From an uncultured virus (IMG/VR IMGVR_UViG_3300018475_001996) (taxonomy: Duplodnaviria; Heunggongvirae; Uroviricota; Caudoviricetes): a DNA stretch of 64,000 nucleotides. The position numbers and the translations under genes are program-made. The stretch spans positions 1 through 64,000 of IMG/VR virus record IMGVR_UViG_3300018475_001996, one strand, 5' to 3'. Below are positions 1-64,000 of this stretch, piece by piece. How positions within the stretch are numbered: position 1 is the first letter of the stretch; every line of letters begins with the position of its first letter. A model generated the notes under the pieces. That model did not search any database, was not told where the DNA came from, and saw nothing but the letters and a program-made list of their open reading frames with translations.

Positions 1-31
1 ATGAGTTGGTAGAGCAGTTGTTTATTTTTTA

Positions 32-102
32 CGCTTCCACCTGGACTCGAACCAAGAAATCCGGACTACTAAACCGGCATTTTACCATTGAATTATAGAA
101 GC
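32..102 (-). tRNA. tRNA-Thr(AGT), A34 anticodon, no encoded CCA
   Basis: Reverse complement folds as GCTTCTA/TGGAAGC acceptor, anticodon arm CCGGT-TTAGTAG-TCCGG, T arm CTTGG-TTCGAGT-CCAGG. Confidence 0.85.
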
Positions 103-110
103 TAAAAATT

Positions 111-180
111 TGGCGGGCCGTAAAACCTTTTGATTACCAATCAACTGCTCATCTGAGCTAAATAGGAACGACCTATGCCA
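111..180 (-). pseudogene. degenerate tRNA-Thr(GGT)-like element
   Basis: TAGCTCAGATGAGCA D-like arm, GTTGA-TTGGTAA-TCAAA anticodon arm and 3' CCA, but no T-loop and no good acceptor pairing. Confidence 0.5.
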
Positions 181-183
181 TTA

Positions 184-266
184 TCAGGGTAGCAGGATTC
201 GAACCTGCGATGTCACGAGGACGCTAGCTCCCGAAGCTAGTGGCAAACCAACCTGCCGCTACCCTG
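184..266 (-). tRNA. tRNA-Pro(CGG) with extended variable region
   Basis: CAGGGTA/TACCCTG acceptor, CTAGC-TTCGGGA-GCTAG anticodon arm, GCAGG-TTCGAAT-CCTGC T arm, ~15-nt variable region. Confidence 0.85.
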
Positions 267-280
267 TTTTAATTTGTTCG

Positions 281-353
281 TCAGAGTGGCTGGGCTCGAA
301 CCAGCGACCCCTCGCATCCTAGGCGAGCTCTCTACCAACTGAGTTACACTCTG
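281..353 (-). tRNA. tRNA-Pro(AGG), A34 anticodon
   Basis: CAGAGTG/CACTCTG acceptor, CTCGC-CTAGGAT-GCGAG anticodon arm, canonical D and T arms. Confidence 0.9.
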
Positions 354-1124
354 TTATTCAAACACATTTACCAAATTTTTATTTGGTAAAAAATGCTTAC
401 GTTTTTGTTCATCATGTTTACTATAGATTGGAATATATTTTTTAAACTTATTATGTAAAGCAATTTTAGATATTCCAAGTTCAATAGCCATATCTTCTAG
501 TTTGTTATAATTACCAGAATGATATTTATTCCATAACTTTTCAGCCAATATTTTTCCATTATCATGAAGTAATTTTATCCAAGCAGCTTTATTTATTGTT
601 ATACTATACTTACCAGATTTTTTTACTTTAATAATACTAGTTTCTCCATGAAAAAGATTTCGACCTTCAATCCAAAATGGTTCTAGTGGTTTTTCTTTAA
701 ACTTTTTAGATTCTCCAGTATTACGATTTGTATACCATTTAGTTCCAAATTGTGAATTTCTTTTTCCTGATTGGCTTATACTTGTTAATTTACTTATTGC
801 CGTAGAAAATTCAATTCTTAATTTTTCATAAACACGCGAATTAATATATCGTTTATGATTTTCATTAATACCTTGCATTCTCCATAATGCACATAACATT
901 TTATTTCTTTCAATAGTTCCTTTCTCATACATTTTAACAAGTAACCAATGACAGATAAAATGTTCTCTAGCAGTTAACTTAACAAGATTTTCTTTTTCGT
1001 TAGTTCCTCCTAATGATTTAGGTTGAATATGATGTTTTTCAAAATAACCTAAACTTCGCTTCCCATTTTCATTCTCCGTTTTTGCTTTTTCAATTATTTT
1101 ATAATATATGTTTTTGTAATTCAT
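354..1124 (-). mobile_element. free-standing HNH homing endonuclease inside tRNA array 1
   Basis: EKHHIQPKSLGGTNEKENLVKLTAREHFICHWLL HNH motif, NUMOD-like GKRNSQFGTKW, C-terminal HTH-like segment; flanked by tRNAs. Confidence 0.85.
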
Positions 1125-1179
1125 ATATTATATATAATTTTTCATTTCCCGAACTTGCAGAATACAAGTTAACAGTTAA

Positions 1180-1263
1180 CTGATAGGGTTGGATTCGAAC
1201 CAACGGCGGGCTTTCGCCAACGGCTTAACAGGCCGCCCCCTGCTACCACTCGGGTACCTACCA
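1180..1263 (-). tRNA. tRNA-Asn(GTT) with a long, class-II-like variable arm
   Basis: TGGTAGG/CCTATCA acceptor with G73, GCGGC-CTGTTAA-GCCGT anticodon arm, GGC-GAAA-GCC variable hairpin. Confidence 0.85.
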
Positions 1264-1272
1264 ATAATTTAG

Positions 1273-1352
1273 CTGACTACAACGGACTCGAACCAATATC
1301 TCTTCTCTATGCATCGAGAAGCGCTCTGACCAAAAAATTGAGCTAGTAGCCA
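1273..1352 (-). tRNA. tRNA-like element with aberrant anticodon loop (identity undetermined)
   Basis: TGGCTAC/GTAGTCA acceptor, D arm and TTCGAGT T-loop; anticodon arm CTTCTC-GATGCATA-GAGAAG is not a 5-bp/7-nt arm. Confidence 0.6.
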
Positions 1353-1392
1353 AAAATAAAAAATCCTGTAAGTTTTTATATCTTACAGGATT
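1352..1392 (-). terminator. intrinsic terminator (attenuator) directly upstream of tRNA array 1
   Basis: Perfect 11-bp stem AATCCTGTAAG/CTTACAGGATT followed by TTTTATTTTT. Confidence 0.85.
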
Positions 1393-1427
1393 CGTTTAAA
1401 TTCTCGTTTTATTCGATGAACCAAAAA

Positions 1428-1490
1428 CTAATCCTGTAGTACCTCAGGGTTATTCGGATTGACGGTATTTGTGTTCATCGTGAAAGTCAT
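1428..1490 (-). CDS. putative attenuator leader peptide MTFTMNTNTVNPNNPEVLQD (Thr/Asn/Pro-rich)
   Basis: 20-codon ORF after purine-rich AAGAGAGAA; its 3' end TACAGGATT is complementary to the terminator 5' arm. Confidence 0.8.
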   Translation of the reverse strand: MTFTMNTNTVNPNNPEVLQD

Positions 1491-1509
1491 TTTGTTTTCT
1501 CTCTTTTAA

Positions 1510-1591
1510 TATTATATATAAAAATTTTTTTGTTGTTTTTGCTTTTTGTTTTAACGTTGTTAAATATAGTAAAGTTTTTTCCTTTTGTAAA
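1510..1591 (-). promoter_or_regulatory. tandem promoters for array 1: TTTACA-17-TATATT and TATATATAAT
   Basis: -35 at 1586-1591, -10 at 1563-1568, TATATATAAT at ~1511-1520; same layout upstream of array 2. Confidence 0.7.
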
Positions 1592-1610
1592 CCCCTAAAA
1601 AGATTTTTTT

Positions 1611-2168
1611 TTAAAGGTCAGGTTGTCTTTCTGCTTCTTCTGCCATTTTCTCAAGTTTGTTATTCAGCAGGCCGAATACAAGACCCAATACGCCGCCGAT
1701 AAAATGTGCACCATGGCCGATACCATCGTTGGCATTGATATTGGAAAGTTCAGGAATGAGCTTCAAGAGAATAAGCACGATACAAGTAAACGAGATTCCA
1801 GTATTTTCCTTACAGAAACAGTGAAGCAGGATAAACATAAAACAAATATCCGACATACCGATTCCTGCAACGTTACGTAACGAACCAACGTAACTTGTTG
1901 CCAGGGTGGTCAAGATAATCATAATTACAGTTCTGATAATTCCGTAACGACGTTCGATTACCGGACCAAGCAAGGCGATAATGAAAATATTTGACATCCA
2001 ATGACTGGAAATATCAGCATGGACGAGGGTTGTAGTAATCCAAGTCCAGCTAAAATTTGAGGTCATTGTACATGCAGACTTCAATGCCGGAACAGCCGTA
2101 ATGATAAAGCTACTGATAATGAGGACTGCAGTGATAATTTCATTCTTGAAGAAGTTACTAATTTTCAT
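1611..2168 (-). CDS. rhomboid-family intramembrane serine protease
   Basis: Several TM segments, HxxxxHxxxN motif, GMS catalytic Ser, AHFIGG catalytic His. Confidence 0.8.
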   Translation of the reverse strand: MKISNFFKNEIITAVLIISSFIITAVPALKSACTMTSNFSWTWITTTLVHADISSHWMSNIFIIALLGPVIERRYGIIRTVIMIILTTLATSYVGSLRNVAGIGMSDICFMFILLHCFCKENTGISFTCIVLILLKLIPELSNINANDGIGHGAHFIGGVLGLVFGLLNNKLEKMAEEAERQPDL

Positions 2169-2220
2169 GACCTATAATATAGTAAAATAGGCCCAATTAG
2201 TAAATACTTTTTATTTAGTC

Positions 2221-2970
2221 TTACTTCCAAAAACAGTAAAGACACTGATGTTTACATCTGGCCGGCTTTACATTAAGAATCTGTTTCTTGGCCAGACACA
2301 TACAATCACCTCGTTGCTTATTTTCTGGTTGACCATATTCTGAAATATCTACGCCAAGTATAGTCAGGTCAGCATAACTTGCGCAACCGATTTGTGTAAC
2401 CAGGTTTGTACTGAACTTCTGTTCGGCACAGGATTCAAAAACAAATATGTCTTTGAAATTAGAAAGAGTATCTTCCACTTTCTGGAAATATTCATTAGAC
2501 GCAGTGAACGTATTCCAAGGAACTGTAATAGTAGAATTCTTAGAAATACGTTCCTTTACATGGTTATACATATCAATCATGGAAATACGGCAACGGACCT
2601 TTTTCTTTATACTGACTAGATATGATTTCCACAGATTCAATACATTTACAGTATTATTTAAGATGTCGTCATTGAACGGCATGATAGGATCTACTCTGAG
2701 AACATAATGAGAAATCGGAAAACCGCGTTCGATTAATTTCTTAAACTGTTCAAATTCATGTTCAGTAGATTTAACGTTTGGTTCAAGAACAGAATTTCCT
2801 TGTCCTGTAACAGTATGATGAAAAATTACCCTATCTTGGACGATGAGTAACTTTTCAATCATTTCATCGGAAAGTTCTTTAGAAATAATGATATTTGCTT
2901 CTAAGAGTTTTACTTCCCAATCAGAAACAAAACATGGGTCAAACGTTTCTGTTATTCCGATTTGTTTCAT
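2221..2970 (-). CDS. DUF1848-like protein (radical-SAM-related, C-terminal Cys cluster)
   Basis: LEPNV, LRVDPI, SCAE, QRGDCMC and CKHQCLYC motifs; likely start MKQIG. Confidence 0.65.
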   Translation of the reverse strand: MKQIGITETFDPCFVSDWEVKLLEANIIISKELSDEMIEKLLIVQDRVIFHHTVTGQGNSVLEPNVKSTEHEFEQFKKLIERGFPISHYVLRVDPIMPFNDDILNNTVNVLNLWKSYLVSIKKKVRCRISMIDMYNHVKERISKNSTITVPWNTFTASNEYFQKVEDTLSNFKDIFVFESCAEQKFSTNLVTQIGCASYADLTILGVDISEYGQPENKQRGDCMCLAKKQILNVKPARCKHQCLYCFWK

Positions 2971-2971
2971 T

Positions 2972-3415
2972 TTAATCCTTATAAAGCTGGTATTTCTTAC
3001 TAAGTTTATGGCTGATTTCATCCGACAACGGTTTAAACCAGATTCCTACGCGACAACGACCAACACCGTTTTCATCAGTAAATTCCGGAGTAAGTTCAGT
3101 CTTACATACATCGTCGATAAAACCATAATCAGTACCTTCAACAAGACCGAGTTCTTTAGCAATATCAACAACCTTCATCAAATGATTAAGGTTCTTTGCT
3201 TCACAAATAGTCTTCGTGAAGATACCGTTAATATAATCTGACATTATATCATTGTCGATAACTATCGATACCAAAGTACCGGGACCGTCATTAAATGGTC
3301 TGTTTCCAGATTTGATAAGATTCATCCAGTAACATTCTGCACAATGCCCTATCATGGCGGCCAGTTTACCACCTGTAAGATGTAAATCTTTTCGAATAAT
3401 AAATAAACGTCTCAT
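2972..3415 (-). CDS. pth2: peptidyl-tRNA hydrolase, Pth2 family
   Basis: IIRKDLHLTGGKLAAMIGH N-terminal signature, D..xTE motif. Confidence 0.8.
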   Translation of the reverse strand: MRRLFIIRKDLHLTGGKLAAMIGHCAECYWMNLIKSGNRPFNDGPGTLVSIVIDNDIMSDYINGIFTKTICEAKNLNHLMKVVDIAKELGLVEGTDYGFIDDVCKTELTPEFTDENGVGRCRVGIWFKPLSDEISHKLSKKYQLYKD

Positions 3416-3427
3416 ATTAAAACCACT

Positions 3428-3775
3428 TTACTTCACATAGTTTTGTGAAATTATCTTTTTAGTTGTTGAATATTGGAATACTTTGATTTGACTTGGGTCA
3501 TGTTTGTTATAAAACCTACAAGTGCTGCCAACGCCAAAAACAGTTTCTTCTTCCCAGTCTGCCGTAGGTAACAATGTACAGCGATTACCGCTATATTTAG
3601 GGCAAATCTGGTACATATCATACTTACTATCTTCATCAATCTTATAGTTGATATAATATGCGAGACCACCGTTCAATACGGCAATACCCAGAATTATAAT
3701 ATATATCGAACTATAATGACGAAAATGATCGCCAATAATATAAAACATATTTTTAAAACTATAACTCATAGCCAA
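3428..3775 (-). CDS. hypothetical membrane protein
   Basis: ORF in operon context with one TM segment. Confidence 0.55.
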   Translation of the reverse strand: MAMSYSFKNMFYIIGDHFRHYSSIYIIILGIAVLNGGLAYYINYKIDEDSKYDMYQICPKYSGNRCTLLPTADWEEETVFGVGSTCRFYNKHDPSQIKVFQYSTTKKIISQNYVK

Positions 3776-4134
3776 TCCTTTATAGCGTTAAGAAACTTGA
3801 TAAGTTCAGGCATAGAATAATATCTATCTTCGACATTCCCAATACAATAGGTATCAACACCGTTATCATATTGTTCGTTAATATTCCATGTATATTCAAA
3901 CGGATGGTCTTCATGAACAAATACAGAAATATCATAACCGTGTCCGAAATCAAGCTTTACGGCATTTGAATATACCTGAGAAATCTTTGTAGGAAACTCA
4001 AGTTCCAAACGTTTCTTAAGAGTATCGACATTTGGTTTCAGTCGTTCTCTTTCAGCCTGAAGCTCTTTACCGTATTCCTCGATAACTTCATCCATACGGC
4101 GCTTTTCTTCTTCTGTTAATAATATTTCTTGCAT
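3766..4134 (-). CDS. hypothetical protein
   Basis: ORF with RBS, tightly packed. Confidence 0.6.
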   Translation of the reverse strand: MQEILLTEEEKRRMDEVIEEYGKELQAERERLKPNVDTLKKRLELEFPTKISQVYSNAVKLDFGHGYDISVFVHEDHPFEYTWNINEQYDNGVDTYCIGNVEDRYYSMPELIKFLNAIKDWL

Positions 4135-4302
4135 TTGATTACCTTTTCAGTTGTTTAGGATCCTTCTTATCGAAATATTCCCAAATTTCGATATTAGATA
4201 GTTTTCGCTTAGTCTTGACATTTGTCTTATGCAACCACATAAAACAACGCAAGCGATTCAACTGGTGTTTTAACAGTTCAATTTCTTTATCTTTTTCATC
4301 CA

Positions 4303-5493
4303 TTAGAATGCAGCCTTGAAATTATAAACCGGCTTGATAATCTTTTCGATAGAACAAGTAGGTTCAATATTCAACATGATTTCTTCCATCGGCTTATAGG
4401 CCATAGGAGACTCATCGATAGTCGCAGAAGAAACACAAGAGGTAAAGATTCCCTTCATTGCTTCCTTATAATCCTTCATGGAAATAGAATTCTTGGCATC
4501 TGCACGAGTCATCAAACGACCGGCACCATGAGGAGCAGAATAGTTCTATTCCGGATTTCCCTTACCGACGCAAATCAAAGAACCATCACGCATATTCATC
4601 GGAATAATGACACGTTCGCCTTCCTGTGCAGAAATAGAACCCTTACGGAGAATCATATTCTTGAGGTCGATATAGTTATGGATAGTTTCAAATTTTTCTA
4701 CAACCTTGAATCCCATTTCCTTGACGATAACATCAAGCATGGCTGCACGGTTCATAACTGCAAACTGCTGGACAATTTCCATATCATGCAGATAACCTTC
4801 CATGTGCTCACCAGTCAAATAAGACAAATTCTTAGGAACGGAGAAATGGTCATAATCCTTCATGAGTTCCTTAATTTCTGCATCAGTCTTTCCTTGATTC
4901 TTATACTTAGCAATTTCGGCACCACGAATGGCTGTCAAATCAGCACAATCCTTGATTGCGATATTCTGCCAGTATTCACAAGTAGCTACGCCCAAATGGC
5001 GTGAACCGGAATGGATAACAACATAGAAAGCACCATCGTCGTCCTTATCTACTTCAATGAAATGGTTGCCTCCGCCGAGTGAACCTATAGATAAAAGCTC
5101 TTCACGGCGAACATCTGCAATAAGCTGTTCAAACTTTTCATCGAATTCATTACCGAAACGGTGACGGTTAGTACGATGTTCCTTACCGGACGGAATCTTT
5201 TCCTTGATAACCTTATCGAGCTTACCAAATTCGATAAACTTATCCTTGAGCTTTGCAACCAACATTCCGCAACCAATATCGACTCCAACAAGATTAGGAA
5301 CAACCTTATCCTTGATAGTCATAGTGGTTCCGACAGTACAATCCTTACCCGCATGCACGTCAGGCATGATAGCGACATTAACATCCCTTGCCCAACATTG
5401 ACACATCATATTCAAAATCTGTGAATATGCAGCATTATCGATGTTATCGGTAAAAACCTTAGCTGTATTATATTTTCCCTGTATATCTAACAT
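4303..5493 (-). CDS. rtcB: RtcB RNA ligase interrupted by one in-frame TAG (4546-4548)
   Basis: MPDVHAG, VGVDIGCG, GGGNHFIE, HSGSR, HNY and RKG motifs; frame continues GNPE*NYSAPHGAGR...DESPMAYK. Confidence 0.9.
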
Positions 5494-5502
5494 AAAAATT
5501 CC

Positions 5503-5748
5503 TTAAACTGGTGTGTCGTCATTAACAACTTTCTGAACTTTACCATGGAATGTACCAGGTGTAATATATTCAGATACAACGACATCCGTAATGAGTTCAT
5601 TATCAAATAAAAGCTGAATTTTTTCTTGAGTTACATCTTCAACAGTTTTTCCAAGAAAAAAATCAGGCATTTCTTTCATAGTTCTTTCAGAAACAAGCTT
5701 AAACTTCAAATGTTCCTTCAGAGCTACTTTCAATTCATCATTCTGCAT
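5503..5748 (-). CDS. hypothetical protein
   Basis: ORF with GAGG RBS. Confidence 0.55.
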   Translation of the reverse strand: MQNDELKVALKEHLKFKLVSERTMKEMPDFFLGKTVEDVTQEKIQLLFDNELITDVVVSEYITPGTFHGKVQKVVNDDTPV

Positions 5749-5757
5749 ATTTTTCCT

Positions 5758-6063
5758 CTATCTTGTCACTTTCGGTAAAAATGTCCAGAAAGCTACAGAA
5801 TCCCACGGTTCATGGTCAGAATCCTTATCATAACAGGTATCTTCTACCCAAGTCCAGTCAAAATGACCATCGTCATAATAGGCTCTACCTACTGCACGTA
5901 AATCATAGCTTCCGTCTTTATAAAGAACCCATAACATCTTACCCAACATATAGTCATGCGGTTCCTTATCTAAACTATACCAAGTCTGTCCAGGAGTATG
6001 AACAAACTTGGTATTTTCAGGTAAACTTTCTAATAATTTCTTATTGTCTTCAACGTAAGACAT
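5758..6063 (-). CDS. hypothetical protein
   Basis: ORF in operon. Confidence 0.55.
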   Translation of the reverse strand: MSYVEDNKKLLESLPENTKFVHTPGQTWYSLDKEPHDYMLGKMLWVLYKDGSYDLRAVGRAYYDDGHFDWTWVEDTCYDKDSDHEPWDSVAFWTFLPKVTR

Positions 6064-6325
6064 AATTCGTTATATTCCTAACAACCATACCGTCATTGCA
6101 TTTAAAGTTAGTTACATTGGTTACACCGACAGTAACTACTTCATGCTTTCCGATACAGACATGTTTAAACACTCCATTCGTAAAAATATCGAGACGTTCC
6201 TTGCCCATATCGGATTCCAAAAGTCCCTGTGGATGAACATCACATCCATTTAAGGAATAACCAATAACCACAAAAACAACACTGACTAAAACGATTTCGC
6301 CCAAAATTCTTAAAAACTTCTTCAT
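6050..6325 (-). CDS. hypothetical exported or lipoprotein-like protein
   Basis: N-terminal hydrophobic segment ending LNGC. Confidence 0.5.
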   Translation of the reverse strand: MKKFLRILGEIVLVSVVFVVIGYSLNGCDVHPQGLLESDMGKERLDIFTNGVFKHVCIGKHEVVTVGVTNVTNFKCNDGMVVRNITNYVLR

Positions 6326-6327
6326 CG

Positions 6328-7032
6328 TTAAGCCTTCTTAATCATTTCAAAAATATCTTCACACTTCTTGTTTTCCGCATCACGTGCTGCTTCAGCGTCA
6401 AGGCGTGCCTCGTTTTTTTCAAGCCAGTTCATATACGGTTCAACAACACGAATCGTATCATATTCATATTTTGCACCTTCATCCAGCTTAAACTGCTTAA
6501 GCACATAGTTCTTATATTCAGGCAAATACTTTAACGGACACTTAGCTTCAAGGAATTCAAAATAATCCTTAATTTCATTGGTCTTAATGCAATTACCAAA
6601 AACATAGTTAGTTTCACCGCGCTGTGTTGCAAGAGTCGGGTTAAATACAAAATCCTTATTCTTTCTATAGATTTCAATACAACGCTTGATTGAAGCTTCT
6701 GCCTTTTCAGTAATGCCGTTAATAATAGCAAGAGCACATTCCTTACCGTGATCAGTAAGCTTGTCGTCAATAAAAACCGTACCCGTAGTATTAAGCCAAT
6801 GGAAATCAGCCATCGGACGACCGACAATGAACTCACTAGTCTTATAATCCGGCTTATCCGCATCTACAGACTTAAACGTAAGTTCGTTCAATTCTTCAAA
6901 AATATCAGTACCCTTAATACGGACACATTCATTTTCTACGTCGTAATAGAAATTTTCCTTACGTTTCATATCTTCATTGAGAGATTCGAAAGTATGAAGA
7001 TTGTAAATTTTCTTTTTGAAGAAGTTAAACAT
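6328..7032 (-). CDS. hypothetical protein
   Basis: 234-aa ORF with AGGA RBS, downstream of a promoter. Confidence 0.65.
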   Translation of the reverse strand: MFNFFKKKIYNLHTFESLNEDMKRKENFYYDVENECVRIKGTDIFEELNELTFKSVDADKPDYKTSEFIVGRPMADFHWLNTTGTVFIDDKLTDHGKECALAIINGITEKAEASIKRCIEIYRKNKDFVFNPTLATQRGETNYVFGNCIKTNEIKDYFEFLEAKCPLKYLPEYKNYVLKQFKLDEGAKYEYDTIRVVEPYMNWLEKNEARLDAEAARDAENKKCEDIFEMIKKA

Positions 7033-7058
7033 GTGTTGTTCCTTTTGGTTATGTCCAT

Positions 7059-7095
7059 AATATAGAAAAAAGGGTGACTATTGTCAACCCTTTTT
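7059..7095 (-). promoter_or_regulatory. overlapping terminator hairpin and sigma70-like promoter (TTGACA-17-TATATT)
   Basis: Hairpin AAAAAGGGTTGAC-AATA-GTCACCCTTTTT contains the -35 box; module recurs many times. Confidence 0.7.
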
Positions 7096-7324
7096 CTCAA
7101 AGACACTTATGATTTCTTTATGAACAATATCAGATTCTACATTCAACCATGCCTTTACTTCGTTCAATACATTCATGATTTCTTCAGAACGTTCGCCGAA
7201 CTTATCTTTAACCATGGCATTATTAAAGTTCAAATAAGAAACAAGAGTATTTATGTAACCATTTATATTTTCAAACTGGCTAGGTACTCCCCAGCGATTT
7301 TTTCGTTTTTCTACCATAAATTAC

Positions 7325-7738
7325 CTAATCTTCGTCAATTAAATCTGTATACTTATCGGCCAAAGAATTGGGATCTTTAATTTCATCTTCTTCCTGTAAA
7401 ACGACCTTGAACTTGGAAGCAACTGGGTCATAGCCAAACTTTCGCTTGACTAACGATAACAAATGCTTTGCATAATGCATATTAGGAACTAGTATATCCT
7501 TTTCATCGTAAATACTGCCTACAGATTCCAATGCAATCACAGTAAAGTCATATTTTTTAGCCAGTTCTTCAGCATTATAATATACGCTTTTCCAATCCGG
7601 TTTAATCAGACCAAAGAATGACGGATCCTTCTTGTACTGTACAACATAATACGGTTCCTTTCCATGATGCATGTTTTTAAACCTGAAATCATCGTCATAC
7701 TTGGAAAGATAATCTACAGAAATAATCCTAAATTTCAT
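7325..7738 (-). CDS. hypothetical protein
   Basis: ORF in operon. Confidence 0.55.
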   Translation of the reverse strand: MKFRIISVDYLSKYDDDFRFKNMHHGKEPYYVVQYKKDPSFFGLIKPDWKSVYYNAEELAKKYDFTVIALESVGSIYDEKDILVPNMHYAKHLLSLVKRKFGYDPVASKFKVVLQEEDEIKDPNSLADKYTDLIDED

Positions 7739-7739
7739 T

Positions 7740-8177
7740 CTAGTTTCCTTCGAACTTTTGCTTCAGCTTAAGAAACAAATTATATTCTTTTTCAGCATCA
7801 GCTTTAGCTAACGCTTCTTCTTCTTGACGTTCACGCTCTTCTTCTTCGCGACGCTTCTGCTCCCAATATCCCTTATGCCACTTTTGGAATTCCTTAGTAG
7901 CTTCTTCAGTATTACCGTCAAGATACTTCAGGATAATAGAAGTAGGAACAGGAAAACAATAATCTTCTCCTTCTCCCATGATTACTTCTTCCACACAAAG
8001 TTCGGTTGTATTTTCGCCGTATTTCATGCTATTAAAATACCAACCGCCTCGGCAATCAGCAAAAAATGAATGTACCATTTGGCGCAATTCATTTTCGACG
8101 ACATTAACTCTAGCTTGGGCTTTGTTAGCTTCTTGAAGTGCTTCGTTATATTCATGAAGTTTTTCTTGACCGGTCAT
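7740..8177 (-). CDS. hypothetical protein (paralog-like to 38442..38843)
   Basis: GGAG RBS; C-terminal coiled segment EKEYNLFLKLKQKFEG resembles EERALYVKLREKYG. Confidence 0.6.
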   Translation of the reverse strand: MTGQEKLHEYNEALQEANKAQARVNVVENELRQMVHSFFADCRGGWYFNSMKYGENTTELCVEEVIMGEGEDYCFPVPTSIILKYLDGNTEEATKEFQKWHKGYWEQKRREEEERERQEEEALAKADAEKEYNLFLKLKQKFEGN

Positions 8178-8185
8178 ATTAACTC

Positions 8186-8680
8186 CTAAAACGGATTTTT
8201 TGCATTAAGAACAGTATCTTGAATATCAGCTACAAGAGCATCAAAACCAGAATATTCCTTCTGAATCTTCGGAAGCAACTGGTTATACGTGATTTTTCCA
8301 CTGAAAATATCCTTAATCTTCAGATACCAGATAACCTTGAAGCTCTTATCCGGTAAACGAACGCGAATCTTCAAGTCATCACGCGTCGTTTCATCCTTTT
8401 CCATATGTTCACAGATTTCGACAGTGGAATACTTCGCGAGTTCATCCTTAATAGTATTGAATTCAGTATCTGTAAATGCTACATCCTGAGATTCCGGCGT
8501 AAAGAGTTCAGTACGGTGCATAATACAATATGCATCCATATCAAGGTCCGGTTTCTTAGCTCGAAGCGCCTGCAAGCGGTTCCATTCACGCGTATTGACC
8601 TGTTCAGGATGAGCGTTTACTGCATCGACGATATTCTGATAAAGTTTGTCCCAATGTGCCTGACGTTCTGCTGAAGCCAT
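8186..8680 (-). CDS. hypothetical protein
   Basis: Likely start MASAERQ after AAAGGA. Confidence 0.6.
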   Translation of the reverse strand: MASAERQAHWDKLYQNIVDAVNAHPEQVNTREWNRLQALRAKKPDLDMDAYCIMHRTELFTPESQDVAFTDTEFNTIKDELAKYSTVEICEHMEKDETTRDDLKIRVRLPDKSFKVIWYLKIKDIFSGKITYNQLLPKIQKEYSGFDALVADIQDTVLNAKNPF

Positions 8681-8748
8681 AGTTTTTCCTTTTGTTAAAG
8701 TTTTTCTATAATATAATAAAAAGGTTGACATTCGTCAACCCTTTTTAG

Positions 8749-8837
8749 TGGACCCGACGAGATTCGAACTCGCGACCCATCGCTTAAAAGGCGATTGCTC
8801 TACGATGTTGCCATCTAACCAACTGAGCTACAGATCC
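8749..8837 (-). tRNA. tRNA-Lys(TTT) with a hairpin inserted in the D-loop
   Basis: ATCGC-CTTTTAA-GCGAT anticodon arm; D-loop contains GATG-GCAA-CATC. Confidence 0.85.
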
Positions 8838-8843
8838 ATATAA

Positions 8844-8931
8844 TTGAGGCGGCTGGATTTGAACCAGCGATGTGTCATTAACCGTACAGGATTCAAAGTC
8901 CCGCGCCTTCACCGGACTAGGCAACGCCTCA
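8844..8931 (-). tRNA. tRNA-Gln(TTG) with extended variable region
   Basis: TGAGGCG/CGCCTCA acceptor, CGGGA-CTTTGAA-TCCTG anticodon arm, ~18-nt variable region. Confidence 0.85.
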
Positions 8932-8940
8932 ATAATTTAG

Positions 8941-9014
8941 TACCCGAGGTGAGACTCGAACTCACAGGTGCGGATTAGAAGTCCGCTCGTTTGATCCTAT
9001 TAACGGACCCGGGC
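8941..9014 (-). tRNA. tRNA-Arg(TCT)
   Basis: GCGGA-CTTCTAA-TCCGC anticodon arm, GTGAG-TTCGAGT-CTCAC T arm. Confidence 0.85.
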
Positions 9015-9020
9015 AAAATA

Positions 9021-9106
9021 TCGGCATACAAGGAGTCGAACCTTCCCGGACCGCCCTGGTGTTTGCTACGGGCCGGTTTATAAGACCGGTCCAAGGGAGT
9101 ATGCCA
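9021..9106 (-). tRNA. non-canonical tRNA-Ile(TAT), no D arm, large variable arm
   Basis: GGCATAC/GTATGCC acceptor, CCGGT-CTTATAA-ACCGG anticodon arm, TTCGACT T-loop; only ~9-10 nt where the D arm should be. Confidence 0.7.
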
Positions 9107-9145
9107 ATGTAGTTTGTTTAAAGTGAGTAGCTCTCTCACTGTTCG

Positions 9146-9217
9146 TGGACCTATCCAGACTCGAACTGGAATCCGAAGATTAAAAGTCTCCTCGTCTACC
9201 TATTGACATATAGATCC
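9146..9217 (-). tRNA. tRNA-Lys(TTT)
   Basis: GGATCTA/TAGGTCC acceptor, GGAGA-CTTTTAA-TCTTC anticodon arm. Confidence 0.85.
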
Positions 9218-9224
9218 AAAGTAA

Positions 9225-9300
9225 TTGGGGCAGAGAGATTCGAACTCCCGAATAACGATTTCAGAGACCGTTGCCTTAAACCAGACTTGGCGATACCCCA
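9225..9300 (-). tRNA. tRNA-Gln(CTG)
   Basis: TGGGGTA acceptor, ACGGT-CTCTGAA-ATCGT anticodon arm, canonical T arm. Confidence 0.9.
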
Positions 9301-9306
9301 GTATAT

Positions 9307-9339
9307 AAAAAACAGTTCCTGTATTGCTACAGGAACCGT
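9307..9339 (-). terminator. intrinsic terminator (attenuator) directly upstream of tRNA array 2
   Basis: ACGGTTCCTGTA-GCAA-TACAGGAACTGT followed by TTTTT. Confidence 0.85.
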
Positions 9340-9366
9340 CTAATCAGATAAAGTGAAACTTATCGT

Positions 9367-9444
9367 CTATTCGCTACCCATAGCAAAACACACAGCAACT
9401 TGCTGTTTTCTTATCTGTTTTACTTGTTTAACGAACCTTAACAT
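9367..9444 (-). CDS. putative attenuator leader peptide MLRFVKQVKQIRKQQVAVCFAMGSE (Lys/Gln/Ile/Arg-rich)
   Basis: 25-codon ORF with AAAGGA RBS; TTGCTATGGG near its end pairs with CCTGTAGCAA of the terminator. Confidence 0.8.
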   Translation of the reverse strand: MLRFVKQVKQIRKQQVAVCFAMGSE

Positions 9445-9464
9445 TTTTCTGTTATCCTTTTGAT

Positions 9465-9530
9465 ATTATATATAGTTTTTATTTTTTAATTTTCGCTATA
9501 TAATATAGCAAAAACTTTTTCTTTTGTAAA
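9465..9530 (-). promoter_or_regulatory. tandem promoters for array 2: TTTACA-17-TATATT and TATATATAAT
   Basis: -35 at 9525-9530, -10 at 9502-9507; shares TTTTAGGGGTTTACAAAAG with the array 1 promoter. Confidence 0.7.
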
Positions 9531-9549
9531 CCCCTAAAAGGAAAATTTT

Positions 9550-9990
9550 TTAGTGGTTATCGTTATCAATGATAATCTTGGATTCAGGACAGAATACAAA
9601 ATTAAACAAAGCTTCCGGGTCACGAATGAATGCGCCAAGCATTGTTGCACGATAAACGCTCTGATGGTCAATATAACCTGAAATACCTTCAGTTGTTTCA
9701 GGAAGAACCAATGTAACCTGCTTGGAAGCAAAATATTCGATAACCTTATCTTTTTCAGTTTCATAACAGTCTGAAAGACCGCCATCCATACTGACAGCTA
9801 CAAGCCAGTAATCCAACAATTCAGCAGGGGTTTCCAATACCTCATAACCCCAGTCATAGTTTCCGGAACCTTCTACTTTGATAGTGCAAGGTTCTACATG
9901 AAGGTTCGCGTATGCGCTCGCACACGGGTAACAAATTTCATGCTGAGACGAACTATTTGTTTCAAACACACCAACTCTAAGAGTTTTCAT
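9550..9990 (-). CDS. hypothetical protein with RxGVFETNSSSxH motif
   Basis: N-terminal FETNSSS motif and GYIDHQS; same gene block as the radical SAM gene. Confidence 0.65.
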   Translation of the reverse strand: MKTLRVGVFETNSSSQHEICYPCASAYANLHVEPCTIKVEGSGNYDWGYEVLETPAELLDYWLVAVSMDGGLSDCYETEKDKVIEYFASKQVTLVLPETTEGISGYIDHQSVYRATMLGAFIRDPEALFNFVFCPESKIIIDNDNH

Positions 9991-10002
9991 CTTTTCCTCA
10001 CT

Positions 10003-10590
10003 TTAAATTACATAGATTGAATAAACTTCGTTTAGGTCTATATTTTCATACTTAGTTGAAAGTTCACTGTCTGGAATAATATCGAACCTTTTATGCCCGT
10101 CTTTAAATTCGACTTGAACAACGGAATATGGAGTAAATTCATGTTTCTTATCTTTAACAATATCGTAAAGAACATTTAATGACGCCAACCATTCACCGTA
10201 GTTTTTATAATGCGCACGATAAACGGTATTTAACGGAGTTTCTTCACGTTGCCAAATCTTTGAATCATCAAATCGTTTTTCAATTTCCTTATCCAAATCA
10301 TAAAACATAATATACATATTTTTGGAGGCGCCAATATGACCTCCACATGAAAATTTTGTTTTACAACCGTTATCGTTAAGAACCATCAGCGGGTATGCAA
10401 TGGCCTCGTCGATAACATTAAAACCTGCTTCGGCCAGCTGAGTTAAAAGCTTCATACGGTCAGAAGCACGGCAACTCAAGTATCGTCTTTTCTTGAAATC
10501 CACAAAAGTCTGGATTTCTGCAGTTGCATAATGAATTTCACTATCGGTCATATTTTTATCCCAATTTATCGAGCATATCGACAAGTTCAA
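10003..10590 (-). CDS. hypothetical protein (TKFSCGGH motif, TYW3-like fold possible)
   Basis: IDxxI..LN..G.KTKFSCGGH. Confidence 0.5.
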   Translation of the reverse strand: MNLSICSINWDKNMTDSEIHYATAEIQTFVDFKKRRYLSCRASDRMKLLTQLAEAGFNVIDEAIAYPLMVLNDNGCKTKFSCGGHIGASKNMYIMFYDLDKEIEKRFDDSKIWQREETPLNTVYRAHYKNYGEWLASLNVLYDIVKDKKHEFTPYSVVQVEFKDGHKRFDIIPDSELSTKYENIDLNEVYSIYVI

Positions 10591-10906
10591 CGTTTTTTAT
10601 TTTAGCCATTACACGCTCAGGTACTCTTTCATTTTCAAAAATATAAGCAAGATTTACACAGGGCTTTCCTAGGACACACAAATATAGGTCGTTCATTACG
10701 GACTTATTATAATATGTCCAAGTTTGATACCACGAATCATTTATTTTTTCTTTTCCATATACGGATAGGTATTTTTTACCGTTATAGTCTTCAAGGGTAT
10801 GTATACTAAGATTGGTGTCTCCCCAATACGGATAATAAACCCTATATTCATTATTTTTAAGAAAATAGGCTACATAAACGTTTTTGCTATAATTCCAACC
10901 AATCAT
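10556..10906 (-). CDS. hypothetical protein
   Basis: ORF in operon. Confidence 0.5.
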   Translation of the reverse strand: MIGWNYSKNVYVAYFLKNNEYRVYYPYWGDTNLSIHTLEDYNGKKYLSVYGKEKINDSWYQTWTYYNKSVMNDLYLCVLGKPCVNLAYIFENERVPERVMAKIKNVELVDMLDKLG

Positions 10907-11265
10907 TTTAAATTACTTTCAATCTGTAAAAGTGTTTTAATATTACTGAGTTTATAATATGCCTTTTCACAAAGTTCTTTATTGTAATTAAACAAGTCTT
11001 CAAAATGCAAATACTTCTTTCCTTCTATCGAAAGAAATAACGACCTGCTGAAATCTGTATTTTCAAATACAGTCCAATGCTCGTATGACCTATCATCTAT
11101 ATTTTTTAGGCCACTTATTGCCCAAGACCCGGCATGAAAATTACGTGACATTGCATTAAATAATTTTTCAAAATTATCCAACAGTGGATAACAAACACGA
11201 AATAACTCTTTTCCGCGTTTATCTTCTAAACCAAAATATACGTCTTTAGTAACTAAAACTAGCAT
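10903..11265 (-). CDS. hypothetical protein
   Basis: ORF in operon. Confidence 0.5.
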   Translation of the reverse strand: MLVLVTKDVYFGLEDKRGKELFRVCYPLLDNFEKLFNAMSRNFHAGSWAISGLKNIDDRSYEHWTVFENTDFSRSLFLSIEGKKYLHFEDLFNYNKELCEKAYYKLSNIKTLLQIESNLK

Positions 11266-12296
11266 TTTTTAATAGACAGTTTAAAAAGTTCTCTGATATT
11301 TTCATCGCCATTAAACGACCACCGCTTATCCATAGGTGCGGTAGAACTTCTGGCTACTTGCATATTCGGTACGTCGATATACATGGTAGAACAGGTAATA
11401 TTATACATGTCGTCCATCGTATCATCGTCATGACCCTGGAATAGCGTATTCCATGTTGCCTGGTTAGTCCGTACGGCCTTTTGCGGATTAACCTGATAAA
11501 TACCTAGGTCATCAAAAGAAATGGTCTGTGCCTTGAATGTGAGCAAATGGAGCACATCCTTTAGCCAGTTGATATTCCGTTCAATCTTCTCGTAATTCTT
11601 AAACTTATGTTCATGTCCACGACGAAGATCCTTATAACCGAGGAACAGAATCTTTCTGTTCTTGATTACGTCTACATCCTTTTCTTCAAAAATACCGGCA
11701 ATGAACTGAAGAACGACATTATTACCCAAAGTATCAAGAAATTCAAAATCTTCTTTTTTACTGGAATCGGTTACAGAAACACCGATACCGTTTACAAGAT
11801 TTTCAGATACAATCTTCATGAGAGTATCTTTAAACGGTTTCAAATGCTGCTGGTTAACCGTAATGTTTGTAATGATTCCTTGTTTCTTCAAAAGCTCGAG
11901 GAACCAAATCAAGTCAGGATGTTCGAAAATATTTCCGCCGCCGATAGCGACTTCGGTACCAGGCTGTAAGGTTTTAATCATCGGTTCAATTCTTTTCAAA
12001 TCACCATGTTTTCCGTTAATCGTCGAACCTTCATGGCAATATTTACAACCGCCATTACATACATCCGTAATTTTAATATCAAAATTCTCACAGAACTCAT
12101 AAGTCATATGGTCTGTATCGACATCTACCCAACGGTTAACTCTTTTACCGTCAGAATTCATTTCATTGATATAATAACCAGTTTCTTTTAACTTTGAACC
12201 ATCTTCATAAAGAATAGTTCTATGATTACCATTTACATACTGGCCTAAAATCTTTTTGCCCTTGGTAAATAGTTCAATAACTTCATCCTGCTTCAT
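11259..12296 (-). CDS. radical SAM protein
   Basis: CNGGCKYCHE (CxxxCxxC) and AIGGG motifs. Confidence 0.85.
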   Translation of the reverse strand: MKQDEVIELFTKGKKILGQYVNGNHRTILYEDGSKLKETGYYINEMNSDGKRVNRWVDVDTDHMTYEFCENFDIKITDVCNGGCKYCHEGSTINGKHGDLKRIEPMIKTLQPGTEVAIGGGNIFEHPDLIWFLELLKKQGIITNITVNQQHLKPFKDTLMKIVSENLVNGIGVSVTDSSKKEDFEFLDTLGNNVVLQFIAGIFEEKDVDVIKNRKILFLGYKDLRRGHEHKFKNYEKIERNINWLKDVLHLLTFKAQTISFDDLGIYQVNPQKAVRTNQATWNTLFQGHDDDTMDDMYNITCSTMYIDVPNMQVARSSTAPMDKRWSFNGDENIRELFKLSIKKC

Positions 12297-12341
12297 AAAC
12301 CTAAATATAGTAAAAATAAAACGGGCTGTAAACCCGTTTTA

Positions 12342-12668
12342 TTAAACCAAGCGTCCGCACTTATCGAACAGTTCAGGATGTTTATCCTTAACCCGTTCAT
12401 ATTCGTTCATAAGCTGAACATAATGACGTGACGCGTCGTCCAGATAAACCATCTTCTGGTCAAGTTCGTCCTTTATAGCCTTCATCGGAATTGCTTCAAA
12501 CGGAAGGAAAACAAAAGACGGACTAATATAATCCGGATGCTGTGCCTTAACAGTCGAAAGCTTTTCAAACTGTTCATTATAATGTTCACGTAATGTATTC
12601 AAACGATTATTGGCTGTTTCAAGATTAGCCTTTTTACGTTCCATACTTTCAGTTAATGTTTCTACCAT
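12342..12668 (-). CDS. hypothetical protein
   Basis: ORF with GAGG RBS. Confidence 0.55.
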   Translation of the reverse strand: MVETLTESMERKKANLETANNRLNTLREHYNEQFEKLSTVKAQHPDYISPSFVFLPFEAIPMKAIKDELDQKMVYLDDASRHYVQLMNEYERVKDKHPELFDKCGRLV

Positions 12669-12675
12669 ATTTTCC

Positions 12676-13196
12676 TCACAAATTTTTATCTATGACTTTT
12701 TCTAAATATTTATTATAACAGATGACCTCATGTTTGACTAAATCTTTTGCTTTCAATTCGTCCAACAATACCTGGGCCTTTTTCATGCTGAGAATGTTCC
12801 CGCTTTCAAATACTTCAACCGGAATACCGTTATATAATGTAGTTAATGTAAAATTCAAAAATACTACATTACTGTTAAACTTGAGCGCGAACTTCAGTCT
12901 ATCGCATATATCCGGATATTTATTACAATAACTCCAAGTAAAATATTCGATAAGGTCGTTACCTATGACGTTTAGTTTTCCGTCATGGATATTAAACCAA
13001 TTAGCTACGGCAAAACCACCGCCGATTACAGTACCAATGGCAAGTAGTATCGCAATAGTTCTAATAACATCATTTTCTGACTTACTGGCTATTGTAATCA
13101 AAACTGCACTAGATACCAGAGCAATACCGAATACTCCGCAGATAAAATACCAAAGGCCAGCTTTACTTGGTTTCAACCATTCAATGTTCTTCATAT
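12676..13196 (-). CDS. hypothetical membrane protein
   Basis: Two TM segments; likely start MKNIEW. Confidence 0.55.
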
Positions 13197-13624
13197 TAAA
13201 TATTCTGTAAAATTTCGTTAGTATACTGTTCGCTTGCAAACTTACAATAATCAAAAGCATCTACATTGGTAAGTCTTTTTCTGGCTTTCCTAATTTGATA
13301 AACCGTACAGATTCGAGCGGTCTCAGTATCAAAATATAGATATTCTTTCAATTTATCATCGTTCGGCTTATATAAAACCTTTATCTGGAAATTAAATGAA
13401 CGAGAAAACCATTTTGAACATTTATAACGTTTGTCGACATATACTGAACAGTTTTCAGGAAGATCATTATCCTTCATACTAACAAATAAATCATTCAGCT
13501 GATTGGCCAATTTTTCTAACATACGGTCATGTAAAGATGTTAAAACCATCGGAATTAAAACAGACAGCTGAATTGTTAGCGTTAGTAATTTAGTTACGAG
13601 TTCAAAAATTTCTACACCGCTCAT
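13196..13624 (-). CDS. hypothetical membrane protein
   Basis: N-terminal TM segment. Confidence 0.5.
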   Translation of the reverse strand: MSGVEIFELVTKLLTLTIQLSVLIPMVLTSLHDRMLEKLANQLNDLFVSMKDNDLPENCSVYVDKRYKCSKWFSRSFNFQIKVLYKPNDDKLKEYLYFDTETARICTVYQIRKARKRLTNVDAFDYCKFASEQYTNEILQNI

Positions 13625-13905
13625 TAAGGATTATCCTCCGCATATTCTTCAGCAGTGTTATAATGTTTCCAGTATGTGATATGGTGCTTTCCAGACCATG
13701 TACCCTTACAGATAACGTTATCCTTAAGCTTTGCAAGGATCTTTTCGAGATTTTCCTTTTCATCTACTTCAATCTTTGCAATATCCCAGCGAGGAAATTC
13801 TTTCCATTTACGCCAGTCAAAGCTATCCCATGGATTTTCGGAAGTTTTTTCAGCCTTCGTAGATACATCGGACGTATGTTTAAGTTCTGCTTCTACAATC
13901 TTCAT
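13624..13905 (-). CDS. hypothetical protein
   Basis: ORF directly downstream of a promoter. Confidence 0.55.
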   Translation of the reverse strand: MKIVEAELKHTSDVSTKAEKTSENPWDSFDWRKWKEFPRWDIAKIEVDEKENLEKILAKLKDNVICKGTWSGKHHITYWKHYNTAEEYAEDNP

Positions 13906-13973
13906 ACACTAAATATAATAAAAACTAGGCACTTTGTCAATGCCTAGTTTTATTTAATATGTTATTTCAGAAA

Positions 13974-14438
13974 TTACTTGCTACGAATGGTGAATTCGAA
14001 CGGCTTTTCCTCTTCAGTCTTCTGAATTGCCGGAATCGTAATGGTCAAAAGACCGTTTTCGATAACAGCGTCGAGCTTGTCGAGGTCGACCGTGTTAGGA
14101 ATCTTCCATGCGCCATGCTTAGTAATCTTAATCTTTTTGATTTCGACTAGACGCTTGCTGGCTTTTTCCTCTTCAGCCTTCTTTTCATCTTCTGTCTGTT
14201 CGTCTTCCTGAAGGTCGAAAATCAAGTAATTGACTCCATCCTTGACCTGCTTTGTAAGCTTTACGTTCTTTTCGGTCTTGCCAGGAATTGCCAACCTGAT
14301 AATATTCGTACCGTCTTCTTCGACAATCATATCTACCGGAAGAGTAATCTTCTTCATGGTTTCTTCGACAGGATTATATCCCTGCATTGTCAAGAATGGT
14401 GTGAAAAGAGAATCAAATACGTTAAATAATTCGTTCAT
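13974..14438 (-). CDS. small heat-shock protein (Hsp20/alpha-crystallin)
   Basis: PVDM...LAIPG and AVIENGLLTITIP motifs; likely start MNELF after AAAGGA. Confidence 0.85.
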   Translation of the reverse strand: MNELFNVFDSLFTPFLTMQGYNPVEETMKKITLPVDMIVEEDGTNIIRLAIPGKTEKNVKLTKQVKDGVNYLIFDLQEDEQTEDEKKAEEEKASKRLVEIKKIKITKHGAWKIPNTVDLDKLDAVIENGLLTITIPAIQKTEEEKPFEFTIRSK

Positions 14439-14575
14439 TTTATTTATCCTTTGGGACCGGTTTCCGTGTCCCTGTTCGCTTCCATTGTTATACCGAATTC
14501 CGAACTTTCGTGAATCCGGTTTCGGCCGTCGAAGCATAACGGCCAAAACTTCTCGTATTCGCTTTATTTATAATT

Positions 14576-15721
14576 TTATTTCGACGGTTCTTGCATTACC
14601 GCACCGGTATGGACATTGATGTCCCAATACTGCATGGCGTTACGGAACCATTCTACCTGTTCCAAAGAAATCGGAGCATAACGGTGATAGTCGATACCAA
14701 GGTCAAAACCGTTAGTCTTTGCAAAGTTTCTGCCATGGATATGTCCGAACAACGTAATATACTTATCCTTTCCGAATTTCTTATCTGCTTCTACAACATA
14801 AGGGTTGATAGGCTCATGTACGCAGAGATAGTTCTTCTTATTCGCAGTAAATGTGTAGTAATCTACGAATTCGACATTTTCGATACCCTTGGCGAGCTTC
14901 TTATACTTGTCGTAATCCCTACGTTCGTAGTTACCGCAAACCCAGATAAGCTTCTTGAAATTCAAGTTATTGATAATTTCCTTACAACGTTCGAATTCGC
15001 CGAAATCACCGCAATGAACAACCGTGTCCTGCATGGTTACGTTCTTATTCCAGTTAGAAATCATCTCAAGATCCATTTCGTCTACGTTGACAAACGGACG
15101 TCTGGAATAATTAAGAGTACGTTCCTGGCTGAAATGAGTATCGGATGTAAAATACATCGTACCCTTACGCTTGGTGGCGTCAACCGCATTCTTCAAGGTC
15201 TTATAAAGAGTAGATTCGTATTTCTTTCCATTTTCCTTGAGACGGACAGCAATATATTCGTTATGTTCCGCATTTTTCGGCCAGCCAAAGAAAGTATTTG
15301 GTTTCTTAAACCATTCGCCAAATTCAATATTGGTAGTACGAGCAGGATGTTCCTTGCTTCTAGGAATCCAGAATACAATAGCGGTAGCCGTAGACATAGC
15401 CGTATGTTCCCACCAGGTTTGCTGACCTAGAGCATCAGTACCGATAATCTTCTGATAATTTTCATTAGTCGGAGTCAATACAGTTCCGGTAAATCCAATC
15501 TTTTCAAGAAGGTCGAAGGCTTCATATCGCCAGTCGTCGGAATAATCCTTACGAGGGCATGGTCCAGCAAGAAAAATAGAATTCTTGCATTTTTCAATTT
15601 TGTTAAATTCACCCTTGGTATTACAAGGCTTGATAATTTTGAAGTGGTAGTTATTTTTCTTTTCATTAATCATAAAGCTAGGTACTTTATTGTTTAGGTA
15701 TTCATGTATTGTTTCTTTCAT
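14576..15721 (-). CDS. fusion of nucleoside 2-deoxyribosyltransferase-like domain and calcineurin-like phosphoesterase
   Basis: SIFLAGP...WE...TTNIEFG, then SDTHF, HCGDF, GNYE and GHIH motifs. Confidence 0.8.
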   Translation of the reverse strand: MKETIHEYLNNKVPSFMINEKKNNYHFKIIKPCNTKGEFNKIEKCKNSIFLAGPCPRKDYSDDWRYEAFDLLEKIGFTGTVLTPTNENYQKIIGTDALGQQTWWEHTAMSTATAIVFWIPRSKEHPARTTNIEFGEWFKKPNTFFGWPKNAEHNEYIAVRLKENGKKYESTLYKTLKNAVDATKRKGTMYFTSDTHFSQERTLNYSRRPFVNVDEMDLEMISNWNKNVTMQDTVVHCGDFGEFERCKEIINNLNFKKLIWVCGNYERRDYDKYKKLAKGIENVEFVDYYTFTANKKNYLCVHEPINPYVVEADKKFGKDKYITLFGHIHGRNFAKTNGFDLGIDYHRYAPISLEQVEWFRNAMQYWDINVHTGAVMQEPSK

Positions 15722-15764
15722 ACTGTATTTATTTTATGTTATTACTATCTTTTGGATAATGTTG

Positions 15765-16062
15765 AACGGAGAGATCTAGCCTAGCAGGAATCACTAGACT
15801 AAACACAGCTACTCTACTTTTGGCATAAAGTTTCGCGTGTCAATCTGGGGGACTTATGAACACTCTTACTGGTCGGTCATCCTGTACTCAGGCTACATAG
15901 TGTTCAGCCATGGCGGCAAGTGTATAGTTTGCTAAGCTATACTCGATAATCGAATCGCCTTTAACGTATACTTCCGATTTCAAAGTATACAGCGGCTTAG
16001 CCTCTACCGATAATACCATTGGATTGGATTTCGTTCCGAGGACTAAGGCTCGAATGTCAGGT
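15765..16062 (-). ncRNA. candidate structured non-coding RNA (~300 nt), family unknown
   Basis: GC-richer intergenic stretch after a TATATT -10 box, several hairpins, no ORF of 60 aa or more. Confidence 0.5.
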
Positions 16063-16128
16063 TAAATATAGTAAAAAAGAAAAAGCACCTATTTTCATAG
16101 GTGCTTTAAAATTTGGATTTTCTTTTCT

Positions 16129-17109
16129 TTACGGTACGTAAAGGATTGTAGGGTTGTCATGGTGTATATCCATTTGTTTCATCCAGATACCCTTGCTGAG
16201 ACAGTGTTGGTGCCAAAGCTGTTTGAAATCGTCAAAGTCTAACTTACTGACATGGATAATAGTCTTATTCTTGTCGATAACATCAACTGTAACGTCATTA
16301 CAAACACCTTTAGCGAGATTTGCAAAATCATCAGCATGCTTCAAATACATACCTGTAAGGCTAAAGTGATACATAGGATCAGGGTCCGCATTTTCTTTCT
16401 TTACTTGCGGAAGCGGAGCAGTAATCTTGTTTTCAAGAACATAAGTCTGCCACGACCTGCCGAAAGCGGCTAAGTTAAACGGACGAACGATAATATGCTT
16501 ACCAGATTTTGTCGGAAGCGTAAAGAAGTTTTTCTCGATATGATGCTTCTTAGCTTCTTCGAAAGTAATAGCCGAAAGATTCTGTAATGTTTCAATATTC
16601 GACTTATGCGGTTCACATGCACAAATCATATTAACAATATCAGATTCGAACGGAATGTATTCCTTATCGAGGTCAACCACCCAAGTCTTGTGGTCACCGG
16701 CATTGTTAACTGAACCGTTTGCCGAAGCAATCATGTGATATGGACTTCCAAAAGTATCGCTCTTAAGTTGCTTTACAAGCATATCGAGAGCTTCGATAGC
16801 GATACCGCGGTAAGTACGCTTATTGAGTCGAATATAGGCTCGTACGTTCTGGACCTTACAGAGAGCAACCATTTCATTCTTGAGCTCAAGAAGATGGTCT
16901 GCGGAATGAATAAGGTAGTCCTTGAGTGAACGGCTATGCATGTTGCCATGATAAGCCGGATCCGGAACACCGTTAATCATCGGGTCATCCGACTGACGAC
17001 GAAGAAGCTGAACATACCAAACATCGCCATCGGTTCTTTGACCTGAAATAGTTTCCGTTAATTCAAGATCTCTAAGATATTTTGCTACTAAATCAAAATT
17101 GTCAACCAT
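16129..17109 (-). CDS. hypothetical protein with AEP/primase-like motifs
   Basis: WVVDLD and TKSGKH motifs, C-terminal HHDNPTILY. Confidence 0.5.
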   Translation of the reverse strand: MVDNFDLVAKYLRDLELTETISGQRTDGDVWYVQLLRRQSDDPMINGVPDPAYHGNMHSRSLKDYLIHSADHLLELKNEMVALCKVQNVRAYIRLNKRTYRGIAIEALDMLVKQLKSDTFGSPYHMIASANGSVNNAGDHKTWVVDLDKEYIPFESDIVNMICACEPHKSNIETLQNLSAITFEEAKKHHIEKNFFTLPTKSGKHIIVRPFNLAAFGRSWQTYVLENKITAPLPQVKKENADPDPMYHFSLTGMYLKHADDFANLAKGVCNDVTVDVIDKNKTIIHVSKLDFDDFKQLWHQHCLSKGIWMKQMDIHHDNPTILYVP

Positions 17110-17111
17110 TA

Positions 17112-17519
17112 TTACCTCTTATTTTTAGAAGTGATATTTTTAAGTTTTTCAATACGCTTGTATTCTTTTTCAAACGCGAGAGCTATCTTATTCAAATCCG
17201 CTGTAAGAAGTTTATCAATCTTTGTAAAGATAGCAGTACGTTGATTTTCAGAATTATATGCCAGCGGAATACGAACGCGGTCATACATATCGGCAATAGT
17301 AACCCAATTAAGTTCACCGATAGTTTCTACTTCGCCAAAACAAATATACGGAATAATATCGTCATAGAACGCATCGGAAATAAATGATTCCATTTTTACA
17401 TTTTTATAAACGATATAATCGCCAAGATAAAAACCGAGCATAGGAAACTTATCTTTGATATATTTCTTTATAGCCTTAATCGGGATTATTTTGGTATTTT
17501 TTGTTACATCGATATTCAT
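17112..17519 (-). CDS. hypothetical protein
   Basis: ORF in operon. Confidence 0.5.
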   Translation of the reverse strand: MNIDVTKNTKIIPIKAIKKYIKDKFPMLGFYLGDYIVYKNVKMESFISDAFYDDIIPYICFGEVETIGELNWVTIADMYDRVRIPLAYNSENQRTAIFTKIDKLLTADLNKIALAFEKEYKRIEKLKNITSKNKR

Positions 17520-17522
17520 AAA

Positions 17523-17789
17523 TTAATTTTCCTCGATATGATTTGTCATTAGCTTTGCGTTATTGGATAGAATATTGTAGGCCGCAGATTTAACTGCCAT
17601 TGTAATTTTATACTGGTCCTTTTCGTCAACCTTTTTAGGGTCATAGTCTGAACGCAGCTGTTTACTCGAAAATTCAAGAAACAAAAACTTGTATTTTGTT
17701 TTGACGATATAAAAGTTAATAACCTGGGTATCGATAACCCTTATATCTTTCTTGAGAATCGTCGAAGTTTTCTCATATAGCCAAGACAT
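17523..17789 (-). CDS. hypothetical protein
   Basis: ORF in operon. Confidence 0.5.
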   Translation of the reverse strand: MSWLYEKTSTILKKDIRVIDTQVINFYIVKTKYKFLFLEFSSKQLRSDYDPKKVDEKDQYKITMAVKSAAYNILSNNAKLMTNHIEEN

Positions 17790-18463
17790 TATTCTACCAT
17801 ACCGTTATTGGGTGTTTCATCCTTAGTTACGATTTCTTCTTTATCAATTTCAAGCCAGTTATCAGGAGTTTCCTTATAAGTAACTTTCTTCGTAACATCA
17901 CCACAGCATTCAAGATAACCGAACGGTGTTTCTTGAACATGTTTCATGTTATCGACATAACGTTGAATATCTTCCTCAGGAAGTTCACCGACAGCATTTT
18001 CAAGAACGTACTTTCGCACGCAGTCACGACAAAGATTAGTAATCCAACCACCAGTAGTCCAAATGACTCGCTTACCGTCTTCAGTCCTCGGTTCTTTTCC
18101 GCATTCTGCACAGGTATACATAGAAAGGTCCATAGCGATACTTTCAAGGTGATCCCTGGTACTGAATGAAGTATAGATTCTTAAATTACCATATTTTTCT
18201 TTAATATCGGTAATATAGAATCTGGACTTTGTTTCATCATCCCAAGTGTCATAAAGCTTGAATAATCTCGGAAGATAACGATTCTTCCAAAGATCTTCCC
18301 AACCAGTATTATCCCAGATTTTATACTTGTTGTGCTCGATATTGTCCTTATCATTGTCATAAACATCGGTTGGATTCTGTGCCCAGAATTTACGATGTTT
18401 CAAGAACGGGTACTTCTTGAGAAGTTCCAACATCTTTTCGTCTGAAATAGGATATTTACTCAT
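17789..18463 (-). CDS. hypothetical Zn-binding phage protein
   Basis: IKEKYGNLRIY, CAECG and LCRDC motifs; likely start MSKYP. Confidence 0.6.
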   Translation of the reverse strand: MSKYPISDEKMLELLKKYPFLKHRKFWAQNPTDVYDNDKDNIEHNKYKIWDNTGWEDLWKNRYLPRLFKLYDTWDDETKSRFYITDIKEKYGNLRIYTSFSTRDHLESIAMDLSMYTCAECGKEPRTEDGKRVIWTTGGWITNLCRDCVRKYVLENAVGELPEEDIQRYVDNMKHVQETPFGYLECCGDVTKKVTYKETPDNWLEIDKEEIVTKDETPNNGMVE

Positions 18464-18508
18464 AAGATAAAATATAATAAAAAATAGGGTCGTTGCCAAC
18501 CCTAAATT

Positions 18509-18835
18509 TTATTCACTTGCAATTTCTGCAATTTTATCATGTAATTCTTCGAATGTTTTAAAATCGATTCGGTCAATTACACGCTTACAACCGTCACCCA
18601 AGTGGTCATGAATCATATAGAACATCGGCTTTTCCAAACCTATAACGAAACGGCGTTTAAACAAAACCATTTCGATACGGTCATCATCGGTTTTTTCTTC
18701 ATCATAAGAATTATAACCGAATGAATGCCTAAGTTCAAATGGTATACCAGCTTTAAAAAGCTCGTCAATCAAACCATGTACTTGGGTTTTAATCGGGTCT
18801 GTCCAATCAACAATCTTTAAAGACATATTAGTCAC
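18509..18835 (-). CDS. hypothetical protein
   Basis: ORF in operon. Confidence 0.5.
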   Translation of the reverse strand: MTNMSLKIVDWTDPIKTQVHGLIDELFKAGIPFELRHSFGYNSYDEEKTDDDRIEMVLFKRRFVIGLEKPMFYMIHDHLGDGCKRVIDRIDFKTFEELHDKIAEIASE

Positions 18836-19031
18836 CCAAAAGAACTATTCCGCCATCAGCATTGGTGAATGATACAACCTGACCGCCATGATGGTCCATA
18901 ATTACAGCATTAGTAATACCTTCAGCCGCAAGAAGTGCCATAATAACTTGATTATACTTACCCGCCTTTTCCTGTTCGATAGCCATCTTGAGAAGTGTGG
19001 TAATTAGAGAATGAAGTTTCTTTTCTTCCAT
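18828..19031 (-). CDS. hypothetical protein
   Basis: ORF with AAGGA RBS. Confidence 0.55.
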   Translation of the reverse strand: MEEKKLHSLITTLLKMAIEQEKAGKYNQVIMALLAAEGITNAVIMDHHGGQVVSFTNADGGIVLLGD

Positions 19032-19056
19032 AGTATGTTTCCTTTTTAAATTTTAA

Positions 19057-19410
19057 TGGACCCGTTGGGAGTCGAACCCAAGTCTTGAATAACTTCAATA
19101 TCCGTTCCTACAAGCTTTCCCTTCGAATTTACTTATTTGTCATACCTATGCCCTGAAGGTCGGCGTCGGTATAAACTAGCCTGTGATTTTCGGAAATAAT
19201 AGACAGACTTAACTATTTCCTAGCCCATTTGCGACTGGACTCTACACCCAACGGGCGAACGATATAGGTCCAGGGTTGCTATTGATTAAGCAGCCATTGC
19301 GTATGTATTAGCAATTATTGTTTTCAGACTTTTTAACGTGTGTTTTCCCTCGTCTGAGACCACGGCTTGCAACTAATATATTCATCACCCAATCGAAACC
19401 AGGCGAGCCC
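19057..19410 (-). ncRNA. ssrA: tmRNA; tag reading frame ANTYAMAA* (19286-19312)
   Basis: 5' GGGCTCG...TTTCGA, 3' GACTTGGGTTCGACTCCCAACGGGTCCA tRNA-like domain, ~354 nt, resume context ATAATT-GCT, tag ending in AA*. Confidence 0.93.
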
Positions 19411-19418
19411 AATAAATA

Positions 19419-20165
19419 CTAGATTCCGAAATGTTCCAGGAAGAAGTCCGGTCGTTTCGGGTCAAAATGATTGATGCGAATCATTTCGAGCTTAAACTTG
19501 TTCTTATTGTACATATTTATAATCTTATCATAGTTCGGACCATGAACACCCTTACGGATGAGTTCGTTAACTTCATGATAAGTAAAACCGAGCTTATCTT
19601 CGTCAGTAAGCGGCTGAAGACCGTCAATAGGAGTCTTATGAGTAAGTTCATACGGAAGACCGAGGTCATCGCCAATTTCGATAATTTCTTCGGTAGTCAA
19701 CATGTCAAGCGGTGCAAAAGAACCACAGGAATCACCCCAAAGTGTAGCATAACCGACAACGTTTTCGCTTCGGTTACAAGTATTGGCCATCAACCAACCA
19801 TTAGTCTGAGCGGTGACCATAATCTGATTAGTACGAATACGTGCACCAACATTGGTCTTGGCATCATAGGATTTGTCAGCACCGGGAACCAAAGCGAGAG
19901 ATTCCTTAACAAGCGTTTCAATATCTTGAACGTCAAAATCAATACCCAAATGGTCAACAAGCTTATAGGAATCAGAAATATCCTTCTGAATGCCGCACGG
20001 GAGCAAAATACCATGAACATGGTCCTTACCGAGTGCATGCCAGCCAATAGCCGCAGCTACAGAACTATCCTTACCACCAGAAACACCCAAAACCATATCG
20101 GTCATGCCGAGCTTGTCAAAGGTTTCCTTGGTCCACTTAACCACATTTTCTGTCAATTCTTTCAT
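19419..20165 (-). CDS. nadE: NH3-dependent NAD+ synthetase
   Basis: LGVSGGKDS, NVGARIR, NRSE..GYATLWGD and TDEDKLG motifs. Confidence 0.92.
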   Translation of the reverse strand: MKELTENVVKWTKETFDKLGMTDMVLGVSGGKDSSVAAAIGWHALGKDHVHGILLPCGIQKDISDSYKLVDHLGIDFDVQDIETLVKESLALVPGADKSYDAKTNVGARIRTNQIMVTAQTNGWLMANTCNRSENVVGYATLWGDSCGSFAPLDMLTTEEIIEIGDDLGLPYELTHKTPIDGLQPLTDEDKLGFTYHEVNELIRKGVHGPNYDKIINMYNKNKFKLEMIRINHFDPKRPDFFLEHFGI

Positions 20166-20437
20166 AAATTTTCCTTATAGAATTAATTTTGTCTTTTACG
20201 TTGTTAAAGATAGAAAATTATCCTATAGTGAAATGTAAAATTATTTTTTGCATTCGTTCTTTGGCTGTTCAAACCAACGGATATTCCAGAGTTGTTTTCT
20301 CAGGTCCGCCAGCGTGTTTCTTTCCTTAACAATTACACCTCCAACTAGTGTAACCCCCAAAACAGCCAGAATTGCCTTAATTAACTTATTCATTTTATTT
20401 TCCTCATAAAATTCTGGCTACAATATAGAAAAATATT

Positions 20438-20959
20438 TTACTTTTGTAAACTGTTCACTGACAAAAAATTCGTGAATTTATCAGCCAAAATTCCAGCATC
20501 GCTTCTTTGGTTAAGTTTTTCCAGAAGTGTCATTTCTTCCGGTTTCTTTTCCTTATCCTTGGATTTTTTTGTTTTCGGCTTATCATCATCGACAGTAAGC
20601 ATAAACGGCTGTTCTTTTTTACGTTCATGCTCCATATACCCGTTAATCATATTGATACGGGCATTAATATCCGCAATTTTTTGTCTAGTTTCTTCAATAC
20701 GGTCGTCAAGTTCAGCCATACGACGAGTATTTTCCTTGACACGCTTAGCACGACGATAATTGCAATTACTAGCGAATTCGTTAAAATGCTTATCAACCGT
20801 TTCTTCAATCTTATCTAATTCATCGCCATACTTGTTTTCAAATGCTGCATCGTAATAATCTTTACAGCAATCGAGAAAAAACTTGTCATGTTCGTCTTCT
20901 TCGTCATCAAGATGAAAACCATTTTTTTCGAAAATATCCTTTACGTCATATAGAAACAT
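20438..20959 (-). CDS. hypothetical coiled-coil protein
   Basis: ORF in operon. Confidence 0.55.
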   Translation of the reverse strand: MFLYDVKDIFEKNGFHLDDEEDEHDKFFLDCCKDYYDAAFENKYGDELDKIEETVDKHFNEFASNCNYRRAKRVKENTRRMAELDDRIEETRQKIADINARINMINGYMEHERKKEQPFMLTVDDDKPKTKKSKDKEKKPEEMTLLEKLNQRSDAGILADKFTNFLSVNSLQK

Positions 20960-21487
20960 TTAATCCCCCGGCAAGGTTTCAAGCAGTCTTTCCATCTGTA
21001 AATCACCCAGAATAATTTCTGGAGTTTTTCCGGCCTTTACCTTATTGATAACTTGGAAAAACTTGGTAATAAATCTGGTTTTAAAATCATTGATATAAGT
21101 AGTACCGATATTTCCGCCAATAACTTCAAGTTCTTTTTGACGGTCTTTAGAAAATATAGAAATTTTAAAATTACTGCCGACATCAAATACAAGGTTTACA
21201 GCATATTCATGTGTTTCATATACACGATACATACCACGTCTAACAAGTTCTTTGTATTTAATGTTGAACGAATCAAAAATCTTCATAAATTCGTCAACAC
21301 TCTTTTCATATTGGCGTCGAAGTTCTTCACGTTCTGCTGCCCAACGTTCCATCATAGCAGTAGCCGAATTTTTACTAGCAAAATTAGCAAGGTCACCTAC
21401 GAGCGTCATATCTGGACCACCCCAAATAGTTGCAGCATAGGTTTTCTGAAAACGTTGTTCGAACTTTGTCTTTTTATTGTTAAGCAT
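20960..21487 (-). CDS. hypothetical protein
   Basis: ORF directly after a promoter. Confidence 0.55.
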   Translation of the reverse strand: MLNNKKTKFEQRFQKTYAATIWGGPDMTLVGDLANFASKNSATAMMERWAAEREELRRQYEKSVDEFMKIFDSFNIKYKELVRRGMYRVYETHEYAVNLVFDVGSNFKISIFSKDRQKELEVIGGNIGTTYINDFKTRFITKFFQVINKVKAGKTPEIILGDLQMERLLETLPGD

Positions 21488-21531
21488 AATACAAATATAA
21501 GTAAAAGGTTGACTTTCGTCAACCTGTTATT

Positions 21532-21840
21532 TTAAAGGGTCTTATCAATCATTGCTTCAAGCAAATAGTTATCCATGATTGACTTTGCATGACCAAAATT
21601 TCTAGCTTTCATAAACATTTCAAAAAATTCATGTCTATTTGGCATAGTCAAATTGTCAGTATTTAAAAAATACTTAGAATGTGCAATAATCGTCATGTCG
21701 TCAACATTTGATAGGTAATAATAATCATTATTAGTATCAGAATATGTTATTTTCATATCGTTTTTCGTATAGACGATATAACTGTAATCAGGCAAGCGTG
21801 ACCAGCCATTAGCTTGTAGTTTTCTTCCAAGTTTTGACAT
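21532..21840 (-). CDS. hypothetical protein
   Basis: ORF in operon. Confidence 0.5.
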   Translation of the reverse strand: MSKLGRKLQANGWSRLPDYSYIVYTKNDMKITYSDTNNDYYYLSNVDDMTIIAHSKYFLNTDNLTMPNRHEFFEMFMKARNFGHAKSIMDNYLLEAMIDKTL

Positions 21841-21845
21841 TTTTC

Positions 21846-22988
21846 TTACCCGTTAAGATCCGCCTTATCAAACGTATGATAGTTTTCAAACAGATTCTTG
21901 AATTCGTTTACTCTGTCCATTTCATCGCAGTGTGTAATTTCCAGAACCTGATTTGTAATACCAGGCATAGAAGCGAGACTGAAATCCTTATCGATACGCT
22001 TCTTGAGGTCCTTGATGTCAAGGAAACCGTATTTAAATTCGCCTTGGAACTTATTCCTGTGATTCATCAAATCGTCCTGAATATCGCCAGAAATATTCTT
22101 ACGGTTAACTTCGTCAAATCTTCCTGCACCGTGGCGGGTCAAATACGGACGAGTAACATAATGAATAGTCAAATCGTCAACGAAATACAAATCCTGTTTA
22201 GAAACAGACTGAATACCTGTAATCGAAGGAGTCGTGTGAACATTCTTGGGGTCGTCGTTAAGCAACAATCCCTGTCCGTTTTCAAAAATGTATTCGTCAT
22301 ATCCGGACGGAATATTGGAAACGATTTTGACATGATTAAGCATGAACGTGGCATCTTGAATAAAATGCGAAAGCAATCCGTCGCTTTCCCAAATTTCTCG
22401 TTCAAGCTTACTCATTTCATATTTGGCTGTAATACCGACATTCGTATAAGAATCGAAATACTTGGTATTGTAGTAACTACGGATATACTTCAAATATGTC
22501 TTTTGGTTTGTCGGAAAATTGCGAGCGAAATCGGCAAAATCCATAATGACACTATCGCTATATCTTGCAATCGTTTCCCAAATACCCATACCGCAAGAAC
22601 CGTGTTCCTGATGATACTTCTGACGATTCTCTTCAATAATCTGGTTTGCCATCATATCGAACGGAGTCGTCCAACGGCAATCCTTATGCATGTATATATT
22701 GCACATAGGCAGCTTCTGGGCCAGCTTTGCATATTCCTTGACGAATTGCATGGGGTTGACAATAAAGTCCTTAGAGAAGTATATATCAGCCCCAAAACAC
22801 ATGCCAGAACCGAAGTGCTTGAACGTAAATACTTCACCGTCCTTCACGACGGTATGACCACGTTGAGGACCGCCGTTTGTAAGAACATTCAGAACCTTAC
22901 CGGTTGCGTTCTTTGCATAATGGGCTACAACGGTACCTTTACCTTCGTCACCCCAGTTGGATCCAATAATGATTCTTCCCTTAGCCAT
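21846..22988 (-). CDS. purA: adenylosuccinate synthetase (PurA-like)
   Basis: GSNWGDEGKG, GGPQRGHTV, HGSCGMGI, ENGQGLLL and TRPYLTRHGAG motifs. Confidence 0.88.
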   Translation of the reverse strand: MAKGRIIIGSNWGDEGKGTVVAHYAKNATGKVLNVLTNGGPQRGHTVVKDGEVFTFKHFGSGMCFGADIYFSKDFIVNPMQFVKEYAKLAQKLPMCNIYMHKDCRWTTPFDMMANQIIEENRQKYHQEHGSCGMGIWETIARYSDSVIMDFADFARNFPTNQKTYLKYIRSYYNTKYFDSYTNVGITAKYEMSKLEREIWESDGLLSHFIQDATFMLNHVKIVSNIPSGYDEYIFENGQGLLLNDDPKNVHTTPSITGIQSVSKQDLYFVDDLTIHYVTRPYLTRHGAGRFDEVNRKNISGDIQDDLMNHRNKFQGEFKYGFLDIKDLKKRIDKDFSLASMPGITNQVLEITHCDEMDRVNEFKNLFENYHTFDKADLNG

Positions 22989-23376
22989 CTAAACCTTCCG
23001 TGGTTAAAATTAGTTCAAGATAATTAATAGCGATTTTAATCTGGTCAACTGATAATTTATCGTCCCAGACATCTTTATCCACTTTAAACACCTTTCCGTT
23101 AATAACAAGACAATTCGGTTTGTCATAGAACGGAAGGAATGAAAAAGTATGAAATTGAGGATTGGTTTTTAAATGCGACAAATAACCAATAGTCCATTCA
23201 GCACCGTCGAGTTTGCTGTATACGACATATTCCATTCGCTTAAGTTTCTTTTTGGTTTCCCAAATGCCGACAACGATATTTGCACGAGCACGATTTATAA
23301 ACACTTCCGGGTTTTCTTTAAACTCTTTAAGTGCGGCCATATGTTCCTCATTGTCCTCAGGGTCAAAATGTTTCAT
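22981..23376 (-). CDS. hypothetical protein
   Basis: ORF directly after a promoter. Confidence 0.5.
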   Translation of the reverse strand: MKHFDPEDNEEHMAALKEFKENPEVFINRARANIVVGIWETKKKLKRMEYVVYSKLDGAEWTIGYLSHLKTNPQFHTFSFLPFYDKPNCLVINGKVFKVDKDVWDDKLSVDQIKIAINYLELILTTEGLDG

Positions 23377-23441
23377 GACTACAATATAAAAAATGGATTG
23401 ACTTTCGTCAACCCATTTTGCTCATTTTAAGGAAAGGAAAC

Positions 23442-23900
23442 TTACCTATAAGAATCTAACAGTCTTCGCCATGCTCCAGGATAATGATTCCAACCACATT
23501 CATCCGCATATTCATGGACACGTTCTCTGTAATTATCATCTAATTTTTCGTCGGCCATTAAACGTTCAAAGAATTCATCGGTTTCTTCTCTTCGTCTACG
23601 TTCGCGTTCAAGTTCTTCATGTTCTTCGCGATAATAACGATCCCAGTCGTCTTCTTCGTCTTCTTCATCTTCTTTGTCTAAACTAAAATGATCAGTTATA
23701 TAATCGCCAAGTGTTTTAGCTACTTTATGTTTAGCCCTTTCCTCAAGCTTTTTGGTTTCTTCTTCTAGTTCTTTTGGATCTGGCTTTTTCGAAACATCCC
23801 AGGAAATAACGTCATTATGATATTCCGGTGTTTCAATATTAAACTTATTTTCATCCGGCGGGCTTTCTACATCCCAGCGAATAACGAAATCATCAGTCAT
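23442..23900 (-). CDS. hypothetical acidic protein
   Basis: ORF with AGGAAGG RBS. Confidence 0.55.
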   Translation of the reverse strand: MTDDFVIRWDVESPPDENKFNIETPEYHNDVISWDVSKKPDPKELEEETKKLEERAKHKVAKTLGDYITDHFSLDKEDEEDEEDDWDRYYREEHEELERERRRREETDEFFERLMADEKLDDNYRERVHEYADECGWNHYPGAWRRLLDSYR

Positions 23901-23990
23901 ATTGCCTTCCTACGGTAAATTGGTTATTGAAAAAGGAATAAAAATGGTCTTCAAAATCGAAGACCATTTTTTATTATCCTCTAGGATTGA

Positions 23991-24887
23991 TTACCAAGTA
24001 ATCGCACCGTCTTTGGTGGTCTTAACGCCATTGTCTTCGTTAAGAACGTTAACACCGTTATTGCGGCCTTCGATCGATTCAGTGATGCAGGCTTCGATTA
24101 TGTTCGGCAAGGCCTGAATTGTAGCAACCTTTGCACGAGGACCGAGCAACTGACCGAAAGAATCTTCGATACGGCGCTTATAGCTGCTGTAGCTAGTAGC
24201 CCAATCATCCACAGAGATGTGGAAAATATCGAACTTCTTGGATGCTTCAGCATAGAGCTTCTTGGTATCAACATCGGCCTGAGCCTTTGCTTCTTCACCG
24301 AGGAAGTAAGCAACCTTATTGCGAGGAAGCGTCGGATTCAACGGTTCATCGCCCATAGTGATGATAATACCCTTCTTGCCCTGCTTATCGAAGCAATCAA
24401 GCTTGGTCTGGTTAAGACCGAACAGCCATGCAGCCGAATACGATTCGTAAGCGTTTCCGCCACCGCCATGTTCCATGTAAATCTTGTCGATTGCCTTAGC
24501 AATACGAACGTCAGATTCAAACTGAGAAACCTGAAGCGGTGCATTGTCGCATTCGAGGTCACCGATACCCATTACCATAAATTCGATGTCATCCTTCTTA
24601 TGTTCCTTCAAGAGGTTAACCATAATCGGACCGAGAGCTTCTGCGGTACGACGACAAGCATCGCCCATAGAACCGGTAACATCGAATGCAAGAATAACCG
24701 GCAAAGTATTCGGATGTTCTGTGCTATTCACACATTCACGGATGACGTTCTTCGGAGACATGGATTCATCCATGCGAGTTTCCTTGAACACCTGACCGCG
24801 AGTAACATAACCGCTACTATCTACTGCCTTTCCGACGCTACAGGAATAGCTACGGAAAGAGCTCATATCAAAACTTCCGCCACCCAT
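23991..24887 (-). CDS. von Willebrand factor A (vWA) domain protein
   Basis: MIDAS DVTGSMG, GGGGNAYESY and MGDEP motifs; AGGAGG RBS. Confidence 0.85.
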   Translation of the reverse strand: MGGGSFDMSSFRSYSCSVGKAVDSSGYVTRGQVFKETRMDESMSPKNVIRECVNSTEHPNTLPVILAFDVTGSMGDACRRTAEALGPIMVNLLKEHKKDDIEFMVMGIGDLECDNAPLQVSQFESDVRIAKAIDKIYMEHGGGGNAYESYSAAWLFGLNQTKLDCFDKQGKKGIIITMGDEPLNPTLPRNKVAYFLGEEAKAQADVDTKKLYAEASKKFDIFHISVDDWATSYSSYKRRIEDSFGQLLGPRAKVATIQALPNIIEACITESIEGRNNGVNVLNEDNGVKTTKDGAITW

Positions 24888-24902
24888 TGTGACACCTCCT
24901 TA

Positions 24903-25619
24903 TTACTTAGTTACCTTCTTGGTCTTCTTAGCCGGCTTCTTCGGCGTTTCATCTTCTTCTTCACCGGTTTCTGCATCAAGTTCAGCATCTTCATTTTCGA
25001 TGGTGTTCCAGGTTGCATCAGTATCGAAGTCAAGGTTGAACATGTTGGTGAAGTCGAGGCCGTTACCAGCACCACCGCCGAACATCTGCTGCATCATGAG
25101 CATCTGACCCATGCCGCCGAACATATCGCCGCCGTTGCCGTTACCGTTGCCACCCATCATGCTCTTCATGATCATGAGCTGAATCATCTTGCCCATAAGG
25201 CCCTTACCCTTGAGGCCAGCGTTTCCAAAGAGGGAAACAATCTTGCCGTACCAGAAAGCGTTGCCGAGGAATACGTGACGTTCCGGAACGATTTCACGGA
25301 TTTCGCTGGTTTCGTAGTCGATGCACTTAATCGAACGGTCTTCGTCGCAAACACGGAGAACGCACTTCGGCTTGCCGTGGTCGAGAATGACGTCACCCGG
25401 CTGGACCTTGCTGGTCGGGAGGACGAAGAACATGTCAGAAGCTTCCATACAGAAGTTCGTGACGTTAGTCAAGCGCTTCTTCGCCATGTTGTAAGTCTTG
25501 TAACCATTGCTGGTCTTGATGGCAATGCCACCGCTCATCGAAAGGGCGCAAAGACCCTTGTCGATCTTGCCGAACATACCCTTGAATGTGTTACCCATGT
25601 TGAAATCGAAATTGAACAT
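24903..25619 (-). CDS. hypothetical protein with Met/Gly-rich C-terminal region
   Basis: Strong RBS, biased codon use, adjacent to the vWA gene. Confidence 0.7.
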   Translation of the reverse strand: MFNFDFNMGNTFKGMFGKIDKGLCALSMSGGIAIKTSNGYKTYNMAKKRLTNVTNFCMEASDMFFVLPTSKVQPGDVILDHGKPKCVLRVCDEDRSIKCIDYETSEIREIVPERHVFLGNAFWYGKIVSLFGNAGLKGKGLMGKMIQLMIMKSMMGGNGNGNGGDMFGGMGQMLMMQQMFGGGAGNGLDFTNMFNLDFDTDATWNTIENEDAELDAETGEEEDETPKKPAKKTKKVTK

Positions 25620-25666
25620 ATTGATTTTCCTTTTTTGTTTTATTGTTATTGTTTTTGTTTAGATTT

Positions 25667-25987
25667 TTACCATCTAATAACGTACTCTTCTGTTTCCTTA
25701 TCTTCAGGTTCATAAAGTTCCCAGAAGGTTTCGTTAGGCATCGCATAGAATTGACCGTTAATACCTTTAACGACCCAATCGCCTTCTATGGCTGTATGCT
25801 CGCCAGTAGTTGTCTTGATAGTTACTCTTATTTTATTATGGTTAAAGTAATCGAGCGTATAATCGGTTTCGATAAAACCTTCACCCCAGCCTAAAAGAAG
25901 AGGGAGAGTTTCTTGTGCAATTTTGACCGCTTCTACCGTAATTGGTTTCTTGCGGAATCGAGGAATTTTAACGTCTTGTGTTTCCAT
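25667..25987 (-). CDS. hypothetical phage protein (RKKP.VEA...GDW.VKG..G.FY family)
   Basis: Recognisable phage motif pattern. Confidence 0.65.
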   Translation of the reverse strand: METQDVKIPRFRKKPITVEAVKIAQETLPLLLGWGEGFIETDYTLDYFNHNKIRVTIKTTTGEHTAIEGDWVVKGINGQFYAMPNETFWELYEPEDKETEEYVIRW

Positions 25988-26011
25988 TTTTAATCTCTGT
26001 GGTAAATATAA

Positions 26012-26042
26012 TAAAAAAACCGCTTTTTGTAAGCGGCTTTTT
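26012..26042 (-). terminator. intrinsic terminator (third attenuator), overlapping a promoter
   Basis: AAAAAGCCGCTT-ACAAA-AAGCGGTTTTTTT; also reads CTTACA-17-TATATT. Confidence 0.75.
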
Positions 26043-26080
26043 GTTAAAATTTTTTGTAAATTTTAATTAATGATATTTAA

Positions 26081-26152
26081 TCAAAATACGACAAAACAAG
26101 CCGCGATATGTGACTTGCTTGATGATGAAATGTCGTACTTGCGAATAATCAT
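26081..26152 (-). CDS. putative attenuator leader peptide MIIRKYDISSSSKSHIAACFVVF (Ser-rich)
   Basis: 23 codons after TATATATAAT and AGGT; GCGGCTT pairs with terminator arm AAGCCGC. Confidence 0.65.
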   Translation of the reverse strand: MIIRKYDISSSSKSHIAACFVVF

Positions 26153-26181
26153 TTTTGTTACCTATGCATTATATATAGGAA

Positions 26182-26892
26182 TTATTTTTTGGTTTTCGCT
26201 TTTCTGAACGAAGTTTTTCTGTCAAAACCATAAGCTTCCAGACGGGTAATGTCGTCGCCTACAGGTACGATAGCATCGTCAGGTCTAGCATGAGTATCAT
26301 ACCAATGTTCTAATTCCCATAATGCCATGTATGGATCTTTCGCCAGTTGGAATCGATAATCCTTCAGGCATGGCCAGGAAACAAAATTATAGTTACGCTG
26401 CCTATGCGGAAGTTCATTATATTTGGTCAGATTACGATAATCATCCAAATATAATACAGGACCGAACTTTTCAAATAACTCATAATTCCAGAATTTTACA
26501 TCATCTGGATTTTTGTAATTGATATTACGGTCTTCTTTATTGATTCCAAACAATTTGGCTAACGACAGTTCACGATTACTCTTTACGATTTCGTCGAATG
26601 TATAATATTGAATTGTCGAAGGATCCGGTATATGATAATAATCTCGTTCTTCAGTAAAGAAATACCACTTTCCGCAGAAACCAATCATATGAAGATACTT
26701 ATGGCCAAATGTCTTGCCATAACGTCCATCAAAGATATAGGCCAACTTACCGTCGAAATTTCCTAAGCTTTCAACTTCGCCAGAACGAATAAAATTATCT
26801 TTAGTATTACGATGAATTACAACTTCAGATTCGTTAAACGAACCTAACGTGCAATCATAATAATCTTGGAATTTAGAAAATAATCTGAGCAT
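26182..26892 (-). CDS. hypothetical phage protein
   Basis: SKFQDYYD, IGFCGK and YGFDRKTSFR motifs. Confidence 0.65.
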   Translation of the reverse strand: MLRLFSKFQDYYDCTLGSFNESEVVIHRNTKDNFIRSGEVESLGNFDGKLAYIFDGRYGKTFGHKYLHMIGFCGKWYFFTEERDYYHIPDPSTIQYYTFDEIVKSNRELSLAKLFGINKEDRNINYKNPDDVKFWNYELFEKFGPVLYLDDYRNLTKYNELPHRQRNYNFVSWPCLKDYRFQLAKDPYMALWELEHWYDTHARPDDAIVPVGDDITRLEAYGFDRKTSFRKAKTKK

Positions 26893-26900
26893 ATTAATCC

Positions 26901-27809
26901 TTAAATATCTATAATAAAATCTTCAAATGTTGTAGGAAATGAAGAACGTTCAATCTTTGGACCGGTGTAATCAACAAAATCACAGTACGCAATCCTTTCA
27001 CCAGGATAACCCAAAGGGTTACATATAATATGAATTACGTTTCCCTTAGAGTTAACATAGTCAGCCATACGTTTACCGTGAACATGACCACAAATCCAGT
27101 AGGTATCATTATCAAGTTCCTCAAAGAACTTATCACCCTTAAAATAAAATACATAATTCCAAGGGTCATTACGGAAATCATGAGGAATTCCGAGTTCATA
27201 AGGAACAAAATGAGTAACGACAACTTTTGGTTTCTGCGTTACGACGTTCATCATCTTTTCATCGTAATGATTCCAAATTTTCCCTGGTTCCTGGTTGAAG
27301 TATCTCCAGTGTTTACCGTCGAACCAGTTACGTTTCCAGGCTGTAAAAGCGTCAAGTCCATAAGTAGGAGCTTCACACTTGAAGTCGCACATACCCATGC
27401 AACCGCCAATGCCGTTAATAACTTCACCGTCGAGAATATGAACATTATCATGTTTTGCACAGACAATTTTCATTGCCTCAATTTTCTTTTCAGAAGAAAC
27501 GAACGGTAAGTTAGATTTCGACGGTGTAGAACCACGAACAGCCAAGTCATGATTACCAAGAACCAAATAAACTTCTTTATACTTTGCAGCAATCCAAGGA
27601 ATCATGCGTGAAAACGTCAGATAATCATTAGAATAATCACCTGCCAAAATAATGCGGTCAACGATAGGAATATTGTAGAACTTCCACAAATAGTCCATAC
27701 TGTCAATAACGACATCGGCCTTCGGGTCATCAAGTTTTAGACGAGAAGGCTTTACTGCATAAGGGAAATGAATATCTACATGTATATCTGATAAAATTAA
27801 TGTTTTCAT
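26901..27809 (-). CDS. calcineurin-like metallophosphoesterase
   Basis: SDIH, AGD, GNHD, THF, GHVH and NPLGYP motifs. Confidence 0.88.
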   Translation of the reverse strand: MKTLILSDIHVDIHFPYAVKPSRLKLDDPKADVVIDSMDYLWKFYNIPIVDRIILAGDYSNDYLTFSRMIPWIAAKYKEVYLVLGNHDLAVRGSTPSKSNLPFVSSEKKIEAMKIVCAKHDNVHILDGEVINGIGGCMGMCDFKCEAPTYGLDAFTAWKRNWFDGKHWRYFNQEPGKIWNHYDEKMMNVVTQKPKVVVTHFVPYELGIPHDFRNDPWNYVFYFKGDKFFEELDNDTYWICGHVHGKRMADYVNSKGNVIHIICNPLGYPGERIAYCDFVDYTGPKIERSSFPTTFEDFIIDI

Positions 27810-28138
27810 GGTGATTCTTTACATTCATGGATAGCATTAATGAAAGCTCCCATGTTATTTGAAATACAGGTACTTTCACCAAGCTGTATATTTTCTTGTT
27901 TTTGCCAGTTCTTTGCGTTAGTATTTACATAGATTTCAACCCAAGGATGTTTCTTCTGGTCAAAATAATCAAGCAACATGATATACGGCATATCAGAATT
28001 TGCATGATAGAAAAGTAAACCACTAAACTTGTCTTCGGCTGTAGGCAAACAACCAAACGTCATACATTCGTATTTTTCAATATATTTACGAAACATCTGT
28101 AAACGTTTTGGCAAGTATTCGATTTTTGCAATAAGCAT
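27806..28138 (-). CDS. hypothetical protein
   Basis: ORF with GAGG RBS. Confidence 0.5.
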   Translation of the reverse strand: MLIAKIEYLPKRLQMFRKYIEKYECMTFGCLPTAEDKFSGLLFYHANSDMPYIMLLDYFDQKKHPWVEIYVNTNAKNWQKQENIQLGESTCISNNMGAFINAIHECKESP

Positions 28139-28152
28139 CGTTATTTCCTCGA

Positions 28153-28683
28153 TTAAAGTTCTGTAGGATTGACCAAGACAATCTTGACCTTTCCGCCGTA
28201 AAGTTCTATAGTTTCCTTTTTCTCTACCAAATCATCGATAAGCCAAAATTCAACAGGATCCTTAACTGTTGCATTGGCCTGTTTAAGCAATGTTTCCGAT
28301 ATACCCATCTGAACGAATTCAGTAAAACAGCTTACCTTAGAAATACCGAATTCACTCATCATACCAGGTTCGATTGCTCGGTCAAAATCTTCCTGCTTTA
28401 ACCAACCAGTTTCAATGGCTGTCTGAACGCTTGCACTTTTCGGAATAACCCGGCAGTCACATCCGATATTCAATGGGTCGATACCAAGTTTAACCAACAT
28501 AGAATTGACTATGTTAATATCGACATCTGTAGGCATTTTCCAGCCCCAAGTGAAGAAGTTAAAACAGACAGGATCTTCTTCCTTAAGAAGCTTTGTAATC
28601 TTCTTACAGTTTTCTTCAAGAAAATTACAGTTAACCAAATCGTCGATAATGGTATTTTCTATGTCGGTAAAAATAAAACGCAT
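28153..28683 (-). CDS. HAD-like hydrolase
   Basis: IFTDIENTI (motif I-like) and LIDD (motif IV). Confidence 0.55.
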   Translation of the reverse strand: MRFIFTDIENTIIDDLVNCNFLEENCKKITKLLKEEDPVCFNFFTWGWKMPTDVDINIVNSMLVKLGIDPLNIGCDCRVIPKSASVQTAIETGWLKQEDFDRAIEPGMMSEFGISKVSCFTEFVQMGISETLLKQANATVKDPVEFWLIDDLVEKKETIELYGGKVKIVLVNPTEL

Positions 28684-28724
28684 ATTGCAAATATAGCAAC
28701 ATGCGTTAATCTTGTAAACCCTGA

Positions 28725-29012
28725 TTACTTCAAATTATTTAAAATTATATCCATTTTCCATTTATTGAGATATTGTATGGTTTCATTTAACGGAGGCAAT
28801 GGTTTATTCTTAAAATGTTTCTGTATATGCGACCATGCATTACCGATTCCATAACGTATTGCCATATCTTCAGATAAATGTTTTTCATTAATTATATTTG
28901 AGAATACATCAAGATAAACATCTACATATGCCGTTATAAAATCTAAAACGTCATCTTTATAATACTTATAAGACGCTCTATTTTTAAGATGATATTTATC
29001 TTCCAGCAGCAT
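28725..29012 (-). CDS. hypothetical protein
   Basis: ORF in operon. Confidence 0.5.
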   Translation of the reverse strand: MLLEDKYHLKNRASYKYYKDDVLDFITAYVDVYLDVFSNIINEKHLSEDMAIRYGIGNAWSHIQKHFKNKPLPPLNETIQYLNKWKMDIILNNLK

Positions 29013-29014
29013 AA

Positions 29015-29197
29015 TTATTCAGAAAGCAAATACTTACCTACGAAATACACGATCAGTCCGAGAATAATAATCGGAGCGAACATGTAGCAAAGCAGACAGA
29101 TAAGGATAATCTTCGGGATATTCAAGTAATTCTTTCCTGTGCAAATGAAGTAAATGCAGAGGACAGTTGCGAGGATTAACCAGAAAGATACGATCAT
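29015..29197 (-). CDS. small membrane protein
   Basis: Two TM segments, AGGAG RBS. Confidence 0.55.
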   Translation of the reverse strand: MIVSFWLILATVLCIYFICTGKNYLNIPKIILICLLCYMFAPIIILGLIVYFVGKYLLSE

Positions 29198-29198
29198 T

Positions 29199-29720
29199 TT
29201 ATTCTCCTAATACGGTTGAGTTTTTTAAGCCTGCGGTTTTACAAAGAGTATCGAATACGAAAGTATTGAAATGCAAAAGACCATGTGCATAACCAATAAC
29301 TTTTACAAGTATTCCATACTTTTCAAACAAATACTTTTCAATGAATAAACCGACCGCGACAGAACGGCGTTTACCAGAACGACAATGGATATACCATGTA
29401 GACTGTGACTTATTCTGTTCGATAAAATCTATAATAGTCTTTGCATTATCTTTGGTAATACCCTGTGCAAGACCATATTCGGTTTCTTTTGAAGGACAAG
29501 TAATATCGTCAAATTCGATATTAAGCACATTGCTATGATTTTCGCTGAACCAGTGTTCATCGGTTTCATGCTTGACATTTTCAAGATAATTATGCTTTAT
29601 TTCCGGTAGACAACAAATGGAAATAAATGCACAAGTTGATGGAATATCACAATCATTCCACTTATTGGCCTTCATCAAGGCATCAAAATGTGTGTGCGGA
29701 TAAACATAGCAAGTAATCAT
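29199..29720 (-). CDS. Cys-based (tyrosine/dual-specificity) phosphatase
   Basis: FDD loop and IHCRSGKRRS CX5R motif. Confidence 0.8.
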   Translation of the reverse strand: MITCYVYPHTHFDALMKANKWNDCDIPSTCAFISICCLPEIKHNYLENVKHETDEHWFSENHSNVLNIEFDDITCPSKETEYGLAQGITKDNAKTIIDFIEQNKSQSTWYIHCRSGKRRSVAVGLFIEKYLFEKYGILVKVIGYAHGLLHFNTFVFDTLCKTAGLKNSTVLGE

Positions 29721-29918
29721 ATAACAAATATAATAAAGAAAACCCGTTTTGTCAACGGGTTATTTTTACTTTCCAAAAATTATTATTCCCAACATTATAA
29801 TTATTCCGAGTCCAAGAAGTAAAATTGTTAGGTCATAATTCAATGTAACTTTTTTATTATATACAGGTTCTAACTTAGGTACCTTATCTGTCCTTTTCAT
29901 TTTTCCTCCTTGTATTAT

Positions 29919-30449
29919 TTATACTTCAGGAAGAACAGTATCATTTTTCTCCTTTTCTAAATAATACGCATCAAGTAAGGCACGAATATCTTTGAATAAC
30001 ATATTCTGTGAAAACTTTTCATCAAATGCTTCACAATATTCTTTTAGCCTTGATATACTTTCGTCAAGCTTAGTTTCTTTTTCATTATTGTCAACAACTT
30101 CTGTTTCTACGTCGATTTCTTTAAACTTAGCAAAGAACTTGTCAAACTTATCGAAATTAAAACGTATCGGCTTACCGTCAGCATATTCAAAGTATTCCGA
30201 CATTATAAAATCCTGAAGATCGTATTTCTTTTTAAGATATTCATACGGTCTTAGATTACAATATGTATACGTATCGGTTACTCGGAACGTTATGATACCG
30301 AGGATTTTTTCCTTATACGATACATACCAAATGTCATCGTTCATTATTGTGTTTTTAACTATATCAAAACCGTTTCGTATCAGATTCAACCGAAACAAAT
30401 ACGACGTATTATTGAGATAGTTAAATTTTTTAATGTCGTCTGGCAGCAT
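29919..30449 (-). CDS. hypothetical protein
   Basis: ORF in operon. Confidence 0.5.
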   Translation of the reverse strand: MLPDDIKKFNYLNNTSYLFRLNLIRNGFDIVKNTIMNDDIWYVSYKEKILGIITFRVTDTYTYCNLRPYEYLKKKYDLQDFIMSEYFEYADGKPIRFNFDKFDKFFAKFKEIDVETEVVDNNEKETKLDESISRLKEYCEAFDEKFSQNMLFKDIRALLDAYYLEKEKNDTVLPEV

Positions 30450-30454
30450 TGTTA

Positions 30455-30625
30455 TTATTTATTCAGGAATTTATCGAAATCAGAAAGAACACCCTTAAGC
30501 GTCGGCTGAGGCTTCACTTCCTTATATGAATATGTTGTTTCACTGTTATCATAGTCATTCAACATATAAATGAGCATCATAAGAAAACACGGAATTGTTA
30601 CAAAAAGCAATAAAGCTAAAATCAT
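30455..30625 (-). CDS. small membrane protein (56 aa, not in ORF track)
   Basis: ATGA overlap with the upstream gene; MILALLLFVTIPCFLMMLIY...SDFDKFLNK. Confidence 0.6.
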   Translation of the reverse strand: MILALLLFVTIPCFLMMLIYMLNDYDNSETTYSYKEVKPQPTLKGVLSDFDKFLNK

Positions 30626-31461
30626 ACTTCAAATACCTTCTTGAAAGTGTCATAATTTGTCGTGTCTTCGCTGGAGCAATATACGGCGAATACGATATTC
30701 TTGAACGTATGTGTAAAGTGCTCAGAAATAACCTTCTTATAGGCCTTTGCTACAACTTCCGGCGGATTCCTGAAAGCGCCACAGCCAAATGCACCAAGAA
30801 TAACGGTTTCATTTCCGTGGAATGCAGCACAGGAAAGAATCTTAAATGCACGGGTTTCATGGAGCTTCTGAAGTTCTGCATTCGAAATCTTAACGCCTTC
30901 GCCATTTTCATGGTTATAGGCATTGGCCGGAGTTTCACGAAGATTCGGAGCCGCACAGGTAATGACGTTTACCTTAGCATTCTGGAAAAGGTTATTATAA
31001 CTGTCAGACTTAAGGATAACGACATCAGGAGTATAGATAATGTCATCATTGTGCAACGGCGTTCCATTCGTCTTATGGGGCGTGTAGAACAGTTCTTTTG
31101 CCCAATCAGTATTTAGACACTGGTAGAGCGTAGAACAGCGACAGAGACACTCTTCTTGAGCACTGGAGCCCTTCGTGACACCACCACCCGGATTAGTAGC
31201 CGAAGCAAAGTTCAAAACGGCAACCTTTCCGCCATACTTACGAGCAGTATTGAAAGAACCGTCCTTACATACAGTAATCTTTGCCGGAGCATCAAACGAC
31301 TGTTTTCGACCGTTCTTAAAATATTCGATAGACGATGCATCAGAATAGAATACCTGGTTCTTGTAAGAATACTTAACGGATTCCTGCAACTTAGGATCCT
31401 TTGCAATCTGGGCGAGCGTGTCGTTAAAAATCTTAATGTTTTCTGCTTTCTTGGAGTACAT
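30622..31461 (-). CDS. bacterial-type PARG / macrodomain protein (TIGR02452/DUF2263)
   Basis: LNFASATNPGGG, AQEECLCRCS and LGAFGCGAFRNPP motifs. Confidence 0.9.
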   Translation of the reverse strand: MYSKKAENIKIFNDTLAQIAKDPKLQESVKYSYKNQVFYSDASSIEYFKNGRKQSFDAPAKITVCKDGSFNTARKYGGKVAVLNFASATNPGGGVTKGSSAQEECLCRCSTLYQCLNTDWAKELFYTPHKTNGTPLHNDDIIYTPDVVILKSDSYNNLFQNAKVNVITCAAPNLRETPANAYNHENGEGVKISNAELQKLHETRAFKILSCAAFHGNETVILGAFGCGAFRNPPEVVAKAYKKVISEHFTHTFKNIVFAVYCSSEDTTNYDTFKKVFEV

Positions 31462-31526
31462 AGTTTTTCCTAATGAAATTTTTTCCTAATATAGAAAAAG
31501 GATTGACTTTCGTCAACCCCTTTTAT

Positions 31527-31594
31527 TGCAGCCACCTGAATCGAACAGGTCCTCATAGTCAATGGACTATGTAATGCGCCATACAACAGACTGC
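31527..31594 (-). ncRNA. isolated tRNA-like element with aberrant D and anticodon arms
   Basis: GCAGTC/GGCTGC-A acceptor, ACCTG-TTCGATT-CAGGT T arm, CATAGTC-CATT-GACTATG hairpin in the anticodon position. Confidence 0.6.
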
Positions 31595-31664
31595 GGTCCC
31601 ATTTTATATTTCAACCGCTCAAGACACATTTAAGTCTATGTTGCGGTATGGGTTTTAGAATCAA

Positions 31665-32312
31665 TTAGCCGTTCTGATTCTTGTATTCGCGAACAGCGTC
31701 TTCGAATTCAAGGTCAATCACGCTGGACTTGAGGTCGTTCTTGTGCGGATGGACGATTTCAGAGACTTCCTGCTTTGCTTCCATGCGGAACTGCGTGGTC
31801 TGGACTTCCTTTTCGATTTCAGCGATCATTTCGTTGCAATCGAGACCGAAGTCACCGAGAGTGGTGCTGGAGCACATCTTGCAAGTATCGATCTGGACCT
31901 GAAGAGTCGTCAACTTAGCTTCCATGAGAGCCTTGTTGGTATCGATGTTCTTGAGGGTGTCACGGACCTTGACACACTGCTTTTCAGTGTTCTGCCAAGC
32001 ATTTTCGATGGTGTCACGAGCAGACTTGAGGCCCTTCCAAGTGATGAACTTGATCTTGGCTTCATCGGTCTTGTTACCGTCAACGAGACGTTCCCAGTCA
32101 CGGCGAGCCGTAGCGGTCTGAACGTCGAGTTCGTCAAAGCGCTTCTTCAAGGTCTTAGCATTCACCAGCATGTCTTCTGCAGACTTGATGTACTGAGCAG
32201 CGTTCTTGTTGTACTGACGACGAATTTCTTCAATCTTATCCTTGGTGGAGATGAGAGATTCGATGCCATTCTGAGCCTTGTGAGCGAAGATTTTGAAGAT
32301 ATTGAACTTCAT
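31665..32312 (-). CDS. PspA/IM30-like coiled-coil protein
   Basis: 215 aa, all-helical coiled coil with PspA-like layout. Confidence 0.6.
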   Translation of the reverse strand: MKFNIFKIFAHKAQNGIESLISTKDKIEEIRRQYNKNAAQYIKSAEDMLVNAKTLKKRFDELDVQTATARRDWERLVDGNKTDEAKIKFITWKGLKSARDTIENAWQNTEKQCVKVRDTLKNIDTNKALMEAKLTTLQVQIDTCKMCSSTTLGDFGLDCNEMIAEIEKEVQTTQFRMEAKQEVSEIVHPHKNDLKSSVIDLEFEDAVREYKNQNG

Positions 32313-32399
32313 AGTATTTTTCCTTTTTTGTTTGGTGTTAAATTGTTGTTGTGTTGTTAAATATAGTAAAGTTTGTTTGTTTTGTCAACCCGGTTTTTT

Positions 32400-32636
32400 T
32401 TACTTGACAGTTTCAAGGGATTGAAGACCGTCACGCTGAACAGGCATTGTCGGAACCTTGAGAACAAGGTCTTGATTTACCTGTACCGGATTTGACATGT
32501 AGACGTTAATAGCTTCAACAGAATTAAGAGGCTTGACTTCCTTGCTCTTGCTATACGCTTCGGCGCCGAAATAAACGCCAGCCGAGATACCAAGAACCGC
32601 GATAGTCGATACCGTAATCTTAATGTATGAATTCAT
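32400..32636 (-). CDS. small membrane protein
   Basis: N-terminal TM segment. Confidence 0.55.
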   Translation of the reverse strand: MNSYIKITVSTIAVLGISAGVYFGAEAYSKSKEVKPLNSVEAINVYMSNPVQVNQDLVLKVPTMPVQRDGLQSLETVK

Positions 32637-32707
32637 TTTGTTTCCTTATTGGTTATTCATTTAACGATGTAAATATAGCAATCTTTTTTAGTTTTGTCAA
32701 TGCTTTT

Positions 32708-32968
32708 TTATCTAAAAACTTGAGGCATGATAGTATACATATTAACCGTGCTCTTGTCGACATTCTTATAAGTGTCAAAGCGGTGTTTATATTCTTCGAT
32801 ACTTATAGACATTGCCTTCATACGTTCAGCCTTAGCATATTCCTTTTGACCATCATTAATGGTAAAATCATTGATACCACCGGCAATAACTAAAACCAGC
32901 ATGCACAAAAGACTAGCGATAGCTGTAAAAGCAAGTTCATCGTCATAATTATGTTCATTTGAACGCAT
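32708..32968 (-). CDS. small membrane protein
   Basis: One TM segment. Confidence 0.5.
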   Translation of the reverse strand: MRSNEHNYDDELAFTAIASLLCMLVLVIAGGINDFTINDGQKEYAKAERMKAMSISIEEYKHRFDTYKNVDKSTVNMYTIMPQVFR

Positions 32969-32972
32969 AAAA

Positions 32973-33479
32973 CTACTTCCTTATAAATTGATTAACATCT
33001 TTCATCATATTGTCAAGATTATTCTTGATATACTTTTCATTAGCAATATCTTCGTTCTCACGCTTATTTCTAATCCTTGAAGGTGTTGTAAAGATAAATG
33101 CAAGAATATCATATACAGGCAATATGTAATAGTAATACTTACTGGAATTGTCAGATACCATTTTAGAAATAAATGTGATTAACAGAAAATATATCGCTAA
33201 GATAAACAGTTTTTCTACATATTGGAAAAACACGGAAGTCTTATCATCATATTCGATTTTCTTTTCTGCGAAATACCCATTATAGACTTCTTTTAATTCA
33301 TCTTTTGAAATACCTGCTCTAATTCGAAGATTTTCATAATTATCGTATTTACAGTCACAGAGACCACCATTATCGGCGGATTCAACTTTATGTTCAGTAA
33401 TCTCGGCTGTTGGAATTCCGGTAACTGCGAAAATGATACCTAATACCAATACAGCTTCAATAATAATTTTATGTAACAT
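32973..33479 (-). CDS. membrane protein
   Basis: Three hydrophobic segments. Confidence 0.55.
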   Translation of the reverse strand: MLHKIIIEAVLVLGIIFAVTGIPTAEITEHKVESADNGGLCDCKYDNYENLRIRAGISKDELKEVYNGYFAEKKIEYDDKTSVFFQYVEKLFILAIYFLLITFISKMVSDNSSKYYYYILPVYDILAFIFTTPSRIRNKRENEDIANEKYIKNNLDNMMKDVNQFIRK

Positions 33480-34024
33480 TATCTATCTCCGTCTTTAAGA
33501 AACTGGTCATACTTATTCCATATAGCGGCTTCCGCACTTCTAGGCTTATTAGCGTTTTTCTGTTTTACTGCTTGTTTGATATTGGTAATATACAGAATTC
33601 CACGTTCAATGACATCCTGAATACCGACAAAAAACAAAATAATTGCAGTTATTGAAAAATATACAAAACCTAACGGCGAAAGTACAGTATATACCCATAG
33701 ATAGATAAGATAAAAGATTCTTTGCTTATCATTATAACAGGGATGACTACAACCAGCCTTTATTGCACATATGAGAATCAAAAACAAAATTATTGCCCAG
33801 ATTGTCATATAAGTATAAACGCTAGGCATAGTGTTAAATACTTCGAACGTATTTTGACGATCGTAGATTCCACCCTTAGACCAACCCATAATACCAACAA
33901 TTAGCATAAAAAGATTAAAGAAGGATGAAAGTACAATCTGAACCAAAAATAATATAGATGGTCCATCTTCACCCATATTTCCAGCACGTATTGATCTTGT
34001 TGTTTTTCCAAAAAACGAGAACAT
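33479..34024 (-). CDS. membrane protein
   Basis: Three to four TM segments. Confidence 0.55.
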   Translation of the reverse strand: MFSFFGKTTRSIRAGNMGEDGPSILFLVQIVLSSFFNLFMLIVGIMGWSKGGIYDRQNTFEVFNTMPSVYTYMTIWAIILFLILICAIKAGCSHPCYNDKQRIFYLIYLWVYTVLSPLGFVYFSITAIILFFVGIQDVIERGILYITNIKQAVKQKNANKPRSAEAAIWNKYDQFLKDGDR

Positions 34025-34335
34025 TATTCATCATCTCCTATATTAATTTCGATTACTGAAAACTTTACATTTCCGAAAAGCTTTTTGGCATATCGTCTAA
34101 TTTCTTTAAGCTTCGGGCTTATTGTAGTTTCAAACCAAGTCGGTTCCGGTTCAGGTTCTGGCGGTTTTGGCGGATCAGGTTTTTTTAATAACCGATTATA
34201 ATCCTCAATTACACCAGGGAGGTCTAAATCAACTGTCACTTTTGCAGAAATTTCTTCCTTACACCGTTTTTCCCAACGGTTTACAAGAACAAGAGCAACA
34301 ATAGAAACAACTATAAGAATAATATAAAATATCAT
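34024..34335 (-). CDS. small membrane protein with Pro-rich linker
   Basis: N-terminal TM, PDPPKPPEPEPEP. Confidence 0.55.
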   Translation of the reverse strand: MIFYIILIVVSIVALVLVNRWEKRCKEEISAKVTVDLDLPGVIEDYNRLLKKPDPPKPPEPEPEPTWFETTISPKLKEIRRYAKKLFGNVKFSVIEINIGDDE

Positions 34336-34565
34336 TCGATTCGAACCTCTATCGTCGGAATAACCGGTTCACCATTTAACAGTCTGTCAAAATTCTCCGC
34401 AAGTTTACCAGGTTCTGTAACGTATGTATCTGTCCAGAATTTCTTATTTGCATGTTCAATAAGCTTATTATGTAACATGTCATATAGTGCATAAACAAGA
34501 CATGCAAGTATAAACCCGCTGACTATAAAAACAGGAAACATAAAAATTAATTCAATAAATGTCAT
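34332..34565 (-). CDS. small membrane protein
   Basis: N-terminal TM segment. Confidence 0.55.
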   Translation of the reverse strand: MTFIELIFMFPVFIVSGFILACLVYALYDMLHNKLIEHANKKFWTDTYVTEPGKLAENFDRLLNGEPVIPTIEVRIE

Positions 34566-34825
34566 ACTTTTTATTCCTTTTCAACAATCTGTTTTTGCAG
34601 GTTATTAACGACAATATTTAAATTCTCTTCTGTAACAGGTTTTCTAAGTTTCTTAAGAATTTCCTTTGCAACTTTCAAAAGCTGTTTTTTATCTGCATTA
34701 TCTGCTTTAGATATTAGCCGATTCCAAACTTTATTCAAGTCCATAATACCATCAGTGTTATATCTATTAGGAAACTTCTCCATTACGTGTTAAATATAGT
34801 AAATGTTCACATGTTTGTCAATGTT

Positions 34826-35407
34826 TTATTTGGTCTTGATTGGAATATTACCTGAGTAATAATCTTGCAACATGTTGTAATCGGCTCCATAATCAAGAAG
34901 CTTTGCATTGTTACCGGTAAAACCCCAAGCAGAACCGCGGCAAATTTCAGTTCTTGGAATATTAAACTTATGCATGAATTCTGTTGTATTCCGAAGAAGC
35001 TGTTTTGTCTTATCGGAAACATTTAAACGATTTATATACGCCTTTGAACCACCGACATGATATGAAAAATCGGCAAAATGAATCTGATAGATTTCTGCAA
35101 ACTTATCATATGTAAATTCTTTCACATATTCCGAAATAAGTACAAGACCGTTATTGATGCATTCATAGGTTTTGACTAATGAATCCTTAGTATCTGCAAA
35201 CTTATACCAATCATATTCATTATTATTCTGCATTATGCCAACCTTAAAACGGGCAAGCTTAATTACTTTCTTGTTGGATATTCTGAATACAGTACGAGAA
35301 GAACCCATACCGATTTCTTCATAGCCAAGGCGCCACAGTTCGGAACGGATGTCTTTGTACTTTTCTAAATCGGTATAATTCTGGGCTAAATCAAGTGCTG
35401 TATTCAT
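34826..35407 (-). CDS. protein-kinase-like protein
   Basis: IGMGSSRTVF Gly-loop, VIKLA, QNxxE and LLDYG motifs. Confidence 0.65.
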   Translation of the reverse strand: MNTALDLAQNYTDLEKYKDIRSELWRLGYEEIGMGSSRTVFRISNKKVIKLARFKVGIMQNNNEYDWYKFADTKDSLVKTYECINNGLVLISEYVKEFTYDKFAEIYQIHFADFSYHVGGSKAYINRLNVSDKTKQLLRNTTEFMHKFNIPRTEICRGSAWGFTGNNAKLLDYGADYNMLQDYYSGNIPIKTK

Positions 35408-35412
35408 AAGTA

Positions 35413-35763
35413 TTAATCGACAACCTTCTTGATTTCCTTTATGTATTCAAACTCGTCACATTGGTCATTGTCACCGAGATTCTTGAAATACAATCCGGTC
35501 CATTTGTTTTCCAGTAATATAGCGTCTTTCCAAACGCCATCTACGTTATCATTGTTTTCATGCCCCCAGGTAATCTCATAGTGAATATCCGGGCTTGGTT
35601 CAGCATTAGTCACTTCCTCGACATACGCTCTAGCTAGTTTTTTAGTCAGACGCATGACTTCTCGCCATATCGAATGTTCCATATTGTCAGTTTTACCTGA
35701 CACACCCAGCATATTCTTGGCTTCCGTAAAGAAGTTGTGCATATTATTGTTGTCTGTTTTCAT
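35413..35763 (-). CDS. hypothetical protein
   Basis: ORF in operon. Confidence 0.5.
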   Translation of the reverse strand: MKTDNNNMHNFFTEAKNMLGVSGKTDNMEHSIWREVMRLTKKLARAYVEEVTNAEPSPDIHYEITWGHENNDNVDGVWKDAILLENKWTGLYFKNLGDNDQCDEFEYIKEIKKVVD

Positions 35764-35764
35764 T

Positions 35765-36127
35765 CTAATTCCTTGCTAAAAACTTGTTAAATTCACGAAT
35801 TACCGGACGTAATTTTCGGTTCTGATGTTTAATAAAATTATATTCTTTGGAAATTACATGAGCGTCGAGCCATTCATAACATGAACAAATTTTAATACCA
35901 ATATGACATATCCAAAGAATAATAAAACAGCCTGTTGCAATTGGGCCAAGTATTACACAAGTGACAAAAATGTCAAAAAGATCTTTTTTATCAACCATAG
36001 GACGTTTTCTGTTTTTTTCATTGTAATATGATAATATATTTTCATTAAAATCAATTACATATACAAACAGGATATTAAACACGATACAAGCAGCAAGACT
36101 TAAAAGAATGATTTGTACCATAGTCAT
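35765..36127 (-). CDS. membrane protein
   Basis: Two TM segments. Confidence 0.55.
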   Translation of the reverse strand: MTMVQIILLSLAACIVFNILFVYVIDFNENILSYYNEKNRKRPMVDKKDLFDIFVTCVILGPIATGCFIILWICHIGIKICSCYEWLDAHVISKEYNFIKHQNRKLRPVIREFNKFLARN

Positions 36128-36214
36128 AAAAGATTCTCCGTTTTATGTGTTACAATATAGAAAAAAGACCCATTTTTGTAAATGGGTCTTTTTATCTAAC
36201 CTATGTTTGCAAGA

Positions 36215-37444
36215 TTAGTTATCGTGTTCGACACGCCACTTGATAGCACCCTTCAGGTTCTGATGATATTCTTCATCCTTACCCATAAACTTGCCATCGT
36301 CGTCAGAAACCTTACAAACCGGAATACCGTTAACTTCAGTCAACTTGATAACCTGGTTCATGGCCTTAAACCAACCAGTATCATTAAGCAACCACGTACC
36401 GATACCGAACGCAACATTGCAACGAAGTGCAAAACGCTGATAGATAACTTCTGCCTTTGCGAAGTTCAACGAATCGCTGAACAAGAGAGTCTTGTTTGCA
36501 TACGGAACGCCAATCTTCATGTAATGGGCGAGCATCTTTTCACCCCAAGCAATCGGATCTGCGGAGTCATGTCGAACACCGCTGAAGAGACGAGCATAGG
36601 TTTCAGTAAAGTCCTTCAAGAAGCAATCTGTAGTGATACAGTCGGTAAGATAAATACCGTTCTTAGTACCATATTCCTTAATCCAGTGCTTCATCATGTA
36701 AAGGTTGGAATATGCCGGGTTATGCTGTGGCAAGCCCTGTCCGACGAGTTCGATAGCTTCATGAGCCATGGTACCAACCGGCTTAGTTCCGAGCAAGAAG
36801 CTGAAGTAAACATTGGAAGTACCAACAAACTTCGTACCGTTAAACTGGAACTGACTGATGTAACGGAGTGCCCATTCCTGGAATTCCTTACAGAAACGAC
36901 GACGAGTACCGAATTCGGAGAATACGCCAATCTTGATTTCACCCTTAATAAGCTTATCAATCTTTTCCTTAAAGCGTTGCTTTGCATCTTCGATAATCTG
37001 CTTCTGCTGTTCTTCAGTATAGGACATACGGAACCAAACTTCAGAAACAATAGACATCACCGGAACTTCATGATAAGAAACGTCAACATTGTAGCCGCGG
37101 AACTTAATATCCGGTTGCTGAAGCTTTTCATCGAACGTACAAACAATTTCATTACGGTCGATAGTATAACGCTTGAGGAAACGAACATAGTCGTTCTTCA
37201 TGAAATCAATCTTCTGGAAATGTTCCAATTCCCACGGCGTATAGCGGAGCTTTGAATACAAATCAATCTGATAATTGATTTCATCAATCATTTCGCGAGT
37301 GAACTTGCGTTCAGGATCACGGTTCTTATAAGTCCATTCCACATTCATGTCATGGAACTGGTGAACGAACATCTGACCCATAGTGTACTTATAAAAGTCA
37401 TTATCGGTCAAATGTGTGATAATTTGCGGCAAATGCTTTGTCAT
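36215..37444 (-). CDS. pncB: nicotinate phosphoribosyltransferase
   Basis: DFYKYTM, SEFGTRRR, GTSNV, GTMAHE, GVRHDSAD, FSDSL, FGIGT and KVSD motifs. Confidence 0.92.
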   Translation of the reverse strand: MTKHLPQIITHLTDNDFYKYTMGQMFVHQFHDMNVEWTYKNRDPERKFTREMIDEINYQIDLYSKLRYTPWELEHFQKIDFMKNDYVRFLKRYTIDRNEIVCTFDEKLQQPDIKFRGYNVDVSYHEVPVMSIVSEVWFRMSYTEEQQKQIIEDAKQRFKEKIDKLIKGEIKIGVFSEFGTRRRFCKEFQEWALRYISQFQFNGTKFVGTSNVYFSFLLGTKPVGTMAHEAIELVGQGLPQHNPAYSNLYMMKHWIKEYGTKNGIYLTDCITTDCFLKDFTETYARLFSGVRHDSADPIAWGEKMLAHYMKIGVPYANKTLLFSDSLNFAKAEVIYQRFALRCNVAFGIGTWLLNDTGWFKAMNQVIKLTEVNGIPVCKVSDDDGKFMGKDEEYHQNLKGAIKWRVEHDN

Positions 37445-37465
37445 TTTAGTTTTCCTTTTTAGTAG

Positions 37466-37822
37466 TTAGTCATTGAAATACTTCATAAGTTGCTGAACCA
37501 TATAGTCAATCGGCTTATCAAGCTGATTTTCTTCTGCATCAACACACTTCTGATAAAATGCTTCTTTATAATACTTGGACTTTTCCTTGAAACAAAGTTC
37601 ATAAAGTTCATTTACCAACTTGTAACGATGCATCTTACCCTTTTCTTCGATACGGGAATGACCTATAAGATAGTTCAAGCTACGCTTGAGCTTTTTCGGC
37701 TTTTCAGCCAGACATTCCTTGAGATAATATGCACACTGTTGATATTGCTGGCATGTAAGATAACGACCGATGGTTTCATTAATGGTATGATCCGGCCCGA
37801 AAAGCTGTTGAAAAAGACCCAT
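37466..37822 (-). CDS. hypothetical protein between pncA and pncB
   Basis: Likely start MGLFQ overlapping the pncA stop. Confidence 0.5.
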   Translation of the reverse strand: MGLFQQLFGPDHTINETIGRYLTCQQYQQCAYYLKECLAEKPKKLKRSLNYLIGHSRIEEKGKMHRYKLVNELYELCFKEKSKYYKEAFYQKCVDAEENQLDKPIDYMVQQLMKYFND

Positions 37823-38421
37823 TATGCAGCCTCGCGGAGAATGGTGATTTGACACTGATGCATAACCTTAAGAGCCGCTTCATGGAGCTCAGGAGTACAA
37901 CCAGCACAACAATTTTCGACAACAGTAATCTTCATATTCGGGAAAATTGCACGAAGCATAAGGGCGTTAGAAACAACGCAAATATCCGTACAGAAACCGA
38001 AGATTTCAATTTCGTCAAATTCGAAGTCCTTGAGATAATCCTTCCAGCCAGTCCAGCCAAAAGTATACTTATCAATAGCAAAGAACTTCTTCTGACCATT
38101 TGCATTCTTTTCATTAAGAACTTCAAGCAATTCAGGATGGATTTCCCAGCCTTCAGTAAGCTTGATACAGTGAGCAGGAAGATCTGCAAACTTGTGTTCA
38201 TAGGAATTTTCGTAAACAATTCCTTCTGCAGGCGGCCAGTTGCTTTCAACTTGAATCTTGTTGAAATGCGTATCATGGGTAGCAATAGTTACGCCATCAT
38301 GATTACGAATACGTGCCTTGAGATTAGGAAGTCGCTTAATCGCGTCTTCATTACGCAGAACGCCATCAATAAAGTCCTTCTGCCCGTCAATTAAAACTTG
38401 TAACTTTTTTGTCTTAATCAT
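37822..38421 (-). CDS. pncA: nicotinamidase (isochorismatase family)
   Basis: IDGQKDF, THDTH, HC, KYTF and GFCTDICV motifs. Confidence 0.88.
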   Translation of the reverse strand: MIKTKKLQVLIDGQKDFIDGVLRNEDAIKRLPNLKARIRNHDGVTIATHDTHFNKIQVESNWPPAEGIVYENSYEHKFADLPAHCIKLTEGWEIHPELLEVLNEKNANGQKKFFAIDKYTFGWTGWKDYLKDFEFDEIEIFGFCTDICVVSNALMLRAIFPNMKITVVENCCAGCTPELHEAALKVMHQCQITILREAA

Positions 38422-38441
38422 AATCTATTTCCTTTTAAATT

Positions 38442-38843
38442 TTAAAACTGAAACTTTTCTAAATCACCATACTTTTCACGAAGTTTTACATACAATGCAC
38501 GTTCTTCAGCTGCTTTCTTTCCTGCTTCAGCACGTTCTTTATCAAGTGATTCCTTTTCCTTTTTCATATATGCGGCAAATTTATCATTTGGCATAGCTAA
38601 ATACTTAAGTTCAATTCGATAAGGGATATTAAGATTATCCGCTGTATAATGACTATACATCCTGCAATCAATACAGCCTTCTGAATTTACAGAAATATCA
38701 CTAAAACGAACTTCTTTCTTTTCTGAAAGCTTAAAGGTATTTCCACCGTAAACATCATCAAGAACAGGGACAATACGTCTCAATTCTTGTTCAATTTTTT
38801 CAGAAATATCAGAGAATTTTTCAAGGTCTTCTTTAGAAATCAT
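38442..38843 (-). CDS. hypothetical protein
   Basis: ORF with AGGA RBS. Confidence 0.55.
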   Translation of the reverse strand: MISKEDLEKFSDISEKIEQELRRIVPVLDDVYGGNTFKLSEKKEVRFSDISVNSEGCIDCRMYSHYTADNLNIPYRIELKYLAMPNDKFAAYMKKEKESLDKERAEAGKKAAEERALYVKLREKYGDLEKFQF

Positions 38844-38846
38844 ATT

Positions 38847-39209
38847 TTATTTTCCTTTATTTTTCTTGTCAATGAGAATCGCCTTGACTTTGGCAATAAA
38901 TTCTTCTTCTGTAATTTCTTCCCAAGTAGTTGTATCTACGAAAATCCACGGCTCGTCGTACTGACGGACCATAACCCACTGGCTTCCATTCTTTACAGGT
39001 GTTTCTTTAGGAGTAATCGCAACATACGGCTTACGATTATGATATTCAGGCATAAGTCCCTGATGTAAGTCAATAAGAGCGGGATGTTCTTCATTGGCCG
39101 CAACTACATTAGTCTTCAGAATAGATCTGAACTTTACTTTTTCAGGCAGGTCCAAATGTTTACGTAAATATTCTTCCGCTTCGATGAAATCACTGAATAC
39201 TATTTTCAT
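38847..39209 (-). CDS. hypothetical protein
   Basis: Likely start MKIVF after a promoter. Confidence 0.5.
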   Translation of the reverse strand: MKIVFSDFIEAEEYLRKHLDLPEKVKFRSILKTNVVAANEEHPALIDLHQGLMPEYHNRKPYVAITPKETPVKNGSQWVMVRQYDEPWIFVDTTTWEEITEEEFIAKVKAILIDKKNKGK

Positions 39210-39277
39210 GCGATATAATATAGTAAAAAGGTTTAACTTTGTAAATAGTTTTATCGTAAAAAAGTTATAAATACTAT

Positions 39278-39634
39278 ATGAGATACGATTTTGCACATCC
39301 AAAATTTAGAAATGGCATGGTTACTTTCGATGAAAAGAAGCCAGATTTACTTTATGAATTCCGTATTGCTGCCTCCCGCCGCAAATATGTTTTACGACAG
39401 GACATGTATCTTTACGATAATAACGGCGAAAAAATGGCAAAAGTCGAAAATTATGGAAACATGCTTTTAGTTACTATGCTTAACAATTCCGACATGGGTT
39501 CGCATCGTCTTCGTACAAAGAGAGACATTGAAGAATTCTTTAGCATATATGAAAGTGTAGAACCAAGTTCCGAATATATGTCTCTAAATGAGGCTAAGCA
39601 AATTCTGGCAGATAACGGATATACTCTTATTTAA
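39278..39634 (+). CDS. hypothetical protein on the plus strand behind a T4-late-like TATAAATA box
   Basis: TATAAATA ends ~4 nt before the ATG; bidirectional hairpin at 39639-39662. Confidence 0.6.
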   Translation: MRYDFAHPKFRNGMVTFDEKKPDLLYEFRIAASRRKYVLRQDMYLYDNNGEKMAKVENYGNMLLVTMLNNSDMGSHRLRTKRDIEEFFSIYESVEPSSEYMSLNEAKQILADNGYTLI

Positions 39635-39661
39635 AATAAAAACCGACATTAAGTCGGTTTT

Positions 39662-39988
39662 TTAGTCTAAATACTCAAGTGCTCGTTCAGTTTCAAAATT
39701 ATTATATCTCGCAACAAACTTACTATAATTAATATTTGGATCCGCCAGTTGTTTAAACATGAAATTAACAGGTTCTTCGTCTAAATGCCAATGCCAGATA
39801 ATAATTATATCGTTTGTATCATGAGCATTTATAATATCTGTATAATCTTCTGTATTTTTTATAAAGAAATCATTTAATTCATATGTGTCCCAAGCGTCTT
39901 TATACTGCTTAAGACCCATAGCTTCCATTCTATTGACAAGTGCTGATATATTTGGGAATGTTTTTTGATATTCTTCAGGTACTGGCAT
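39662..39988 (-). CDS. hypothetical protein
   Basis: ORF in operon. Confidence 0.5.
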   Translation of the reverse strand: MPVPEEYQKTFPNISALVNRMEAMGLKQYKDAWDTYELNDFFIKNTEDYTDIINAHDTNDIIIIWHWHLDEEPVNFMFKQLADPNINYSKFVARYNNFETERALEYLD

Positions 39989-40221
39989 TATTTTTTAACC
40001 TTTACGGTTTTGCCATCTGCAGAAATATCCAGCAATCTGCGATTATCATAGAAATAAACTCTTATGAATTTCTTTCCTGTATAATCTTGCTTATATTCCC
40101 ACTTTTTGGCGTCGTTAATTATTTGTTCGTAACAAAAATTAGGATTGCAGATTTCTAAGACTAAAGGTTTCGAAATACAAAGTCCAAATAAAACTAAAAC
40201 ATAAAAAATAAATTTCTTCAT
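39988..40221 (-). CDS. small exported protein
   Basis: Signal-peptide-like N-terminus. Confidence 0.5.
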   Translation of the reverse strand: MKKFIFYVLVLFGLCISKPLVLEICNPNFCYEQIINDAKKWEYKQDYTGKKFIRVYFYDNRRLLDISADGKTVKVKK

Positions 40222-40233
40222 GTTTTATTTATG

Positions 40234-40569
40234 TTATTCGAGAACATATTCCTTGCCGTTAATCTTCATCGTTTGTTTCTTTGGCGGATCGTCTTCTTTT
40301 ACCTTTTGGCCTGTCTGTGTATATTCATATTTTACAGTATCAATGATTACGGAATAACCGCTATATTTTTCTGGATTTTTTATATCCTTCATATCGCTGT
40401 GGGCAGTAATTGCACCAAAACATGGGCCAAGTGCATCTTCTGAGAATTTGTCAACCACATTTACATGTGTTAATAATGGTGTAAGCATCAATAAAATACC
40501 GATCATAATAACGCCAAAAACAAAATCCAAGGCTTCACCTGTTGTATTAATATATGGTTTCTTATCCAT
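40234..40569 (-). CDS. membrane protein
   Basis: One TM segment, GGAG RBS. Confidence 0.55.
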   Translation of the reverse strand: MDKKPYINTTGEALDFVFGVIMIGILLMLTPLLTHVNVVDKFSEDALGPCFGAITAHSDMKDIKNPEKYSGYSVIIDTVKYEYTQTGQKVKEDDPPKKQTMKINGKEYVLE

Positions 40570-40577
40570 GATAACTC

Positions 40578-40955
40578 CTACTTCTGTTCCAATAATTGGT
40601 TAAACTTTGCCAATGTATCGTTTTTATCTTTCTTAACAATCGGTTTCTTCTTTCTGAAACTAACCATACAATTATACAAAAAGATTCCTAAATTTGTAAA
40701 TACTGGAAAGTGGGTAAAAACACCCATAATAATAAAATATGGTACTGTAACTACAACCATATTAAATACTGACCACCCGAGATAACATACCCATGAATGT
40801 CGGTGCGCAAAATAATAATGATCGGTTACAATAACTGCCTCATCATGGAAGTACATCCATATACATGTAGCAGCAACCGATATAACAATACAAAAAATAA
40901 GTTCTCGAACCAGAACGTTCCATTCTTCAAGGCAATCGAGTTCTCTGAATGTCAT
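40578..40955 (-). CDS. membrane protein
   Basis: Two to three TM segments, AGGAG RBS. Confidence 0.55.
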   Translation of the reverse strand: MTFRELDCLEEWNVLVRELIFCIVISVAATCIWMYFHDEAVIVTDHYYFAHRHSWVCYLGWSVFNMVVVTVPYFIIMGVFTHFPVFTNLGIFLYNCMVSFRKKKPIVKKDKNDTLAKFNQLLEQK

Positions 40956-41015
40956 TATAACTCCTTATTACATAGGCAATATAGAAAAAGGTTGACTTAA
41001 CGTCAACCCTTATTT

Positions 41016-42341
41016 TTATACCAAGTCGATAAACTTAGTGTAACATTTATAAGCGCTTTTAATATCGTCTACATGAGCAAGTTCCATAGGCGAATGCATA
41101 TTCAGAATCGGAACACCTGCGTCAATAACGTTCATATTGTAGCTGCAGTAAATACTTGCGATTGTTCCGCCGCCGCCTTGGTCAACCTTACCCATTTCGT
41201 CGAACTGGAAGAGTTCACCATCAAACTGGTTACGAAGTTTTGCAATATATTCAGGAGTAGCGTCATTGGAACCAGCCTTACCACGTGCTCCATTGTACTT
41301 GCTGAGCATCATACCATAACCGAGCTTTGCAGAAGCATGCTTAGAATAAGCATCAGCATAAAGCGGGTCATAAGCGGCCGTAACATCAGAAGAAAGCATA
41401 TTCGAATTTTCTAAAGTATTACGGAACATTTCAAATACACCGTGATCCGTATAAACGGTGCGAGTCATCATCTTGTAAAGGCAGGTTTCGAACCAACTGG
41501 AATCTGCACCAGTATTGCTACAAGAACCAATTTCTTCCTTATCTACAAGAACGACACAAGCTGTATTATGCGGAATACCGGAATAATCAAGAACAGCACG
41601 AAGAGAAGTAAAAGCACAAACTCTGTCGTCCTGGCCGTAACCGGCGACAAGAGACTTATCCAAACCGCAATAAGAAGCCTTAGCTGCAGGTACAAGTTCA
41701 AGTTCAGCAGAATAAAAATCGTCTTCTTCGATATTGTAATTCTTCTTTAAAATATCCAGAACCAAATTCTTTGCAAGATTTTCAGATTCTTTCTTACCCT
41801 TTCGGATTTTCTTACTGACTACACCAGCGATAACATCGAGATTTTCACCCTTTACGAAGTCTTCTGCCTTCTGTGTAGACAGACGCTTTGAATCCAAATG
41901 TGGCAGCAAGTCAGTAATACAGAAAACCGGTTCATTATCATCTTCACCAAGTTTAATATAAATGGATGTTCCGTCTTTTCTAAAAACAACCCCATGAAGT
42001 GCAAGCGGAGTTGTAACCCATTGGTACTTCTTGATACCGCCATAGTAATGAGTATCGAAATAAGCGACATCATCCTTTTCTACAATGGCAGACTGTTTAA
42101 TATCAATTCTCGGAGAATCAATATGTGCACCAAGAATATTATATTCCTGATGTTCGCCTACAATAAATGCAGCAAAGTTCTTCTTTCGGTTAGTAAAATA
42201 GACCTTATCACCGGGCTGGTAAGTTTTATATGCGTCAAATAACTTAAAACCTTTTCGAATAGCAAGTTTTTCCGCTTCTGCCACACATTCACGTTCAGTC
42301 TTACATGTATTTAAAAAGTCGATATAATCATCAATTAGCAT
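41016..42341 (-). CDS. M18-family aminopeptidase
   Basis: AHIDSP, YYGGIKKYQW, GQDDRVC, DKEEIGS, SSDV and MHSPME motifs. Confidence 0.9.
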   Translation of the reverse strand: MLIDDYIDFLNTCKTERECVAEAEKLAIRKGFKLFDAYKTYQPGDKVYFTNRKKNFAAFIVGEHQEYNILGAHIDSPRIDIKQSAIVEKDDVAYFDTHYYGGIKKYQWVTTPLALHGVVFRKDGTSIYIKLGEDDNEPVFCITDLLPHLDSKRLSTQKAEDFVKGENLDVIAGVVSKKIRKGKKESENLAKNLVLDILKKNYNIEEDDFYSAELELVPAAKASYCGLDKSLVAGYGQDDRVCAFTSLRAVLDYSGIPHNTACVVLVDKEEIGSCSNTGADSSWFETCLYKMMTRTVYTDHGVFEMFRNTLENSNMLSSDVTAAYDPLYADAYSKHASAKLGYGMMLSKYNGARGKAGSNDATPEYIAKLRNQFDGELFQFDEMGKVDQGGGGTIASIYCSYNMNVIDAGVPILNMHSPMELAHVDDIKSAYKCYTKFIDLV

Positions 42342-42476
42342 CGTCGATTTCCTTCATAATGAAATTTCCATTAGCATCCAGCTTATAACGATAAACACGT
42401 TTTTCAGCGTCCCAAACTTCAAGGTATGTTATACCGTTATCTCTGTACTTGTCTTCTTTTTCTTTTTTCTTTGCCA

Positions 42477-42893
42477 TTATGCGTCAGCCTCCTGAATAAT
42501 AACCTTTAGCGGCTTTCCTGAGGCCTTAATTCTTTCGATATTACACTTGACACCGTAACTGATACCATTCCAGAAAGCAATAGCACCGTCACAGGCTTCA
42601 CACATGGCCTTATCTTTTACTTGATAAAAATCTTCACCGAATTTTCCTTGAGCTTGTTCCCATAAGGAAACTACATTCGGGAATTCACAGCGTCTAGGTG
42701 TTTCAGTAGAAGTATAAACCGTTACTCGGTCAAAACCGTGAGCTTTAAGATACTTCTGTGCAAGAATATCGACGCCATAGCAATCGCCTACAATAACTTG
42801 GACATCCTGTTTCATCAATTCATCCAAGCATGCCATCATTTCCGGGTTCAATTTCTTAATTTTCGAACTACCTGAGATAAAAACTGTTTTCAC
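42477..42893 (-). CDS. SLOG-superfamily protein
   Basis: VFISGS, VGDCYGVD and KDKAM...AFWNGxSxG motifs. Confidence 0.7.
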   Translation of the reverse strand: MKTVFISGSSKIKKLNPEMMACLDELMKQDVQVIVGDCYGVDILAQKYLKAHGFDRVTVYTSTETPRRCEFPNVVSLWEQAQGKFGEDFYQVKDKAMCEACDGAIAFWNGISYGVKCNIERIKASGKPLKVIIQEADA

Positions 42894-43195
42894 GATTCGC
42901 TCTCCTCGAATTTAAATTCAGGAACTACACCGTCTTGCTTAGCATATTCCATGATTTGTTTAAGTGCTTTATTGAAATCTTCCATTTCTTTATATTCCTG
43001 CCGGATAATACCAAGCTGGATAACATAATGGTCAGCATAGACTTCAATATAGTTGACATTATCAAAACGAACCGTCCACGCCCATGCACGGTTTTCATCA
43101 CCGAGATCAGACATGCCAATTACCTTATAAGGCAAGTCAGCCCATTCAATCATGTCAATGATATAGCTTACATCGTAATCGTAATAAGGCTTCAT
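42890..43195 (-). CDS. hypothetical protein
   Basis: ORF in operon. Confidence 0.5.
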   Translation of the reverse strand: MKPYYDYDVSYIIDMIEWADLPYKVIGMSDLGDENRAWAWTVRFDNVNYIEVYADHYVIQLGIIRQEYKEMEDFNKALKQIMEYAKQDGVVPEFKFEESES

Positions 43196-43413
43196 ACTAA
43201 TTTCCGGGAGCATTTCGGGCAGAATTCAATCTTATCTGAAGAAAACCAATGATAAATATCTTCATCTGAATAATTGGATGCTACAACATCTAAACTACTT
43301 ATACATATACGCCAACCATGTTCATCATCGTAATTTAAAAACATCTTGGTGCATTTAGAATTCGCAATCAGATTCTTTGCATTCTTCTTTCTACAATAAG
43401 GACATTGTTTCAT
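43192..43413 (-). CDS. small Zn-ribbon protein
   Basis: CPYC...IEFCPKCSRKL. Confidence 0.6.
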   Translation of the reverse strand: MKQCPYCRKKNAKNLIANSKCTKMFLNYDDEHGWRICISSLDVVASNYSDEDIYHWFSSDKIEFCPKCSRKLV

Positions 43414-43760
43414 AGTCTTTTACCGCATTTTGGACAAAAATCAATATATGCACTTCCATAACAAGAAGCTGCAATATCACCTTTCACAATAGACATAATA
43501 AAATATAGTCCAGTTTCAGACTCTTTAGCCACTCTTTGCTCAAAAACATCTGATAAACTGAAATTCTCTCCACATGACATACCGTAAAGAGTTTCGGACA
43601 TAGTACAACAAGGACAAACCTTCTTGCTTATATTTCCGGCCTTCGGATGAACATGTACTTTCATGACATGATGAGTCGGATATTTTTCGTCGTGTACTTC
43701 AATCATACTAGCAGATATTAGTTCTGATAAACCAGTCAATGGCTTGGAAGCTGTCAGCAT
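43410..43760 (-). CDS. small Zn-ribbon protein, paralog of its neighbour
   Basis: CPCC...IDFCPKCGKRL. Confidence 0.55.
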   Translation of the reverse strand: MLTASKPLTGLSELISASMIEVHDEKYPTHHVMKVHVHPKAGNISKKVCPCCTMSETLYGMSCGENFSLSDVFEQRVAKESETGLYFIMSIVKGDIAASCYGSAYIDFCPKCGKRL

Positions 43761-43913
43761 TAGTTACCTTGTTTCCCAGTCCGTCATAAACATAAAAGCA
43801 CGGACGATTAAGCATAAGATTATACTGTTCGATACGGTACGGAATTTTGCCTACGTTAACGCCGACAATCTTACCGTTATCGTCATGGACATATTCGATT
43901 TTCTTCTTAAACA

Positions 43914-44729
43914 TTATACACCACACATTTTTACAAAGTCTTCTTCAGAAATAAGGGTAGTACCTTGTTTTCTGGCCTTCTGAGCCTTACTGGAAGTAGA
44001 ATTCGGATCGGCGAGCACGAGGAAGTTTGTAGTTTTCTTCATCGTTTCATCGACGACACCGCCATTCTTTTCAACCAATTCCCAAAGTTCCTTACGAGGA
44101 CGAGATGCGGCACCGGTGAAACAGAAAGACTGACCGTTAAGAACACCAGCGACAAGAGCCTTCGGTACAAGAATAGTGATATACTTCAAAGTTTCACGCA
44201 TATCGGATTCGAGCGCCTTCAGACCAGCCTTGAGCTTATCGGACGTAATTTGGCCCACACCTTCGCAAATATAATCATTACAGCTGATGAACTCATCAAA
44301 TGTAGTCAATTTCTTTGCATCGATAATCCTCTGGACGATTCTTTCACCCAGGCCTGATATGTTATAGCCTGAAATAAATTGAGCCAATGTGGCTTGTTTA
44401 TGGGCTTCTATTTGAGCCTTAATGACTTCAGCCGAACGTTTACCGAAACCTTCGAGGTTTTCAATCTTCTTATAGTCAATTTTGTAAAGATCCGAAATTG
44501 TAGCGAACACGCCAGCATCATAGAGAGTTTCAATGGTAGTCAACCCGAGTTCCATAATCTGAAGTTTTTCAGTCCATTTCGAAAGGCGACCTGAAAACTT
44601 GCTCTTGCACAATTCGTTAGTGCAATAGAACTGCTTATGATTTTCAGAAATTGCCAATTCACCGCCACAAATAGGGCAAACGGTCGGCATATTCCAGTTA
44701 TGAAGGCGGGCTAAAGTCTTAACGTCCAT
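43914..44729 (-). CDS. C-terminal half of NAD-dependent DNA ligase (Zn finger, HhH, BRCT)
   Basis: PTVCPICG..YCTNELC, LEGFGKRSA and GQSFCFTG...SSKAQKA motifs; no KxDG adenylation domain. Confidence 0.85.
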   Translation of the reverse strand: MDVKTLARLHNWNMPTVCPICGGELAISENHKQFYCTNELCKSKFSGRLSKWTEKLQIMELGLTTIETLYDAGVFATISDLYKIDYKKIENLEGFGKRSAEVIKAQIEAHKQATLAQFISGYNISGLGERIVQRIIDAKKLTTFDEFISCNDYICEGVGQITSDKLKAGLKALESDMRETLKYITILVPKALVAGVLNGQSFCFTGAASRPRKELWELVEKNGGVVDETMKKTTNFLVLADPNSTSSKAQKARKQGTTLISEEDFVKMCGV

Positions 44730-44783
44730 TGTAATCTCCAATTTATGACTACAATATAGTATTTTTGTGTCTGTTTGTCAATG

Positions 44784-45047
44784 CTAAATAAACATATAAT
44801 TTTGCTCGAACGATTCAGATGCTTCCATGCTTTCGCAAACCTGAATTTTCGTGGCTACGAGTCTCCAGCCGTATTTACCGCATTTTTCAGTGGCGAAATC
44901 GGTAGCTATAGCCTTATCTGTCCAGCATAATACGTTTTCGTCAAGTTTTGTCTGATATGTATTATATTTGGTAGGAAATACTGGTTCATTCGGAAAATCA
45001 AACTGAATAGTCCATTCAATTTCCTTTTTATAAGTCTTACATGTCAT
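44784..45047 (-). CDS. hypothetical protein
   Basis: ORF in operon. Confidence 0.5.
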   Translation of the reverse strand: MTCKTYKKEIEWTIQFDFPNEPVFPTKYNTYQTKLDENVLCWTDKAIATDFATEKCGKYGWRLVATKIQVCESMEASESFEQNYMFI

Positions 45048-45292
45048 CTTGAATTACCTTTTCTGAAAATTCTTCAAGTTTATCCAAACTTTTCTCAGCA
45101 GCTACACGTTCTTCTGTAACTACGTCAGTATCAAATCTGTCAAGATGGAGCATGGCCCTAGCCAATTCGGCAGCCGGAAACATTTCCATCATCGTTTTCG
45201 GTTTTTCTTTATTGTCTTCATCCATAATAATATAATATAGTAAAATAAAAGGGCCCGATTGGACCCTTTTATTTATTTGTTCTGAAAAACAA

Positions 45293-46486
45293 CTACACAT
45301 CGTCTTCGTCTTCAGCGAGAATATCACCATCGAGTTCATCGAGGTTGGCACCAGTACGGTTAACCATAGCGATACCAGTGTTTTCACTGAGGTCTTCATA
45401 ACCTGCATTCATAAGAGCGAGAACGTCTTCGTTTGCGTTGATAAGTACCTGTTCTTCGAATGCGAACTTGGATTCTACATAGTGTCTGAATGTTTCATCC
45501 TTATAGAGAGGAATCCAGAATTTAGCACAATAGAGTTCTTCTTCCTTCCACATTCTTTCCGGCTTACCAAGTTCACCAGTTTCCGGGTCAACCTTGGCGT
45601 CGTAACCGACACGAGCATAATATCCAGGCTTCGGCTTGTAAACTACGCCACATTCCATGGCTTCGTCCAAAAGACCGTAGTAAGGAGATACACCACCTGC
45701 ATGGAGAATAAGATACTTGGTTTTGACGAATTCCTTAGCGGAACGACCCTTAGCGACAGCACAGGTAACAACCTTACCAAGAACATTCTTGCCCTTGTCA
45801 CGTTCCTTCTTAGAAGAGTAACCGAGAACAATACCGTCAGCGTTGAATATGATACGCATACCACCAGGAATCTTATACGGGTCGCCGAACATTTCAAGAG
45901 AAGCATAGACGTGGTTCATAACGAGAGTTGTAAATCCACCGCTCAAAATAATGTTTGCGAGCTCGTTCTTGAACTTTGCGGAAGACATGTTAACAGCGGA
46001 ACTTCCCTGTTGTGCCTTTTCAAGAACCTGGTCTTCAATAATCGGACCCCAGGAGTCAAACAATACGAAAGTATTGCGACGTTGCTGAAGCGATCCGCAT
46101 TGAGCCGAAAGCTTTGCAATAAATTGTTTAATCTTCGGAATACTGTTTGTAGGACCGTGGACACCGACTTCATCCATGTTAATTCCGAGCTTCGTAAGAA
46201 GGTCATAGTTAACGGAGTTTTCAGTATCGACAATGAAGCAGTCCATACCAGAATCCTGTGCAGCCTTAAGAACAGAATAACCAATCATAGATTTACCCCA
46301 GCCGGAACCGGCCGCAATCATACTAATTGAACCCTTCTTAATACCGCCCTTGATTTTACCAGAAAGAACCAGATTAACCGAAATACAGTTCGTACTGAGC
46401 CATTCCACCGGAATTCGCTCGGTATGGAGAAGATCGGCCAAATCCTTATCCTTCTTCATTTTTGCAAGAAGCATGTTTTTTGCCAT
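45293..46486 (-). CDS. uvsX: UvsX/RecA-like recombinase
   Basis: STNCISVNLVLSG, AGSGWGKS, DTE, FDSWG, NHVY and PGG motifs. Confidence 0.88.
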   Translation of the reverse strand: MAKNMLLAKMKKDKDLADLLHTERIPVEWLSTNCISVNLVLSGKIKGGIKKGSISMIAAGSGWGKSMIGYSVLKAAQDSGMDCFIVDTENSVNYDLLTKLGINMDEVGVHGPTNSIPKIKQFIAKLSAQCGSLQQRRNTFVLFDSWGPIIEDQVLEKAQQGSSAVNMSSAKFKNELANIILSGGFTTLVMNHVYASLEMFGDPYKIPGGMRIIFNADGIVLGYSSKKERDKGKNVLGKVVTCAVAKGRSAKEFVKTKYLILHAGGVSPYYGLLDEAMECGVVYKPKPGYYARVGYDAKVDPETGELGKPERMWKEEELYCAKFWIPLYKDETFRHYVESKFAFEEQVLINANEDVLALMNAGYEDLSENTGIAMVNRTGANLDELDGDILAEDEDDV

Positions 46487-46654
46487 GTTTTACCTATTAT
46501 TTTATTTTGTCATCGAATTTGTCATCATTGAGCTTTAATTGACTAACGCACTTCTGAATCGCCCTTTTCATTGTACTTTTACTGTTAGTCAGAATATTTA
46601 TAATATAGAAAAAATGGTAAACTTTCGTTTACCATTTTAATTTTTATTCCGATT

Positions 46655-47020
46655 TTATCGACCGAGGAACTCATTGAGAACTTCACCTTCCGACGGATAT
46701 AAATCGCGGTACGGATTGTGATATTCATTCTTTTGTTTTACAAATTCGTTCTTCTCAGCCTTTTCGACAACGAAATCCTTATCTACCTTGACAGCCGGAG
46801 TTTCAAGAATTTCCTTGGATTCCTTAATCTGTTTCGGTTGAATCAAAGCTTCAGCAGCCTTAGGCTTTGATGATTCGTTAATCTGCGGATTCGGAGTTTC
46901 AGAAGAGTGAGCAGCTTCATATTCCTTAAGCTTGGTCTTATGCTTTGTCCACATATGAGAACCGAGCTTCATACGGTTTTCAAAAGTCTCACCGCAAATA
47001 GGGCAAATTACTTGATCCAT
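46655..47020 (-). CDS. C2H2 zinc-finger protein
   Basis: CPICGETF...LGSHMWTKH. Confidence 0.65.
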   Translation of the reverse strand: MDQVICPICGETFENRMKLGSHMWTKHKTKLKEYEAAHSSETPNPQINESSKPKAAEALIQPKQIKESKEILETPAVKVDKDFVVEKAEKNEFVKQKNEYHNPYRDLYPSEGEVLNEFLGR

Positions 47021-47032
47021 AGTCTACTCCAA

Positions 47033-47671
47033 TTATTTCTTTTTAGAATTCTTCTTTGCAGGCTTCTTCTTGTTCTTCTTTCCGTTAACAGCCTCATTTT
47101 GGCGGGGCTTAGTTTTCTTCGGAGTGCTCTTGCTTGGCTTGACAGTTTTCTCAGTCGTCTTCTTGGTGTCATTTGTCTTTTCCTTACGTGAACGTTTCTT
47201 GTCAGTAGACTTCTTGTCGGCGGACTTCTTAGCCGGCTTGAGAGCCTTTGCGATATTCTTCAAGTCTTCGTCAGAAATCTTTTCAATTTCTTCCTTAGTT
47301 ACTTCGGTAACTTCATTTTCACCGGTAACGACAGCGACTTTCGGAGTATCTTCAACCTTATCAAGAACCTTACCGGCGAGCTCTTCAGTCATTGTGTAAG
47401 TCGGATCCAATTCTACCATCGGCTCAGGCTTATTTGCTTCTTCGCAAATAATATTTCCAGCTTCCATGATGTCGCATGCAGTCTGCTTGCATTCTTCTTC
47501 ATGCTTTACAGGATCTTCGCCTTCAGTTTCGACAAAAGCATCGAGCGGATTTTCATCGAACTTTGCAAGTTCCGGTTCCTGTTCGCGCAATGCCTTACGG
47601 AGCAAGAAATATCCAGTTACTACCAAGATTACGGCAAGCGCAATCAAACCAATTATCAATGTTGTATTCAT
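47033..47671 (-). CDS. membrane-anchored protein with acidic middle and Lys-rich tail
   Basis: N-terminal TM, histone-like C-terminus. Confidence 0.6.
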   Translation of the reverse strand: MNTTLIIGLIALAVILVVTGYFLLRKALREQEPELAKFDENPLDAFVETEGEDPVKHEEECKQTACDIMEAGNIICEEANKPEPMVELDPTYTMTEELAGKVLDKVEDTPKVAVVTGENEVTEVTKEEIEKISDEDLKNIAKALKPAKKSADKKSTDKKRSRKEKTNDTKKTTEKTVKPSKSTPKKTKPRQNEAVNGKKNKKKPAKKNSKKK

Positions 47672-47720
47672 ATTTTCACCTCATTAAAATAATAACTTGT
47701 GTATTGTATATATAAAAATT

Positions 47721-48797
47721 TTAACTGAAAAACTCGAACATCGTCGGGCGTTCCAAATTAATTTCTTCCTTTGGACCTAACCAACCGGCAATTCTGAACA
47801 TCGTATCAAAAAGCTGACAGAACGATTTTCTGAACGCGGTTTCATAGTCAATCTCAAAGTATTTATTAAATTCTTTCGGCCAAGATTCAAGATATGCAAC
47901 CGCTTCAATCGGTTCTATCTTTCCGTCCATATCCTTAGCTGAAATCTTTTGAGAAGGCTTTACATATACATAACGCAATTTTGAGTTATTACGAATCGGA
48001 TTATATTTCAACCTGTCCTTTGTGATAATATAGTTGTAGATAATGGAAATCTTTGCACCGAAAATAAGACCTGTCGGAAGAATCAAACCATGGTCCATAT
48101 AATAGTCCATAAGAGTTTCGTATTTCGTGTCGAACGGCTGTGTATTCATCGAACTTTCCATATATTGTTCTCTGAATTTATCCATTGCGATTGTAGTATA
48201 TTTCGTATAGTTCTTGATACCAATAACAGACGAAATAACATTCAAATCTGAGCTCTTAAACTGGTCATAAACCTTGTAGATATATTCCTGTGCTTCTTCC
48301 TTACCGATACCGTCACAAATTTTGAACGCGAGTTCTTCGGCTGCAACCTTACAGAAGTCAGGCATTATAGATTTCTTAATAGGAATACCCATGATTTTGT
48401 GTTTCATGTGGTCCAACGGAAACTTCTTACCTTCACTGTCGATAATATTACCGATATACAACTTCTTCGCAAAACAGAACATGTTTTTGAAGATATTTTC
48501 ACGGTTAAAATTAATCTTATTGACTGTATGGAATTGTGTGGCTCGAATTTCAAGAATCCTATCAAAAAAGCGCTGGAATATGTTTTCGCATTTCTCAAAA
48601 TATCTACGATATTCATCTTCATTCGTAATCGATAAACCAGATTCTAATAAACGACGCTTAAGTTCGATAATCGAGAAATAAACGGAGTCCGTGTCATTAT
48701 GTACGGCACAGACATCACGTCCTTTCACAACAAGCGGACTCATGTTGTTCATTTGAAATTTATCAATCTTTACATCTAATGCTTTCTTAAATTCCAT
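47721..48797 (-). CDS. family B DNA polymerase, C-terminal subunit (gp43B-like)
   Basis: HNDTDSVY motif C, AKKLY, KIMGI; start MEFKK 1 nt after the upstream stop. Confidence 0.85.
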   Translation of the reverse strand: MEFKKALDVKIDKFQMNNMSPLVVKGRDVCAVHNDTDSVYFSIIELKRRLLESGLSITNEDEYRRYFEKCENIFQRFFDRILEIRATQFHTVNKINFNRENIFKNMFCFAKKLYIGNIIDSEGKKFPLDHMKHKIMGIPIKKSIMPDFCKVAAEELAFKICDGIGKEEAQEYIYKVYDQFKSSDLNVISSVIGIKNYTKYTTIAMDKFREQYMESSMNTQPFDTKYETLMDYYMDHGLILPTGLIFGAKISIIYNYIITKDRLKYNPIRNNSKLRYVYVKPSQKISAKDMDGKIEPIEAVAYLESWPKEFNKYFEIDYETAFRKSFCQLFDTMFRIAGWLGPKEEINLERPTMFEFFS

Positions 48798-48798
48798 T

Positions 48799-51006
48799 TT
48801 AATCCTCAATACCGAGAAGGTCAGTGTCCTTGTTGAATTCATAAGCATAGATTTCCATTTCGTCATTACCGCGAAGAACGGTAATCTTTTCATAGAAATC
48901 ATACTTATATGTCTTTTCTTCTGTAATAATGGAAACTGTCGAGAATTCCTTAATTACATCCTTGAGCAAGTACGGAGAAACATAGTATTCGTTAAGATGC
49001 TTAGTCAACCAGTCTCTCAAGGTAACACGAGCACAACGACAAATTGCACGGGCAACATCCGGGTCATACAATGCGAAGCTGTTTGCAAGAGATACACCGT
49101 AAACCGAGTTAATAATCAACTTCTTGGTCATTTGTCGGTTATGATAAAGATGTGCACCAGCCTTGTCACCATTCTTTTCACATTCCTTTTCCTTATTCTT
49201 ATATATCTTACGTTCTGCAAACACCTGCTTAACAACGTTCGGAAGAATACCATCGTCACGGTTATAGAACCCAAGTTCTGCAACATCCGTCGGAATAACC
49301 TCACCGGATTCAATCTGTTCCTTAGTAGGATGAACAACCTTCAATTCTGGAGAGATATGGAATTCCATAATATGGTGCGGATATGAAGACGTAATATCGA
49401 AAGACATACAGTCGTCATGTCGGCCAGGGAAGTCATAACAATAACCGGCTTTTACCTGGAATTCTGGGAATGGATGAGGATCCTTCTTATAAGCATTCCA
49501 TGCTTCTATGAAAGCATCTTCAGTTTTCCAATGTTCAAATCGTTTCTGACCAACTATTGACCTAATCGTGGCATAATCGGCTTTTCCTACTTTCTGAGCT
49601 TCCTTATAGGCATCATAGAAAATCCTGAACTTACAATAATCCTTGTAACGTTTTGCACCAGGTTCCCATTCAGTGTTCTCGAAGTAATCGTTTCCATCCT
49701 TATCCTTGATAATATAGCAACGTTCGTTTCTCCACCAGTCAACATGATGGTCTTCGCGGTCATTAAGCACACGGTTTGTCTTGTGCAAGAACTTCAAGAT
49801 ATAACCGGTAGTCGTCGGAACTTTCTGTTCAACCTTATCGAGAGTTACAAGGCAATCGAACGCATATTCAATAATAAGGTCGAAAAGCTTATTCTTTGTT
49901 TCCAAGTCGACCATAATCATAACGTCCTTTCGGTTATACTTCAGGAAGTTATTACCGTCAATCTTGTAGGTTTCAGAAATCGCACCGCTATACTCCAATT
50001 TCTGGTCATTCAATTCGAGGTTGGCCACATAGTTAAGAGAATACGAAGAAAGAGGCGGATGAGATCCGAAGACTTCGTACAGTTTCATGTAGTCAAGCGA
50101 ATACAAACCAGGAATGGTATATTTAGTTCCGAGTTCGACATTTTCCATCTTGCGGTCAGTAATCTTTTCCGCAATAGGCATCATGCCAAGAGGAGACAAC
50201 TGCTTTTCCCATTCTACCTTTATATCCAGTTTTTCTCTAAGGACTTCACAACGACGCATGATATACGGAATATCGTATGCAAGCGAATTCCAACCTGTAA
50301 TGATGTCAAAATGGTTATTGGCGAACCACTTTATCCATTCTCGGATAAGTACCGCTTCTGACTTACAATACGTATAGTTAGGCAAATCCTTAGGGTCATC
50401 CGTATATCTGATTGTACTCCAGGTATAAGATTGCTTTGTCTTTGTAGAATAACAAGTAATTGCGTTAATCGGCCATTGTGCTATTTCAGGAGACGGGAAA
50501 TCATAGGAAACGAAACAGCTGTCTTCGTACGGAAGATATTTATCAACTTCAATATCATAAACGAAATACTTATCATGGTCAAACTTCATGTCGAAATCAA
50601 TAAGACTAACATCGATAGTCTTATTGGTTTTCTTCTCACAAACTTTAATCAACGTTTCGTCATAATACTTACTGCCAGACGCAACTTCAATATCGAAGAA
50701 ACAAATGTTCCACAAACTCATGTCTACATGGAGTTCTTCGTTATCGTACAGCTGATGCATGTATTTGACTTCAGGACGCAAATTACCTTCACAGACGCCT
50801 TTCAGACCTATTAACGAATTTCGGTCCTTATAAGGGAACCTTTCCATTGGAGTCTTATGAATATCGGTAAGCTTGCTCTTTTTTGTCTTATCAGGAATGT
50901 AGCACCAGTTATTGAATTCTACTTCCTTAAATTCAGTATCTTCTTGGGCCTTAAAGTATAACTTTTGTTTCTTAAAGTCCCAATAACAATTTTTAAATCC
51001 ACTCAT
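48799..51006 (-). CDS. family B DNA polymerase, N-terminal subunit (exonuclease, motifs A and B)
   Basis: FFDIEV, TGWNSLAYDIPY, YNRKD, DITSSYP and KKLIINSVYG motifs. Confidence 0.9.
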   Translation of the reverse strand: MSGFKNCYWDFKKQKLYFKAQEDTEFKEVEFNNWCYIPDKTKKSKLTDIHKTPMERFPYKDRNSLIGLKGVCEGNLRPEVKYMHQLYDNEELHVDMSLWNICFFDIEVASGSKYYDETLIKVCEKKTNKTIDVSLIDFDMKFDHDKYFVYDIEVDKYLPYEDSCFVSYDFPSPEIAQWPINAITCYSTKTKQSYTWSTIRYTDDPKDLPNYTYCKSEAVLIREWIKWFANNHFDIITGWNSLAYDIPYIMRRCEVLREKLDIKVEWEKQLSPLGMMPIAEKITDRKMENVELGTKYTIPGLYSLDYMKLYEVFGSHPPLSSYSLNYVANLELNDQKLEYSGAISETYKIDGNNFLKYNRKDVMIMVDLETKNKLFDLIIEYAFDCLVTLDKVEQKVPTTTGYILKFLHKTNRVLNDREDHHVDWWRNERCYIIKDKDGNDYFENTEWEPGAKRYKDYCKFRIFYDAYKEAQKVGKADYATIRSIVGQKRFEHWKTEDAFIEAWNAYKKDPHPFPEFQVKAGYCYDFPGRHDDCMSFDITSSYPHHIMEFHISPELKVVHPTKEQIESGEVIPTDVAELGFYNRDDGILPNVVKQVFAERKIYKNKEKECEKNGDKAGAHLYHNRQMTKKLIINSVYGVSLANSFALYDPDVARAICRCARVTLRDWLTKHLNEYYVSPYLLKDVIKEFSTVSIITEEKTYKYDFYEKITVLRGNDEMEIYAYEFNKDTDLLGIED

Positions 51007-51075
51007 ATAGTTTAAATATAGAAAAAACCTACAAATGATTAAATTTGTAGGTCTTTTTATTCCAAAATTCTTTAA

Positions 51076-51282
51076 TTATGCATTCAACGTCTTGATGAAG
51101 GTCTGCATATCCTGGAAAGCCTGGAGATAGCCGGCCTTGAATTCAGCCTTAGCTTCCGGGACTTCAGTCTTACGGACTTCATCGATCTTTGCGACCACGA
51201 TTTGCTTGATTGCACGGAGGTTGTTAACAACAACGTCTTCGGCGTCAACTGCATCATTAAAGTTATTAGCATTAGTCATCAT
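51076..51282 (-). CDS. hypothetical protein
   Basis: AGGA RBS, biased codon use. Confidence 0.55.
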   Translation of the reverse strand: MMTNANNFNDAVDAEDVVVNNLRAIKQIVVAKIDEVRKTEVPEAKAEFKAGYLQAFQDMQTFIKTLNA

Positions 51283-51295
51283 ATTATGTTTTCCT

Positions 51296-51526
51296 TTATC
51301 GTTTAGTTAACCATATATTATAGGTTCTTGTGTCTTCTTGTTGTTTCTTCGCATTGTCAGGAATCATAGACTGATATTCTTCCGGAATTTCAGAAAAATC
51401 TGGAGCCTGCTCATATTGTTTCCATACATTGATATTACCGATAGCATTTGCTATTTCTGGCATACCTTCTGTAACTTCTTCAATATCAAGCGGTAGTCGT
51501 CTCTTTCTGCTGTACTCTGGTATCAT
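51296..51526 (-). CDS. hypothetical protein
   Basis: ORF in operon. Confidence 0.45.
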   Translation of the reverse strand: MIPEYSRKRRLPLDIEEVTEGMPEIANAIGNINVWKQYEQAPDFSEIPEEYQSMIPDNAKKQQEDTRTYNIWLTKR

Positions 51527-51776
51527 ATCTAAACTTTATCCTTCCTTTACTCATATCATAGATGTTCACACCGATAAGGCATTTATCACCTGGAGTGATA
51601 TGAATATGCTTAACACGAATTTTGCCAGATATAGTGCAAAGCACTCTCTGACCATTTTCTAGTTCAACGTCAAACATCGCATTAGGGCGGGCTTCTAAAA
51701 CCGTGCCGATAACGTCGACTTCTGACAAGTTTTGTTTTTCTGCTTTATCTTTTTTATTAGTTTTAATTTTCTTCAT
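51486..51776 (-). CDS. infA: translation initiation factor IF-1
   Basis: GTVLEARPNAMFDVELENG...ISGKIR..HIHITPGD...YDMSKGRI. Confidence 0.9.
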   Translation of the reverse strand: MKKIKTNKKDKAEKQNLSEVDVIGTVLEARPNAMFDVELENGQRVLCTISGKIRVKHIHITPGDKCLIGVNIYDMSKGRIKFRYDTRVQQKETTTA

Positions 51777-51778
51777 TT

Positions 51779-52798
51779 TTAATTCGCAGCTGTCTCAAGC
51801 TCAGCATCAGTGGTCGTGTTTTCTTCATTAGATGGCATTTCAAAAGTCGATTCTCCGTCTGCTACAACTTCGAATTCTTCAACAGGTTCATTAGATTCTT
51901 CTTTATGCTGTGCTTCTTGTTTTTCTTCAGATAGCTTCTTAATTCTTTCACTATTAGCCTTCACCAAAGCAAGTCGCTTAGCACCTTCGTCTACTTGGAC
52001 AGAAGATTGCTTAGTAAGCGTACTTCCCAATTCACTCAGATCTGCGGTTTCGAGCATTGCATCGAGGTTAGCTTTCTTTTCTTTCAAGATTTCTTCTTCA
52101 GTTTTCGCAGGTTCTGCTTTTTTAACAACTTTAGGTTTCGTTACTTGCGGTGCTGCTGCAGTTTCAGTTACTTTTTCAGTCTTCTTTTCGACAACTTTGG
52201 CTGCAACGGGCTTTTTCTTAATAACAGTCTTTTTAACCGGAGCAGGTGCTACAACAACTTCCGGTTCTTTTTCTTTGTAAATAATCTTTGGAGCTGGCGG
52301 TGGTGGATTCATGATTTCATCACACATGTCCAACATGCATTCATTAAGCTTTGTGAGGCCAGTCATTCCATATTTAAAAAACATTGCGGTCATTTTCTCT
52401 TTCATTTCGTCAATAAGAGAAAAAGCTTCAGAAAAAGCGGGGTTATTAATATAACCCGCACTTTCTGTAAATGTTTGTGGCTTTTTAGCTGGACGTCTGC
52501 GAACAGGCGCCGGCTCTACATAATTCGTATCATCGTCAAAATCGGGTTCAGCAGGAACTGGTGCAGGACGCGGTGCCGGAGCAGGAGCCGGACGTGGCGC
52601 AGGCCTTGGTGAAGGACGCTGCGTACGATGGGCTTCATTTATTTCCGGAACTTCGTCATTATAGAATTCATCATCTTCAAGCTCATCGACATTGACTGTC
52701 TGAGCCTTATAATTCTTATATGCCTCAAGTTTCTGTTCTTCGGTATAAGACGGGTCGTTTCTATGTAGATAGCTTATAAAAGAATCACCATTACTCAT
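51779..52798 (-). CDS. hypothetical low-complexity (Pro/Ala/Lys/Glu) protein
   Basis: 339-aa ORF behind a TATAAATA box. Confidence 0.6.
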   Translation of the reverse strand: MSNGDSFISYLHRNDPSYTEEQKLEAYKNYKAQTVNVDELEDDEFYNDEVPEINEAHRTQRPSPRPAPRPAPAPAPRPAPVPAEPDFDDDTNYVEPAPVRRRPAKKPQTFTESAGYINNPAFSEAFSLIDEMKEKMTAMFFKYGMTGLTKLNECMLDMCDEIMNPPPPAPKIIYKEKEPEVVVAPAPVKKTVIKKKPVAAKVVEKKTEKVTETAAAPQVTKPKVVKKAEPAKTEEEILKEKKANLDAMLETADLSELGSTLTKQSSVQVDEGAKRLALVKANSERIKKLSEEKQEAQHKEESNEPVEEFEVVADGESTFEMPSNEENTTTDAELETAAN

Positions 52799-52843
52799 AA
52801 TTATACCTTATTTATAGAAGTTATTTTTAAAATATAGAAAATT

Positions 52844-53587
52844 TTAAACCAACTTCGTCTTTACCTTATCAATTAATCCGATTTTCTTTGCTTCATTTGC
52901 CGACATAAAGTTGTCAAACGAAGTAAGTTCACGGAGTTCTTCAGTAGTCTTCCCAGTCTGTTTCTTGAATACACGATTCATGCTATCAGTCCAGTTCTGC
53001 AATTCCTTCTGGAGAATGCTAACGTCCTTAAGACGACCAGCAAAACCATCGGCGACAATACCAGCCTGATGAATCATGATACGAGAAGACGGGAATGCAT
53101 AACGATGGCCAGGAGTTCCGTTTGCAAGAATGACAGAAGCCATACTAGAGCAAGAACCGCAAGCAATCGTGTTAATAATAATACCTTTACGCTTCAATTC
53201 ATCCATAACGTCGATGAGAGCAAAACCAGCATCGCAATCTCCACCAGGAGAAGAGAGGTAAATGGTAACGGGATCCTTAATGTCGTCATCGTAAAACGAA
53301 AGACGTTGAATAGTGCGAATGGCGATATTCCAATCAATCGCACCAGTAATCCAAATACAACGCTTGACTTCAAAGTAATTCTGACGCATTACTTCAAAAT
53401 AACCGCCCATTTCACCAAGAGGAATGGCTTGTTGTTCAGGTTCTTCAGGCTGACCTTCCGGAGGAACATCACCAGGATTTTCCGGTACAGGAGGCATTTG
53501 ACCCGGATTCGGAGTAACCATAGGAGCAATAGGTGCTTCTACAGGCTTATTTTCAGTTTTCTTCTTTACGATGCGCTTTAAAGACAT
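52844..53587 (-). CDS. clpP: ClpP protease subunit
   Basis: YLSSPGG, CSSMAS, SRIMIHQ and DNFMSANEAKKIGLID motifs. Confidence 0.9.
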   Translation of the reverse strand: MSLKRIVKKKTENKPVEAPIAPMVTPNPGQMPPVPENPGDVPPEGQPEEPEQQAIPLGEMGGYFEVMRQNYFEVKRCIWITGAIDWNIAIRTIQRLSFYDDDIKDPVTIYLSSPGGDCDAGFALIDVMDELKRKGIIINTIACGSCSSMASVILANGTPGHRYAFPSSRIMIHQAGIVADGFAGRLKDVSILQKELQNWTDSMNRVFKKQTGKTTEELRELTSFDNFMSANEAKKIGLIDKVKTKLV

Positions 53588-53864
53588 TTAAATATCCTTC
53601 ATTATTTAAGTTAATTTCAATTTGCTTTCTGTATTTCGATTTTTCTTCAACATCGATTTCCGAGTCGAATCTAAGTTTGAATGGACCAGCAGACAATAAC
53701 GGCTTTCCATATTGGATTACAGTATCATTGCCAGAATACAGTACATACCTAAATCGTTTCGTGACATTGCGGAACTTAACGTTTATATAGTTTTCATCTA
53801 GCGATAAAACAGTATATTCGTTTCCATCAACGCCTTTGTAAGTTTTTCCGACTTCAAATTTCAT
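53553..53864 (-). CDS. hypothetical protein
   Basis: Likely start MKFEVGKTY. Confidence 0.5.
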   Translation of the reverse strand: MKFEVGKTYKGVDGNEYTVLSLDENYINVKFRNVTKRFRYVLYSGNDTVIQYGKPLLSAGPFKLRFDSEIDVEEKSKYRKQIEINLNNEGYLNVFKAHRKEEN

Positions 53865-54040
53865 GTTACACCAATTTGTTCTTTTCGAGGAAAACACTAA
53901 TTTTATGGTTAAAATCTTCGTTCTTCAAGAAAATGGCCTTGAGTTCTTCATCATTGTAGTTGTCATAATTCTTTACAAAAACTTTCGCATAGTCCGTAAA
54001 GTTCTTATAGACATCTTCAAGAACCGACGCATAGACGGTC

Positions 54041-54331
54041 TTAACAAGATTCAGCGGTGTTACTTCCTTTTGATTCATTCGAATATTCATTTACTAGATC
54101 CTTTAGTTTTTCACAGAATTCTGTGTCAGTTTCAAATTTGGGCAAAATAGAAATAACATAAACCATCCAATCATTAAGATTCTTCGGATGAACGATGTTA
54201 TCCGTAACCTGTTTTGACTGGTTGACCATTTCCTTCAATGTCTCAAGGGTCTTAGGGTTACTAATGACCTTGAGATAATCTTTTTCCTTTCGGAACAAAG
54301 GCTGCATCTTTATTGGTTTATGTTTCTTCAT
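54041..54331 (-). CDS. hypothetical protein
   Basis: ORF in operon. Confidence 0.45.
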   Translation of the reverse strand: MKKHKPIKMQPLFRKEKDYLKVISNPKTLETLKEMVNQSKQVTDNIVHPKNLNDWMVYVISILPKFETDTEFCEKLKDLVNEYSNESKGSNTAESC

Positions 54332-54334
54332 ATT

Positions 54335-54778
54335 TTACTCGACGATTTCAAGTTCTTCGGGGTCTGTCATAGGTTCTGGACCATTTGACGGCTGAGTATT
54401 CTCGAGATACTTACCAGCATAGAGCACGGCAGTTTCGCCTTGAATAGTATCAACCATGTCTTTAATTCCAGCCATGAAAGCGGACTCATCAGATTCTTCA
54501 GTTTTTTCTATTTTTTCTTCGACATTGATATTCATCTTGTCATAGGCTTCGAACACAGCCTTATTAATCTTGTCCGCAAGCGGCTTCTTAATAGGCTGGA
54601 CGAAACAAAGCTCACGCTTGTTATTCACGTTCTTAGGGTAAATAACATAACGCTTGCCATAATAGTCCATCAATGTAAGGCCAGTAAGTAAGAGTTCGTG
54701 GTCAAGAATAACCTGACACTTGCCGAGCTTACCGTACTTCACATTATATGGATAAATTTTGACTTTTGTTACTTCCAT
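54335..54778 (-). CDS. SpoVG-like nucleic-acid-binding protein
   Basis: MEVTKVKIYP...VILD..LLLTGL...YP...PI...KINKAVFEAY pattern. Confidence 0.65.
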   Translation of the reverse strand: MEVTKVKIYPYNVKYGKLGKCQVILDHELLLTGLTLMDYYGKRYVIYPKNVNNKRELCFVQPIKKPLADKINKAVFEAYDKMNINVEEKIEKTEESDESAFMAGIKDMVDTIQGETAVLYAGKYLENTQPSNGPEPMTDPEELEIVE

Positions 54779-54779
54779 A

Positions 54780-55235
54780 TTATGGTAGATCCTTTCTGTA
54801 CTCTTCAAGAGCTTCAATATCCTTGGAAACCTTCATCAGGTCAATTTCCTTAGCCACAGCTATGGAAATAATATCATTGAAGATACTCTGTACAGCCGGA
54901 ACCGGTTCAACATCTGCAACCTTAATCATACGTTCTACAACTTCTGCAGGAGGAACCGGATGTTCATTAGTTACATTACCACTTCCGTCAACGAAATTCT
55001 TGAGGAAGTCATTGAGATAGAAAATCGCCTTACCGAGGTCCTGATACGGCGTAGCATGTTCAGGGTCAGTCTTGGTCTTATCGAGGTAACGCATGGAATA
55101 TTTCCATACATTTGCGCAGTCACAATCAAGATAGCGAGTAATCGTAATAGTTTCAATACCAGATGCGTTATTGCAATAATGACTAGGATGATTAACGGCC
55201 TGGTCAATTTTCTTAAGCTGTTCTTCAGTATGCAT
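54780..55235 (-). CDS. DUF3310 (SaV-like) protein
   Basis: VNHPSHY...GIE...NVWKY..R...DLGKAIFYL. Confidence 0.8.
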   Translation of the reverse strand: MHTEEQLKKIDQAVNHPSHYCNNASGIETITITRYLDCDCANVWKYSMRYLDKTKTDPEHATPYQDLGKAIFYLNDFLKNFVDGSGNVTNEHPVPPAEVVERMIKVADVEPVPAVQSIFNDIISIAVAKEIDLMKVSKDIEALEEYRKDLP

Positions 55236-55250
55236 TGTCTTTTACCTAAA

Positions 55251-55649
55251 TTATTTAAATGTTTCGTTTGTTTTCAATGCTTTTAATATATTTTCTTGTA
55301 ATTCATGAGACTTCGCAGCATGTTCAGAAAGCTTTTTATCGAATTCACGGTCCTCTTTGAGCTGCTTATTACGAGCAAGAGCTTGACTGATACGAATAGG
55401 AAGGAAAATTGCCATGAAATAACCGAATGCCATTGCAATATATGGTACAATGTCGGTCATAAAATACATTATTCCTTTCTTAAGTGTATCTCCAAACACA
55501 CCAAATCCGCCTAAAACTAGGGTATAAACCAAGACCATAATAAGAGTACCGATAACCAGTCCCTTATTGGCCTTGATATTCACCCAAAAATTCTTAATTT
55601 TGGCAGGAAATTTAGACGTATTTTGATTAGATGTCTTCATTGTCTTCAA
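55251..55649 (-). CDS. membrane protein
   Basis: Two TM segments. Confidence 0.55.
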   Translation of the reverse strand: MKTMKTSNQNTSKFPAKIKNFWVNIKANKGLVIGTLIMVLVYTLVLGGFGVFGDTLKKGIMYFMTDIVPYIAMAFGYFMAIFLPIRISQALARNKQLKEDREFDKKLSEHAAKSHELQENILKALKTNETFK

Positions 55650-55956
55650 GAATTACTTCCACTGCAGAATCAGGAATCTGGTAATACTTCGTCTTAACGT
55701 AAGCACCCTTATCATTCTTTGCAGCGATATTGAGTTCGATTGCCTTCAAATCTGTAAAAATAATGCGGTCACCGACAGATACGGTGCACGGAATTCGAGA
55801 ATCCGTAACGGCATTATACTTACCTGGGCCAACGGCAACAACTTCGCCATAAACAAGCTTACCCGAGCTATCAAGTTCCGGAATATAAATACCGCCTGCA
55901 GTCTTCGTATCACCGCTACGGCGCTTTACAAGCACATAGTTATCGTTCATCTTCAT
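55627..55956 (-). CDS. groES: co-chaperonin GroES (Cpn10), copy 2
   Basis: KTAGGIYIP, GEVVAVGPGK and VSVGDRI motifs. Confidence 0.85.
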   Translation of the reverse strand: MKMNDNYVLVKRRSGDTKTAGGIYIPELDSSGKLVYGEVVAVGPGKYNAVTDSRIPCTVSVGDRIIFTDLKAIELNIAAKNDKGAYVKTKYYQIPDSAVEVILEDNEDI

Positions 55957-55970
55957 AGTTAAATTTCCTT

Positions 55971-56300
55971 TTACTTAATTTCTTCGTTATCGTCAAGAAT
56001 GCAGGTACATTCGTTTTCGGCAACCTTGACCAACTTGAGCTTACTGACATTTCCCTGTTCATCCTTAACAGAAACAGTTACTTCAGTTGTGACACCCGGA
56101 TTATAAATCACACGGTCACCAACCTTGAGTTCAATCGGAGTAAGTTTCTTGGTAAACGGATTATACTTACCCGGTCCAAGTTTTACAACTGTACCGAGAG
56201 CCATAGGAATCGTTCCAATTCGGGGAATAAATAAGCCTCCGACAGTCATTTTGTCGAAAGGTTCCTCTTTTACGAGTACGTTATTTTCTGTAGTTTTCAT
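55971..56300 (-). CDS. groES: co-chaperonin GroES (Cpn10), copy 1
   Basis: MTVGGLFIP, GTVVKLGPGK and LKVGDRV motifs. Confidence 0.85.
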   Translation of the reverse strand: MKTTENNVLVKEEPFDKMTVGGLFIPRIGTIPMALGTVVKLGPGKYNPFTKKLTPIELKVGDRVIYNPGVTTEVTVSVKDEQGNVSKLKLVKVAENECTCILDDNEEIK

Positions 56301-56310
56301 CTCAGTTTCC

Positions 56311-56952
56311 TTAAATTTTAAATAGAAAGTCTTTCTTAGTGTATTTTGTGCTCTTATCGATGCACGAATTATTTATTAAAAACGTGTCACCGATTTCGCA
56401 AATGGACTTTTTCTTATCCTGTCCAAAATGCCAGATCTTTCCATTTACATTTAAATTCATTTTCCGTGGGTCATAATAAGAAACAACGACGTCGGGAATA
56501 GATTCCGCAATTTTACGAAACCTATCAACTTCATCGTTGTACATCTCATTAATATCAGTGGTCCACCAATTCCATCGTTTAATATTAACACTGGGGTCAA
56601 TTCCAGTCGCTCCGCCAAAAACATGCTTATCAACCATAACTACTTGCCCATCTAACCTAATTGGCGAACAAAGTTTGCGCTGGAATGACCTCAGTGAATC
56701 TTTAACTTTTTCAAATTTCAAATCAAGCGGCATATCAGATTTCATATCACAGCCACCATAAACATACAGCACATTTTTGTAGTGCTGTCCAAGATAAACC
56801 AGAAAACGCCTAGTCATCTCGTAATCTTCAGATATGCCGCTTATACACAATACATCAGCAGGGAGAAATTCTTCATCAAGTAGTTTCTTAAAATCAGCAA
56901 ACATGTGCTTGCTGGGCTTAAGATTCAAATTATTGATGAAGAAACAATCCAT
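56311..56952 (-). CDS. degenerate metallophosphoesterase-fold protein
   Basis: Same layout as 26901..27809 but metal ligands replaced (NNLN, SGI, GGCD, FGQD). Confidence 0.5.
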   Translation of the reverse strand: MDCFFINNLNLKPSKHMFADFKKLLDEEFLPADVLCISGISEDYEMTRRFLVYLGQHYKNVLYVYGGCDMKSDMPLDLKFEKVKDSLRSFQRKLCSPIRLDGQVVMVDKHVFGGATGIDPSVNIKRWNWWTTDINEMYNDEVDRFRKIAESIPDVVVSYYDPRKMNLNVNGKIWHFGQDKKKSICEIGDTFLINNSCIDKSTKYTKKDFLFKI

Positions 56953-57130
56953 ACTTACTTAGTCCAGATAGTAGTCCACTTTCCACCGATAAACTGTTCA
57001 ATCTTGACAACCGAACGAAGACGCGGATTCTTATAGGATTCCATGAGTTCTTCAGTATAGCAGTCAGAAGTAAACGGTTCACCATACGGTGTACCAGTTT
57101 CGTCAACGTGATAACGAGTAATGCGCCACA

Positions 57131-57403
57131 TTAGGCCATAACCTCCTGTTGAAGTGTTCGATATAATGCAACCATGTTACGGTCGAGTTCAGAACGCTTG
57201 TGCTTACCACGAAGAACCTTTTCAGCCATGAAACAAATAGTTGCTTCAGTCTGAGAAAGAGCTACGAGACTTGACACAGCATAACGGGTATGTTCCGGTG
57301 AACGGATTTCCATACCTTCGAGCTGAACACGGTTACGGGTTTGTTCATTGCCGGTTGTGACCACATAGGCCTTACCGGTCTTTCGATTCATTGCATAATT
57401 CAT
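57131..57403 (-). CDS. hypothetical protein
   Basis: GAGGAG RBS before MNYAM. Confidence 0.55.
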   Translation of the reverse strand: MNYAMNRKTGKAYVVTTGNEQTRNRVQLEGMEIRSPEHTRYAVSSLVALSQTEATICFMAEKVLRGKHKRSELDRNMVALYRTLQQEVMA

Positions 57404-57494
57404 ATTAATCTCCTCTATCAATTTTATCGATATTACAAATATAGTTAATCGCCTGTAAAAAATTGTTTAACATAGGAAAAAGATTTGAGTTTTC

Positions 57495-58070
57495 TTACAG
57501 GGTTGATACGGGAAGCAATATGAGCTCATTTTTGAGAGAATACAACTTGGACATCATGTTTTTTACAAATGTATGATGTTTATCCGAATTTTTGTCAAAT
57601 ATCGGATCTGTTGATTCTGTATAATTAACTATTCTACAAAGGTCACCGAGAGCCGCGTCAAATTTATTCAGAACTTTGAAAAAGGTAAATAGCTTTTCAA
57701 AAGTAAACCAGCTCTTAAATTGAGAAATACTATCAAACCGCATGGTCTGATATTTATCGATGCCATCCTGGAAAAATTCTTGGTCAAAGTATTCATACAT
57801 AGCCTTACGGCAAAGATTTTCCTCACCTTCAGTATAAAAACTTTGAATATAAGTATCGGCTACATAAACTATTCCGACTTTCTTATCATCAGTAACTGTA
57901 ATTTTAATATCATGCACCCCGAAAGGTACGACAATACAGGTAGTATATACCTTAATAAGTGGAATCTGCCGTGTAGTATTATGTAGAGCAGTTTCCACTA
58001 TTTCTGCTACTTCTTTATCAAATAGACCGTAGTCTAAATATTCAATTCTGTCTTTTTTAGTCATATACAC
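57495..58070 (-). CDS. hypothetical protein
   Basis: ORF after a promoter. Confidence 0.55.
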   Translation of the reverse strand: MYMTKKDRIEYLDYGLFDKEVAEIVETALHNTTRQIPLIKVYTTCIVVPFGVHDIKITVTDDKKVGIVYVADTYIQSFYTEGEENLCRKAMYEYFDQEFFQDGIDKYQTMRFDSISQFKSWFTFEKLFTFFKVLNKFDAALGDLCRIVNYTESTDPIFDKNSDKHHTFVKNMMSKLYSLKNELILLPVSTL

Positions 58071-58146
58071 TTCAAAGTGTAATACATTGCATTACACTAT
58101 CATAATATAGTAAAATGACGGGCTTTTGTAAACCCGCCATGCTACA

Positions 58147-58680
58147 TTATTTTAGTCTTTCAATTATCTTTTTGACAATTTCGTTATATCCGTCTTCAGT
58201 TCCGTCAGCAGTTTCATATTTCAGATTATTTGAATCCAAAAATTCCAATAATCTTCCATCGATTGCCCTAGCTTCTTCTTCAGTCTGGTTTCGACCGTTA
58301 GGATTATACTTCTTTGCACGCTTTACGAAAATATTAAAAGTATTTGGATATTTCTTTGCTTCATAAAGGCATACATCCTGATACGGTTTTTCTTCGGTAT
58401 ACATAGCGCCCATTGCAATAGGACTATCTGTAACAATTACGTCAACCTTTCCGAGAAGTCTCGCAACTTTCAGGCATTGCTTACCGGTTACATATAACTG
58501 ACAATACTTGAGCGGAAACTGATCATCTTGCCATACACGATCTTTCGCATATTCTGAAACATATTCACAATCAACGCCAGCCATCTTAAGTTTCGCAAAA
58601 ATATAAGCAGCTCCTGTCGACTTTCCCGAACCAGGACCCGCATAAAGATTAACCAATAGAGTATTACATGTTCTTTTCAT
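58147..58680 (-). CDS. P-loop kinase (NadR/AAA_28-like)
   Basis: NLYAGPGSGKST, EYAKD, VTDSP and GRNQTEEEA motifs. Confidence 0.75.
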   Translation of the reverse strand: MKRTCNTLLVNLYAGPGSGKSTGAAYIFAKLKMAGVDCEYVSEYAKDRVWQDDQFPLKYCQLYVTGKQCLKVARLLGKVDVIVTDSPIAMGAMYTEEKPYQDVCLYEAKKYPNTFNIFVKRAKKYNPNGRNQTEEEARAIDGRLLEFLDSNNLKYETADGTEDGYNEIVKKIIERLK

Positions 58681-58785
58681 AATTTTCACCTGTGATTACA
58701 AATATAGTAAATTTTTTATTGCCTATTGAAATGTTTATAAAAATCTGTATTTACAAAAACGCTTCAGTTTGCTATATTTATTAAC

Positions 58786-59973
58786 ATGAAGATTGATTTA
58801 TCGACTATCAAAAATGACCTCCTCACTTCTGGTATGAAACTCGCTTCCGCTATCGAAAGCAAGGGTTACGAAGCATATCTGGTTGGCGGTTGCGTTCGTG
58901 ACATGGTTCGTTGGACTATTGGCCAATGTGGTTTTCCGGATATTCACGATATTGACATCAGCACGAACATGCCTATCGATGAACTTCAGAAAAACTTCAA
59001 AACTGCCAGTAACAATGGCGAAGCTCACGGCACTATTCTGGTTTTCCAGGACGGTGAGCCTTTTGAAGTGACTCAGTTCCGTACCGATGGCGCTTATACC
59101 GATGGTCGTCACCCGGATTCAATCAAGTTCGCCAAGACTTTCAAGGAAGACTGCTTACGCCGCGATTTTACTATCAACGCAATGGGTCTTACCGGTCAGG
59201 GTGAAGTCATTGACTATTACGGTGGTATCGATGATGTTACGAACGGCATTATCCGAGCTGTCGGTAAGGCAGAAGACCGTTTTGCTGAAGATTATCTCAG
59301 AATTTTCCGCGGTGTTCGTTTCATGGTCAACTTCGACTATTCTTTGGCTGATAGTACCTATGAAGCGATGAAGACAACCGTTGATACTTATACTTATAAG
59401 ATTAACTCTCTGTCTTATCCTCGTATTCGTGATGAAATCAGCAAGGTCAAGAATCCTTCTAAGAATCTCGCTTTGTTTTTCACGACACTGTATCGTACCG
59501 GTATTCTGAAATACTTGGTTACTTTCGAAGATGTTGATATTCCGGGTCTGATTGCACGTTTAGAATCTGTAAATCATCTCACTGCGGATAACATCTTTGC
59601 GGTTATCGCTTTCGGCGAATACGACGTAATGTTACATCGTCTTGCTGCTACTCGAGAAGATTCTCGTTTGCTCAAGTGGTATTATTACATGCTCAAGAAG
59701 CTGAAAGAACCTAACGAAAATACAAGCTGGGACACTATTGTTAAATTCGTCGAAGGTGATTACAAAACTCTCCTCGAACTGTCCAAGATTGTTCCTGCCT
59801 GGTATAACAGAATTCCTATCGCTTTGAAGCTTAAAAAGGATAAACCCGATTTACATGCTATCTCTGAAAGAGTTCAGAACGAATTTCATGTTAAACCAGG
59901 TCCTAAGTTCGGTGCAGCTGTTAGCTACCTGCTCGAAGAGGCTTACGAAGCAAAAGCAAGGCATCTTCAATAA
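58786..59973 (+). CDS. cca: CCA-adding enzyme / tRNA nucleotidyltransferase
   Basis: YLVGGCVRD, DIDIST, HGT, EVTQFR, RRDFTINAM and RFAEDYLRIFR motifs; divergent promoter. Confidence 0.9.
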   Translation: MKIDLSTIKNDLLTSGMKLASAIESKGYEAYLVGGCVRDMVRWTIGQCGFPDIHDIDISTNMPIDELQKNFKTASNNGEAHGTILVFQDGEPFEVTQFRTDGAYTDGRHPDSIKFAKTFKEDCLRRDFTINAMGLTGQGEVIDYYGGIDDVTNGIIRAVGKAEDRFAEDYLRIFRGVRFMVNFDYSLADSTYEAMKTTVDTYTYKINSLSYPRIRDEISKVKNPSKNLALFFTTLYRTGILKYLVTFEDVDIPGLIARLESVNHLTADNIFAVIAFGEYDVMLHRLAATREDSRLLKWYYYMLKKLKEPNENTSWDTIVKFVEGDYKTLLELSKIVPAWYNRIPIALKLKKDKPDLHAISERVQNEFHVKPGPKFGAAVSYLLEEAYEAKARHLQ

Positions 59974-60006
59974 AAATAAACCCGGTTTTAAAAACCGGGT
60001 TTTCTT

Positions 60007-60255
60007 TTACTTAGCGGTAGATTCCCAACTGAAAGTAATTGTGTTATTGTCTTCGTCCATTCGAAGGAACTTAAATTCAAATTCAGAGAATTCAATATCC
60101 TTACGTTTCATCGTGGGCGATTTTACTTGAACTTCAAGAACTGGCAAACAGCATTCTCGGAATCGTGTGATTTGACGAGATGCTCCAGGAGTTCCTTCAG
60201 CTTCATCTACAATAGAACATGCTTTAGTTTTCTTATTAACTCTTACAATAACCAT
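60007..60255 (-). CDS. hypothetical protein
   Basis: GGAG RBS. Confidence 0.5.
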   Translation of the reverse strand: MVIVRVNKKTKACSIVDEAEGTPGASRQITRFRECCLPVLEVQVKSPTMKRKDIEFSEFEFKFLRMDEDNNTITFSWESTAK

Positions 60256-60696
60256 TTAGATTCTCCGTTTAATTTTAATTTCGTTTTCCAGATCCTTAAA
60301 CTGTTCTTTCATGTATGCAACCTTATCTGGCGGTACATTATGAACATTTTGGAATTCGTTATCCATACGATAAATCGTGACCTCAATGCCACGAGCTGCC
60401 GCCTCTTTCAAATACGGTTTCATATCCTTACGGGTTACAAAAGTATTTGCGACGATAACATACTGAATTCCGTCGTCTAATGCCTTAAACGCTCTTTCAT
60501 AACAATTTTTATGGGCATAATAAATTCGTTTTTGGTCGAAATTATAATTACCCTTATCATCATACCAAAAATCGTCGGCCTCGAAGTGCTTGACTGTATA
60601 GCCCTGCTTTTCGAGGTCGGCTTTAAGCGCTTTGGCATAAGTAGACTTTCCGGATCCAGGGATTCCCCTGATAATTATTAATGTCTGCTTTGCCAT
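60256..60696 (-). CDS. polynucleotide-kinase-like P-loop protein (AAA_33)
   Basis: RGIPGSGKST, EADD, VANT and NVHNVP motifs. Confidence 0.8.
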   Translation of the reverse strand: MAKQTLIIIRGIPGSGKSTYAKALKADLEKQGYTVKHFEADDFWYDDKGNYNFDQKRIYYAHKNCYERAFKALDDGIQYVIVANTFVTRKDMKPYLKEAAARGIEVTIYRMDNEFQNVHNVPPDKVAYMKEQFKDLENEIKIKRRI

Positions 60697-60887
60697 TTTT
60701 CTGATTTCCTATTCTGTGAACCGATATATTATCGCAACCAGTAGAACATTCAGTAAATAGAATTTAAAGAATATTCCTAGGATTGTACGACAACATAAGT
60801 CTTTGCTTGTGGTTCCTATTGAAGATATGACTAAAAAGAAACATTCCAATAGGAACAACGCCGTTCCATATTCAAATATAGTTAAAA

Positions 60888-62156
60888 TCATTCTTCAATA
60901 GTCCTCTGCACGTTAGAAGGTTCCAATTTTTTGTGAACTGCACGCTTAACAGATGCATAATTAGTGATATTACGATTAATGCACTTGATAGCCTGCATAA
61001 TAGCCCCAATATCGCTCTTATAGTGCTCCAGAGCGTATTCGTAGCGAGAACGCTGGTCTTCGCAAGCCTTCATGGTTTCGCGAGCCTCAGCGAGAACTTC
61101 TTCAGTACGTTCCTTAACCTGAATGCGGACACTTTCGGCGTATGCACGTAAATCAGGGAATTCTTCAGGAATATACAGAACTTCATCATCTACAGGCTTG
61201 TAACCGTTAGTCTTGTCGACATGGGCATGGAAGAAATCCTTTTCACAGTCATACGCTACCCAGATATTCCACTCGCTGAGGCATTCGAATATCTTTGCGA
61301 GCTGGCACCATTCATCGGATTTAACCTTGACCTTGAATCCATATTCCGGGAAAGTTACAACATAACCTTCCTGAGACGAAGGAAGCTTGGTCGCAGTATT
61401 TCGAGCGTCATTGAAATTATCGTATTCATAGATTTCTGCCATCTTGATTTGCCAAGTATTGGCATAAGCGCTAAGTCCAATAATATGCTCTTCAGCACCA
61501 GTTTCATTGTCGATAACTGCCAAAAGAACAAGACCTTCAAAATCATAACGAATCGGGTGAAAATCTTCATTTGAAACAATTTCAAACAAATAAGTTTTCT
61601 TCGGATTCAAAGTTGCCGCATGAGGACCGCCGATATGCTGGTCAAACCAACGCTGTCCCCAAATTGCCTGGTCAGAATCGAAAGATCCACCGGTCTTCAA
61701 CTGCCAATGCTTAAGATAAGGATTCCAGAATACAATACCTAAAGAACCGTCCACCTTTTCCATAGTCAGGAAACGAATAGACTTGAGAATCTTTCGAATA
61801 TCAATTTTCTTCTGGTACTTCATTACCTTTTTTGCAAGGTCGGTAAGTTCGCCAGTTTCGTTGTTAATCAATTCGCCATAGTTGAAGAATTTATCAAAAG
61901 GACGTGCTACAATTTCGCCGGTTTCAGAATCGAAAACAATACCACGAGCATTGAGAGTAATTTCATCCCAATCCGATGAATATACTGTTTCACGAGTATA
62001 CTTGAAACCAACCAGCTTACCATACCAGTGAGCTGAAATACGTCCCTTCTTTGCTGCCTTCAAATACTTACGGAGTCTGTGCTTGTTCCGCAGTTTCCGG
62101 AGTAGGTTCTTCAGCCAAGTCATCATTTTTCTTTTCCACCTTTTTCTTAGGCTCAT
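60888..62156 (-). CDS. T4 Rnl1-type RNA ligase (true start probably a little downstream)
   Basis: ARGIVF, FDKFFN, EKVDGSL, FEI, EGYVV and KVK motifs. Confidence 0.85.
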   Translation of the reverse strand: MSLRKRWKRKMMTWLKNLLRKLRNKHRLRKYLKAAKKGRISAHWYGKLVGFKYTRETVYSSDWDEITLNARGIVFDSETGEIVARPFDKFFNYGELINNETGELTDLAKKVMKYQKKIDIRKILKSIRFLTMEKVDGSLGIVFWNPYLKHWQLKTGGSFDSDQAIWGQRWFDQHIGGPHAATLNPKKTYLFEIVSNEDFHPIRYDFEGLVLLAVIDNETGAEEHIIGLSAYANTWQIKMAEIYEYDNFNDARNTATKLPSSQEGYVVTFPEYGFKVKVKSDEWCQLAKIFECLSEWNIWVAYDCEKDFFHAHVDKTNGYKPVDDEVLYIPEEFPDLRAYAESVRIQVKERTEEVLAEARETMKACEDQRSRYEYALEHYKSDIGAIMQAIKCINRNITNYASVKRAVHKKLEPSNVQRTIEE

Positions 62157-62331
62157 ACTTATGAGTCTTATCGAGTTCTACCGTTTCAATAGTACATCCA
62201 GCTTCATACTTTTCACGAATGAAACTTTCAAGTTCTCCGCGAACTTCAGTTTCCGTTTCGCCATAACGCTTAAAAACAAGCGGTCCTGGAATACCTTCAA
62301 TTAAAACCAAGCACTTATAACGTTGTTTCAT
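62068..62331 (-). CDS. hypothetical protein
   Basis: ORF between the phosphoesterase and the ligase. Confidence 0.5.
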   Translation of the reverse strand: MKQRYKCLVLIEGIPGPLVFKRYGETETEVRGELESFIREKYEAGCTIETVELDKTHKYEPKKKVEKKNDDLAEEPTPETAEQAQTP

Positions 62332-62996
62332 TATTTTTCCCACATGGCATCGGTTTTGACCAGTTCATCAATGCTTACTGGACGATACCATGCTTCCCAG
62401 CTAACATTGTTTTCGACCATTTTGCCGTTATGGTTATCGACAACGCTAGTCTTGTTGAATTCATGCGTATGACCATGAACGAGATAGTCAATAGGCTTAC
62501 CTTCCGCAAGATACTGGTTCAATGCGGTCGGGTCACCAGTTGTACCGTCATGTTCATTAATCGTTTCATCATAATTATAATGCTGCAACAGATAGTTCTT
62601 ACCATTATACGTAAGGTAAATGTTATCCTTTACCATAGTAATGTTCGGAAACATAGTTTCCTTGACCGGATAGAGCTTCTTGAACAGAGCATAGTCATGA
62701 TTACCACGAATCATATACATGTGCTTGAAATTCAACTTGTTCGTGTAATAATCGCCAAACACTTCAAGCAACTTGCTACCGGGAGTACCGAGAGTAAAAT
62801 CACCGAGGAAAATGACAATATCATTCGGAGAAACAACAGAATTCCATTGCTTCACAATATCTTCATTCATTTCCTCGACGGTTACGTACTTTCGTGTACG
62901 GTCAAAATGATCCTCGTAACTCGTGCAGAGTTTACGATGATTAACGTGCAAGTCACTGACAATAAAAATCTTTTCGTTGTGTAATTCTAGTTCCAT
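62331..62996 (-). CDS. calcineurin-like metallophosphoesterase
   Basis: SDLH, LGDF, GNHD, QHY and HGHTH motifs. Confidence 0.85.
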   Translation of the reverse strand: MELELHNEKIFIVSDLHVNHRKLCTSYEDHFDRTRKYVTVEEMNEDIVKQWNSVVSPNDIVIFLGDFTLGTPGSKLLEVFGDYYTNKLNFKHMYMIRGNHDYALFKKLYPVKETMFPNITMVKDNIYLTYNGKNYLLQHYNYDETINEHDGTTGDPTALNQYLAEGKPIDYLVHGHTHEFNKTSVVDNHNGKMVENNVSWEAWYRPVSIDELVKTDAMWEK

Positions 62997-63205
62997 AATG
63001 CAAATATAATAAAAATAAGGCATTTTGTAAATGCCTTATTTTTTGTCACCAGATTTTGGAAACCGGTAACAGAGCAATACTAATAAAATTGTTTCAAGAA
63101 TTACATAGATTATCGAAAACTGAAGCTGTAACAATGAACAGAAAATGAACATTGTAAAGAACACTGATAAAAACGTGTTAATAATGAATAATAACAGTTT
63201 TTCCA

Positions 63206-63412
63206 TTATTCCTCAACTTCTTCTACCAAATCCTTGATTTTTACAATTTTAGGTTTTTGACCATTCAATTCAAACGCATGTGTATTGATATAGTCAGTAC
63301 ACTGTGCGGAAGAATCGAAAGTATATGCTGAGCGCGGATTTCTGGTGGTTCCCCAACCATTCCAATATTCTGAATCAATCTTAAGAACGTAATAATATTT
63401 AAGCATAGCCAT
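63206..63412 (-). CDS. hypothetical protein
   Basis: Short ORF. Confidence 0.5.
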   Translation of the reverse strand: MAMLKYYYVLKIDSEYWNGWGTTRNPRSAYTFDSSAQCTDYINTHAFELNGQKPKIVKIKDLVEEVEE

Positions 63413-63424
63413 CTTTATATATGA

Positions 63425-64000
63425 TTACTTCTGCAGATAATCTTGAATAATCTTTTCATGATGGAAACCCATCTTCGGAAGATTACCGACACTGAACCAT
63501 GCTGCATCCTTCGCATCGTCGCCGGCCTTAGCCATCTTCTTTTCCTTACCAGTAACCCTTACAGATACTGCTGTATCGATAATACGCAAGCGTGGGTCAA
63601 ACATATGGCTATAGGTCTTAATCTGTTCGAACTTTTCAACTGGGAGGTTCAGAGACGTTTCTTCGCGGAATTCACGCTGTGCTGCATGTTCCAAAGAAGC
63701 ATCAGCCTTTTCAGGAAGTCCGGTTTCCTTATTGATATAATCAACCGGATTAAAGAATCCACCAGGAGTACAGAAGTAATTCATATACGGTGGTTTCCTA
63801 CGGCGAATCAACAGAACTTCATCACCGGAAATACCGACAATATCAACCGTGTTTGCAAACTTTCCCCAACCCTGCTTCTTATAGTTTTCAATCCACTGCT
63901 TTTCAAGTTCAGTATAGTTGGTCGGATTCTGGTCATAAAGACTGTTTGTCTTAATCGGATTATCACGGTCATCCGTAAGTTCGCCTTCTTTTCGGATATA
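63425..64000 (-). CDS. Nudix (ADP-ribose pyrophosphatase-like) hydrolase; frame open to the window edge, 5' truncated
   Basis: TVDIV, VLLIRR, PGGF, AAQREFREET, DPR, AGDDA and FHH motifs. Confidence 0.85.
   Translation of the reverse strand, partial: YIRKEGELTDDRDNPIKTNSLYDQNPTNYTELEKQWIENYKKQGWGKFANTVDIVGISGDEVLLIRRRKPPYMNYFCTPGGFFNPVDYINKETGLPEKADASLEHAAQREFREETSLNLPVEKFEQIKTYSHMFDPRLRIIDTAVSVRVTGKEKKMAKAGDDAKDAAWFSVGNLPKMGFHHEKIIQDYLQK

Follow-up and report, generated by a model that had tools for sequence, protein, structure and literature searches.

A putative leader-peptide attenuator ahead of a tRNA gene array in a giant phage

How does a phage with a large set of its own tRNA genes choose when to transcribe which of them? 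Phage tRNA sets are thought to offset differences in codon usage or the cleavage of host tRNAs. The locus described here fits this background in that a large phage encodes decoders of its own, arranged in blocks. However, such accounts treat the function of the tRNAs rather than their switching, whereas here each block has a predicted sensor. The setting of the array is that of giant phages with about 50 tRNAs. The window, which is the whole stretch of 64,000 nucleotides that was analyzed, belongs to a giant gut phage of roughly 410 kb, and a version of the same phage is present as a 411-kb record (G001) with 1 mismatch in 9600 bases against the window. The minus strand, to which all coordinates of the cassette refer, carries in order a sigma-70-like promoter (1597-1563), a 20-codon ORF (1490-1428), an intrinsic terminator (1392-1362, plus a T-run), and tRNA genes. 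We consider it likely that this cassette is a ribosome-mediated (leader-peptide) transcription attenuator gating the phage tRNA array. At the level of sequence, the analysis establishes how the cassette is built, that the leader codons match the array and co-evolve with its content, and where the antiterminator lies and how it is conserved.

The leader ORF (1490-1428; MTFTMNTNTVNPNNPEVLQD, 20 codons followed by TAG) was defined by ORF listing, codon match, and orthologs, and it is the sole ORF of at least 20 aa on the minus strand between promoter and terminator. Its sequence was exactly as quoted in the preliminary description: each of the four Thr codons appears once, alongside five Asn codons and the Pro codons CCG and CCT. 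The tRNAs called by ARAGORN in the array within the window decode 9 of the 19 leader codons, against 13.3% expected from genome codon usage (binomial P = 3.4e-4). At the amino-acid level, 11 of the 19 codons matched against 15.6% expected (P = 2.9e-5), and a hand count that adds Pro(CGG) and the Asn, Pro(TGG), Thr(TGT), Met, and Val tRNAs beyond position 1 gave 13 of 19. Four of the six unmatched codons (GAG, CTA, CAG, and GAT) lie in or adjoin the antiterminator, and TTC and GTC are without a matching tRNA. The idea that codon 3 (TTC or TAC) tracks Tyr(GTA) in the array was dropped as inconsistent, since G003 has both and G006 has TAC without a called tRNA-Tyr.

The leader frame is kept across a 3-nt indel in the orthologs of four other phage lineages (five lineages in total). 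In the conserved tail of the leader, the orthologs differ at third codon positions only (GAG/GAA, GTA/GTG/GTT). In a natural variant contig, CCT AAT replaces AAT CCG, which keeps the composition and changes the peptide. The indel, the third-position changes, and the composition-keeping swap suggest that the leader is translated. A weak GAGAG (1503-1499), read from the sequence 8 nt 5' of the ATG, may act as the Shine-Dalgarno motif, and other cassettes carry AAAGG(A/T) at the equivalent position. A census found a Shine-Dalgarno motif in 55 of 129 crude ORFs, a set too dirty for use.

The promoter (1597-1563) consists of GGGG and TTTACA (1591-1586), a spacer of 17 nt, and TATATT (1568-1563), with 10 of 12 consensus matches. 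Its core, GGGGTTTACA, has 15 matches at one mismatch or fewer in the 136.6-kb contig, and a (G/A)CTATATT -10 element follows most of the minus-strand matches, the promoter of array 2 among them. The promoter is thus a member of a genome-wide family. Between promoter and leader lies the TATATATAATAT box (1520-1509), found by 11-mer recurrence and possibly a second promoter. The 11-mer occurs only three times in the 136.6 kb, once ahead of each of leaders A and B and once adjoining the start of the HNH ORF, and the box is also found upstream of leaders in other cassettes. The first tRNA-like gene starts at position 1352, where the T-run ends, so that no promoter could fit between it and the terminator. 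A promoter-like site within the HNH ORF (459-432) could release the distal tRNAs from control.

The array itself was largely as first described. Asn(GTT), Pro(AGG), and Thr(AGT) were called by ARAGORN and Pro(CGG) by Rfam; the Thr(GGT)-like element was not confirmed. Directly 3' of the terminator is a tRNA-like element (1352-1273) absent from the preliminary description, with a 6-bp anticodon stem and an abnormal anticodon loop of 8 nt (Rfam tRNA, 35.4 bits; relaxed ARAGORN '???'). Without an ordinary anticodon it is probably no decoder, and an ortholog in G003 has a closed hairpin at that place. It is followed by tRNA-Asn(GTT) (1264-1179; ARAGORN and Rfam), which has a long variable arm and is about 89% identical to an annotated tRNA-Asn of Pseudomonas jumbo phages. 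An HNH-endonuclease-like ORF of 256 aa (1124-354), borderline with 21.3 bits for Pfam HNH against a cutoff of 21.4, is inserted into the array. The remaining elements are tRNA-Pro(AGG) (353-280; ARAGORN, Rfam 55.8 bits), tRNA-Pro(CGG) (266-184; Rfam 42.6 bits, loop UUCGGGA, an 11-nt insertion in the variable region, no default ARAGORN call), the doubtful Thr(GGT)-like element (167-98), and tRNA-Thr(AGT) (102-32; ARAGORN, Rfam 50.8 bits). The doubtful element was called by ARAGORN in mitochondrial mode only, and neither bacterial-mode ARAGORN nor Rfam (E up to 10) called it.

The predicted Thr(TGT) tRNA beyond position 1 is present in G001, together with Asn(GTT), Pro(TGG), Met(CAT), and Val(TAC). 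These tRNAs follow an HNH-like ORF and have a separate promoter and no leader. They need not fall under the attenuator of the window. In all four RNA-library runs inspected (three studies), a contig spans the leader, the terminator, and the first tRNA genes, although such contigs prove no transcript and may hold DNA. One RNA-library contig is without the HNH ORF stretch, and positions 371-1110 are uncovered in the four runs, which proves nothing.

The intrinsic terminator (1392-1352) is formed by AATCCTGTAAG (1392-1382), a 9-nt loop, and CTTACAGGATT (1372-1362), followed by a T-run to 1352; the 11-bp stem has -12.6 kcal/mol. A consensus terminator scan missed it because the scan had a loop limit of 8. 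The 5' strand of the antiterminator, TACAGGATT (1438-1430), extends from the last leader codons into the first base of the stop and duplicates the sequence of the terminator 3' arm. As previously proposed, it is a perfect 9-nt complement of AATCCTGTA (1392-1384) in the terminator 5' arm. This pairing is the best upstream duplex of that arm (9 bp, -12.0 kcal/mol), a value reached in 0 of 300 dinucleotide shuffles, and TACAGGATT is invariant in all five orthologs.

The further pairing of CGATGAAC (1480-1473) with GTTCATCG (1421-1414) was recovered at the positions given for it earlier. It forms the core of helix P1, whose 5' strand (1481-1467) lies within leader codons 4-8 and whose 3' strand (1426-1413) lies just 3' of the stop codon. 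The extended helix has -14.2 kcal/mol, with 16 of 300 shuffles equal or better, and it is part of the minimum-energy fold of the full leader. P1 shows two compensatory pair changes between the window and the G003-type ortholog; it was present in four of the five orthologs and absent in L086 (-5.2 kcal/mol, 141 of 300 shuffles as good).

We folded the RNA with a ribosome masking successive leader codons. In the truncated RNA, cut before the terminator 3' arm, the 5' arm was paired at 0.81-0.83 with the ribosome at codons 1-13 and at 0.40-0.49 with the ribosome from codon 15 to the stop. In the full-length RNA, the probability of the terminator was 0.25-0.42 with the ribosome at codons 7-11, with an equilibrium minimum of 0.25, and 0.94-0.96 with the ribosome from codon 13 to the stop. 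The ribosome-free folds disagree: the truncated RNA favors the antiterminator (0.83), and the full RNA favors P1 plus the terminator. The antiterminator and the terminator are of similar stability (-12.0 and -12.6 kcal/mol), so the switch must be kinetic. A ribosome stalled on CCG AAT AAC CCT would itself mask the antiterminator and leave the terminator at 0.76-0.96; these last four matched sense codons would therefore be poorly sensed in the simple model. Across the cassettes, full-length folding with a masking ribosome gave a clear switch in the B type only, and most others had the terminator at 0.9 or above. Full-length folding was consequently no useful test, and truncated-RNA folding was used instead.

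These weakly switching equilibrium folds are among the observations that would suit a different control, in which the polarity is reversed, with leader translation needed for read-through, or in which leader translation acts through Rho, RNA processing, or transcript stability. The long, A-rich, G-poor 5' region conserved between cassettes points the same way, as do the three cassettes among 13 for which the search for an antiterminator failed (cassette A of both G001 and G003, and B1 of G003). However, the best partner of the terminator 5' arm is the last codons or the stop of the leader in the other 10 of the 13, and a canonical hairpin with a T-run was found in all 13 cassettes of G001 and G003. 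We therefore regard reversed polarity or one of these other controls as very unlikely.

For the attenuator reading, the following sequence of events is proposed. Transcription would start at the promoter (1597-1563), and perhaps also at the TATATATAATAT box, and the transcripts would have to cross the terminator to reach the tRNA genes that begin at the end of its T-run. A fast ribosome would reach the leader stop and cover TACAGGATT, the terminator hairpin would form, and transcription would end; the location of the antiterminator strand at the stop codon, where a terminating ribosome covers it, implies termination on fast translation. If Thr, Asn, or Pro codons within the leader's first two thirds delayed the ribosome, TACAGGATT would remain free to pair with the emerging terminator 5' arm, and RNA polymerase would read into the tRNA genes. 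Helix P1 probably either keeps the antiterminator from pairing or makes the polymerase pause, until a ribosome melts P1. Because the tRNAs of the array decode the codons that make up the leader, decoding capacity would be under negative feedback: too little of the matching isoacceptors would raise their synthesis, whether the cause is the host pool, phage demand, or cleavage of host tRNAs. The phage thus probably makes the tRNAs of this array mainly when ribosomes read the matching codons slowly.

Known cases of leader-peptide attenuation concern amino-acid enzymes and a single synthetase operon. The enterobacterial trp, his, leu, and pheA operons have such attenuators, as do the multivalent thr (Thr and Ile codons) and ilvGMEDA (Ile, Leu, and Val) operons. 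The phage cassette resembles these in its promoter, a short ORF rich in the sensed codons, mutually exclusive hairpins, and an intrinsic terminator before the regulated genes, and also in that one leader senses several amino acids. It differs in that the regulated genes encode not enzymes but tRNAs, the sensed molecules themselves, that the codons are chosen by isoacceptor, and that the antiterminator strand includes the stop codon. It is, moreover, a phage element that occurs as six to seven paralogs, and the codon set differs from cassette to cassette. The attenuator of the E. coli pheST operon (pheM leader) controls phenylalanyl-tRNA synthetase. It shares with the phage cassette leader-peptide attenuation of a translation-apparatus gene and feedback on one codon class, but it is cellular, acts on a synthetase, and senses one amino acid. 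We also considered an attenuator before the E. coli tRNA-Phe genes; about 105 bases lie between pheV of K-12 and the gene before it, and inspection by eye revealed neither a leader ORF nor a terminator there. T-box riboswitches likewise act by antitermination in answer to tRNA status and control genes for translation or amino-acid supply, but uncharged tRNA binds to them directly and translation is not required. A T-box identity of the leader was rejected, as Rfam gave no T-box match in window positions 1-20000 (E up to 1) or 1-1420 (E up to 10). The literature search returned no account of an attenuator gating phage tRNA genes. The cassette would apply a classic mechanism to a new target, in which tRNA genes are apparently controlled and the sensed molecule is the product. 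This would explain how giant tRNA-rich phages choose when to make which tRNAs. From leader ORF to terminator, it is also a compact candidate sensor part of roughly 140 nt for the decoding speed of chosen codons.

Relatives of the cassette were sought in several ways. A search of phage isolates with window positions 1-4000 matched only tRNA and HNH pieces and no relative of the leader, and a search for related loci with a rhomboid ORF returned two identical contigs only. Within the phage genomes, short ORFs with terminators do precede other tRNA arrays, with six to seven cassettes per genome. The leader had been called unrelated in sequence to leader 2; instead, both cassettes share the promoter, the TATATATAATAT box, and the terminator core TCCTGTA...TACAGGA, and are therefore diverged paralogs. 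The claim that leader 2 follows the same logic held for the codon match (9 of 24 codons against 12.7% expected, P = 1.9e-3), and its antiterminator was not found. Promoter-only arrays also occur, namely the sub-array beyond position 1 and some arrays in G006 and G008, and no leader was visible before arrays G006:1136 and G008c:6428.

Codon matches between leaders and arrays were compared across the cassettes. The match to the own array was the best one in four of four genomes, the own-array diagonal being reached in 1/720 (G001), 1/5040 (G003), 1/720 (G008), and 1/120 (G006) permutations. For G008 and G006, a blind script supplied 7 of the 11 cassettes, and inspection by eye added C and D of G008 and C and F of G006. 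Across 26 pairs of leader and array, codon matches numbered 370 of 710 (52%) in the ORF frame and 82 of 684 and 95 of 684 (12-14%) in the other two. At the isoacceptor level, the anticodons of the own array read 71 of 82 informative codons against 44.2 expected, which none of 200,000 simulations reached. Leaders use AGY for Ser where Ser(GCT) follows and TCN where Ser(GGA/TGA/CGA) follows; for Lys, they use AAA where Lys(TTT) follows and AAG where Lys(CTT) follows.

This isoacceptor-level choice bears on the question of what the leader senses. The same mechanism could answer to amino-acid supply through tRNA charging, so that the phage would time tRNA synthesis by host nutrition. A stalled ribosome does not distinguish a missing from an uncharged tRNA, as is established for trp/his-type attenuators, and several amino acids are mixed in each leader. 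Nonetheless, codon choice tracks the isoacceptor, and extra tRNA is no cure for amino-acid starvation, which makes amino-acid supply an unlikely signal. More tentatively, and with less than even confidence, the cassettes together may form a per-isoacceptor homeostat, in which a dedicated test ORF gauges how fast each codon class is decoded and only the tRNA block in short supply is switched on. If so, the tRNA arrays would be an inducible answer to host tRNA depletion and not a constitutive supplement, with anticodon nucleases, host shut-off, and mismatch in codon usage as possible causes of the depletion. The movement of a tRNA gene between blocks would then entail rewriting of leader and array together. 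The attenuator would also offer a testable tie between phage tRNA arrays and tRNA-targeting host defenses.

Absence of regulation was the last alternative: a leaky terminator would fix the tRNA level, and the small ORF would be a by-product or encode a functional small peptide. The E-type leaders, which resemble hydrophobic signal peptides, could be read in this way. Yet a match specific to frame, own array, and isoacceptor, together with co-evolution, is unexpected of a by-product or a peptide gene, and the natural variant permutes residues; we hold this alternative to be extremely unlikely. The attenuator reading makes each leader a readable signature of the decoders that its block is meant to supply. 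When arrays were shuffled among orthologous leaders, 345.4 +/- 4.3 codons matched against 358 observed, a number reached in 254 of 100,000 shuffles; in the B family alone, co-variation of leader and array was not seen (108 of 120 permutations did as well). Cys, Gln, or Val codons have been gained by leaders whose arrays acquired the matching tRNAs, which is unusual comparative evidence of a regulatory code. The E-leader of G008 contains two CAG codons, a TGT, and a TGC, and its array has acquired Gln(CTG) and Cys(GCA), whereas the F-leader of the same genome is without a Cys codon and its array without a tRNA-Cys.

The array 1 cassette of the window lies on the minus strand and begins with a sigma-70-like promoter (GGGG-TTTACA, a 17-nt spacer and TATATT; 1597-1563). 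An A-rich untranslated stretch with a TATATATAATAT box (1520-1509) and a weak SD-like GAGAG (1503-1499) lead to an ORF of 20 codons (1490-1428), which encodes the peptide MTFTMNTNTVNPNNPEVLQD. The helix partner GTTCATCG (1421-1414) follows, and then an intrinsic terminator made of AATCCTGTAAG (1392-1382), a 9-nt loop, CTTACAGGATT (1372-1362) and a T-run ending at 1352, with no gap before the first tRNA-like element (1352-1273, anticodon loop of 8 nt). The array continues with tRNA-Asn(GTT) (1264-1179), an HNH-like ORF (1124-354; Pfam HNH at 21.3 bits, just under the 21.4 cutoff), tRNA-Pro(AGG) (353-280), tRNA-Pro(CGG) (266-184, Rfam only) and tRNA-Thr(AGT) (102-32). The codon list quoted for the leader in the preliminary description is correct, and both the 9-nt complement TACAGGATT/AATCCTGTA between leader end and terminator 5' arm and the 8-nt pair CGATGAAC/GTTCATCG were recovered at their positions. 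The Thr(GGT)-like element that it listed as an array member is called by ARAGORN in mitochondrial mode alone and was left out of the counts.

Restricted to the ARAGORN-called tRNAs of the window and with strict wobble, the array reads 9 of the 19 leader codons; the codon usage of 129 long ORFs of the contig predicts 13.3% (P=3.4e-4). A hand count that adds Pro(CGG) and five tRNAs past position 1 gives 13/19. The unmatched codons are TTC, GTC, GAG, CTA, CAG and GAT, and the last four lie inside or adjoin the putative antiterminator, the pairing of the leader end with the terminator 5' arm.

This 9-nt pairing is the best upstream duplex of the arm (-12.0 kcal/mol), equalled in none of 300 dinucleotide shuffles. 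When the RNA was folded cut before the 3' arm, the 5' arm was paired at 0.81-0.83 with the ribosome at codons 1-13 and at 0.40-0.49 from codon 15 to the stop. In the full-length fold, a ribosome at codons 7-11 lowered the terminator probability to 0.25-0.42, and one at codon 13 or later left it at 0.94-0.96. In the proposed leader-peptide attenuator, a ribosome quick to reach the stop would permit termination, and a stalled ribosome would cause read-through; the last matched codons are too near the antiterminator to be sensed in a simple model. A second helix, P1 (ORF nt 10-24 with nt 2-15 past the stop), forms in the minimum-energy structure of the RNA when no ribosome is present and may act as a blocker or pause site. 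Two compensatory pairs separate it from the type in the related genome G003 (C1480-G1414 and G1479-C1415, both U-A there), and it is absent from the ortholog on stretch L086.

A scan for the promoter motif in IMG/VR (25 stretches) led to further arrays preceded by this design. The preliminary description had proposed looking upstream of other tRNA arrays, and leader plus terminator do precede others too; some arrays have no leader. There are six cassettes in G001, a longer version of the window phage, and seven in G003 (424 kb, complete). Those of G001 are A, the window's array 2 (Gln/Lys/Arg); B, its array 1; C (Glu/Ala/Phe); D (Asp/Lys/Gly/His); E (Trp/Leu/Ser(GCT)); and F (Tyr/Cys/Met/Ser(TCN)). 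A hairpin with T-run stands directly before the first tRNA in 13/13 cassettes of the two genomes, and in 10 of these 13 the best partner of the terminator 5' arm lies within the last leader codons or over the stop; in the same search no antiterminator was visible in A of either genome and in B1, a cassette of G003. Because they have in common the promoter, the TATATATAATAT box, a frequent ATG ACT start and the terminator core TCCTGT...ACAGGA, the cassettes are paralogs rather than unrelated inventions, and the claim that leader 1 is unrelated in sequence to leader 2 does not hold. Leader 2 (9444-9367, minus strand, region 9310-9536) matches its own array at 9/24 codons against 12.7% expected, so the same logic attributed to it is borne out in part, by the codons; an antiterminator was not found there. 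Judged by eye, its ATA and AAA codons would also suit two further tRNA-like genes, one at 9107-9021 with TAT in its loop and one at 8837-8746 with TTT.

Pairing each leader with its own array was the single best of 720 permutations in G001, 5040 in G003, 720 in G008 (416 kb, complete) and 120 in G006, the last two being related genomes added later, with 7 of their 11 cassettes found by a codon-blind script and the other four located by eye. In a frame test of 26 pairs, in which, as in all leader-array tests, the orthologs are kin, some rows are near-identical and an in-frame TAA in the G001 F-leader was ignored, the ORF frame matched 370/710 codons and the other frames 82/684 and 95/684. The isoacceptor test was limited to amino acids for which the array has a tRNA but reads only some of the synonymous codons; of the 82 leader codons for these, 71 were covered ones where 44.2 were expected, and 0/200,000 simulations reached the observed count. 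Arrays were also shuffled among orthologous leaders (25 pairs, six families, the single B1 left out), and the observed 358 matches were reached in 254 of 100,000 trials. The E array of G008 gained Gln(CTG) and Cys(GCA), and its leader gained two CAG, TGT and TGC; the F array of G008 lost tRNA-Cys, and its leader has no Cys codon. The F-leaders of G003 and G006 carry three CAG before arrays with Gln(CTG), and that of G001 carries one before an array without it. The C-leader has four Val codons in G008 and two in G006, as in G001, and the G008 and G006 arrays both have Val tRNAs. Within the B family alone, no leader/array co-variation was detected (108/120 permutations as good). The in-frame TAA of the G001 F-leader (L031:3299-3394, outside the window) is at codon 9 and absent from the G003 and G006 orthologs; past it, Cys/Ser/Tyr/Ile codons matched to the array persist.

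A pattern search for orthologs gave 96 matches, eight of them true cassettes. Several features hint that the leader is translated. Five orthologous leaders all lie upstream of Asn/Pro/Thr arrays, differ by a 3-nt indel, vary only at third positions in the tail PEVLQD, and keep CTACAGGATTAG invariant. A variant in an RNA-library contig has CCT AAT in place of AAT CCG. Full-text searches of the literature outside subscription journals, PMC3082878 and PMC7049720 included, gave no description of tRNA genes preceded by leader-peptide attenuation.

The window covers the initial 64 kb of a 136.6-kb contig (37.5% G+C), and contigs 90-99% alike to it occur in animal-gut RNA libraries. G001 (IMG/VR, 411 kb, 98% complete), with one mismatch in 9600 compared bases, extends past position 1 with a second HNH-like ORF, a promoter of the same family, tRNAs and a terminator. 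These tRNAs, Asn(GTT), Pro(TGG), Thr(TGT), Met(CAT) and Val(TAC), have no leader. The predicted Thr(TGT), Met and Val tRNAs are therefore present, but behind a separate promoter. About 3-4 kb past position 1, roughly 1 kb without ORF (L028:15560-16530) separates a family promoter from tRNA-Met; it holds a second TATATATAATAT box and suggests one or more structured RNAs.

Several tRNA-like genes have a closed or abnormal anticodon arm, namely window 1273-1352 (minus strand, 8-nt loop); L013:1583-1656 and L015:1584-1657, in both of which, by eye, the arm ends in a 4-nt GCAA or GAAA loop; and L029:10880-10953 and L029:6069-6141, which are based on ARAGORN '???' calls (2-letter anticodons) only. 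Some of them are placed between promoter and leader, and they may serve as decoys or as handles for processing. Long variable arms, unusual for Asn, Pro and Ile tRNA identities, occur on the window tRNAs with Asn(GTT) (1179-1264), Pro(CGG) (184-266) and Ile(TAT)-type (9021-9107) loops, all on the minus strand. The tRNA-Asn(GTT) shares ~89% identity with a tRNA-Asn annotated in Pseudomonas jumbo phages, and the 9021-9107 tRNA scores best in Rfam as tRNA-Sec (30.6 bits, below cutoff). The anticodons of Pro(AGG) (280-353) and Thr(AGT) (32-102), also on the minus strand, start with A, a base seldom found there in bacteria except in tRNA-Arg. HNH-like ORFs lie inside the tRNA array at window 354-1124 (minus strand) and L028:12644-13367. 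The first insertion is polymorphic, since RNA-library contig X2 is without the 819-nt stretch that holds it and has 172 other letters in its place. The word GTTCCTAT recurs beside odd or intron-bearing tRNA-like genes (window ~158-151, L029:5239-5246, L034:6948-6955, L034:7031-7038 and L028:14469-14476). Additionally, Rfam places a cow-rumen-2 RNA at 15845-15948 (94.5 bits) and a phage-borne tmRNA with the tag ANTYAMAA at 19054-19410 (133.5 bits), both on the minus strand of the window.

Follow-up and report, generated by a model that had tools for sequence, protein, structure and literature searches.

A candidate ribosome-mediated attenuator whose leader codons match the tRNA array behind it in a giant gut phage

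The second tRNA array of an uncultured giant gut phage is headed by a short ORF written largely in the codons that its own tRNAs read, followed by a predicted intrinsic terminator whose 5' arm can alternatively pair with the end of that ORF. The window, i.e., the whole stretch of DNA analysed, comprises 64,000 nt from a Caudoviricetes virus (IMG/VR IMGVR_UViG_3300018475_001996, positions 1-64,000), and the array-2 locus occupies its minus strand (9530-8750). We read this arrangement as a ribosome-mediated attenuator, with a probability of about 80%: judging from the sequence, transcription of the array would be set by the speed at which ribosomes read the array's own codons, and the tRNA set would probably be made only when the matching codons are read slowly. 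A first-pass annotation had proposed this reading, which is now supported by the recurrence of the module, by codon covariation and by constrained folds. Chance and motif counts were run on the 136.6-kb record that contains the window. The comparison included G001, the 411-kb full version of the window's phage, and G002, a 424-kb relative, with further leaders drawn from genomes G003-G005 and from metagenome contigs. The features of the locus are listed in Table 1.

Table 1. Features of the array-2 locus and of the leader preceding array 1 (window coordinates)
Feature	Position	Strand	Basis or remark
P1, sigma-70-like promoter TTTACA-17-TATATT with TG	9502..9530	-	10/12 matches; lies in phage-wide motif GGGGTTTACAAAAG
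P2, putative second -10-like element TATATATAATAT	9465..9476	-	TATAAT at 9470-9465, read from sequence
Shine-Dalgarno-like AAAGGA	9455..9460	-	10 nt upstream of ATG
Leader ORF, 25 codons + TAG, encoding MLRFVKQVKQIRKQQVAVCFAMGSE	9367..9444	-	ATG at 9444, TAG at 9369-9367
Candidate sensor run, codons 6-15: AAA CAA GTA AAA CAG ATA AGA AAA CAG CAA	9400..9429	-	9/10 cognate
Candidate antiterminator strand UUGCUAUGGG, ORF codons 20-23	9377..9386	-	pairs with 9333-9324 (CCUGUAGCAA)
Small spacer hairpin between stop codon and terminator	9347..9364	-	enclosed by the antiterminator helix
Intrinsic terminator: GCAA-capped stem of 14 pairs (9341-9310) plus T6 (9312-9307)	9307..9341	-	predicted
tRNA-Gln(CTG)	9225..9300	-	ARAGORN + Rfam
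tRNA-Lys(TTT)	9145..9217	-	ARAGORN + Rfam
Non-canonical tRNA-like Ile(TAT), anticodon loop CUUAUAA	9023..9105 (approx.)	-	fold + compensatory changes
tRNA-Arg(TCT)	8940..9014	-	ARAGORN + Rfam
tRNA-Gln(TTG), 90 nt, long variable arm	8843..8932	-	ARAGORN + Rfam
Non-canonical tRNA-Lys(TTT), 87 nt, additional hairpin with GCAA loop following the D arm	8750..8836	-	fold
Array-closing terminator	8718..8745	-	predicted
Second leader MTFTMNTNTVNPNNPEVLQD (1490-1428) with terminator (1392-1357)	1357..1490	-	precedes array 1

The promoter-like sites, the AAAGGA element and the 25-codon minus-strand ORF described in the first-pass annotation are all present, as is the terminator hairpin with its U-run (dG of -16.1 kcal/mol). 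Array 2 is headed by a promoter-proximal short ORF equipped with a start codon and a ribosome-binding site, as expected of a leader-peptide attenuator. The motif containing P1 is found at nine places in the 136.6-kb record and also at the head of arrays in relatives, and elements of the TTTTTATATATAATA type are located upstream of most leaders in G001, G002, G004 and G005. A transcript started at P2, if this element is used, would have its 5' end within or adjoining the Shine-Dalgarno sequence, which counts against the model. AAAGG-type motifs are located ahead of 14 further leader ORFs picked up by an automatic scan; the G002-type leaders of family A are devoid of any Shine-Dalgarno. The other leaders have the same terminator arms, TTCCTGT/ACAGGAA, and L083 shows a compensatory change in them. 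The U-run ends 6 nt before the tRNA-Gln(CTG) gene and no promoter follows the terminator; from this position, the array would be expressed only via read-through. Variants L078, G002/G003, L084 and L083 retain the reading frame of the leader and its stop codon, and indels in the coding part of the variants are multiples of three.

The candidate sensor run was reported to contain nine Watson-Crick cognates in ten codons and to cover all five anticodons of the array (CTG, TTT, TAT, TCT and TTG), and this is indeed the case. Ten-codon windows reaching 9/10 cognates are found at only three loci among ~273,000 (six frames of the 136.6-kb record), where the five array-2 cognate codons have a background frequency of 0.116. 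As a fraction, 0.45 to 0.72 of the codons of a leader can be decoded by its own array, versus mostly ≤0.2 by other arrays. When leaders were permuted among arrays, the score of the true pairing was reached by 2/5040 assignments in G001 and by 1/5040 in G002, so that it is equalled by one alternative in the former and by none in the latter, these two tests being mutually non-independent because the genomes are related. Cognate codons are concentrated in the reading frame (195/347; the two alternative frames have 38/347 and 55/347) and in the middle of the ORF (169/231; the six final codons have 14/78). Over all leaders, non-cognate codons make up about 44% of the total, chiefly at the ORF ends, and up to eight distinct anticodons are represented in a single leader.

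The match extends to synonymous codons, counted here over distinct leader variants. Leaders preceding Lys(TTT) arrays use AAA 15 times and AAG once, while those preceding Lys(CTT) arrays use AAG in all 14 instances. Likewise, AGY serine codons are used exclusively before Ser(GCT) (20:0), and TCN codons before Ser(GGA/TGA/CGA) (16:0). Arginine is encoded by AGA in family A and by CGN or AGG in family D. This resolution at the level of the isoacceptor indicates that the signal would be the supply of tRNA rather than that of amino acid. The first-pass annotation had suggested looking in related phages for covariation between leader codons and array content, and this was observed: CAG occurs in family A leaders only where the array possesses Gln(CTG) (G001, L077, L078 and L080). 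In G002 and G005, where Gln(CTG) is found at the end of array F, leader F harbors three CAG codons, versus one in leader F of G001. Within family A, variants differ in their peptide and retain the codon set, and both frame and codon match, the loss of which in homologous loci had been named as an argument against the proposal, are conserved.

The alternative pairing proposed for the window leader, between the antiterminator strand and the terminator 5' arm, was recovered: with the 5' half of the ORF masked, it forms the outer helix in the fold of minimum energy. Constrained folding also returned the anticipated switch between terminator and antiterminator. With a ribosome placed at codons 2-16, 9 of the 11 nucleotides of the terminator arm are paired with the ORF end; with a ribosome at the stop codon, UUGCUAUGGG is covered and a single one of the 11 is still paired. 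Only 5/200 shuffled sequences perform as well as the window antiterminator. Equivalent hairpins are present in 16/16 folded leaders: a ribosome in the middle of the ORF leaves 4-11 nucleotides of the 5' arm paired with the ORF end in all of them, and a ribosome at the stop codon leaves 0-5, except in L083, in which 8/12 remain paired. Shuffled controls gave an equal result in 0-6 of 200 trials for 15/16 leaders. The antiterminator of the G002 family A leader is weak, as 29/200 shuffles do as well.

In this phage lineage, the promoter/short ORF/terminator module also heads the other arrays, each with its own codon set. In the window itself, a Thr/Asn/Pro leader is found ahead of array 1 (Asn GTT, Pro AGG, Pro CGG, Thr AGT), in an arrangement like that of array 2. 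Genomes G001 and G002 contain 13 leaders belonging to seven families, each ahead of an array with matching anticodons, and genomes G003-G005 as well as metagenome contigs provide additional ones. Leaders that are not A-rich include the Leu/Ser/Trp, Asp/Gly/His and Ala/Glu/Phe ones. A scan of IMG/VR with a degenerate terminator pattern returned 37 loci, of which 11 are candidate attenuators of the same lineage, the remaining ones being unrelated terminators without tRNAs downstream. One sub-array of G001 and isolated tRNA genes possess promoters and lack a leader. In the T5-like Klebsiella phage PP738782, the small ORFs preceding tRNAs are not cognate-rich and no terminators are found, so the design is not universal; blastn of 8600-9700 against GenBank phages yielded tRNA-length matches only and no homologous leader. 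To note, leader F of G001 contains an in-frame TAA at codon 9, leader E resembles a hydrophobic signal-like peptide, and several array starts carry odd tRNA-like elements.

Six tRNA genes had been placed behind the terminator, and six were found, four of them canonical and two non-canonical. The second tRNA-Lys(TTT) is weak: Rfam assigns it 30 bits at 8820-8749, and ARAGORN finds the gene only when relaxed. The Ile(TAT) element was missed by both ARAGORN and Rfam, yet its acceptor, anticodon and T arms fold, and pairing in the acceptor and T stems is kept via five compensatory changes across three related strains. In G002 and G003, the homologous array includes a canonical Ile(TAT). Two further ARAGORN calls, a “Pyl(cta)” in L084 and an intron-mode “Stop(tta)” at 8748-8837, are false readings that overlap the terminator or a tRNA-Lys.

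From these features we infer that the leader ORF is translated, that the terminator is active and that switching depends on the ribosome. Transcripts started at P1 or P2 would reach the terminator just before the first tRNA while a ribosome translates the 25-codon leader. Should tRNAs Lys-UUU, Gln-UUG/CUG, Ile-UAU and Arg-UCU be plentiful, the ribosome would arrive at the last codons or the stop codon and cover the antiterminator strand, the terminator would form and transcription would end. Should any cognate tRNA be scarce, uncharged or cleaved, the ribosome would be delayed within codons 6-15; the freed strand would then pair with the terminator 5' arm, and RNA polymerase would enter the array, allowing the missing tRNAs to be made. 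The predicted outcome is a negative feedback with isoacceptor resolution, and the other large arrays of this ~410-kb lineage may be gated by the same module, with array-matched leaders.

Other explanations of the locus have to be weighed against a ribosome-mediated attenuator. The hairpin with its U-run might serve in RNA processing or stability instead of acting as a regulated terminator, the module being translated but acting post-transcriptionally, with ribosome traffic on the leader and the hairpins setting 5'-end processing or stability of the pre-tRNA (e.g., through RNase access). The closeness of the hairpin to the first tRNA, 6 nt away, and the odd tRNA-like elements at several array starts are compatible with this scheme. 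So is an RNA library in which a 673-nt assembled contig of a related strain covers 9462-9224, leader included, and 9140-8840, and bridges the terminator, with DNA carry-over being possible; other contigs cover 9419-9700. Such contigs do not show ends, strand or level, and gaps in their cover carry no meaning. The hairpin followed by a T-run has, however, the canonical form of an intrinsic terminator, and a plain processing site does not need the exclusive pairing with the ORF end conserved in 16 leaders, which beats shuffles. Processing is hence an unlikely explanation. A constitutive, leaky terminator is a very unlikely one: the small ORFs would produce functional peptides or reflect non-regulatory translation, and the codon match would arise secondarily, for instance through selection for these ORFs to be translated efficiently by the neighbouring tRNAs. 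The signal-like appearance of leader E is in keeping with it. Nevertheless, seven unrelated peptides have the match to their own array as their only common property, variation in family A keeps codons and not peptide, and the ORF ends are constrained for pairing with the terminator arm.

Codon-anticodon complementarity would equally be the signal if tRNA anticodons bound the leader codons directly and stabilised one of the folds without any ribosome, as in a T-box-like switch with multiple specifiers, and the window leader RNA is highly structured (z = -6.7). In the free RNA, though, the sensor codons are buried inside a long helix, cognate triplets are enriched in the single frame set by the ATG and the Shine-Dalgarno, and frame and stop are conserved, with indels in multiples of three; no Rfam family, T-box included, matches the leader region. 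Such an RNA switch is accordingly highly improbable. The region is A-rich and two other loci of the record also reach 9/10, as might be expected of a chance intergenic ORF made of AAA, CAA, AGA and ATA beside a gene-end terminator. Considering how few windows match as well, the repetition of the design with leaders that are not A-rich before other arrays, and the permutation and frame tests, chance is effectively refuted.

The closest relatives in design of the proposed attenuator are the multivalent leader-peptide attenuators of enterobacterial amino-acid operons, ilvGMEDA (Ile/Leu/Val) and thr (Thr/Ile). They share with the phage module a promoter-proximal short ORF harboring codons for several amino acids, a downstream intrinsic terminator, and a terminator 5' arm able to pair with an ORF-distal strand, so that ribosome position would choose the fold. 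In contrast, the phage module controls tRNA genes instead of biosynthetic enzymes, a single leader polls up to eight anticodons, and no sequence or Rfam similarity was found. The pheA attenuator is a version of the trp 1:2 / 2:3 / 3:4 scheme (PMC3082878). The window leader can likewise form 1:2 (codons with antiterminator strand), 2:3 (antiterminator) and 3:4 (terminator) pairings. When it is untranslated, its codon run pairs with the antiterminator strand in a trp-like 1:2 hairpin, a point on which the first-pass annotation was silent; the predicted fold of the free RNA combines this hairpin with the terminator, which should therefore form, as in trp. Unlike in trp, the phage ORF extends across strand 2, with 25-37 nt left between its end and the terminator arm, the sensor run mixes different codons instead of repeating one in tandem, and in most paralogous leaders even the free RNA adopts the antiterminator fold.

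As in pheST (pheM) and T-box systems, the supply of charged tRNA would feed back on genes of the decoding machinery via a choice between terminator and antiterminator. The pheM leader regulates a synthetase and senses a single amino acid, and T-boxes bind uncharged tRNA directly, without ribosomes, through conserved Stem I and T-box motifs; to our knowledge, neither controls tRNA genes. There is no T-box among the 11 gathering-level Rfam matches in the window, and no leader or riboswitch family at that score. With tRNA genes as the regulated genes and no Rfam leader family matched, the module is attenuator-like yet falls in no described family. A possible Phe-rich leader of the E. coli tRNA-Phe gene pheV was considered as a precedent, but none is present upstream of pheV in MG1655.

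Phage tRNA sets are seen as making up for a mismatch in codon usage or for host defences that cleave tRNAs; T4 Pnk/Rnl1 repairs the damage caused by PrrC, and T5-like phages carry tRNA arrays. The present phage resembles them in being large and in carrying more than 50 tRNA genes together with RtcB and Rnl1-type RNA ligases, both encoded in the window. We know of no description of T4- or T5-type tRNA systems as being regulated by decoding speed. A trigger by host anticodon nucleases is suggested circumstantially by these ligase genes, and general homeostasis of tRNA supply fits equally well. More tentatively, the seven attenuators may form a genome-wide, codon-resolved circuit that polls nearly every phage isoacceptor, senses the loss of host tRNAs, including cleavage by anticodon nucleases, and replaces exactly the missing ones alongside RtcB/Rnl1. 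We consider this extended scheme rather doubtful; were it true, the leaders would serve counter-defence as damage sensors, in addition to being economy devices.

Leader-peptide attenuation is a textbook mechanism for genes of amino-acid synthesis or tRNA charging, and we know of none for tRNA genes themselves. The literature search found no published description of it for phage tRNA arrays, in agreement with what had been stated at first. The proposed loop is apparently the shortest possible, the decoding speed of a codon controlling synthesis of the tRNA that reads it, and it would apparently operate at synonymous-codon resolution over some fifty tRNA genes of a single virus. If true, it would provide a natural, compact sensor of isoacceptor availability, usable as a reporter for tRNA depletion or anticodon-nuclease activity, and would explain how the large tRNA complements of giant phages are regulated. 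The leaders would moreover state which codons the phage treats as limiting, which would open the long-standing question of the purpose of phage tRNAs to direct testing.

All elements that the first-pass annotation had described upstream of tRNA array 2 (promoters, AAAGGA, a 25-codon ORF, a hairpin with U-run, then tRNAs) were located on the minus strand. The tRNA-Gln(CTG) starts just 6 nt past the U-run of the terminator hairpin. As array 2 has no space for its own promoter, transcription must pass through the terminator. Leader codons 6-15 read as previously quoted: 9/10 are exact cognates and 5/5 array anticodons are represented. Among six-frame windows of the 136.6-kb record, just three loci display at least 9/10 cognate codons. 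The observation of a codon-matched leader before array 2 is confirmed.

Features of the window (P1, upstream promoter)
Feature	Position	Strand	Remarks
P1, sigma-70-like	9530-9502	-	TTTACA-17-TATATT
Second -10-like element (P2)	9470-9465	-	TATAAT
AAAGGA	9460-9455	-	
Leader ORF	9444-9367	-	ATG start, 25 codons, peptide MLRFVKQVKQIRKQQVAVCFAMGSE
Small hairpin	between leader ORF and terminator hairpin	-	
Terminator hairpin	9341-9307	-	14 pairs, GCAA loop, six U
Non-canonical tRNAs	8750-8836, 8843-8932, 9023-9105, 184-266	-	
tRNA-like, 2- or 4-nt 'anticodons'	~1350-1270, ~180-110	-	ARAGORN
HNH endonuclease, weak match	354-1124	-	Pfam E 3e-4, 21.3 bits vs 21.4-bit cut-off
RtcB-like ligase	4546-5493	-	Pfam E 5e-39
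Rfam 'cow-rumen-2' sRNA match	15845-15948	-	94.5 bits
tmRNA, phage-encoded	19054-19410	-	tag ANTYAMAA
Microbial-type PARG	30622-31461	-	
Nicotinate phosphoribosyltransferase (NAPRTase)	36215-37444	-	
T4 Rnl1-type RNA ligase	60888-62156	-	

The window spans the initial 64 kb of its IMG/VR record. The 411-kb record G001 (98% complete), whose leaders are identical to those of the window, is the full-length version of this phage, and the 424-kb genome of its relative G002 is complete and bears terminal repeats; each harbors more than 50 tRNA genes clustered as arrays. Encoded in the window are a family-B DNA polymerase, UvsX, RtcB, a T4 Rnl1-type RNA ligase, PARG, NAPRTase and a tmRNA, and the phage, which comes from ruminant gut samples, is a T4-like megaphage. 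RNA-library data consist of assembled contigs only. The tRNA-repair enzymes RtcB and Rnl1-type ligase share the window with the tRNA arrays; the RtcB-like ORF aligns to profile positions 139-341 only, and may be an N-terminal truncation or a split gene. PARG and NAPRTase are candidate counter-measures against ADP-ribosylation or NAD-depletion defences.

The module recurs at array 1 of the window, with both promoter elements, leader MTFTMNTNTVNPNNPEVLQD and a terminator, the 5' arm of which complements the final leader codons; tRNAs Asn(GTT), Pro(AGG), Pro(CGG) and Thr(AGT) follow. The ORF with the weak HNH match interrupts this array between Asn(GTT) and Pro(AGG), and similar ORFs split arrays in G001 and in the related fragments G003 and G005. 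Together, G001, G002 and fragments G003-G005 exhibit seven leader families.

Leader families and their tRNA arrays
Family	Array tRNAs	Leader codons
A	Lys TTT, Gln, Ile TAT, Arg TCT	AAA, CAA, ATA, AGA; CAG in some
B1	Asn, Pro AGG, CGG, Thr AGT	Thr/Asn/Pro-rich
B2	Asn, Pro TGG, Thr TGT, Val TAC, Met	
C	Glu, Ala, Phe	
D	Asp, Lys CTT, Gly, His, Arg ACG, CCT	Lys = AAG
E	Trp, Leu x5-6, Ser GCT	Ser all AGY
F	Tyr, Cys, Met, Ile GAT, Ser GGA, TGA, CGA, Gln CTG	Ser all TCN

Leaders are absent, with promoters present, from one G001 sub-array and from isolated tRNA genes; the leader-terminator design is wholly absent from a T5-like phage. The Asn GTT/Pro TGG/Thr TGT/Met/Val TAC sub-array of G002 (L031 2100-4360) possesses a matched leader, MQLVVTTNVTPVNNPKVTFD, and the same-content sub-array of G001 (L022 12380-13600) a bare promoter only, a natural attenuator gain or loss.

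Under conservative wobble rules, 45-72% of leader codons are decodable by their own array and mostly ≤20% by other arrays. The true leader-to-array assignment gives the top summed match among 5040 possible assignments in G002, and in G001 ties with one other of the 5040, the B1/B2 swap. Cognate codons amount to 195/347 in frame vs 38/347 and 55/347 out of frame, and are concentrated in the middle of the ORF (169/231) vs its last six sense codons (14/78). The match is codon-specific, not amino-acid-specific: counted over distinct but mutually related, hence non-independent, leader variants, Lys is AAA 15 : AAG 1 in A-leaders and AAG 14 : 0 in D-leaders, Ser is AGY 20 : 0 in E-leaders and TCN 16 : 0 in F-leaders, while Arg is AGA in A-leaders and CGN/AGG in D-leaders.

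A metagenome scan provided further family A variants. The leader of contig L078, MLRFVKQVKQIRKQQRCWCFAMG, shows a CAG/CAA swap at two positions and one new AGA; other variants are those of G002/G003 (MMSIRKQIRIRKQGSPWF), L084 (MMNARKQIRQIRKQGVPWF) and L083 (MKMIRKQIRKQIQGIRKPWFGFVY). The peptide drifts and its length varies in whole codons, while the central AAA, CAA, ATA and AGA are retained. The covariation for which the first-pass annotation proposed a test is observed in family A. CAG tracks tRNA-Gln(CTG): it occurs in A-leaders only where the array starts with this tRNA (G001, L077, L078, L080), and in G002 and G005, where this tRNA ends array F, leader F harbors three CAG. Leader F of G001 (212299-212394; L025 1300-1395) has one CAG and an in-frame TAA at codon 9, TCA in G005; this TAA is an assembly variant or else a nonsense mutation, in which case the attenuator would be uncoupled. 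In the diverged A-leaders L030 (G002), L032 (G003), L083 and L084, a TATAAAT -10 precedes the ATG by ~7 nt and a Shine-Dalgarno is lacking; the mRNAs from which such G002-type leaders are translated may be leaderless.

The window leader folds at -49.6 kcal/mol (z = -6.7), far more stable than shuffles; in the free RNA, the codon run pairs with the distal ORF as a 1:2 structure and the terminator is formed. Constrained folds, in which the transcript ends before the terminator 3' arm and RNA is masked as far as 12 nt beyond the A-site codon, recovered the predicted exclusive antiterminator: with a ribosome at any codon 2-16, 9/11 terminator-arm nucleotides pair with UUGCUAUGGG, vs one when the ribosome has reached the final seven codons or the stop. 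Across all 16 leaders folded, 4-11 arm nucleotides are paired mid-ORF vs 0-5 at the stop, except in L083 (8 at the stop). Shuffled intervening sequence matches the observed pairing and energy in 0-6/200 cases for 15 leaders (window 5/200) and in 29/200 for the G002 A-leader; the antiterminators of some leaders are weak. The terminator arms (TTCCTGT/ACAGGAA) are homologous across leaders, and those of L083 carry a compensatory change.

Four of the six tRNAs assigned to array 2 are called by both ARAGORN and Rfam (Gln CTG, Lys TTT, Arg TCT, Gln TTG); the other two are non-canonical. Rfam gives 30 bits to the second Lys(TTT), which has a tRNA fold with an additional GCAA-capped hairpin. The Ile(TAT) element is called by neither ARAGORN nor Rfam; five compensatory changes across related strains preserve its acceptor and T stems, and homologous arrays of relatives harbor a canonical Ile(TAT) in its place. 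Non-canonical tRNAs are frequent in this phage, and also found in L078 and G004: Gln, Pro, Arg, Lys and Ile tRNAs bear additional hairpins with GNRA caps or an elongated variable arm, and certain inserts recur (…ACATCG; CGTAACTGGARCTGCAAAT). These additions could serve as identity elements or provide escape from host nucleases. Elements with 2- or 4-nt 'anticodons', several starting with GTTCCTAT, are also found at L015 1570-1660 and 1975-2055, and the interval from P1 to P2 of leader D contains one tRNA-like element. In array 1, the first element has an extended, palindromic anticodon arm without a normal loop.

The sequence evidence supports ribosome-mediated attenuation at array 2, as the first-pass annotation had suggested. 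Weighing against it are the weak antiterminators of some leaders, the missing Shine-Dalgarno of G002-type A-leaders, the in-frame TAA in leader F of G001, the leaderless sub-array and isolated tRNA genes, and the T5-like phage devoid of the design. The host anticodon nucleases evoked as trigger are compatible with the nearby RtcB and Rnl1 genes, yet such a trigger is dispensable to the model, and host tRNA pools poorly matched to the codon usage of the phage early in infection would have the same effect. pheA attenuation is described in PMC3082878. A full-text search of openly accessible literature, mostly listings and abstracts, returned no description of leader-peptide attenuation of tRNA genes; E. 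coli pheV, considered as a possible precedent, was not supported by its sequence. Terminator read-through would be set by ribosome dwell time on codons of the leader's own array, providing negative feedback on tRNA supply. As predicted from its sequence, the array 2 design is that of classical attenuation logic, applied to tRNA genes and at the isoacceptor level.

Follow-up and report, generated by a model that had tools for sequence, protein, structure and literature searches.

A serine-codon leader before protein genes of a rumen megaphage is probably a ribosome-mediated transcription attenuator

Introduction

Attenuation by translation of a leader peptide is the textbook mode of control for bacterial amino-acid operons, with trpL, hisL, leuL, thrL and pheL as the familiar examples. 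We know of no serine leader among these classical attenuators. In the Salmonella leaders of mgtA and mgtCBR (mgtL and mgtP), the sensing of hungry proline codons controls read-through into the genes behind. T-box riboswitches likewise gate a terminator by the state of a specific tRNA; they bind this tRNA directly and need no translation.

Attenuator leaders are known to be biased towards one synonymous codon, as described for CUA in the leu leader in the accessible part of one report (PMC1183508). For Bacillus subtilis sinR, the accessible part of another describes TCN serine codons, rather than AGC or AGT, as sensors of the cell's serine state (PMC3862929). Full-text literature searches returned no report of phage tRNA arrays or phage protein operons controlled by leader-peptide attenuation.

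Here we characterize a serine-codon leader unit (Ser unit) in a 64,000-nucleotide stretch of DNA, referred to below as the window, from the ~411-kb genome of a rumen megaphage.

Results

The megaphage carries seven units composed of the box TATATATAAT, a Shine-Dalgarno sequence, a short ORF and a terminator. Behind six of these lie tRNA arrays, and the Ser unit is the sole one found before protein genes. In the six tRNA-array units, leader composition resembles that of the array behind: the observed match was reached by 1 of 720 permutations in genome G002, and 1 of 120 permutations equalled it in G001. Because each leader's composition matches its own array, we consider these six leaders to be read as codons. 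Behind the box at G002:139899, an Rfam search gave two tRNAs and nothing else. The Ser unit has the box, Shine-Dalgarno spacing, ORF size (20–37 codons across the family) and terminator layout in common with these six units, in agreement with the original prediction of an attenuator of the same design. Its terminator does not resemble in sequence the UUCCUGU/ACAGGAA type common to the tRNA-array units, and the element is present in a single copy. The phage's tRNA-Ser(UGA) gene lies ~100 kb away, inside another array.

All elements of the Ser unit that had been proposed from the sequence are present, and all lie on the minus strand of the window. The upstream gene (26182..26892; 236 aa, PHROG 4243) ends with its stop codon 4 nt before the box, and upstream transcripts would therefore enter the leader. 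The box itself (26168..26177) is a putative -10-type promoter common to all leader units and takes the form TATATAGAAT in sister lineages. It is followed by a Shine-Dalgarno-like AGGT (26160..26163), of which GGT is invariant in our alignment, placed 7 nt before the ATG of a predicted leader ORF of 23 codons and a TGA stop (26081..26152; MIIRKYDISSSSKSHIAACFVVF). This ORF contains the run TCA TCA TCA AGC AAG TCA and four Ile codons (three ATT, one ATC); on the basis of their conservation, we propose the three UCA serine codons at positions 9–11 (26120..26128) as the control codons. A predicted leader hairpin, H1, joins AAGTACGACA (region 1, 26131..26140) to TGTCGTATTT (26084..26093) through 10 pairs, including one G.U. 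Folding places GCGGCTT (region 2, 26098..26104) either inside H1 or, as an antiterminator, against the terminator 5′ arm, where AAGCCGC (26039–26033) is its exact complement. The intrinsic terminator (26014..26042) has a 5′ arm at 26042–26031, a 5-nt loop at 26030–26026 and a 3′ arm at 26025–26014, forming a hairpin of 12 pairs, four of them G-C, followed by a T-run to 26013.

A sigma70-like promoter, CTTACA-17-TATATT (26005..26033, 9/12 matches), overlaps this terminator, with its -35 element formed by the terminator loop. The overlap had been remarked upon in the original prediction, and we find both hexamers of the promoter invariant in 7/7 aligned sequences. Because this conserved promoter overlaps the terminator, the downstream genes need no read-through for their expression. 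Taken alone, scans for such elements discriminate weakly: shuffles give 3.0 ± 2.0 terminator-like sites where 6 are observed, and 11.5 ± 3.3 promoter-like sites where 16 are observed.

As predicted, the first gene behind the unit encodes a 106-aa protein (25667..25987, minus strand; PHROG 419) and the second a Met/Gly-rich protein of 238 aa (24903..25619, minus strand). The latter falls in viral clusters only, without a family match. They are followed by a 298-aa protein (23991..24887, minus strand; PHROG 2971), whose proposed vWA identity comes down to the automatic name of its Atlas cluster ('VWA domain-containing'), as Pfam gives no match. None of the three has a PADLOC, Pfam or NCBIfam match, and no serine or tRNA-Ser function was seen for them in Pfam, PHROG, PADLOC, NCBIfam or cluster comparison. 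Among the neighboring proteins, PADLOC gave a single weak match (E 0.0015), to an upstream phosphoesterase. In sister lineages, a nicotinamidase-like (NAD-salvage-like) gene comes first behind the unit.

Metatranscriptome contigs from three runs in two studies break at the leader intergenic region, with one run bridging it, which we take as a weak hint. RNA contigs extend from the gene for the 236-aa upstream protein into the leader and end within it (26097–26126) rather than at the T-run, although assembled contigs give no true ends. Others begin at 25977–25986, near the sigma70-like promoter, with the same reservation that such contigs give neither true starts nor strand. Depth is 28–29 downstream and 13 upstream in two runs, figures from contigs that cannot give levels. 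Contig cover is low over 26033–26139, which is no finding alone, as contigs give neither levels nor ends.

We examined which features of the Ser unit are conserved. It is kept in six diverged lineages, in which flanking-protein identity falls to ~40%. The Shine-Dalgarno sequence, ATG, frame and stop position are all kept; the ORF spans 23–24 codons, and the sole indel measures 3 nt. The TCA TCA TCA run is invariant (18/18 codon instances in the six lineages), unlike the leader's Ile codons, which are not conserved. TCA is also the rarest Ser codon of the phage, with a share among Ser codons of 9.6% over 82 long ORFs and of 5.4% (6/112) over 12 neighboring genes; the leader has 4 TCA in 23 codons, compared with 6 in 2615 codons of those neighbors. 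The three downstream genes have none among their 32 Ser codons, where ~1.7 would be expected, a difference that is not significant. Variation within the ORF shows no third-position bias: of the 24 alignment columns at each codon position, 10, 12 and 13 vary.

The leader's structure is conserved as well. Four of nine aligned pairs in the H1 outer stem have changed on both sides in a compensatory manner, and 91.1% of stem cells are paired, compared with 29–53% when the partners are slid. The covariation score was equalled in 2 of 500 shuffles. Between clades, region 2 covaries with the terminator 5′ arm (GCGGCUU:AAGCCGC versus AGCGGUUU:GGACCGCU), contributing one covarying pair, and the terminator is present in all lineages. 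The alternative pairings are thus conserved, as expected for an attenuator of the design originally proposed.

Searches beyond these lineages yielded little. Relatives retrieved through the VWA-like protein have the homologous gene pair without the leader, and were set aside. An exact-motif scan of viral contigs returned seven loci, of which three belong to two known lineages and four are chance coding matches, three of these being one identical sequence. Region BLAST against a phage collection found one unannotated record, with 69% identity over only 13% of the query. The best Rfam match of the unit was Phe_leader, at 25.9 bits (E 0.021) against a gathering threshold of 55; no family reached its gathering score, including Thr_leader (21.1 bits versus 55) and Trp_leader (14.4 versus 41), and Rfam gave no T-box match.

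Finally, we modelled the effect of a stalled ribosome on leader folding. In equilibrium folds of the full-length leader with the ribosome footprint masked, the terminator always forms. As this hides any switch, we instead masked the footprint in RNA cut before the terminator 3′ arm; it also follows that the antiterminator could act only kinetically. In the cut RNA, a modelled stall at a codon no later than the Ser run yields 6–9 antiterminator pairs with bases of the terminator arm in 5/5 lineages tested, and the antiterminator helix in lineage L095 reaches 13 bp. A stall in the 4–8 codons after the Ser run leaves 0–1 such pairs. No stall position beyond the Ser run still yields the antiterminator in any of the five lineages, apart from the leader's end as described next.

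Two observations complicate this pattern. Contrary to a clean contrast between early and late stalls, antiterminator pairs appear again in several lineages when the ribosome is placed at the last leader codons or the stop codon (6 pairs in the window, 9 in L093). The ribosome-free cut RNA also forms the antiterminator in two of the five lineages (L069 and L093). Dinucleotide shuffles gave the whole stall-dependent pattern 7 times in 400, as often for L003 as for the window, while antiterminator pairing alone is cheap, with at least 6 pairs under a stall in 133 of 400. When the tRNA-array units were folded in this way, several formed antiterminator pairs with and without the ribosome; three of these units have no terminator placed by the finder, and we do not count this comparison in favor of a switch.

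Discussion

We interpret the Ser unit as a leader-peptide transcription attenuator that senses the decoding of UCA, a reading that is probably correct (with a probability of roughly 0.6). Transcripts from the TATATATAAT box, the upstream operon or both would carry the 23-codon leader, with the rare UCA at codons 9–11. If the leader were left untranslated or were translated quickly, H1 would sequester GCGGCUU, allowing the terminator to form and transcription to stop. A ribosome lingering at or before the UCA run, as might occur when tRNA-Ser(UGA) is scarce or uncharged, would instead cover the 5′ half of H1. The freed GCGGCUU could then pair with the 5′ arm of the terminator while the 3′ arm has yet to be synthesized, and RNA polymerase would read on into the genes for the 106-aa, 238-aa and VWA-like proteins here, or into an operon headed by the nicotinamidase-like gene in sister lineages. 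That tRNA-Ser(UGA) shortage induces these genes, as originally suggested, is a reasonable inference from the anatomy; the counter-defense role suggested along with it for their products is hypothetical. The sigma70-like promoter within the terminator may provide the operon with a transcript supply independent of the attenuator, in which case the switch would add to expression without wholly determining it.

Could this locus instead be an ordinary operon boundary, at which a constitutive terminator closes the upstream operon and the next one starts from its own promoter, with no conditional read-through and with an ORF that is either a tiny gene for a hydrophobic-tailed peptide or a chance frame? 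The strength of the terminator, which wins at equilibrium, would suit such an arrangement, as would the conserved promoter overlapping it, the break in the RNA contigs with their greater depth downstream in two runs, and a more distant relative (L015) in which only a terminator and promoter precede the homologous gene pair. It leaves unexplained, however, the invariant run of rare codons, the covarying H1, the conserved complementarity of region 2 and the module common to six codon-matched units; furthermore, the leader peptide is poorly conserved in sequence, which disfavors a functional small protein. We therefore regard a simple boundary as unlikely. A gene for a small non-coding RNA appears less probable again. 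Here the box would be the promoter, H1 the body and the conserved, unpaired UCAUCAUCA a seed that pairs with a target; the RNA's own terminator would be the hairpin and U-run, the ORF being incidental. Many sRNAs do combine a promoter, a hairpin, a conserved single-stranded stretch and a terminator, and this account draws further on the lack of third-position bias, on an invariant 10-nt TCATCATCAA that is unpaired in the predicted H1 and on sub-threshold Rfam matches to several sRNA families. Complements of the UCA-run seed occur at two loci per strand in a 136-kb fragment, compared with 0.6 expected, a count that is uninformative because trinucleotide repeats of this kind are common in coding sequence. 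Against an sRNA stand the Shine-Dalgarno sequence, start, frame, ORF length and stop kept across six lineages with only a 3-nt indel, as well as the sister units, whose codon contents track their tRNA arrays in a way that only translation explains; nor would an sRNA give any role to the conserved complementarity between region 2 and the terminator arm.

The original prediction had also offered a deleted Ser/Ile tRNA array as the reason for a leader without tRNAs behind it. On this account the leader once gated an array of Ser (and Ile) tRNAs, since deleted or moved, and is now functionless; the arrays behind six of the seven units of this design and the remote position of the phage's own tRNA-Ser(UGA) gene would fit such a history. 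ARAGORN and Rfam found no tRNAs between 19411 and 64000 of the window, and comparison with relatives speaks against the idea: the homologous loci of the six lineages have no tRNAs in 8/8 cases, with protein genes always behind the unit. Because no lineage has a tRNA in this position, a recent deletion is unlikely. The leader's Ile codons are not conserved although the TCA run is, compensatory changes maintain the leader's structure, the terminator is not of the tRNA-array type and the element is single copy. A functionless relic is thus very improbable.

If the Ser unit does act as an attenuator, decoding capacity might serve this phage as a general regulatory signal, with arrays responding through their own codons and one protein operon through UCA. 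The operon could be switched on while tRNA-Ser is impaired, as a counter-defense trigger, or stay on until the phage's own tRNA-Ser(UGA) accumulates, as an infection timer. This broader proposal is speculative, and we consider it unlikely to hold. Impairment of this kind might arise from the disabling of tRNA-Ser by host immunity or from starvation, and a UCA-reading tRNA is supplied by the phage from the distant array.

Like the six tRNA-array units, the Ser unit is presumed to sense slow decoding. It differs from them in having no tRNA genes behind it, an unrelated terminator sequence and a single codon type where theirs are mixed, and it lacks their upstream TTTACA-17-TATATT promoter, a promoter of this kind following the leader instead. 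The comparison suggests that the sensing module of the megaphage's tRNA arrays has also been placed before protein genes, with one rare codon as its probe. Should the unit work as proposed, a virus would here be deciding on gene expression from the state of a single tRNA species, in a form open to direct testing, and the downstream genes would be marked as belonging to a response to impaired decoding.

With bacterial attenuators, the Ser unit has in common a short ORF with control codons and a predicted set of alternative structures, namely hairpin 1:2, antiterminator 2:3 and intrinsic terminator 3:4. It departs from the classical cases in residing in a phage, in preceding genes other than those of serine biosynthesis and in having a promoter built into its terminator. 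The genes behind mgtL and mgtP similarly do not make the amino acid that is sensed, as we propose here; those leaders belong to another organism, differ in amino acid and RNA, and also sense Mg2+ or ATP. The sinR effect, as far as the accessible part of its report describes it, is unlike that proposed for the Ser unit in that it bears on how the regulated protein is itself translated, with no leader ORF or terminator (PMC3862929). In codon choice, the Ser unit resembles the leu leader as the accessible part of that report describes it, favoring a single synonymous codon, UCA, where leu favors CUA (PMC1183508).

Organization and conservation of the Ser-leader unit

On the minus strand of the window, a 236-aa gene ends at 26182, 4 bases before a box of sequence TATATATAAT (26177-26168). 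The box is followed by the Shine-Dalgarno (SD) sequence AGGT (26163-26160; both read from the sequence) and by a 23-codon ORF (26152-26081) whose translation gives the peptide MIIRKYDISSSSKSHIAACFVVF before a TGA stop. Beyond an A/U-rich spacer, pattern scanning finds an intrinsic terminator (12 pairs, 4 of them G-C, a loop of 5 and a T-run; 26042-26014) and, overlapping it as the original prediction had proposed, the promoter-like CTTACA-17-TATATT (26033-26005); a 106-aa gene starts with ATG at 25987. Taken alone these scans are weak: terminator-like sites number 6 where 3.0 +/- 2.0 are expected, and promoter-like sites 16 where 11.5 +/- 3.3 are expected. The pairing initially proposed within the leader is exact (AAGTACGACA/TGTCGTATTT, ten pairs including 1 G.U), and GCGGCTT (26104-26098) is, as stated, complementary to AAGCCGC of the terminator 5′ arm. 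Neither ARAGORN nor Rfam found tRNA genes near the unit.

Starting from neighbouring proteins as anchors, we searched by blastn and for any small ORF with a terminator behind it, and identified homologues of the Ser-leader in 4 of 9 viral loci and 7 of 50 metagenome loci. An isochorismatase-like gene served as the anchor for 13 newly inspected loci, of which 2 carry a homologue. These group into six lineages, named here by their loci, with leader peptides MIIRKYDISSSSKSHIAACFVVF (window type, also L067 and L068), MIIRKYDIISSSSKSHIAACFVVF (L069), MINLNYNRTSSSNKSHQRFMFVIV (L003), MINFNYNRISSSDKSHKRFMFVIV (L004), MINFNYNRISSSSESHERFCFVIV (L093/L094/L118) and MINFNYSISSSSKSSKRFVFAVL (L095/L123). 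All six share a 23-24-codon frame, with a sole indel of 3 nt and the same stop position, and keep the box (TATATAGAAT in L003, L004 and the L093 and L095 types), the GGT of the SD, the ATG, TCATCATCAA, the terminator and the two hexamers of the promoter overlapping it. Each of the three genomes searched carries the element once.

Serine codons 9-11 are TCA in 18/18 instances across lineages; the Ile codons stressed by the original prediction are not conserved among the homologues. TCA is the rarest Ser codon of this phage, making up 9.6% of the serine codons across 82 ORFs of at least 200 aa, a set that may contain some antisense shadow ORFs. It accounts for 6 of 112 Ser codons (6 of 2615 codons overall) in 12 neighbouring genes, and for 4 of the 23 codons of the window's leader. 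PMC1183508 describes heavy bias to one synonymous codon as an attenuator-leader trait and reports that CUA replacement in the leu leader reduces sensitivity, and PMC3862929 describes TCN serine codons of B. subtilis sinR serving as a serine sensor.

RNA structure and a modelled switch

Minimum-energy folds of the window, L003 and L095 contain a long hairpin (H1), an inner helix and the terminator. The H1 inner helix sequesters GCGGCUU (AGCGGUUU in the other clade), hereafter region 2, against the codons directly after the Ser run. The predicted leader hairpin is similar in L093, and its outer stem is absent from the prediction for L069. On a codon-level alignment, 4 of the 9 outer-stem pairs have changed on both sides, and 91.1% of cells are paired, compared to 29-53% with the partner slid by 1-3 columns. 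The H1 covariation score is 0.444 versus 0.218 in shuffles, and was reached by 2/500 of these. Region 2 and the terminator 5′ arm also co-change between the two clades (GCGGCUU:AAGCCGC versus AGCGGUUU:GGACCGCU, C-G to U-A), support that is limited because it comes from a single pair.

We modelled the switch in five lineages (L004 left out), masking 15 nt before to 14 nt after the ribosomal A site and cutting the RNA just before the terminator 3′ arm. In all five, a ribosome stalled on the Ser run or on any earlier codon yields 6-9 antiterminator pairs with terminator-arm bases, in a helix that reaches 13 bp in L095. Because these earlier stalls give the antiterminator and stalls over the subsequent 4-8 codons give only 0-1 pairs, the model would place the Ser run at the 3′ limit of the positions from which a stall can cause antitermination, where classical attenuators also have their control codons. 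Several lineages also form pairs when the ribosome stalls at the leader's final codons or its stop codon (6 pairs in the window, 6 in L069 and 9 in L093), and ribosome-free RNA forms 0 pairs in three of the five lineages, 6 in L069 and 9 in L093. The full switch pattern arises in 7/400 dinucleotide shuffles each for the window and L003; at least 6 pairs under stall, alone, arise in 133/400 and 129/400, respectively. In equilibrium folding the terminator forms in the complete RNA every time, so any antitermination must be kinetic, as it is in the trp attenuator.

Sister units precede tRNA arrays

The window's source record (136,626 bp, 37.5% G+C) is a fragment of virus record G002 (411,059 bp; CheckV completeness 98%), with 100% identical proteins and 100% DNA identity over the Ser-leader element. 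G002 is a rumen/gut megaphage whose RNA genes comprise 53 Rfam tRNA matches, a tmRNA and a cow-rumen-2 RNA. Its gene strand carries 11 copies of the box and the opposite strand 5, compared to 4 and 4 copies for a reversed control pattern. Seven of the 11 gene-strand boxes open a unit of SD, short ORF and terminator; two stand before HNH-like ORFs that are inserts within tRNA arrays, one stands before an unassigned, non-coding-looking stretch and one lacks such a design. Six of the seven units stand before tRNA arrays, and the Ser-leader unit alone stands before protein genes.

For G002 and the related phage G001, we translated the leaders from stored DNA, typed the tRNAs behind them with ARAGORN, and scored the fraction of leader residues for which the array holds a tRNA of that amino acid. 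Each leader scores highest with its own array (diagonal values of 0.38-0.74 in G002), and the diagonal sum is reached by 1/720 permutations in G002 and 1/120 in G001. tRNA-Ser(UGA) is encoded by both complete leader-carrying genomes, G002 and G004, in a distant Tyr/Cys/Met/Ser array; the G001 genome, only 40% complete, yielded no such gene.

The array heads in both phages read TTTACA-17-TATATT, about 50 nt, the box, an SD, a 20-37-codon leader and a terminator with a common UUCCUGU/ACAGGAA core (window 9310-9560 and 1350-1610, minus strand; loci L057-L060 in G002 and L055-L056 in G001). The leader of the G002 Tyr/Cys/Met/Ser array carries an in-frame TAA after codon 8 (L060 772-900; G002 ~212271-212400), behind which a Cys/Ser-rich remainder is still in frame; the homologous G001 leader is uninterrupted. 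The HNH-like ORFs, each with its own box, are found at corresponding positions of the two phages (window 370-1136, minus strand; L058 7309; G001 52555) and look like homing endonucleases. The non-coding-looking stretch, ~630 nt and G+C-richer, precedes tRNA-Met (L057 5400-6030; G002 139899-140530) and matches no Rfam family. Some tRNA-like genes seen by Rfam are left untyped by ARAGORN (window 184-266, 8749-8820 and 1273-1352; G002 148935-149291 and 140983-141095), and several Rfam matches may contain introns, given their length of 112-115 nt.

Genes behind the leader

In the window, the leader is followed by the 106-aa protein (PHROG 419, function unknown), a 238-aa Met/Gly-rich protein with matches to viral clusters only and no family, and a 298-aa protein (PHROG 2971; cluster auto-named VWA). 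Farther downstream lie a PurA/PurZ-like gene (21846-22988, minus strand; PHROG 1211, '2-aminooxy adenylosuccinate synthetase', E 3e-43) and NadE (19419-20165; TIGR00552, 141.9 bits against a cut-off of 63.65). The former reaches only 26.6 bits against a cut-off of 300 with the NCBIfam PurZ model; a Z-base genome is possible from these matches. A tmRNA with tag ANTYAMAA (19054-19410; Rfam 133.5 bits) and a cow-rumen-2 RNA (15845-15948; 94.5 bits) lie downstream of the operon in the same, minus-strand orientation.

In L003, L004 and L093, a 50-63-aa ORF comes first, then an isochorismatase-family gene (PF00857, E 9e-14 and 1e-19), which in L095 directly follows the terminator. Its best named matches, all weak, are to nicotinamidase/pyrazinamidase (PDB 1ilw, E 4.5e-6; NF008623, below cut-off). 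With this nicotinamidase-like gene in sister lineages and NadE in both the window and L069 (~1.2 kb behind the leader), NAD-salvage-type genes thus recur in the operon (window 19419-20165; L083 4942-5532; L121/L122 upstream of 2501). In more distant phages, a candidate PncB-like gene, recognized by eye, precedes the nicotinamidase-like gene. We found no tie to serine among the downstream genes, and PADLOC returned no match for their proteins; a counter-defence role is a guess.

Interpretation of the Ser-leader unit

We favor, with a probability of about 0.6, a leader-peptide attenuator that would sense slow UCA decoding and control whether transcription begun at the box and/or in the upstream operon reads through into the protein operon, which would also have its own promoter built into the terminator. 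RNA evidence consists of assembled metatranscriptome contigs from relatives 95-99% identical to the window, in three runs of two studies. Upstream-gene contigs extend down to 26097 (X2), 26117 (X3) and 26126 (X4), and the next contigs begin at 25978, 25986 and 25977, respectively, with upstream and downstream depths of 13 and 28 in X2 and 13 and 29 in X3. A fourth run, of uncertain RNA or DNA origin, bridges 25848-26295. These breaks weakly hint at a transcript boundary and an independent downstream promoter, though assembly effects are possible; the upstream contigs stop within the leader, short of the T-run, an outcome that the attenuator model does not predict.

Such a boundary could be the whole function of the unit, a plain junction of terminator and promoter with an incidental or peptide-coding ORF, and we consider this rather unlikely. 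By codon position, 10, 12 and 13 of 24 columns each are variable in the ORF; this lack of protein-like conservation is consistent with a leader peptide and speaks against a small protein that is itself functional. An sRNA with a conserved single-stranded seed seems more doubtful still: the leader-array match of the sister units leads us to treat the Ser-leader as a translated sensor, not merely as RNA. The unit shares its design with those heading tRNA arrays, and the original prediction had raised a deleted array here; tRNAs are absent from 8/8 homologous loci, which disfavors such a deletion, and a functionless relic of a lost array is very improbable.

Rfam holds no family for the attenuator we propose, its best sub-threshold match being Phe_leader (25.9 bits against a threshold of 55). 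Full-text literature searches, outside of which most subscription journals lie, returned neither leader-peptide attenuation of phage tRNA arrays or protein operons nor a serine-codon leader attenuator. The attenuation mechanism itself is classical, and it is the setting that differs: compared to classical attenuators, the Ser-leader unit resides in a phage, uses a rare Ser codon as its probe, precedes a non-biosynthetic protein operon and carries a promoter embedded in its terminator.
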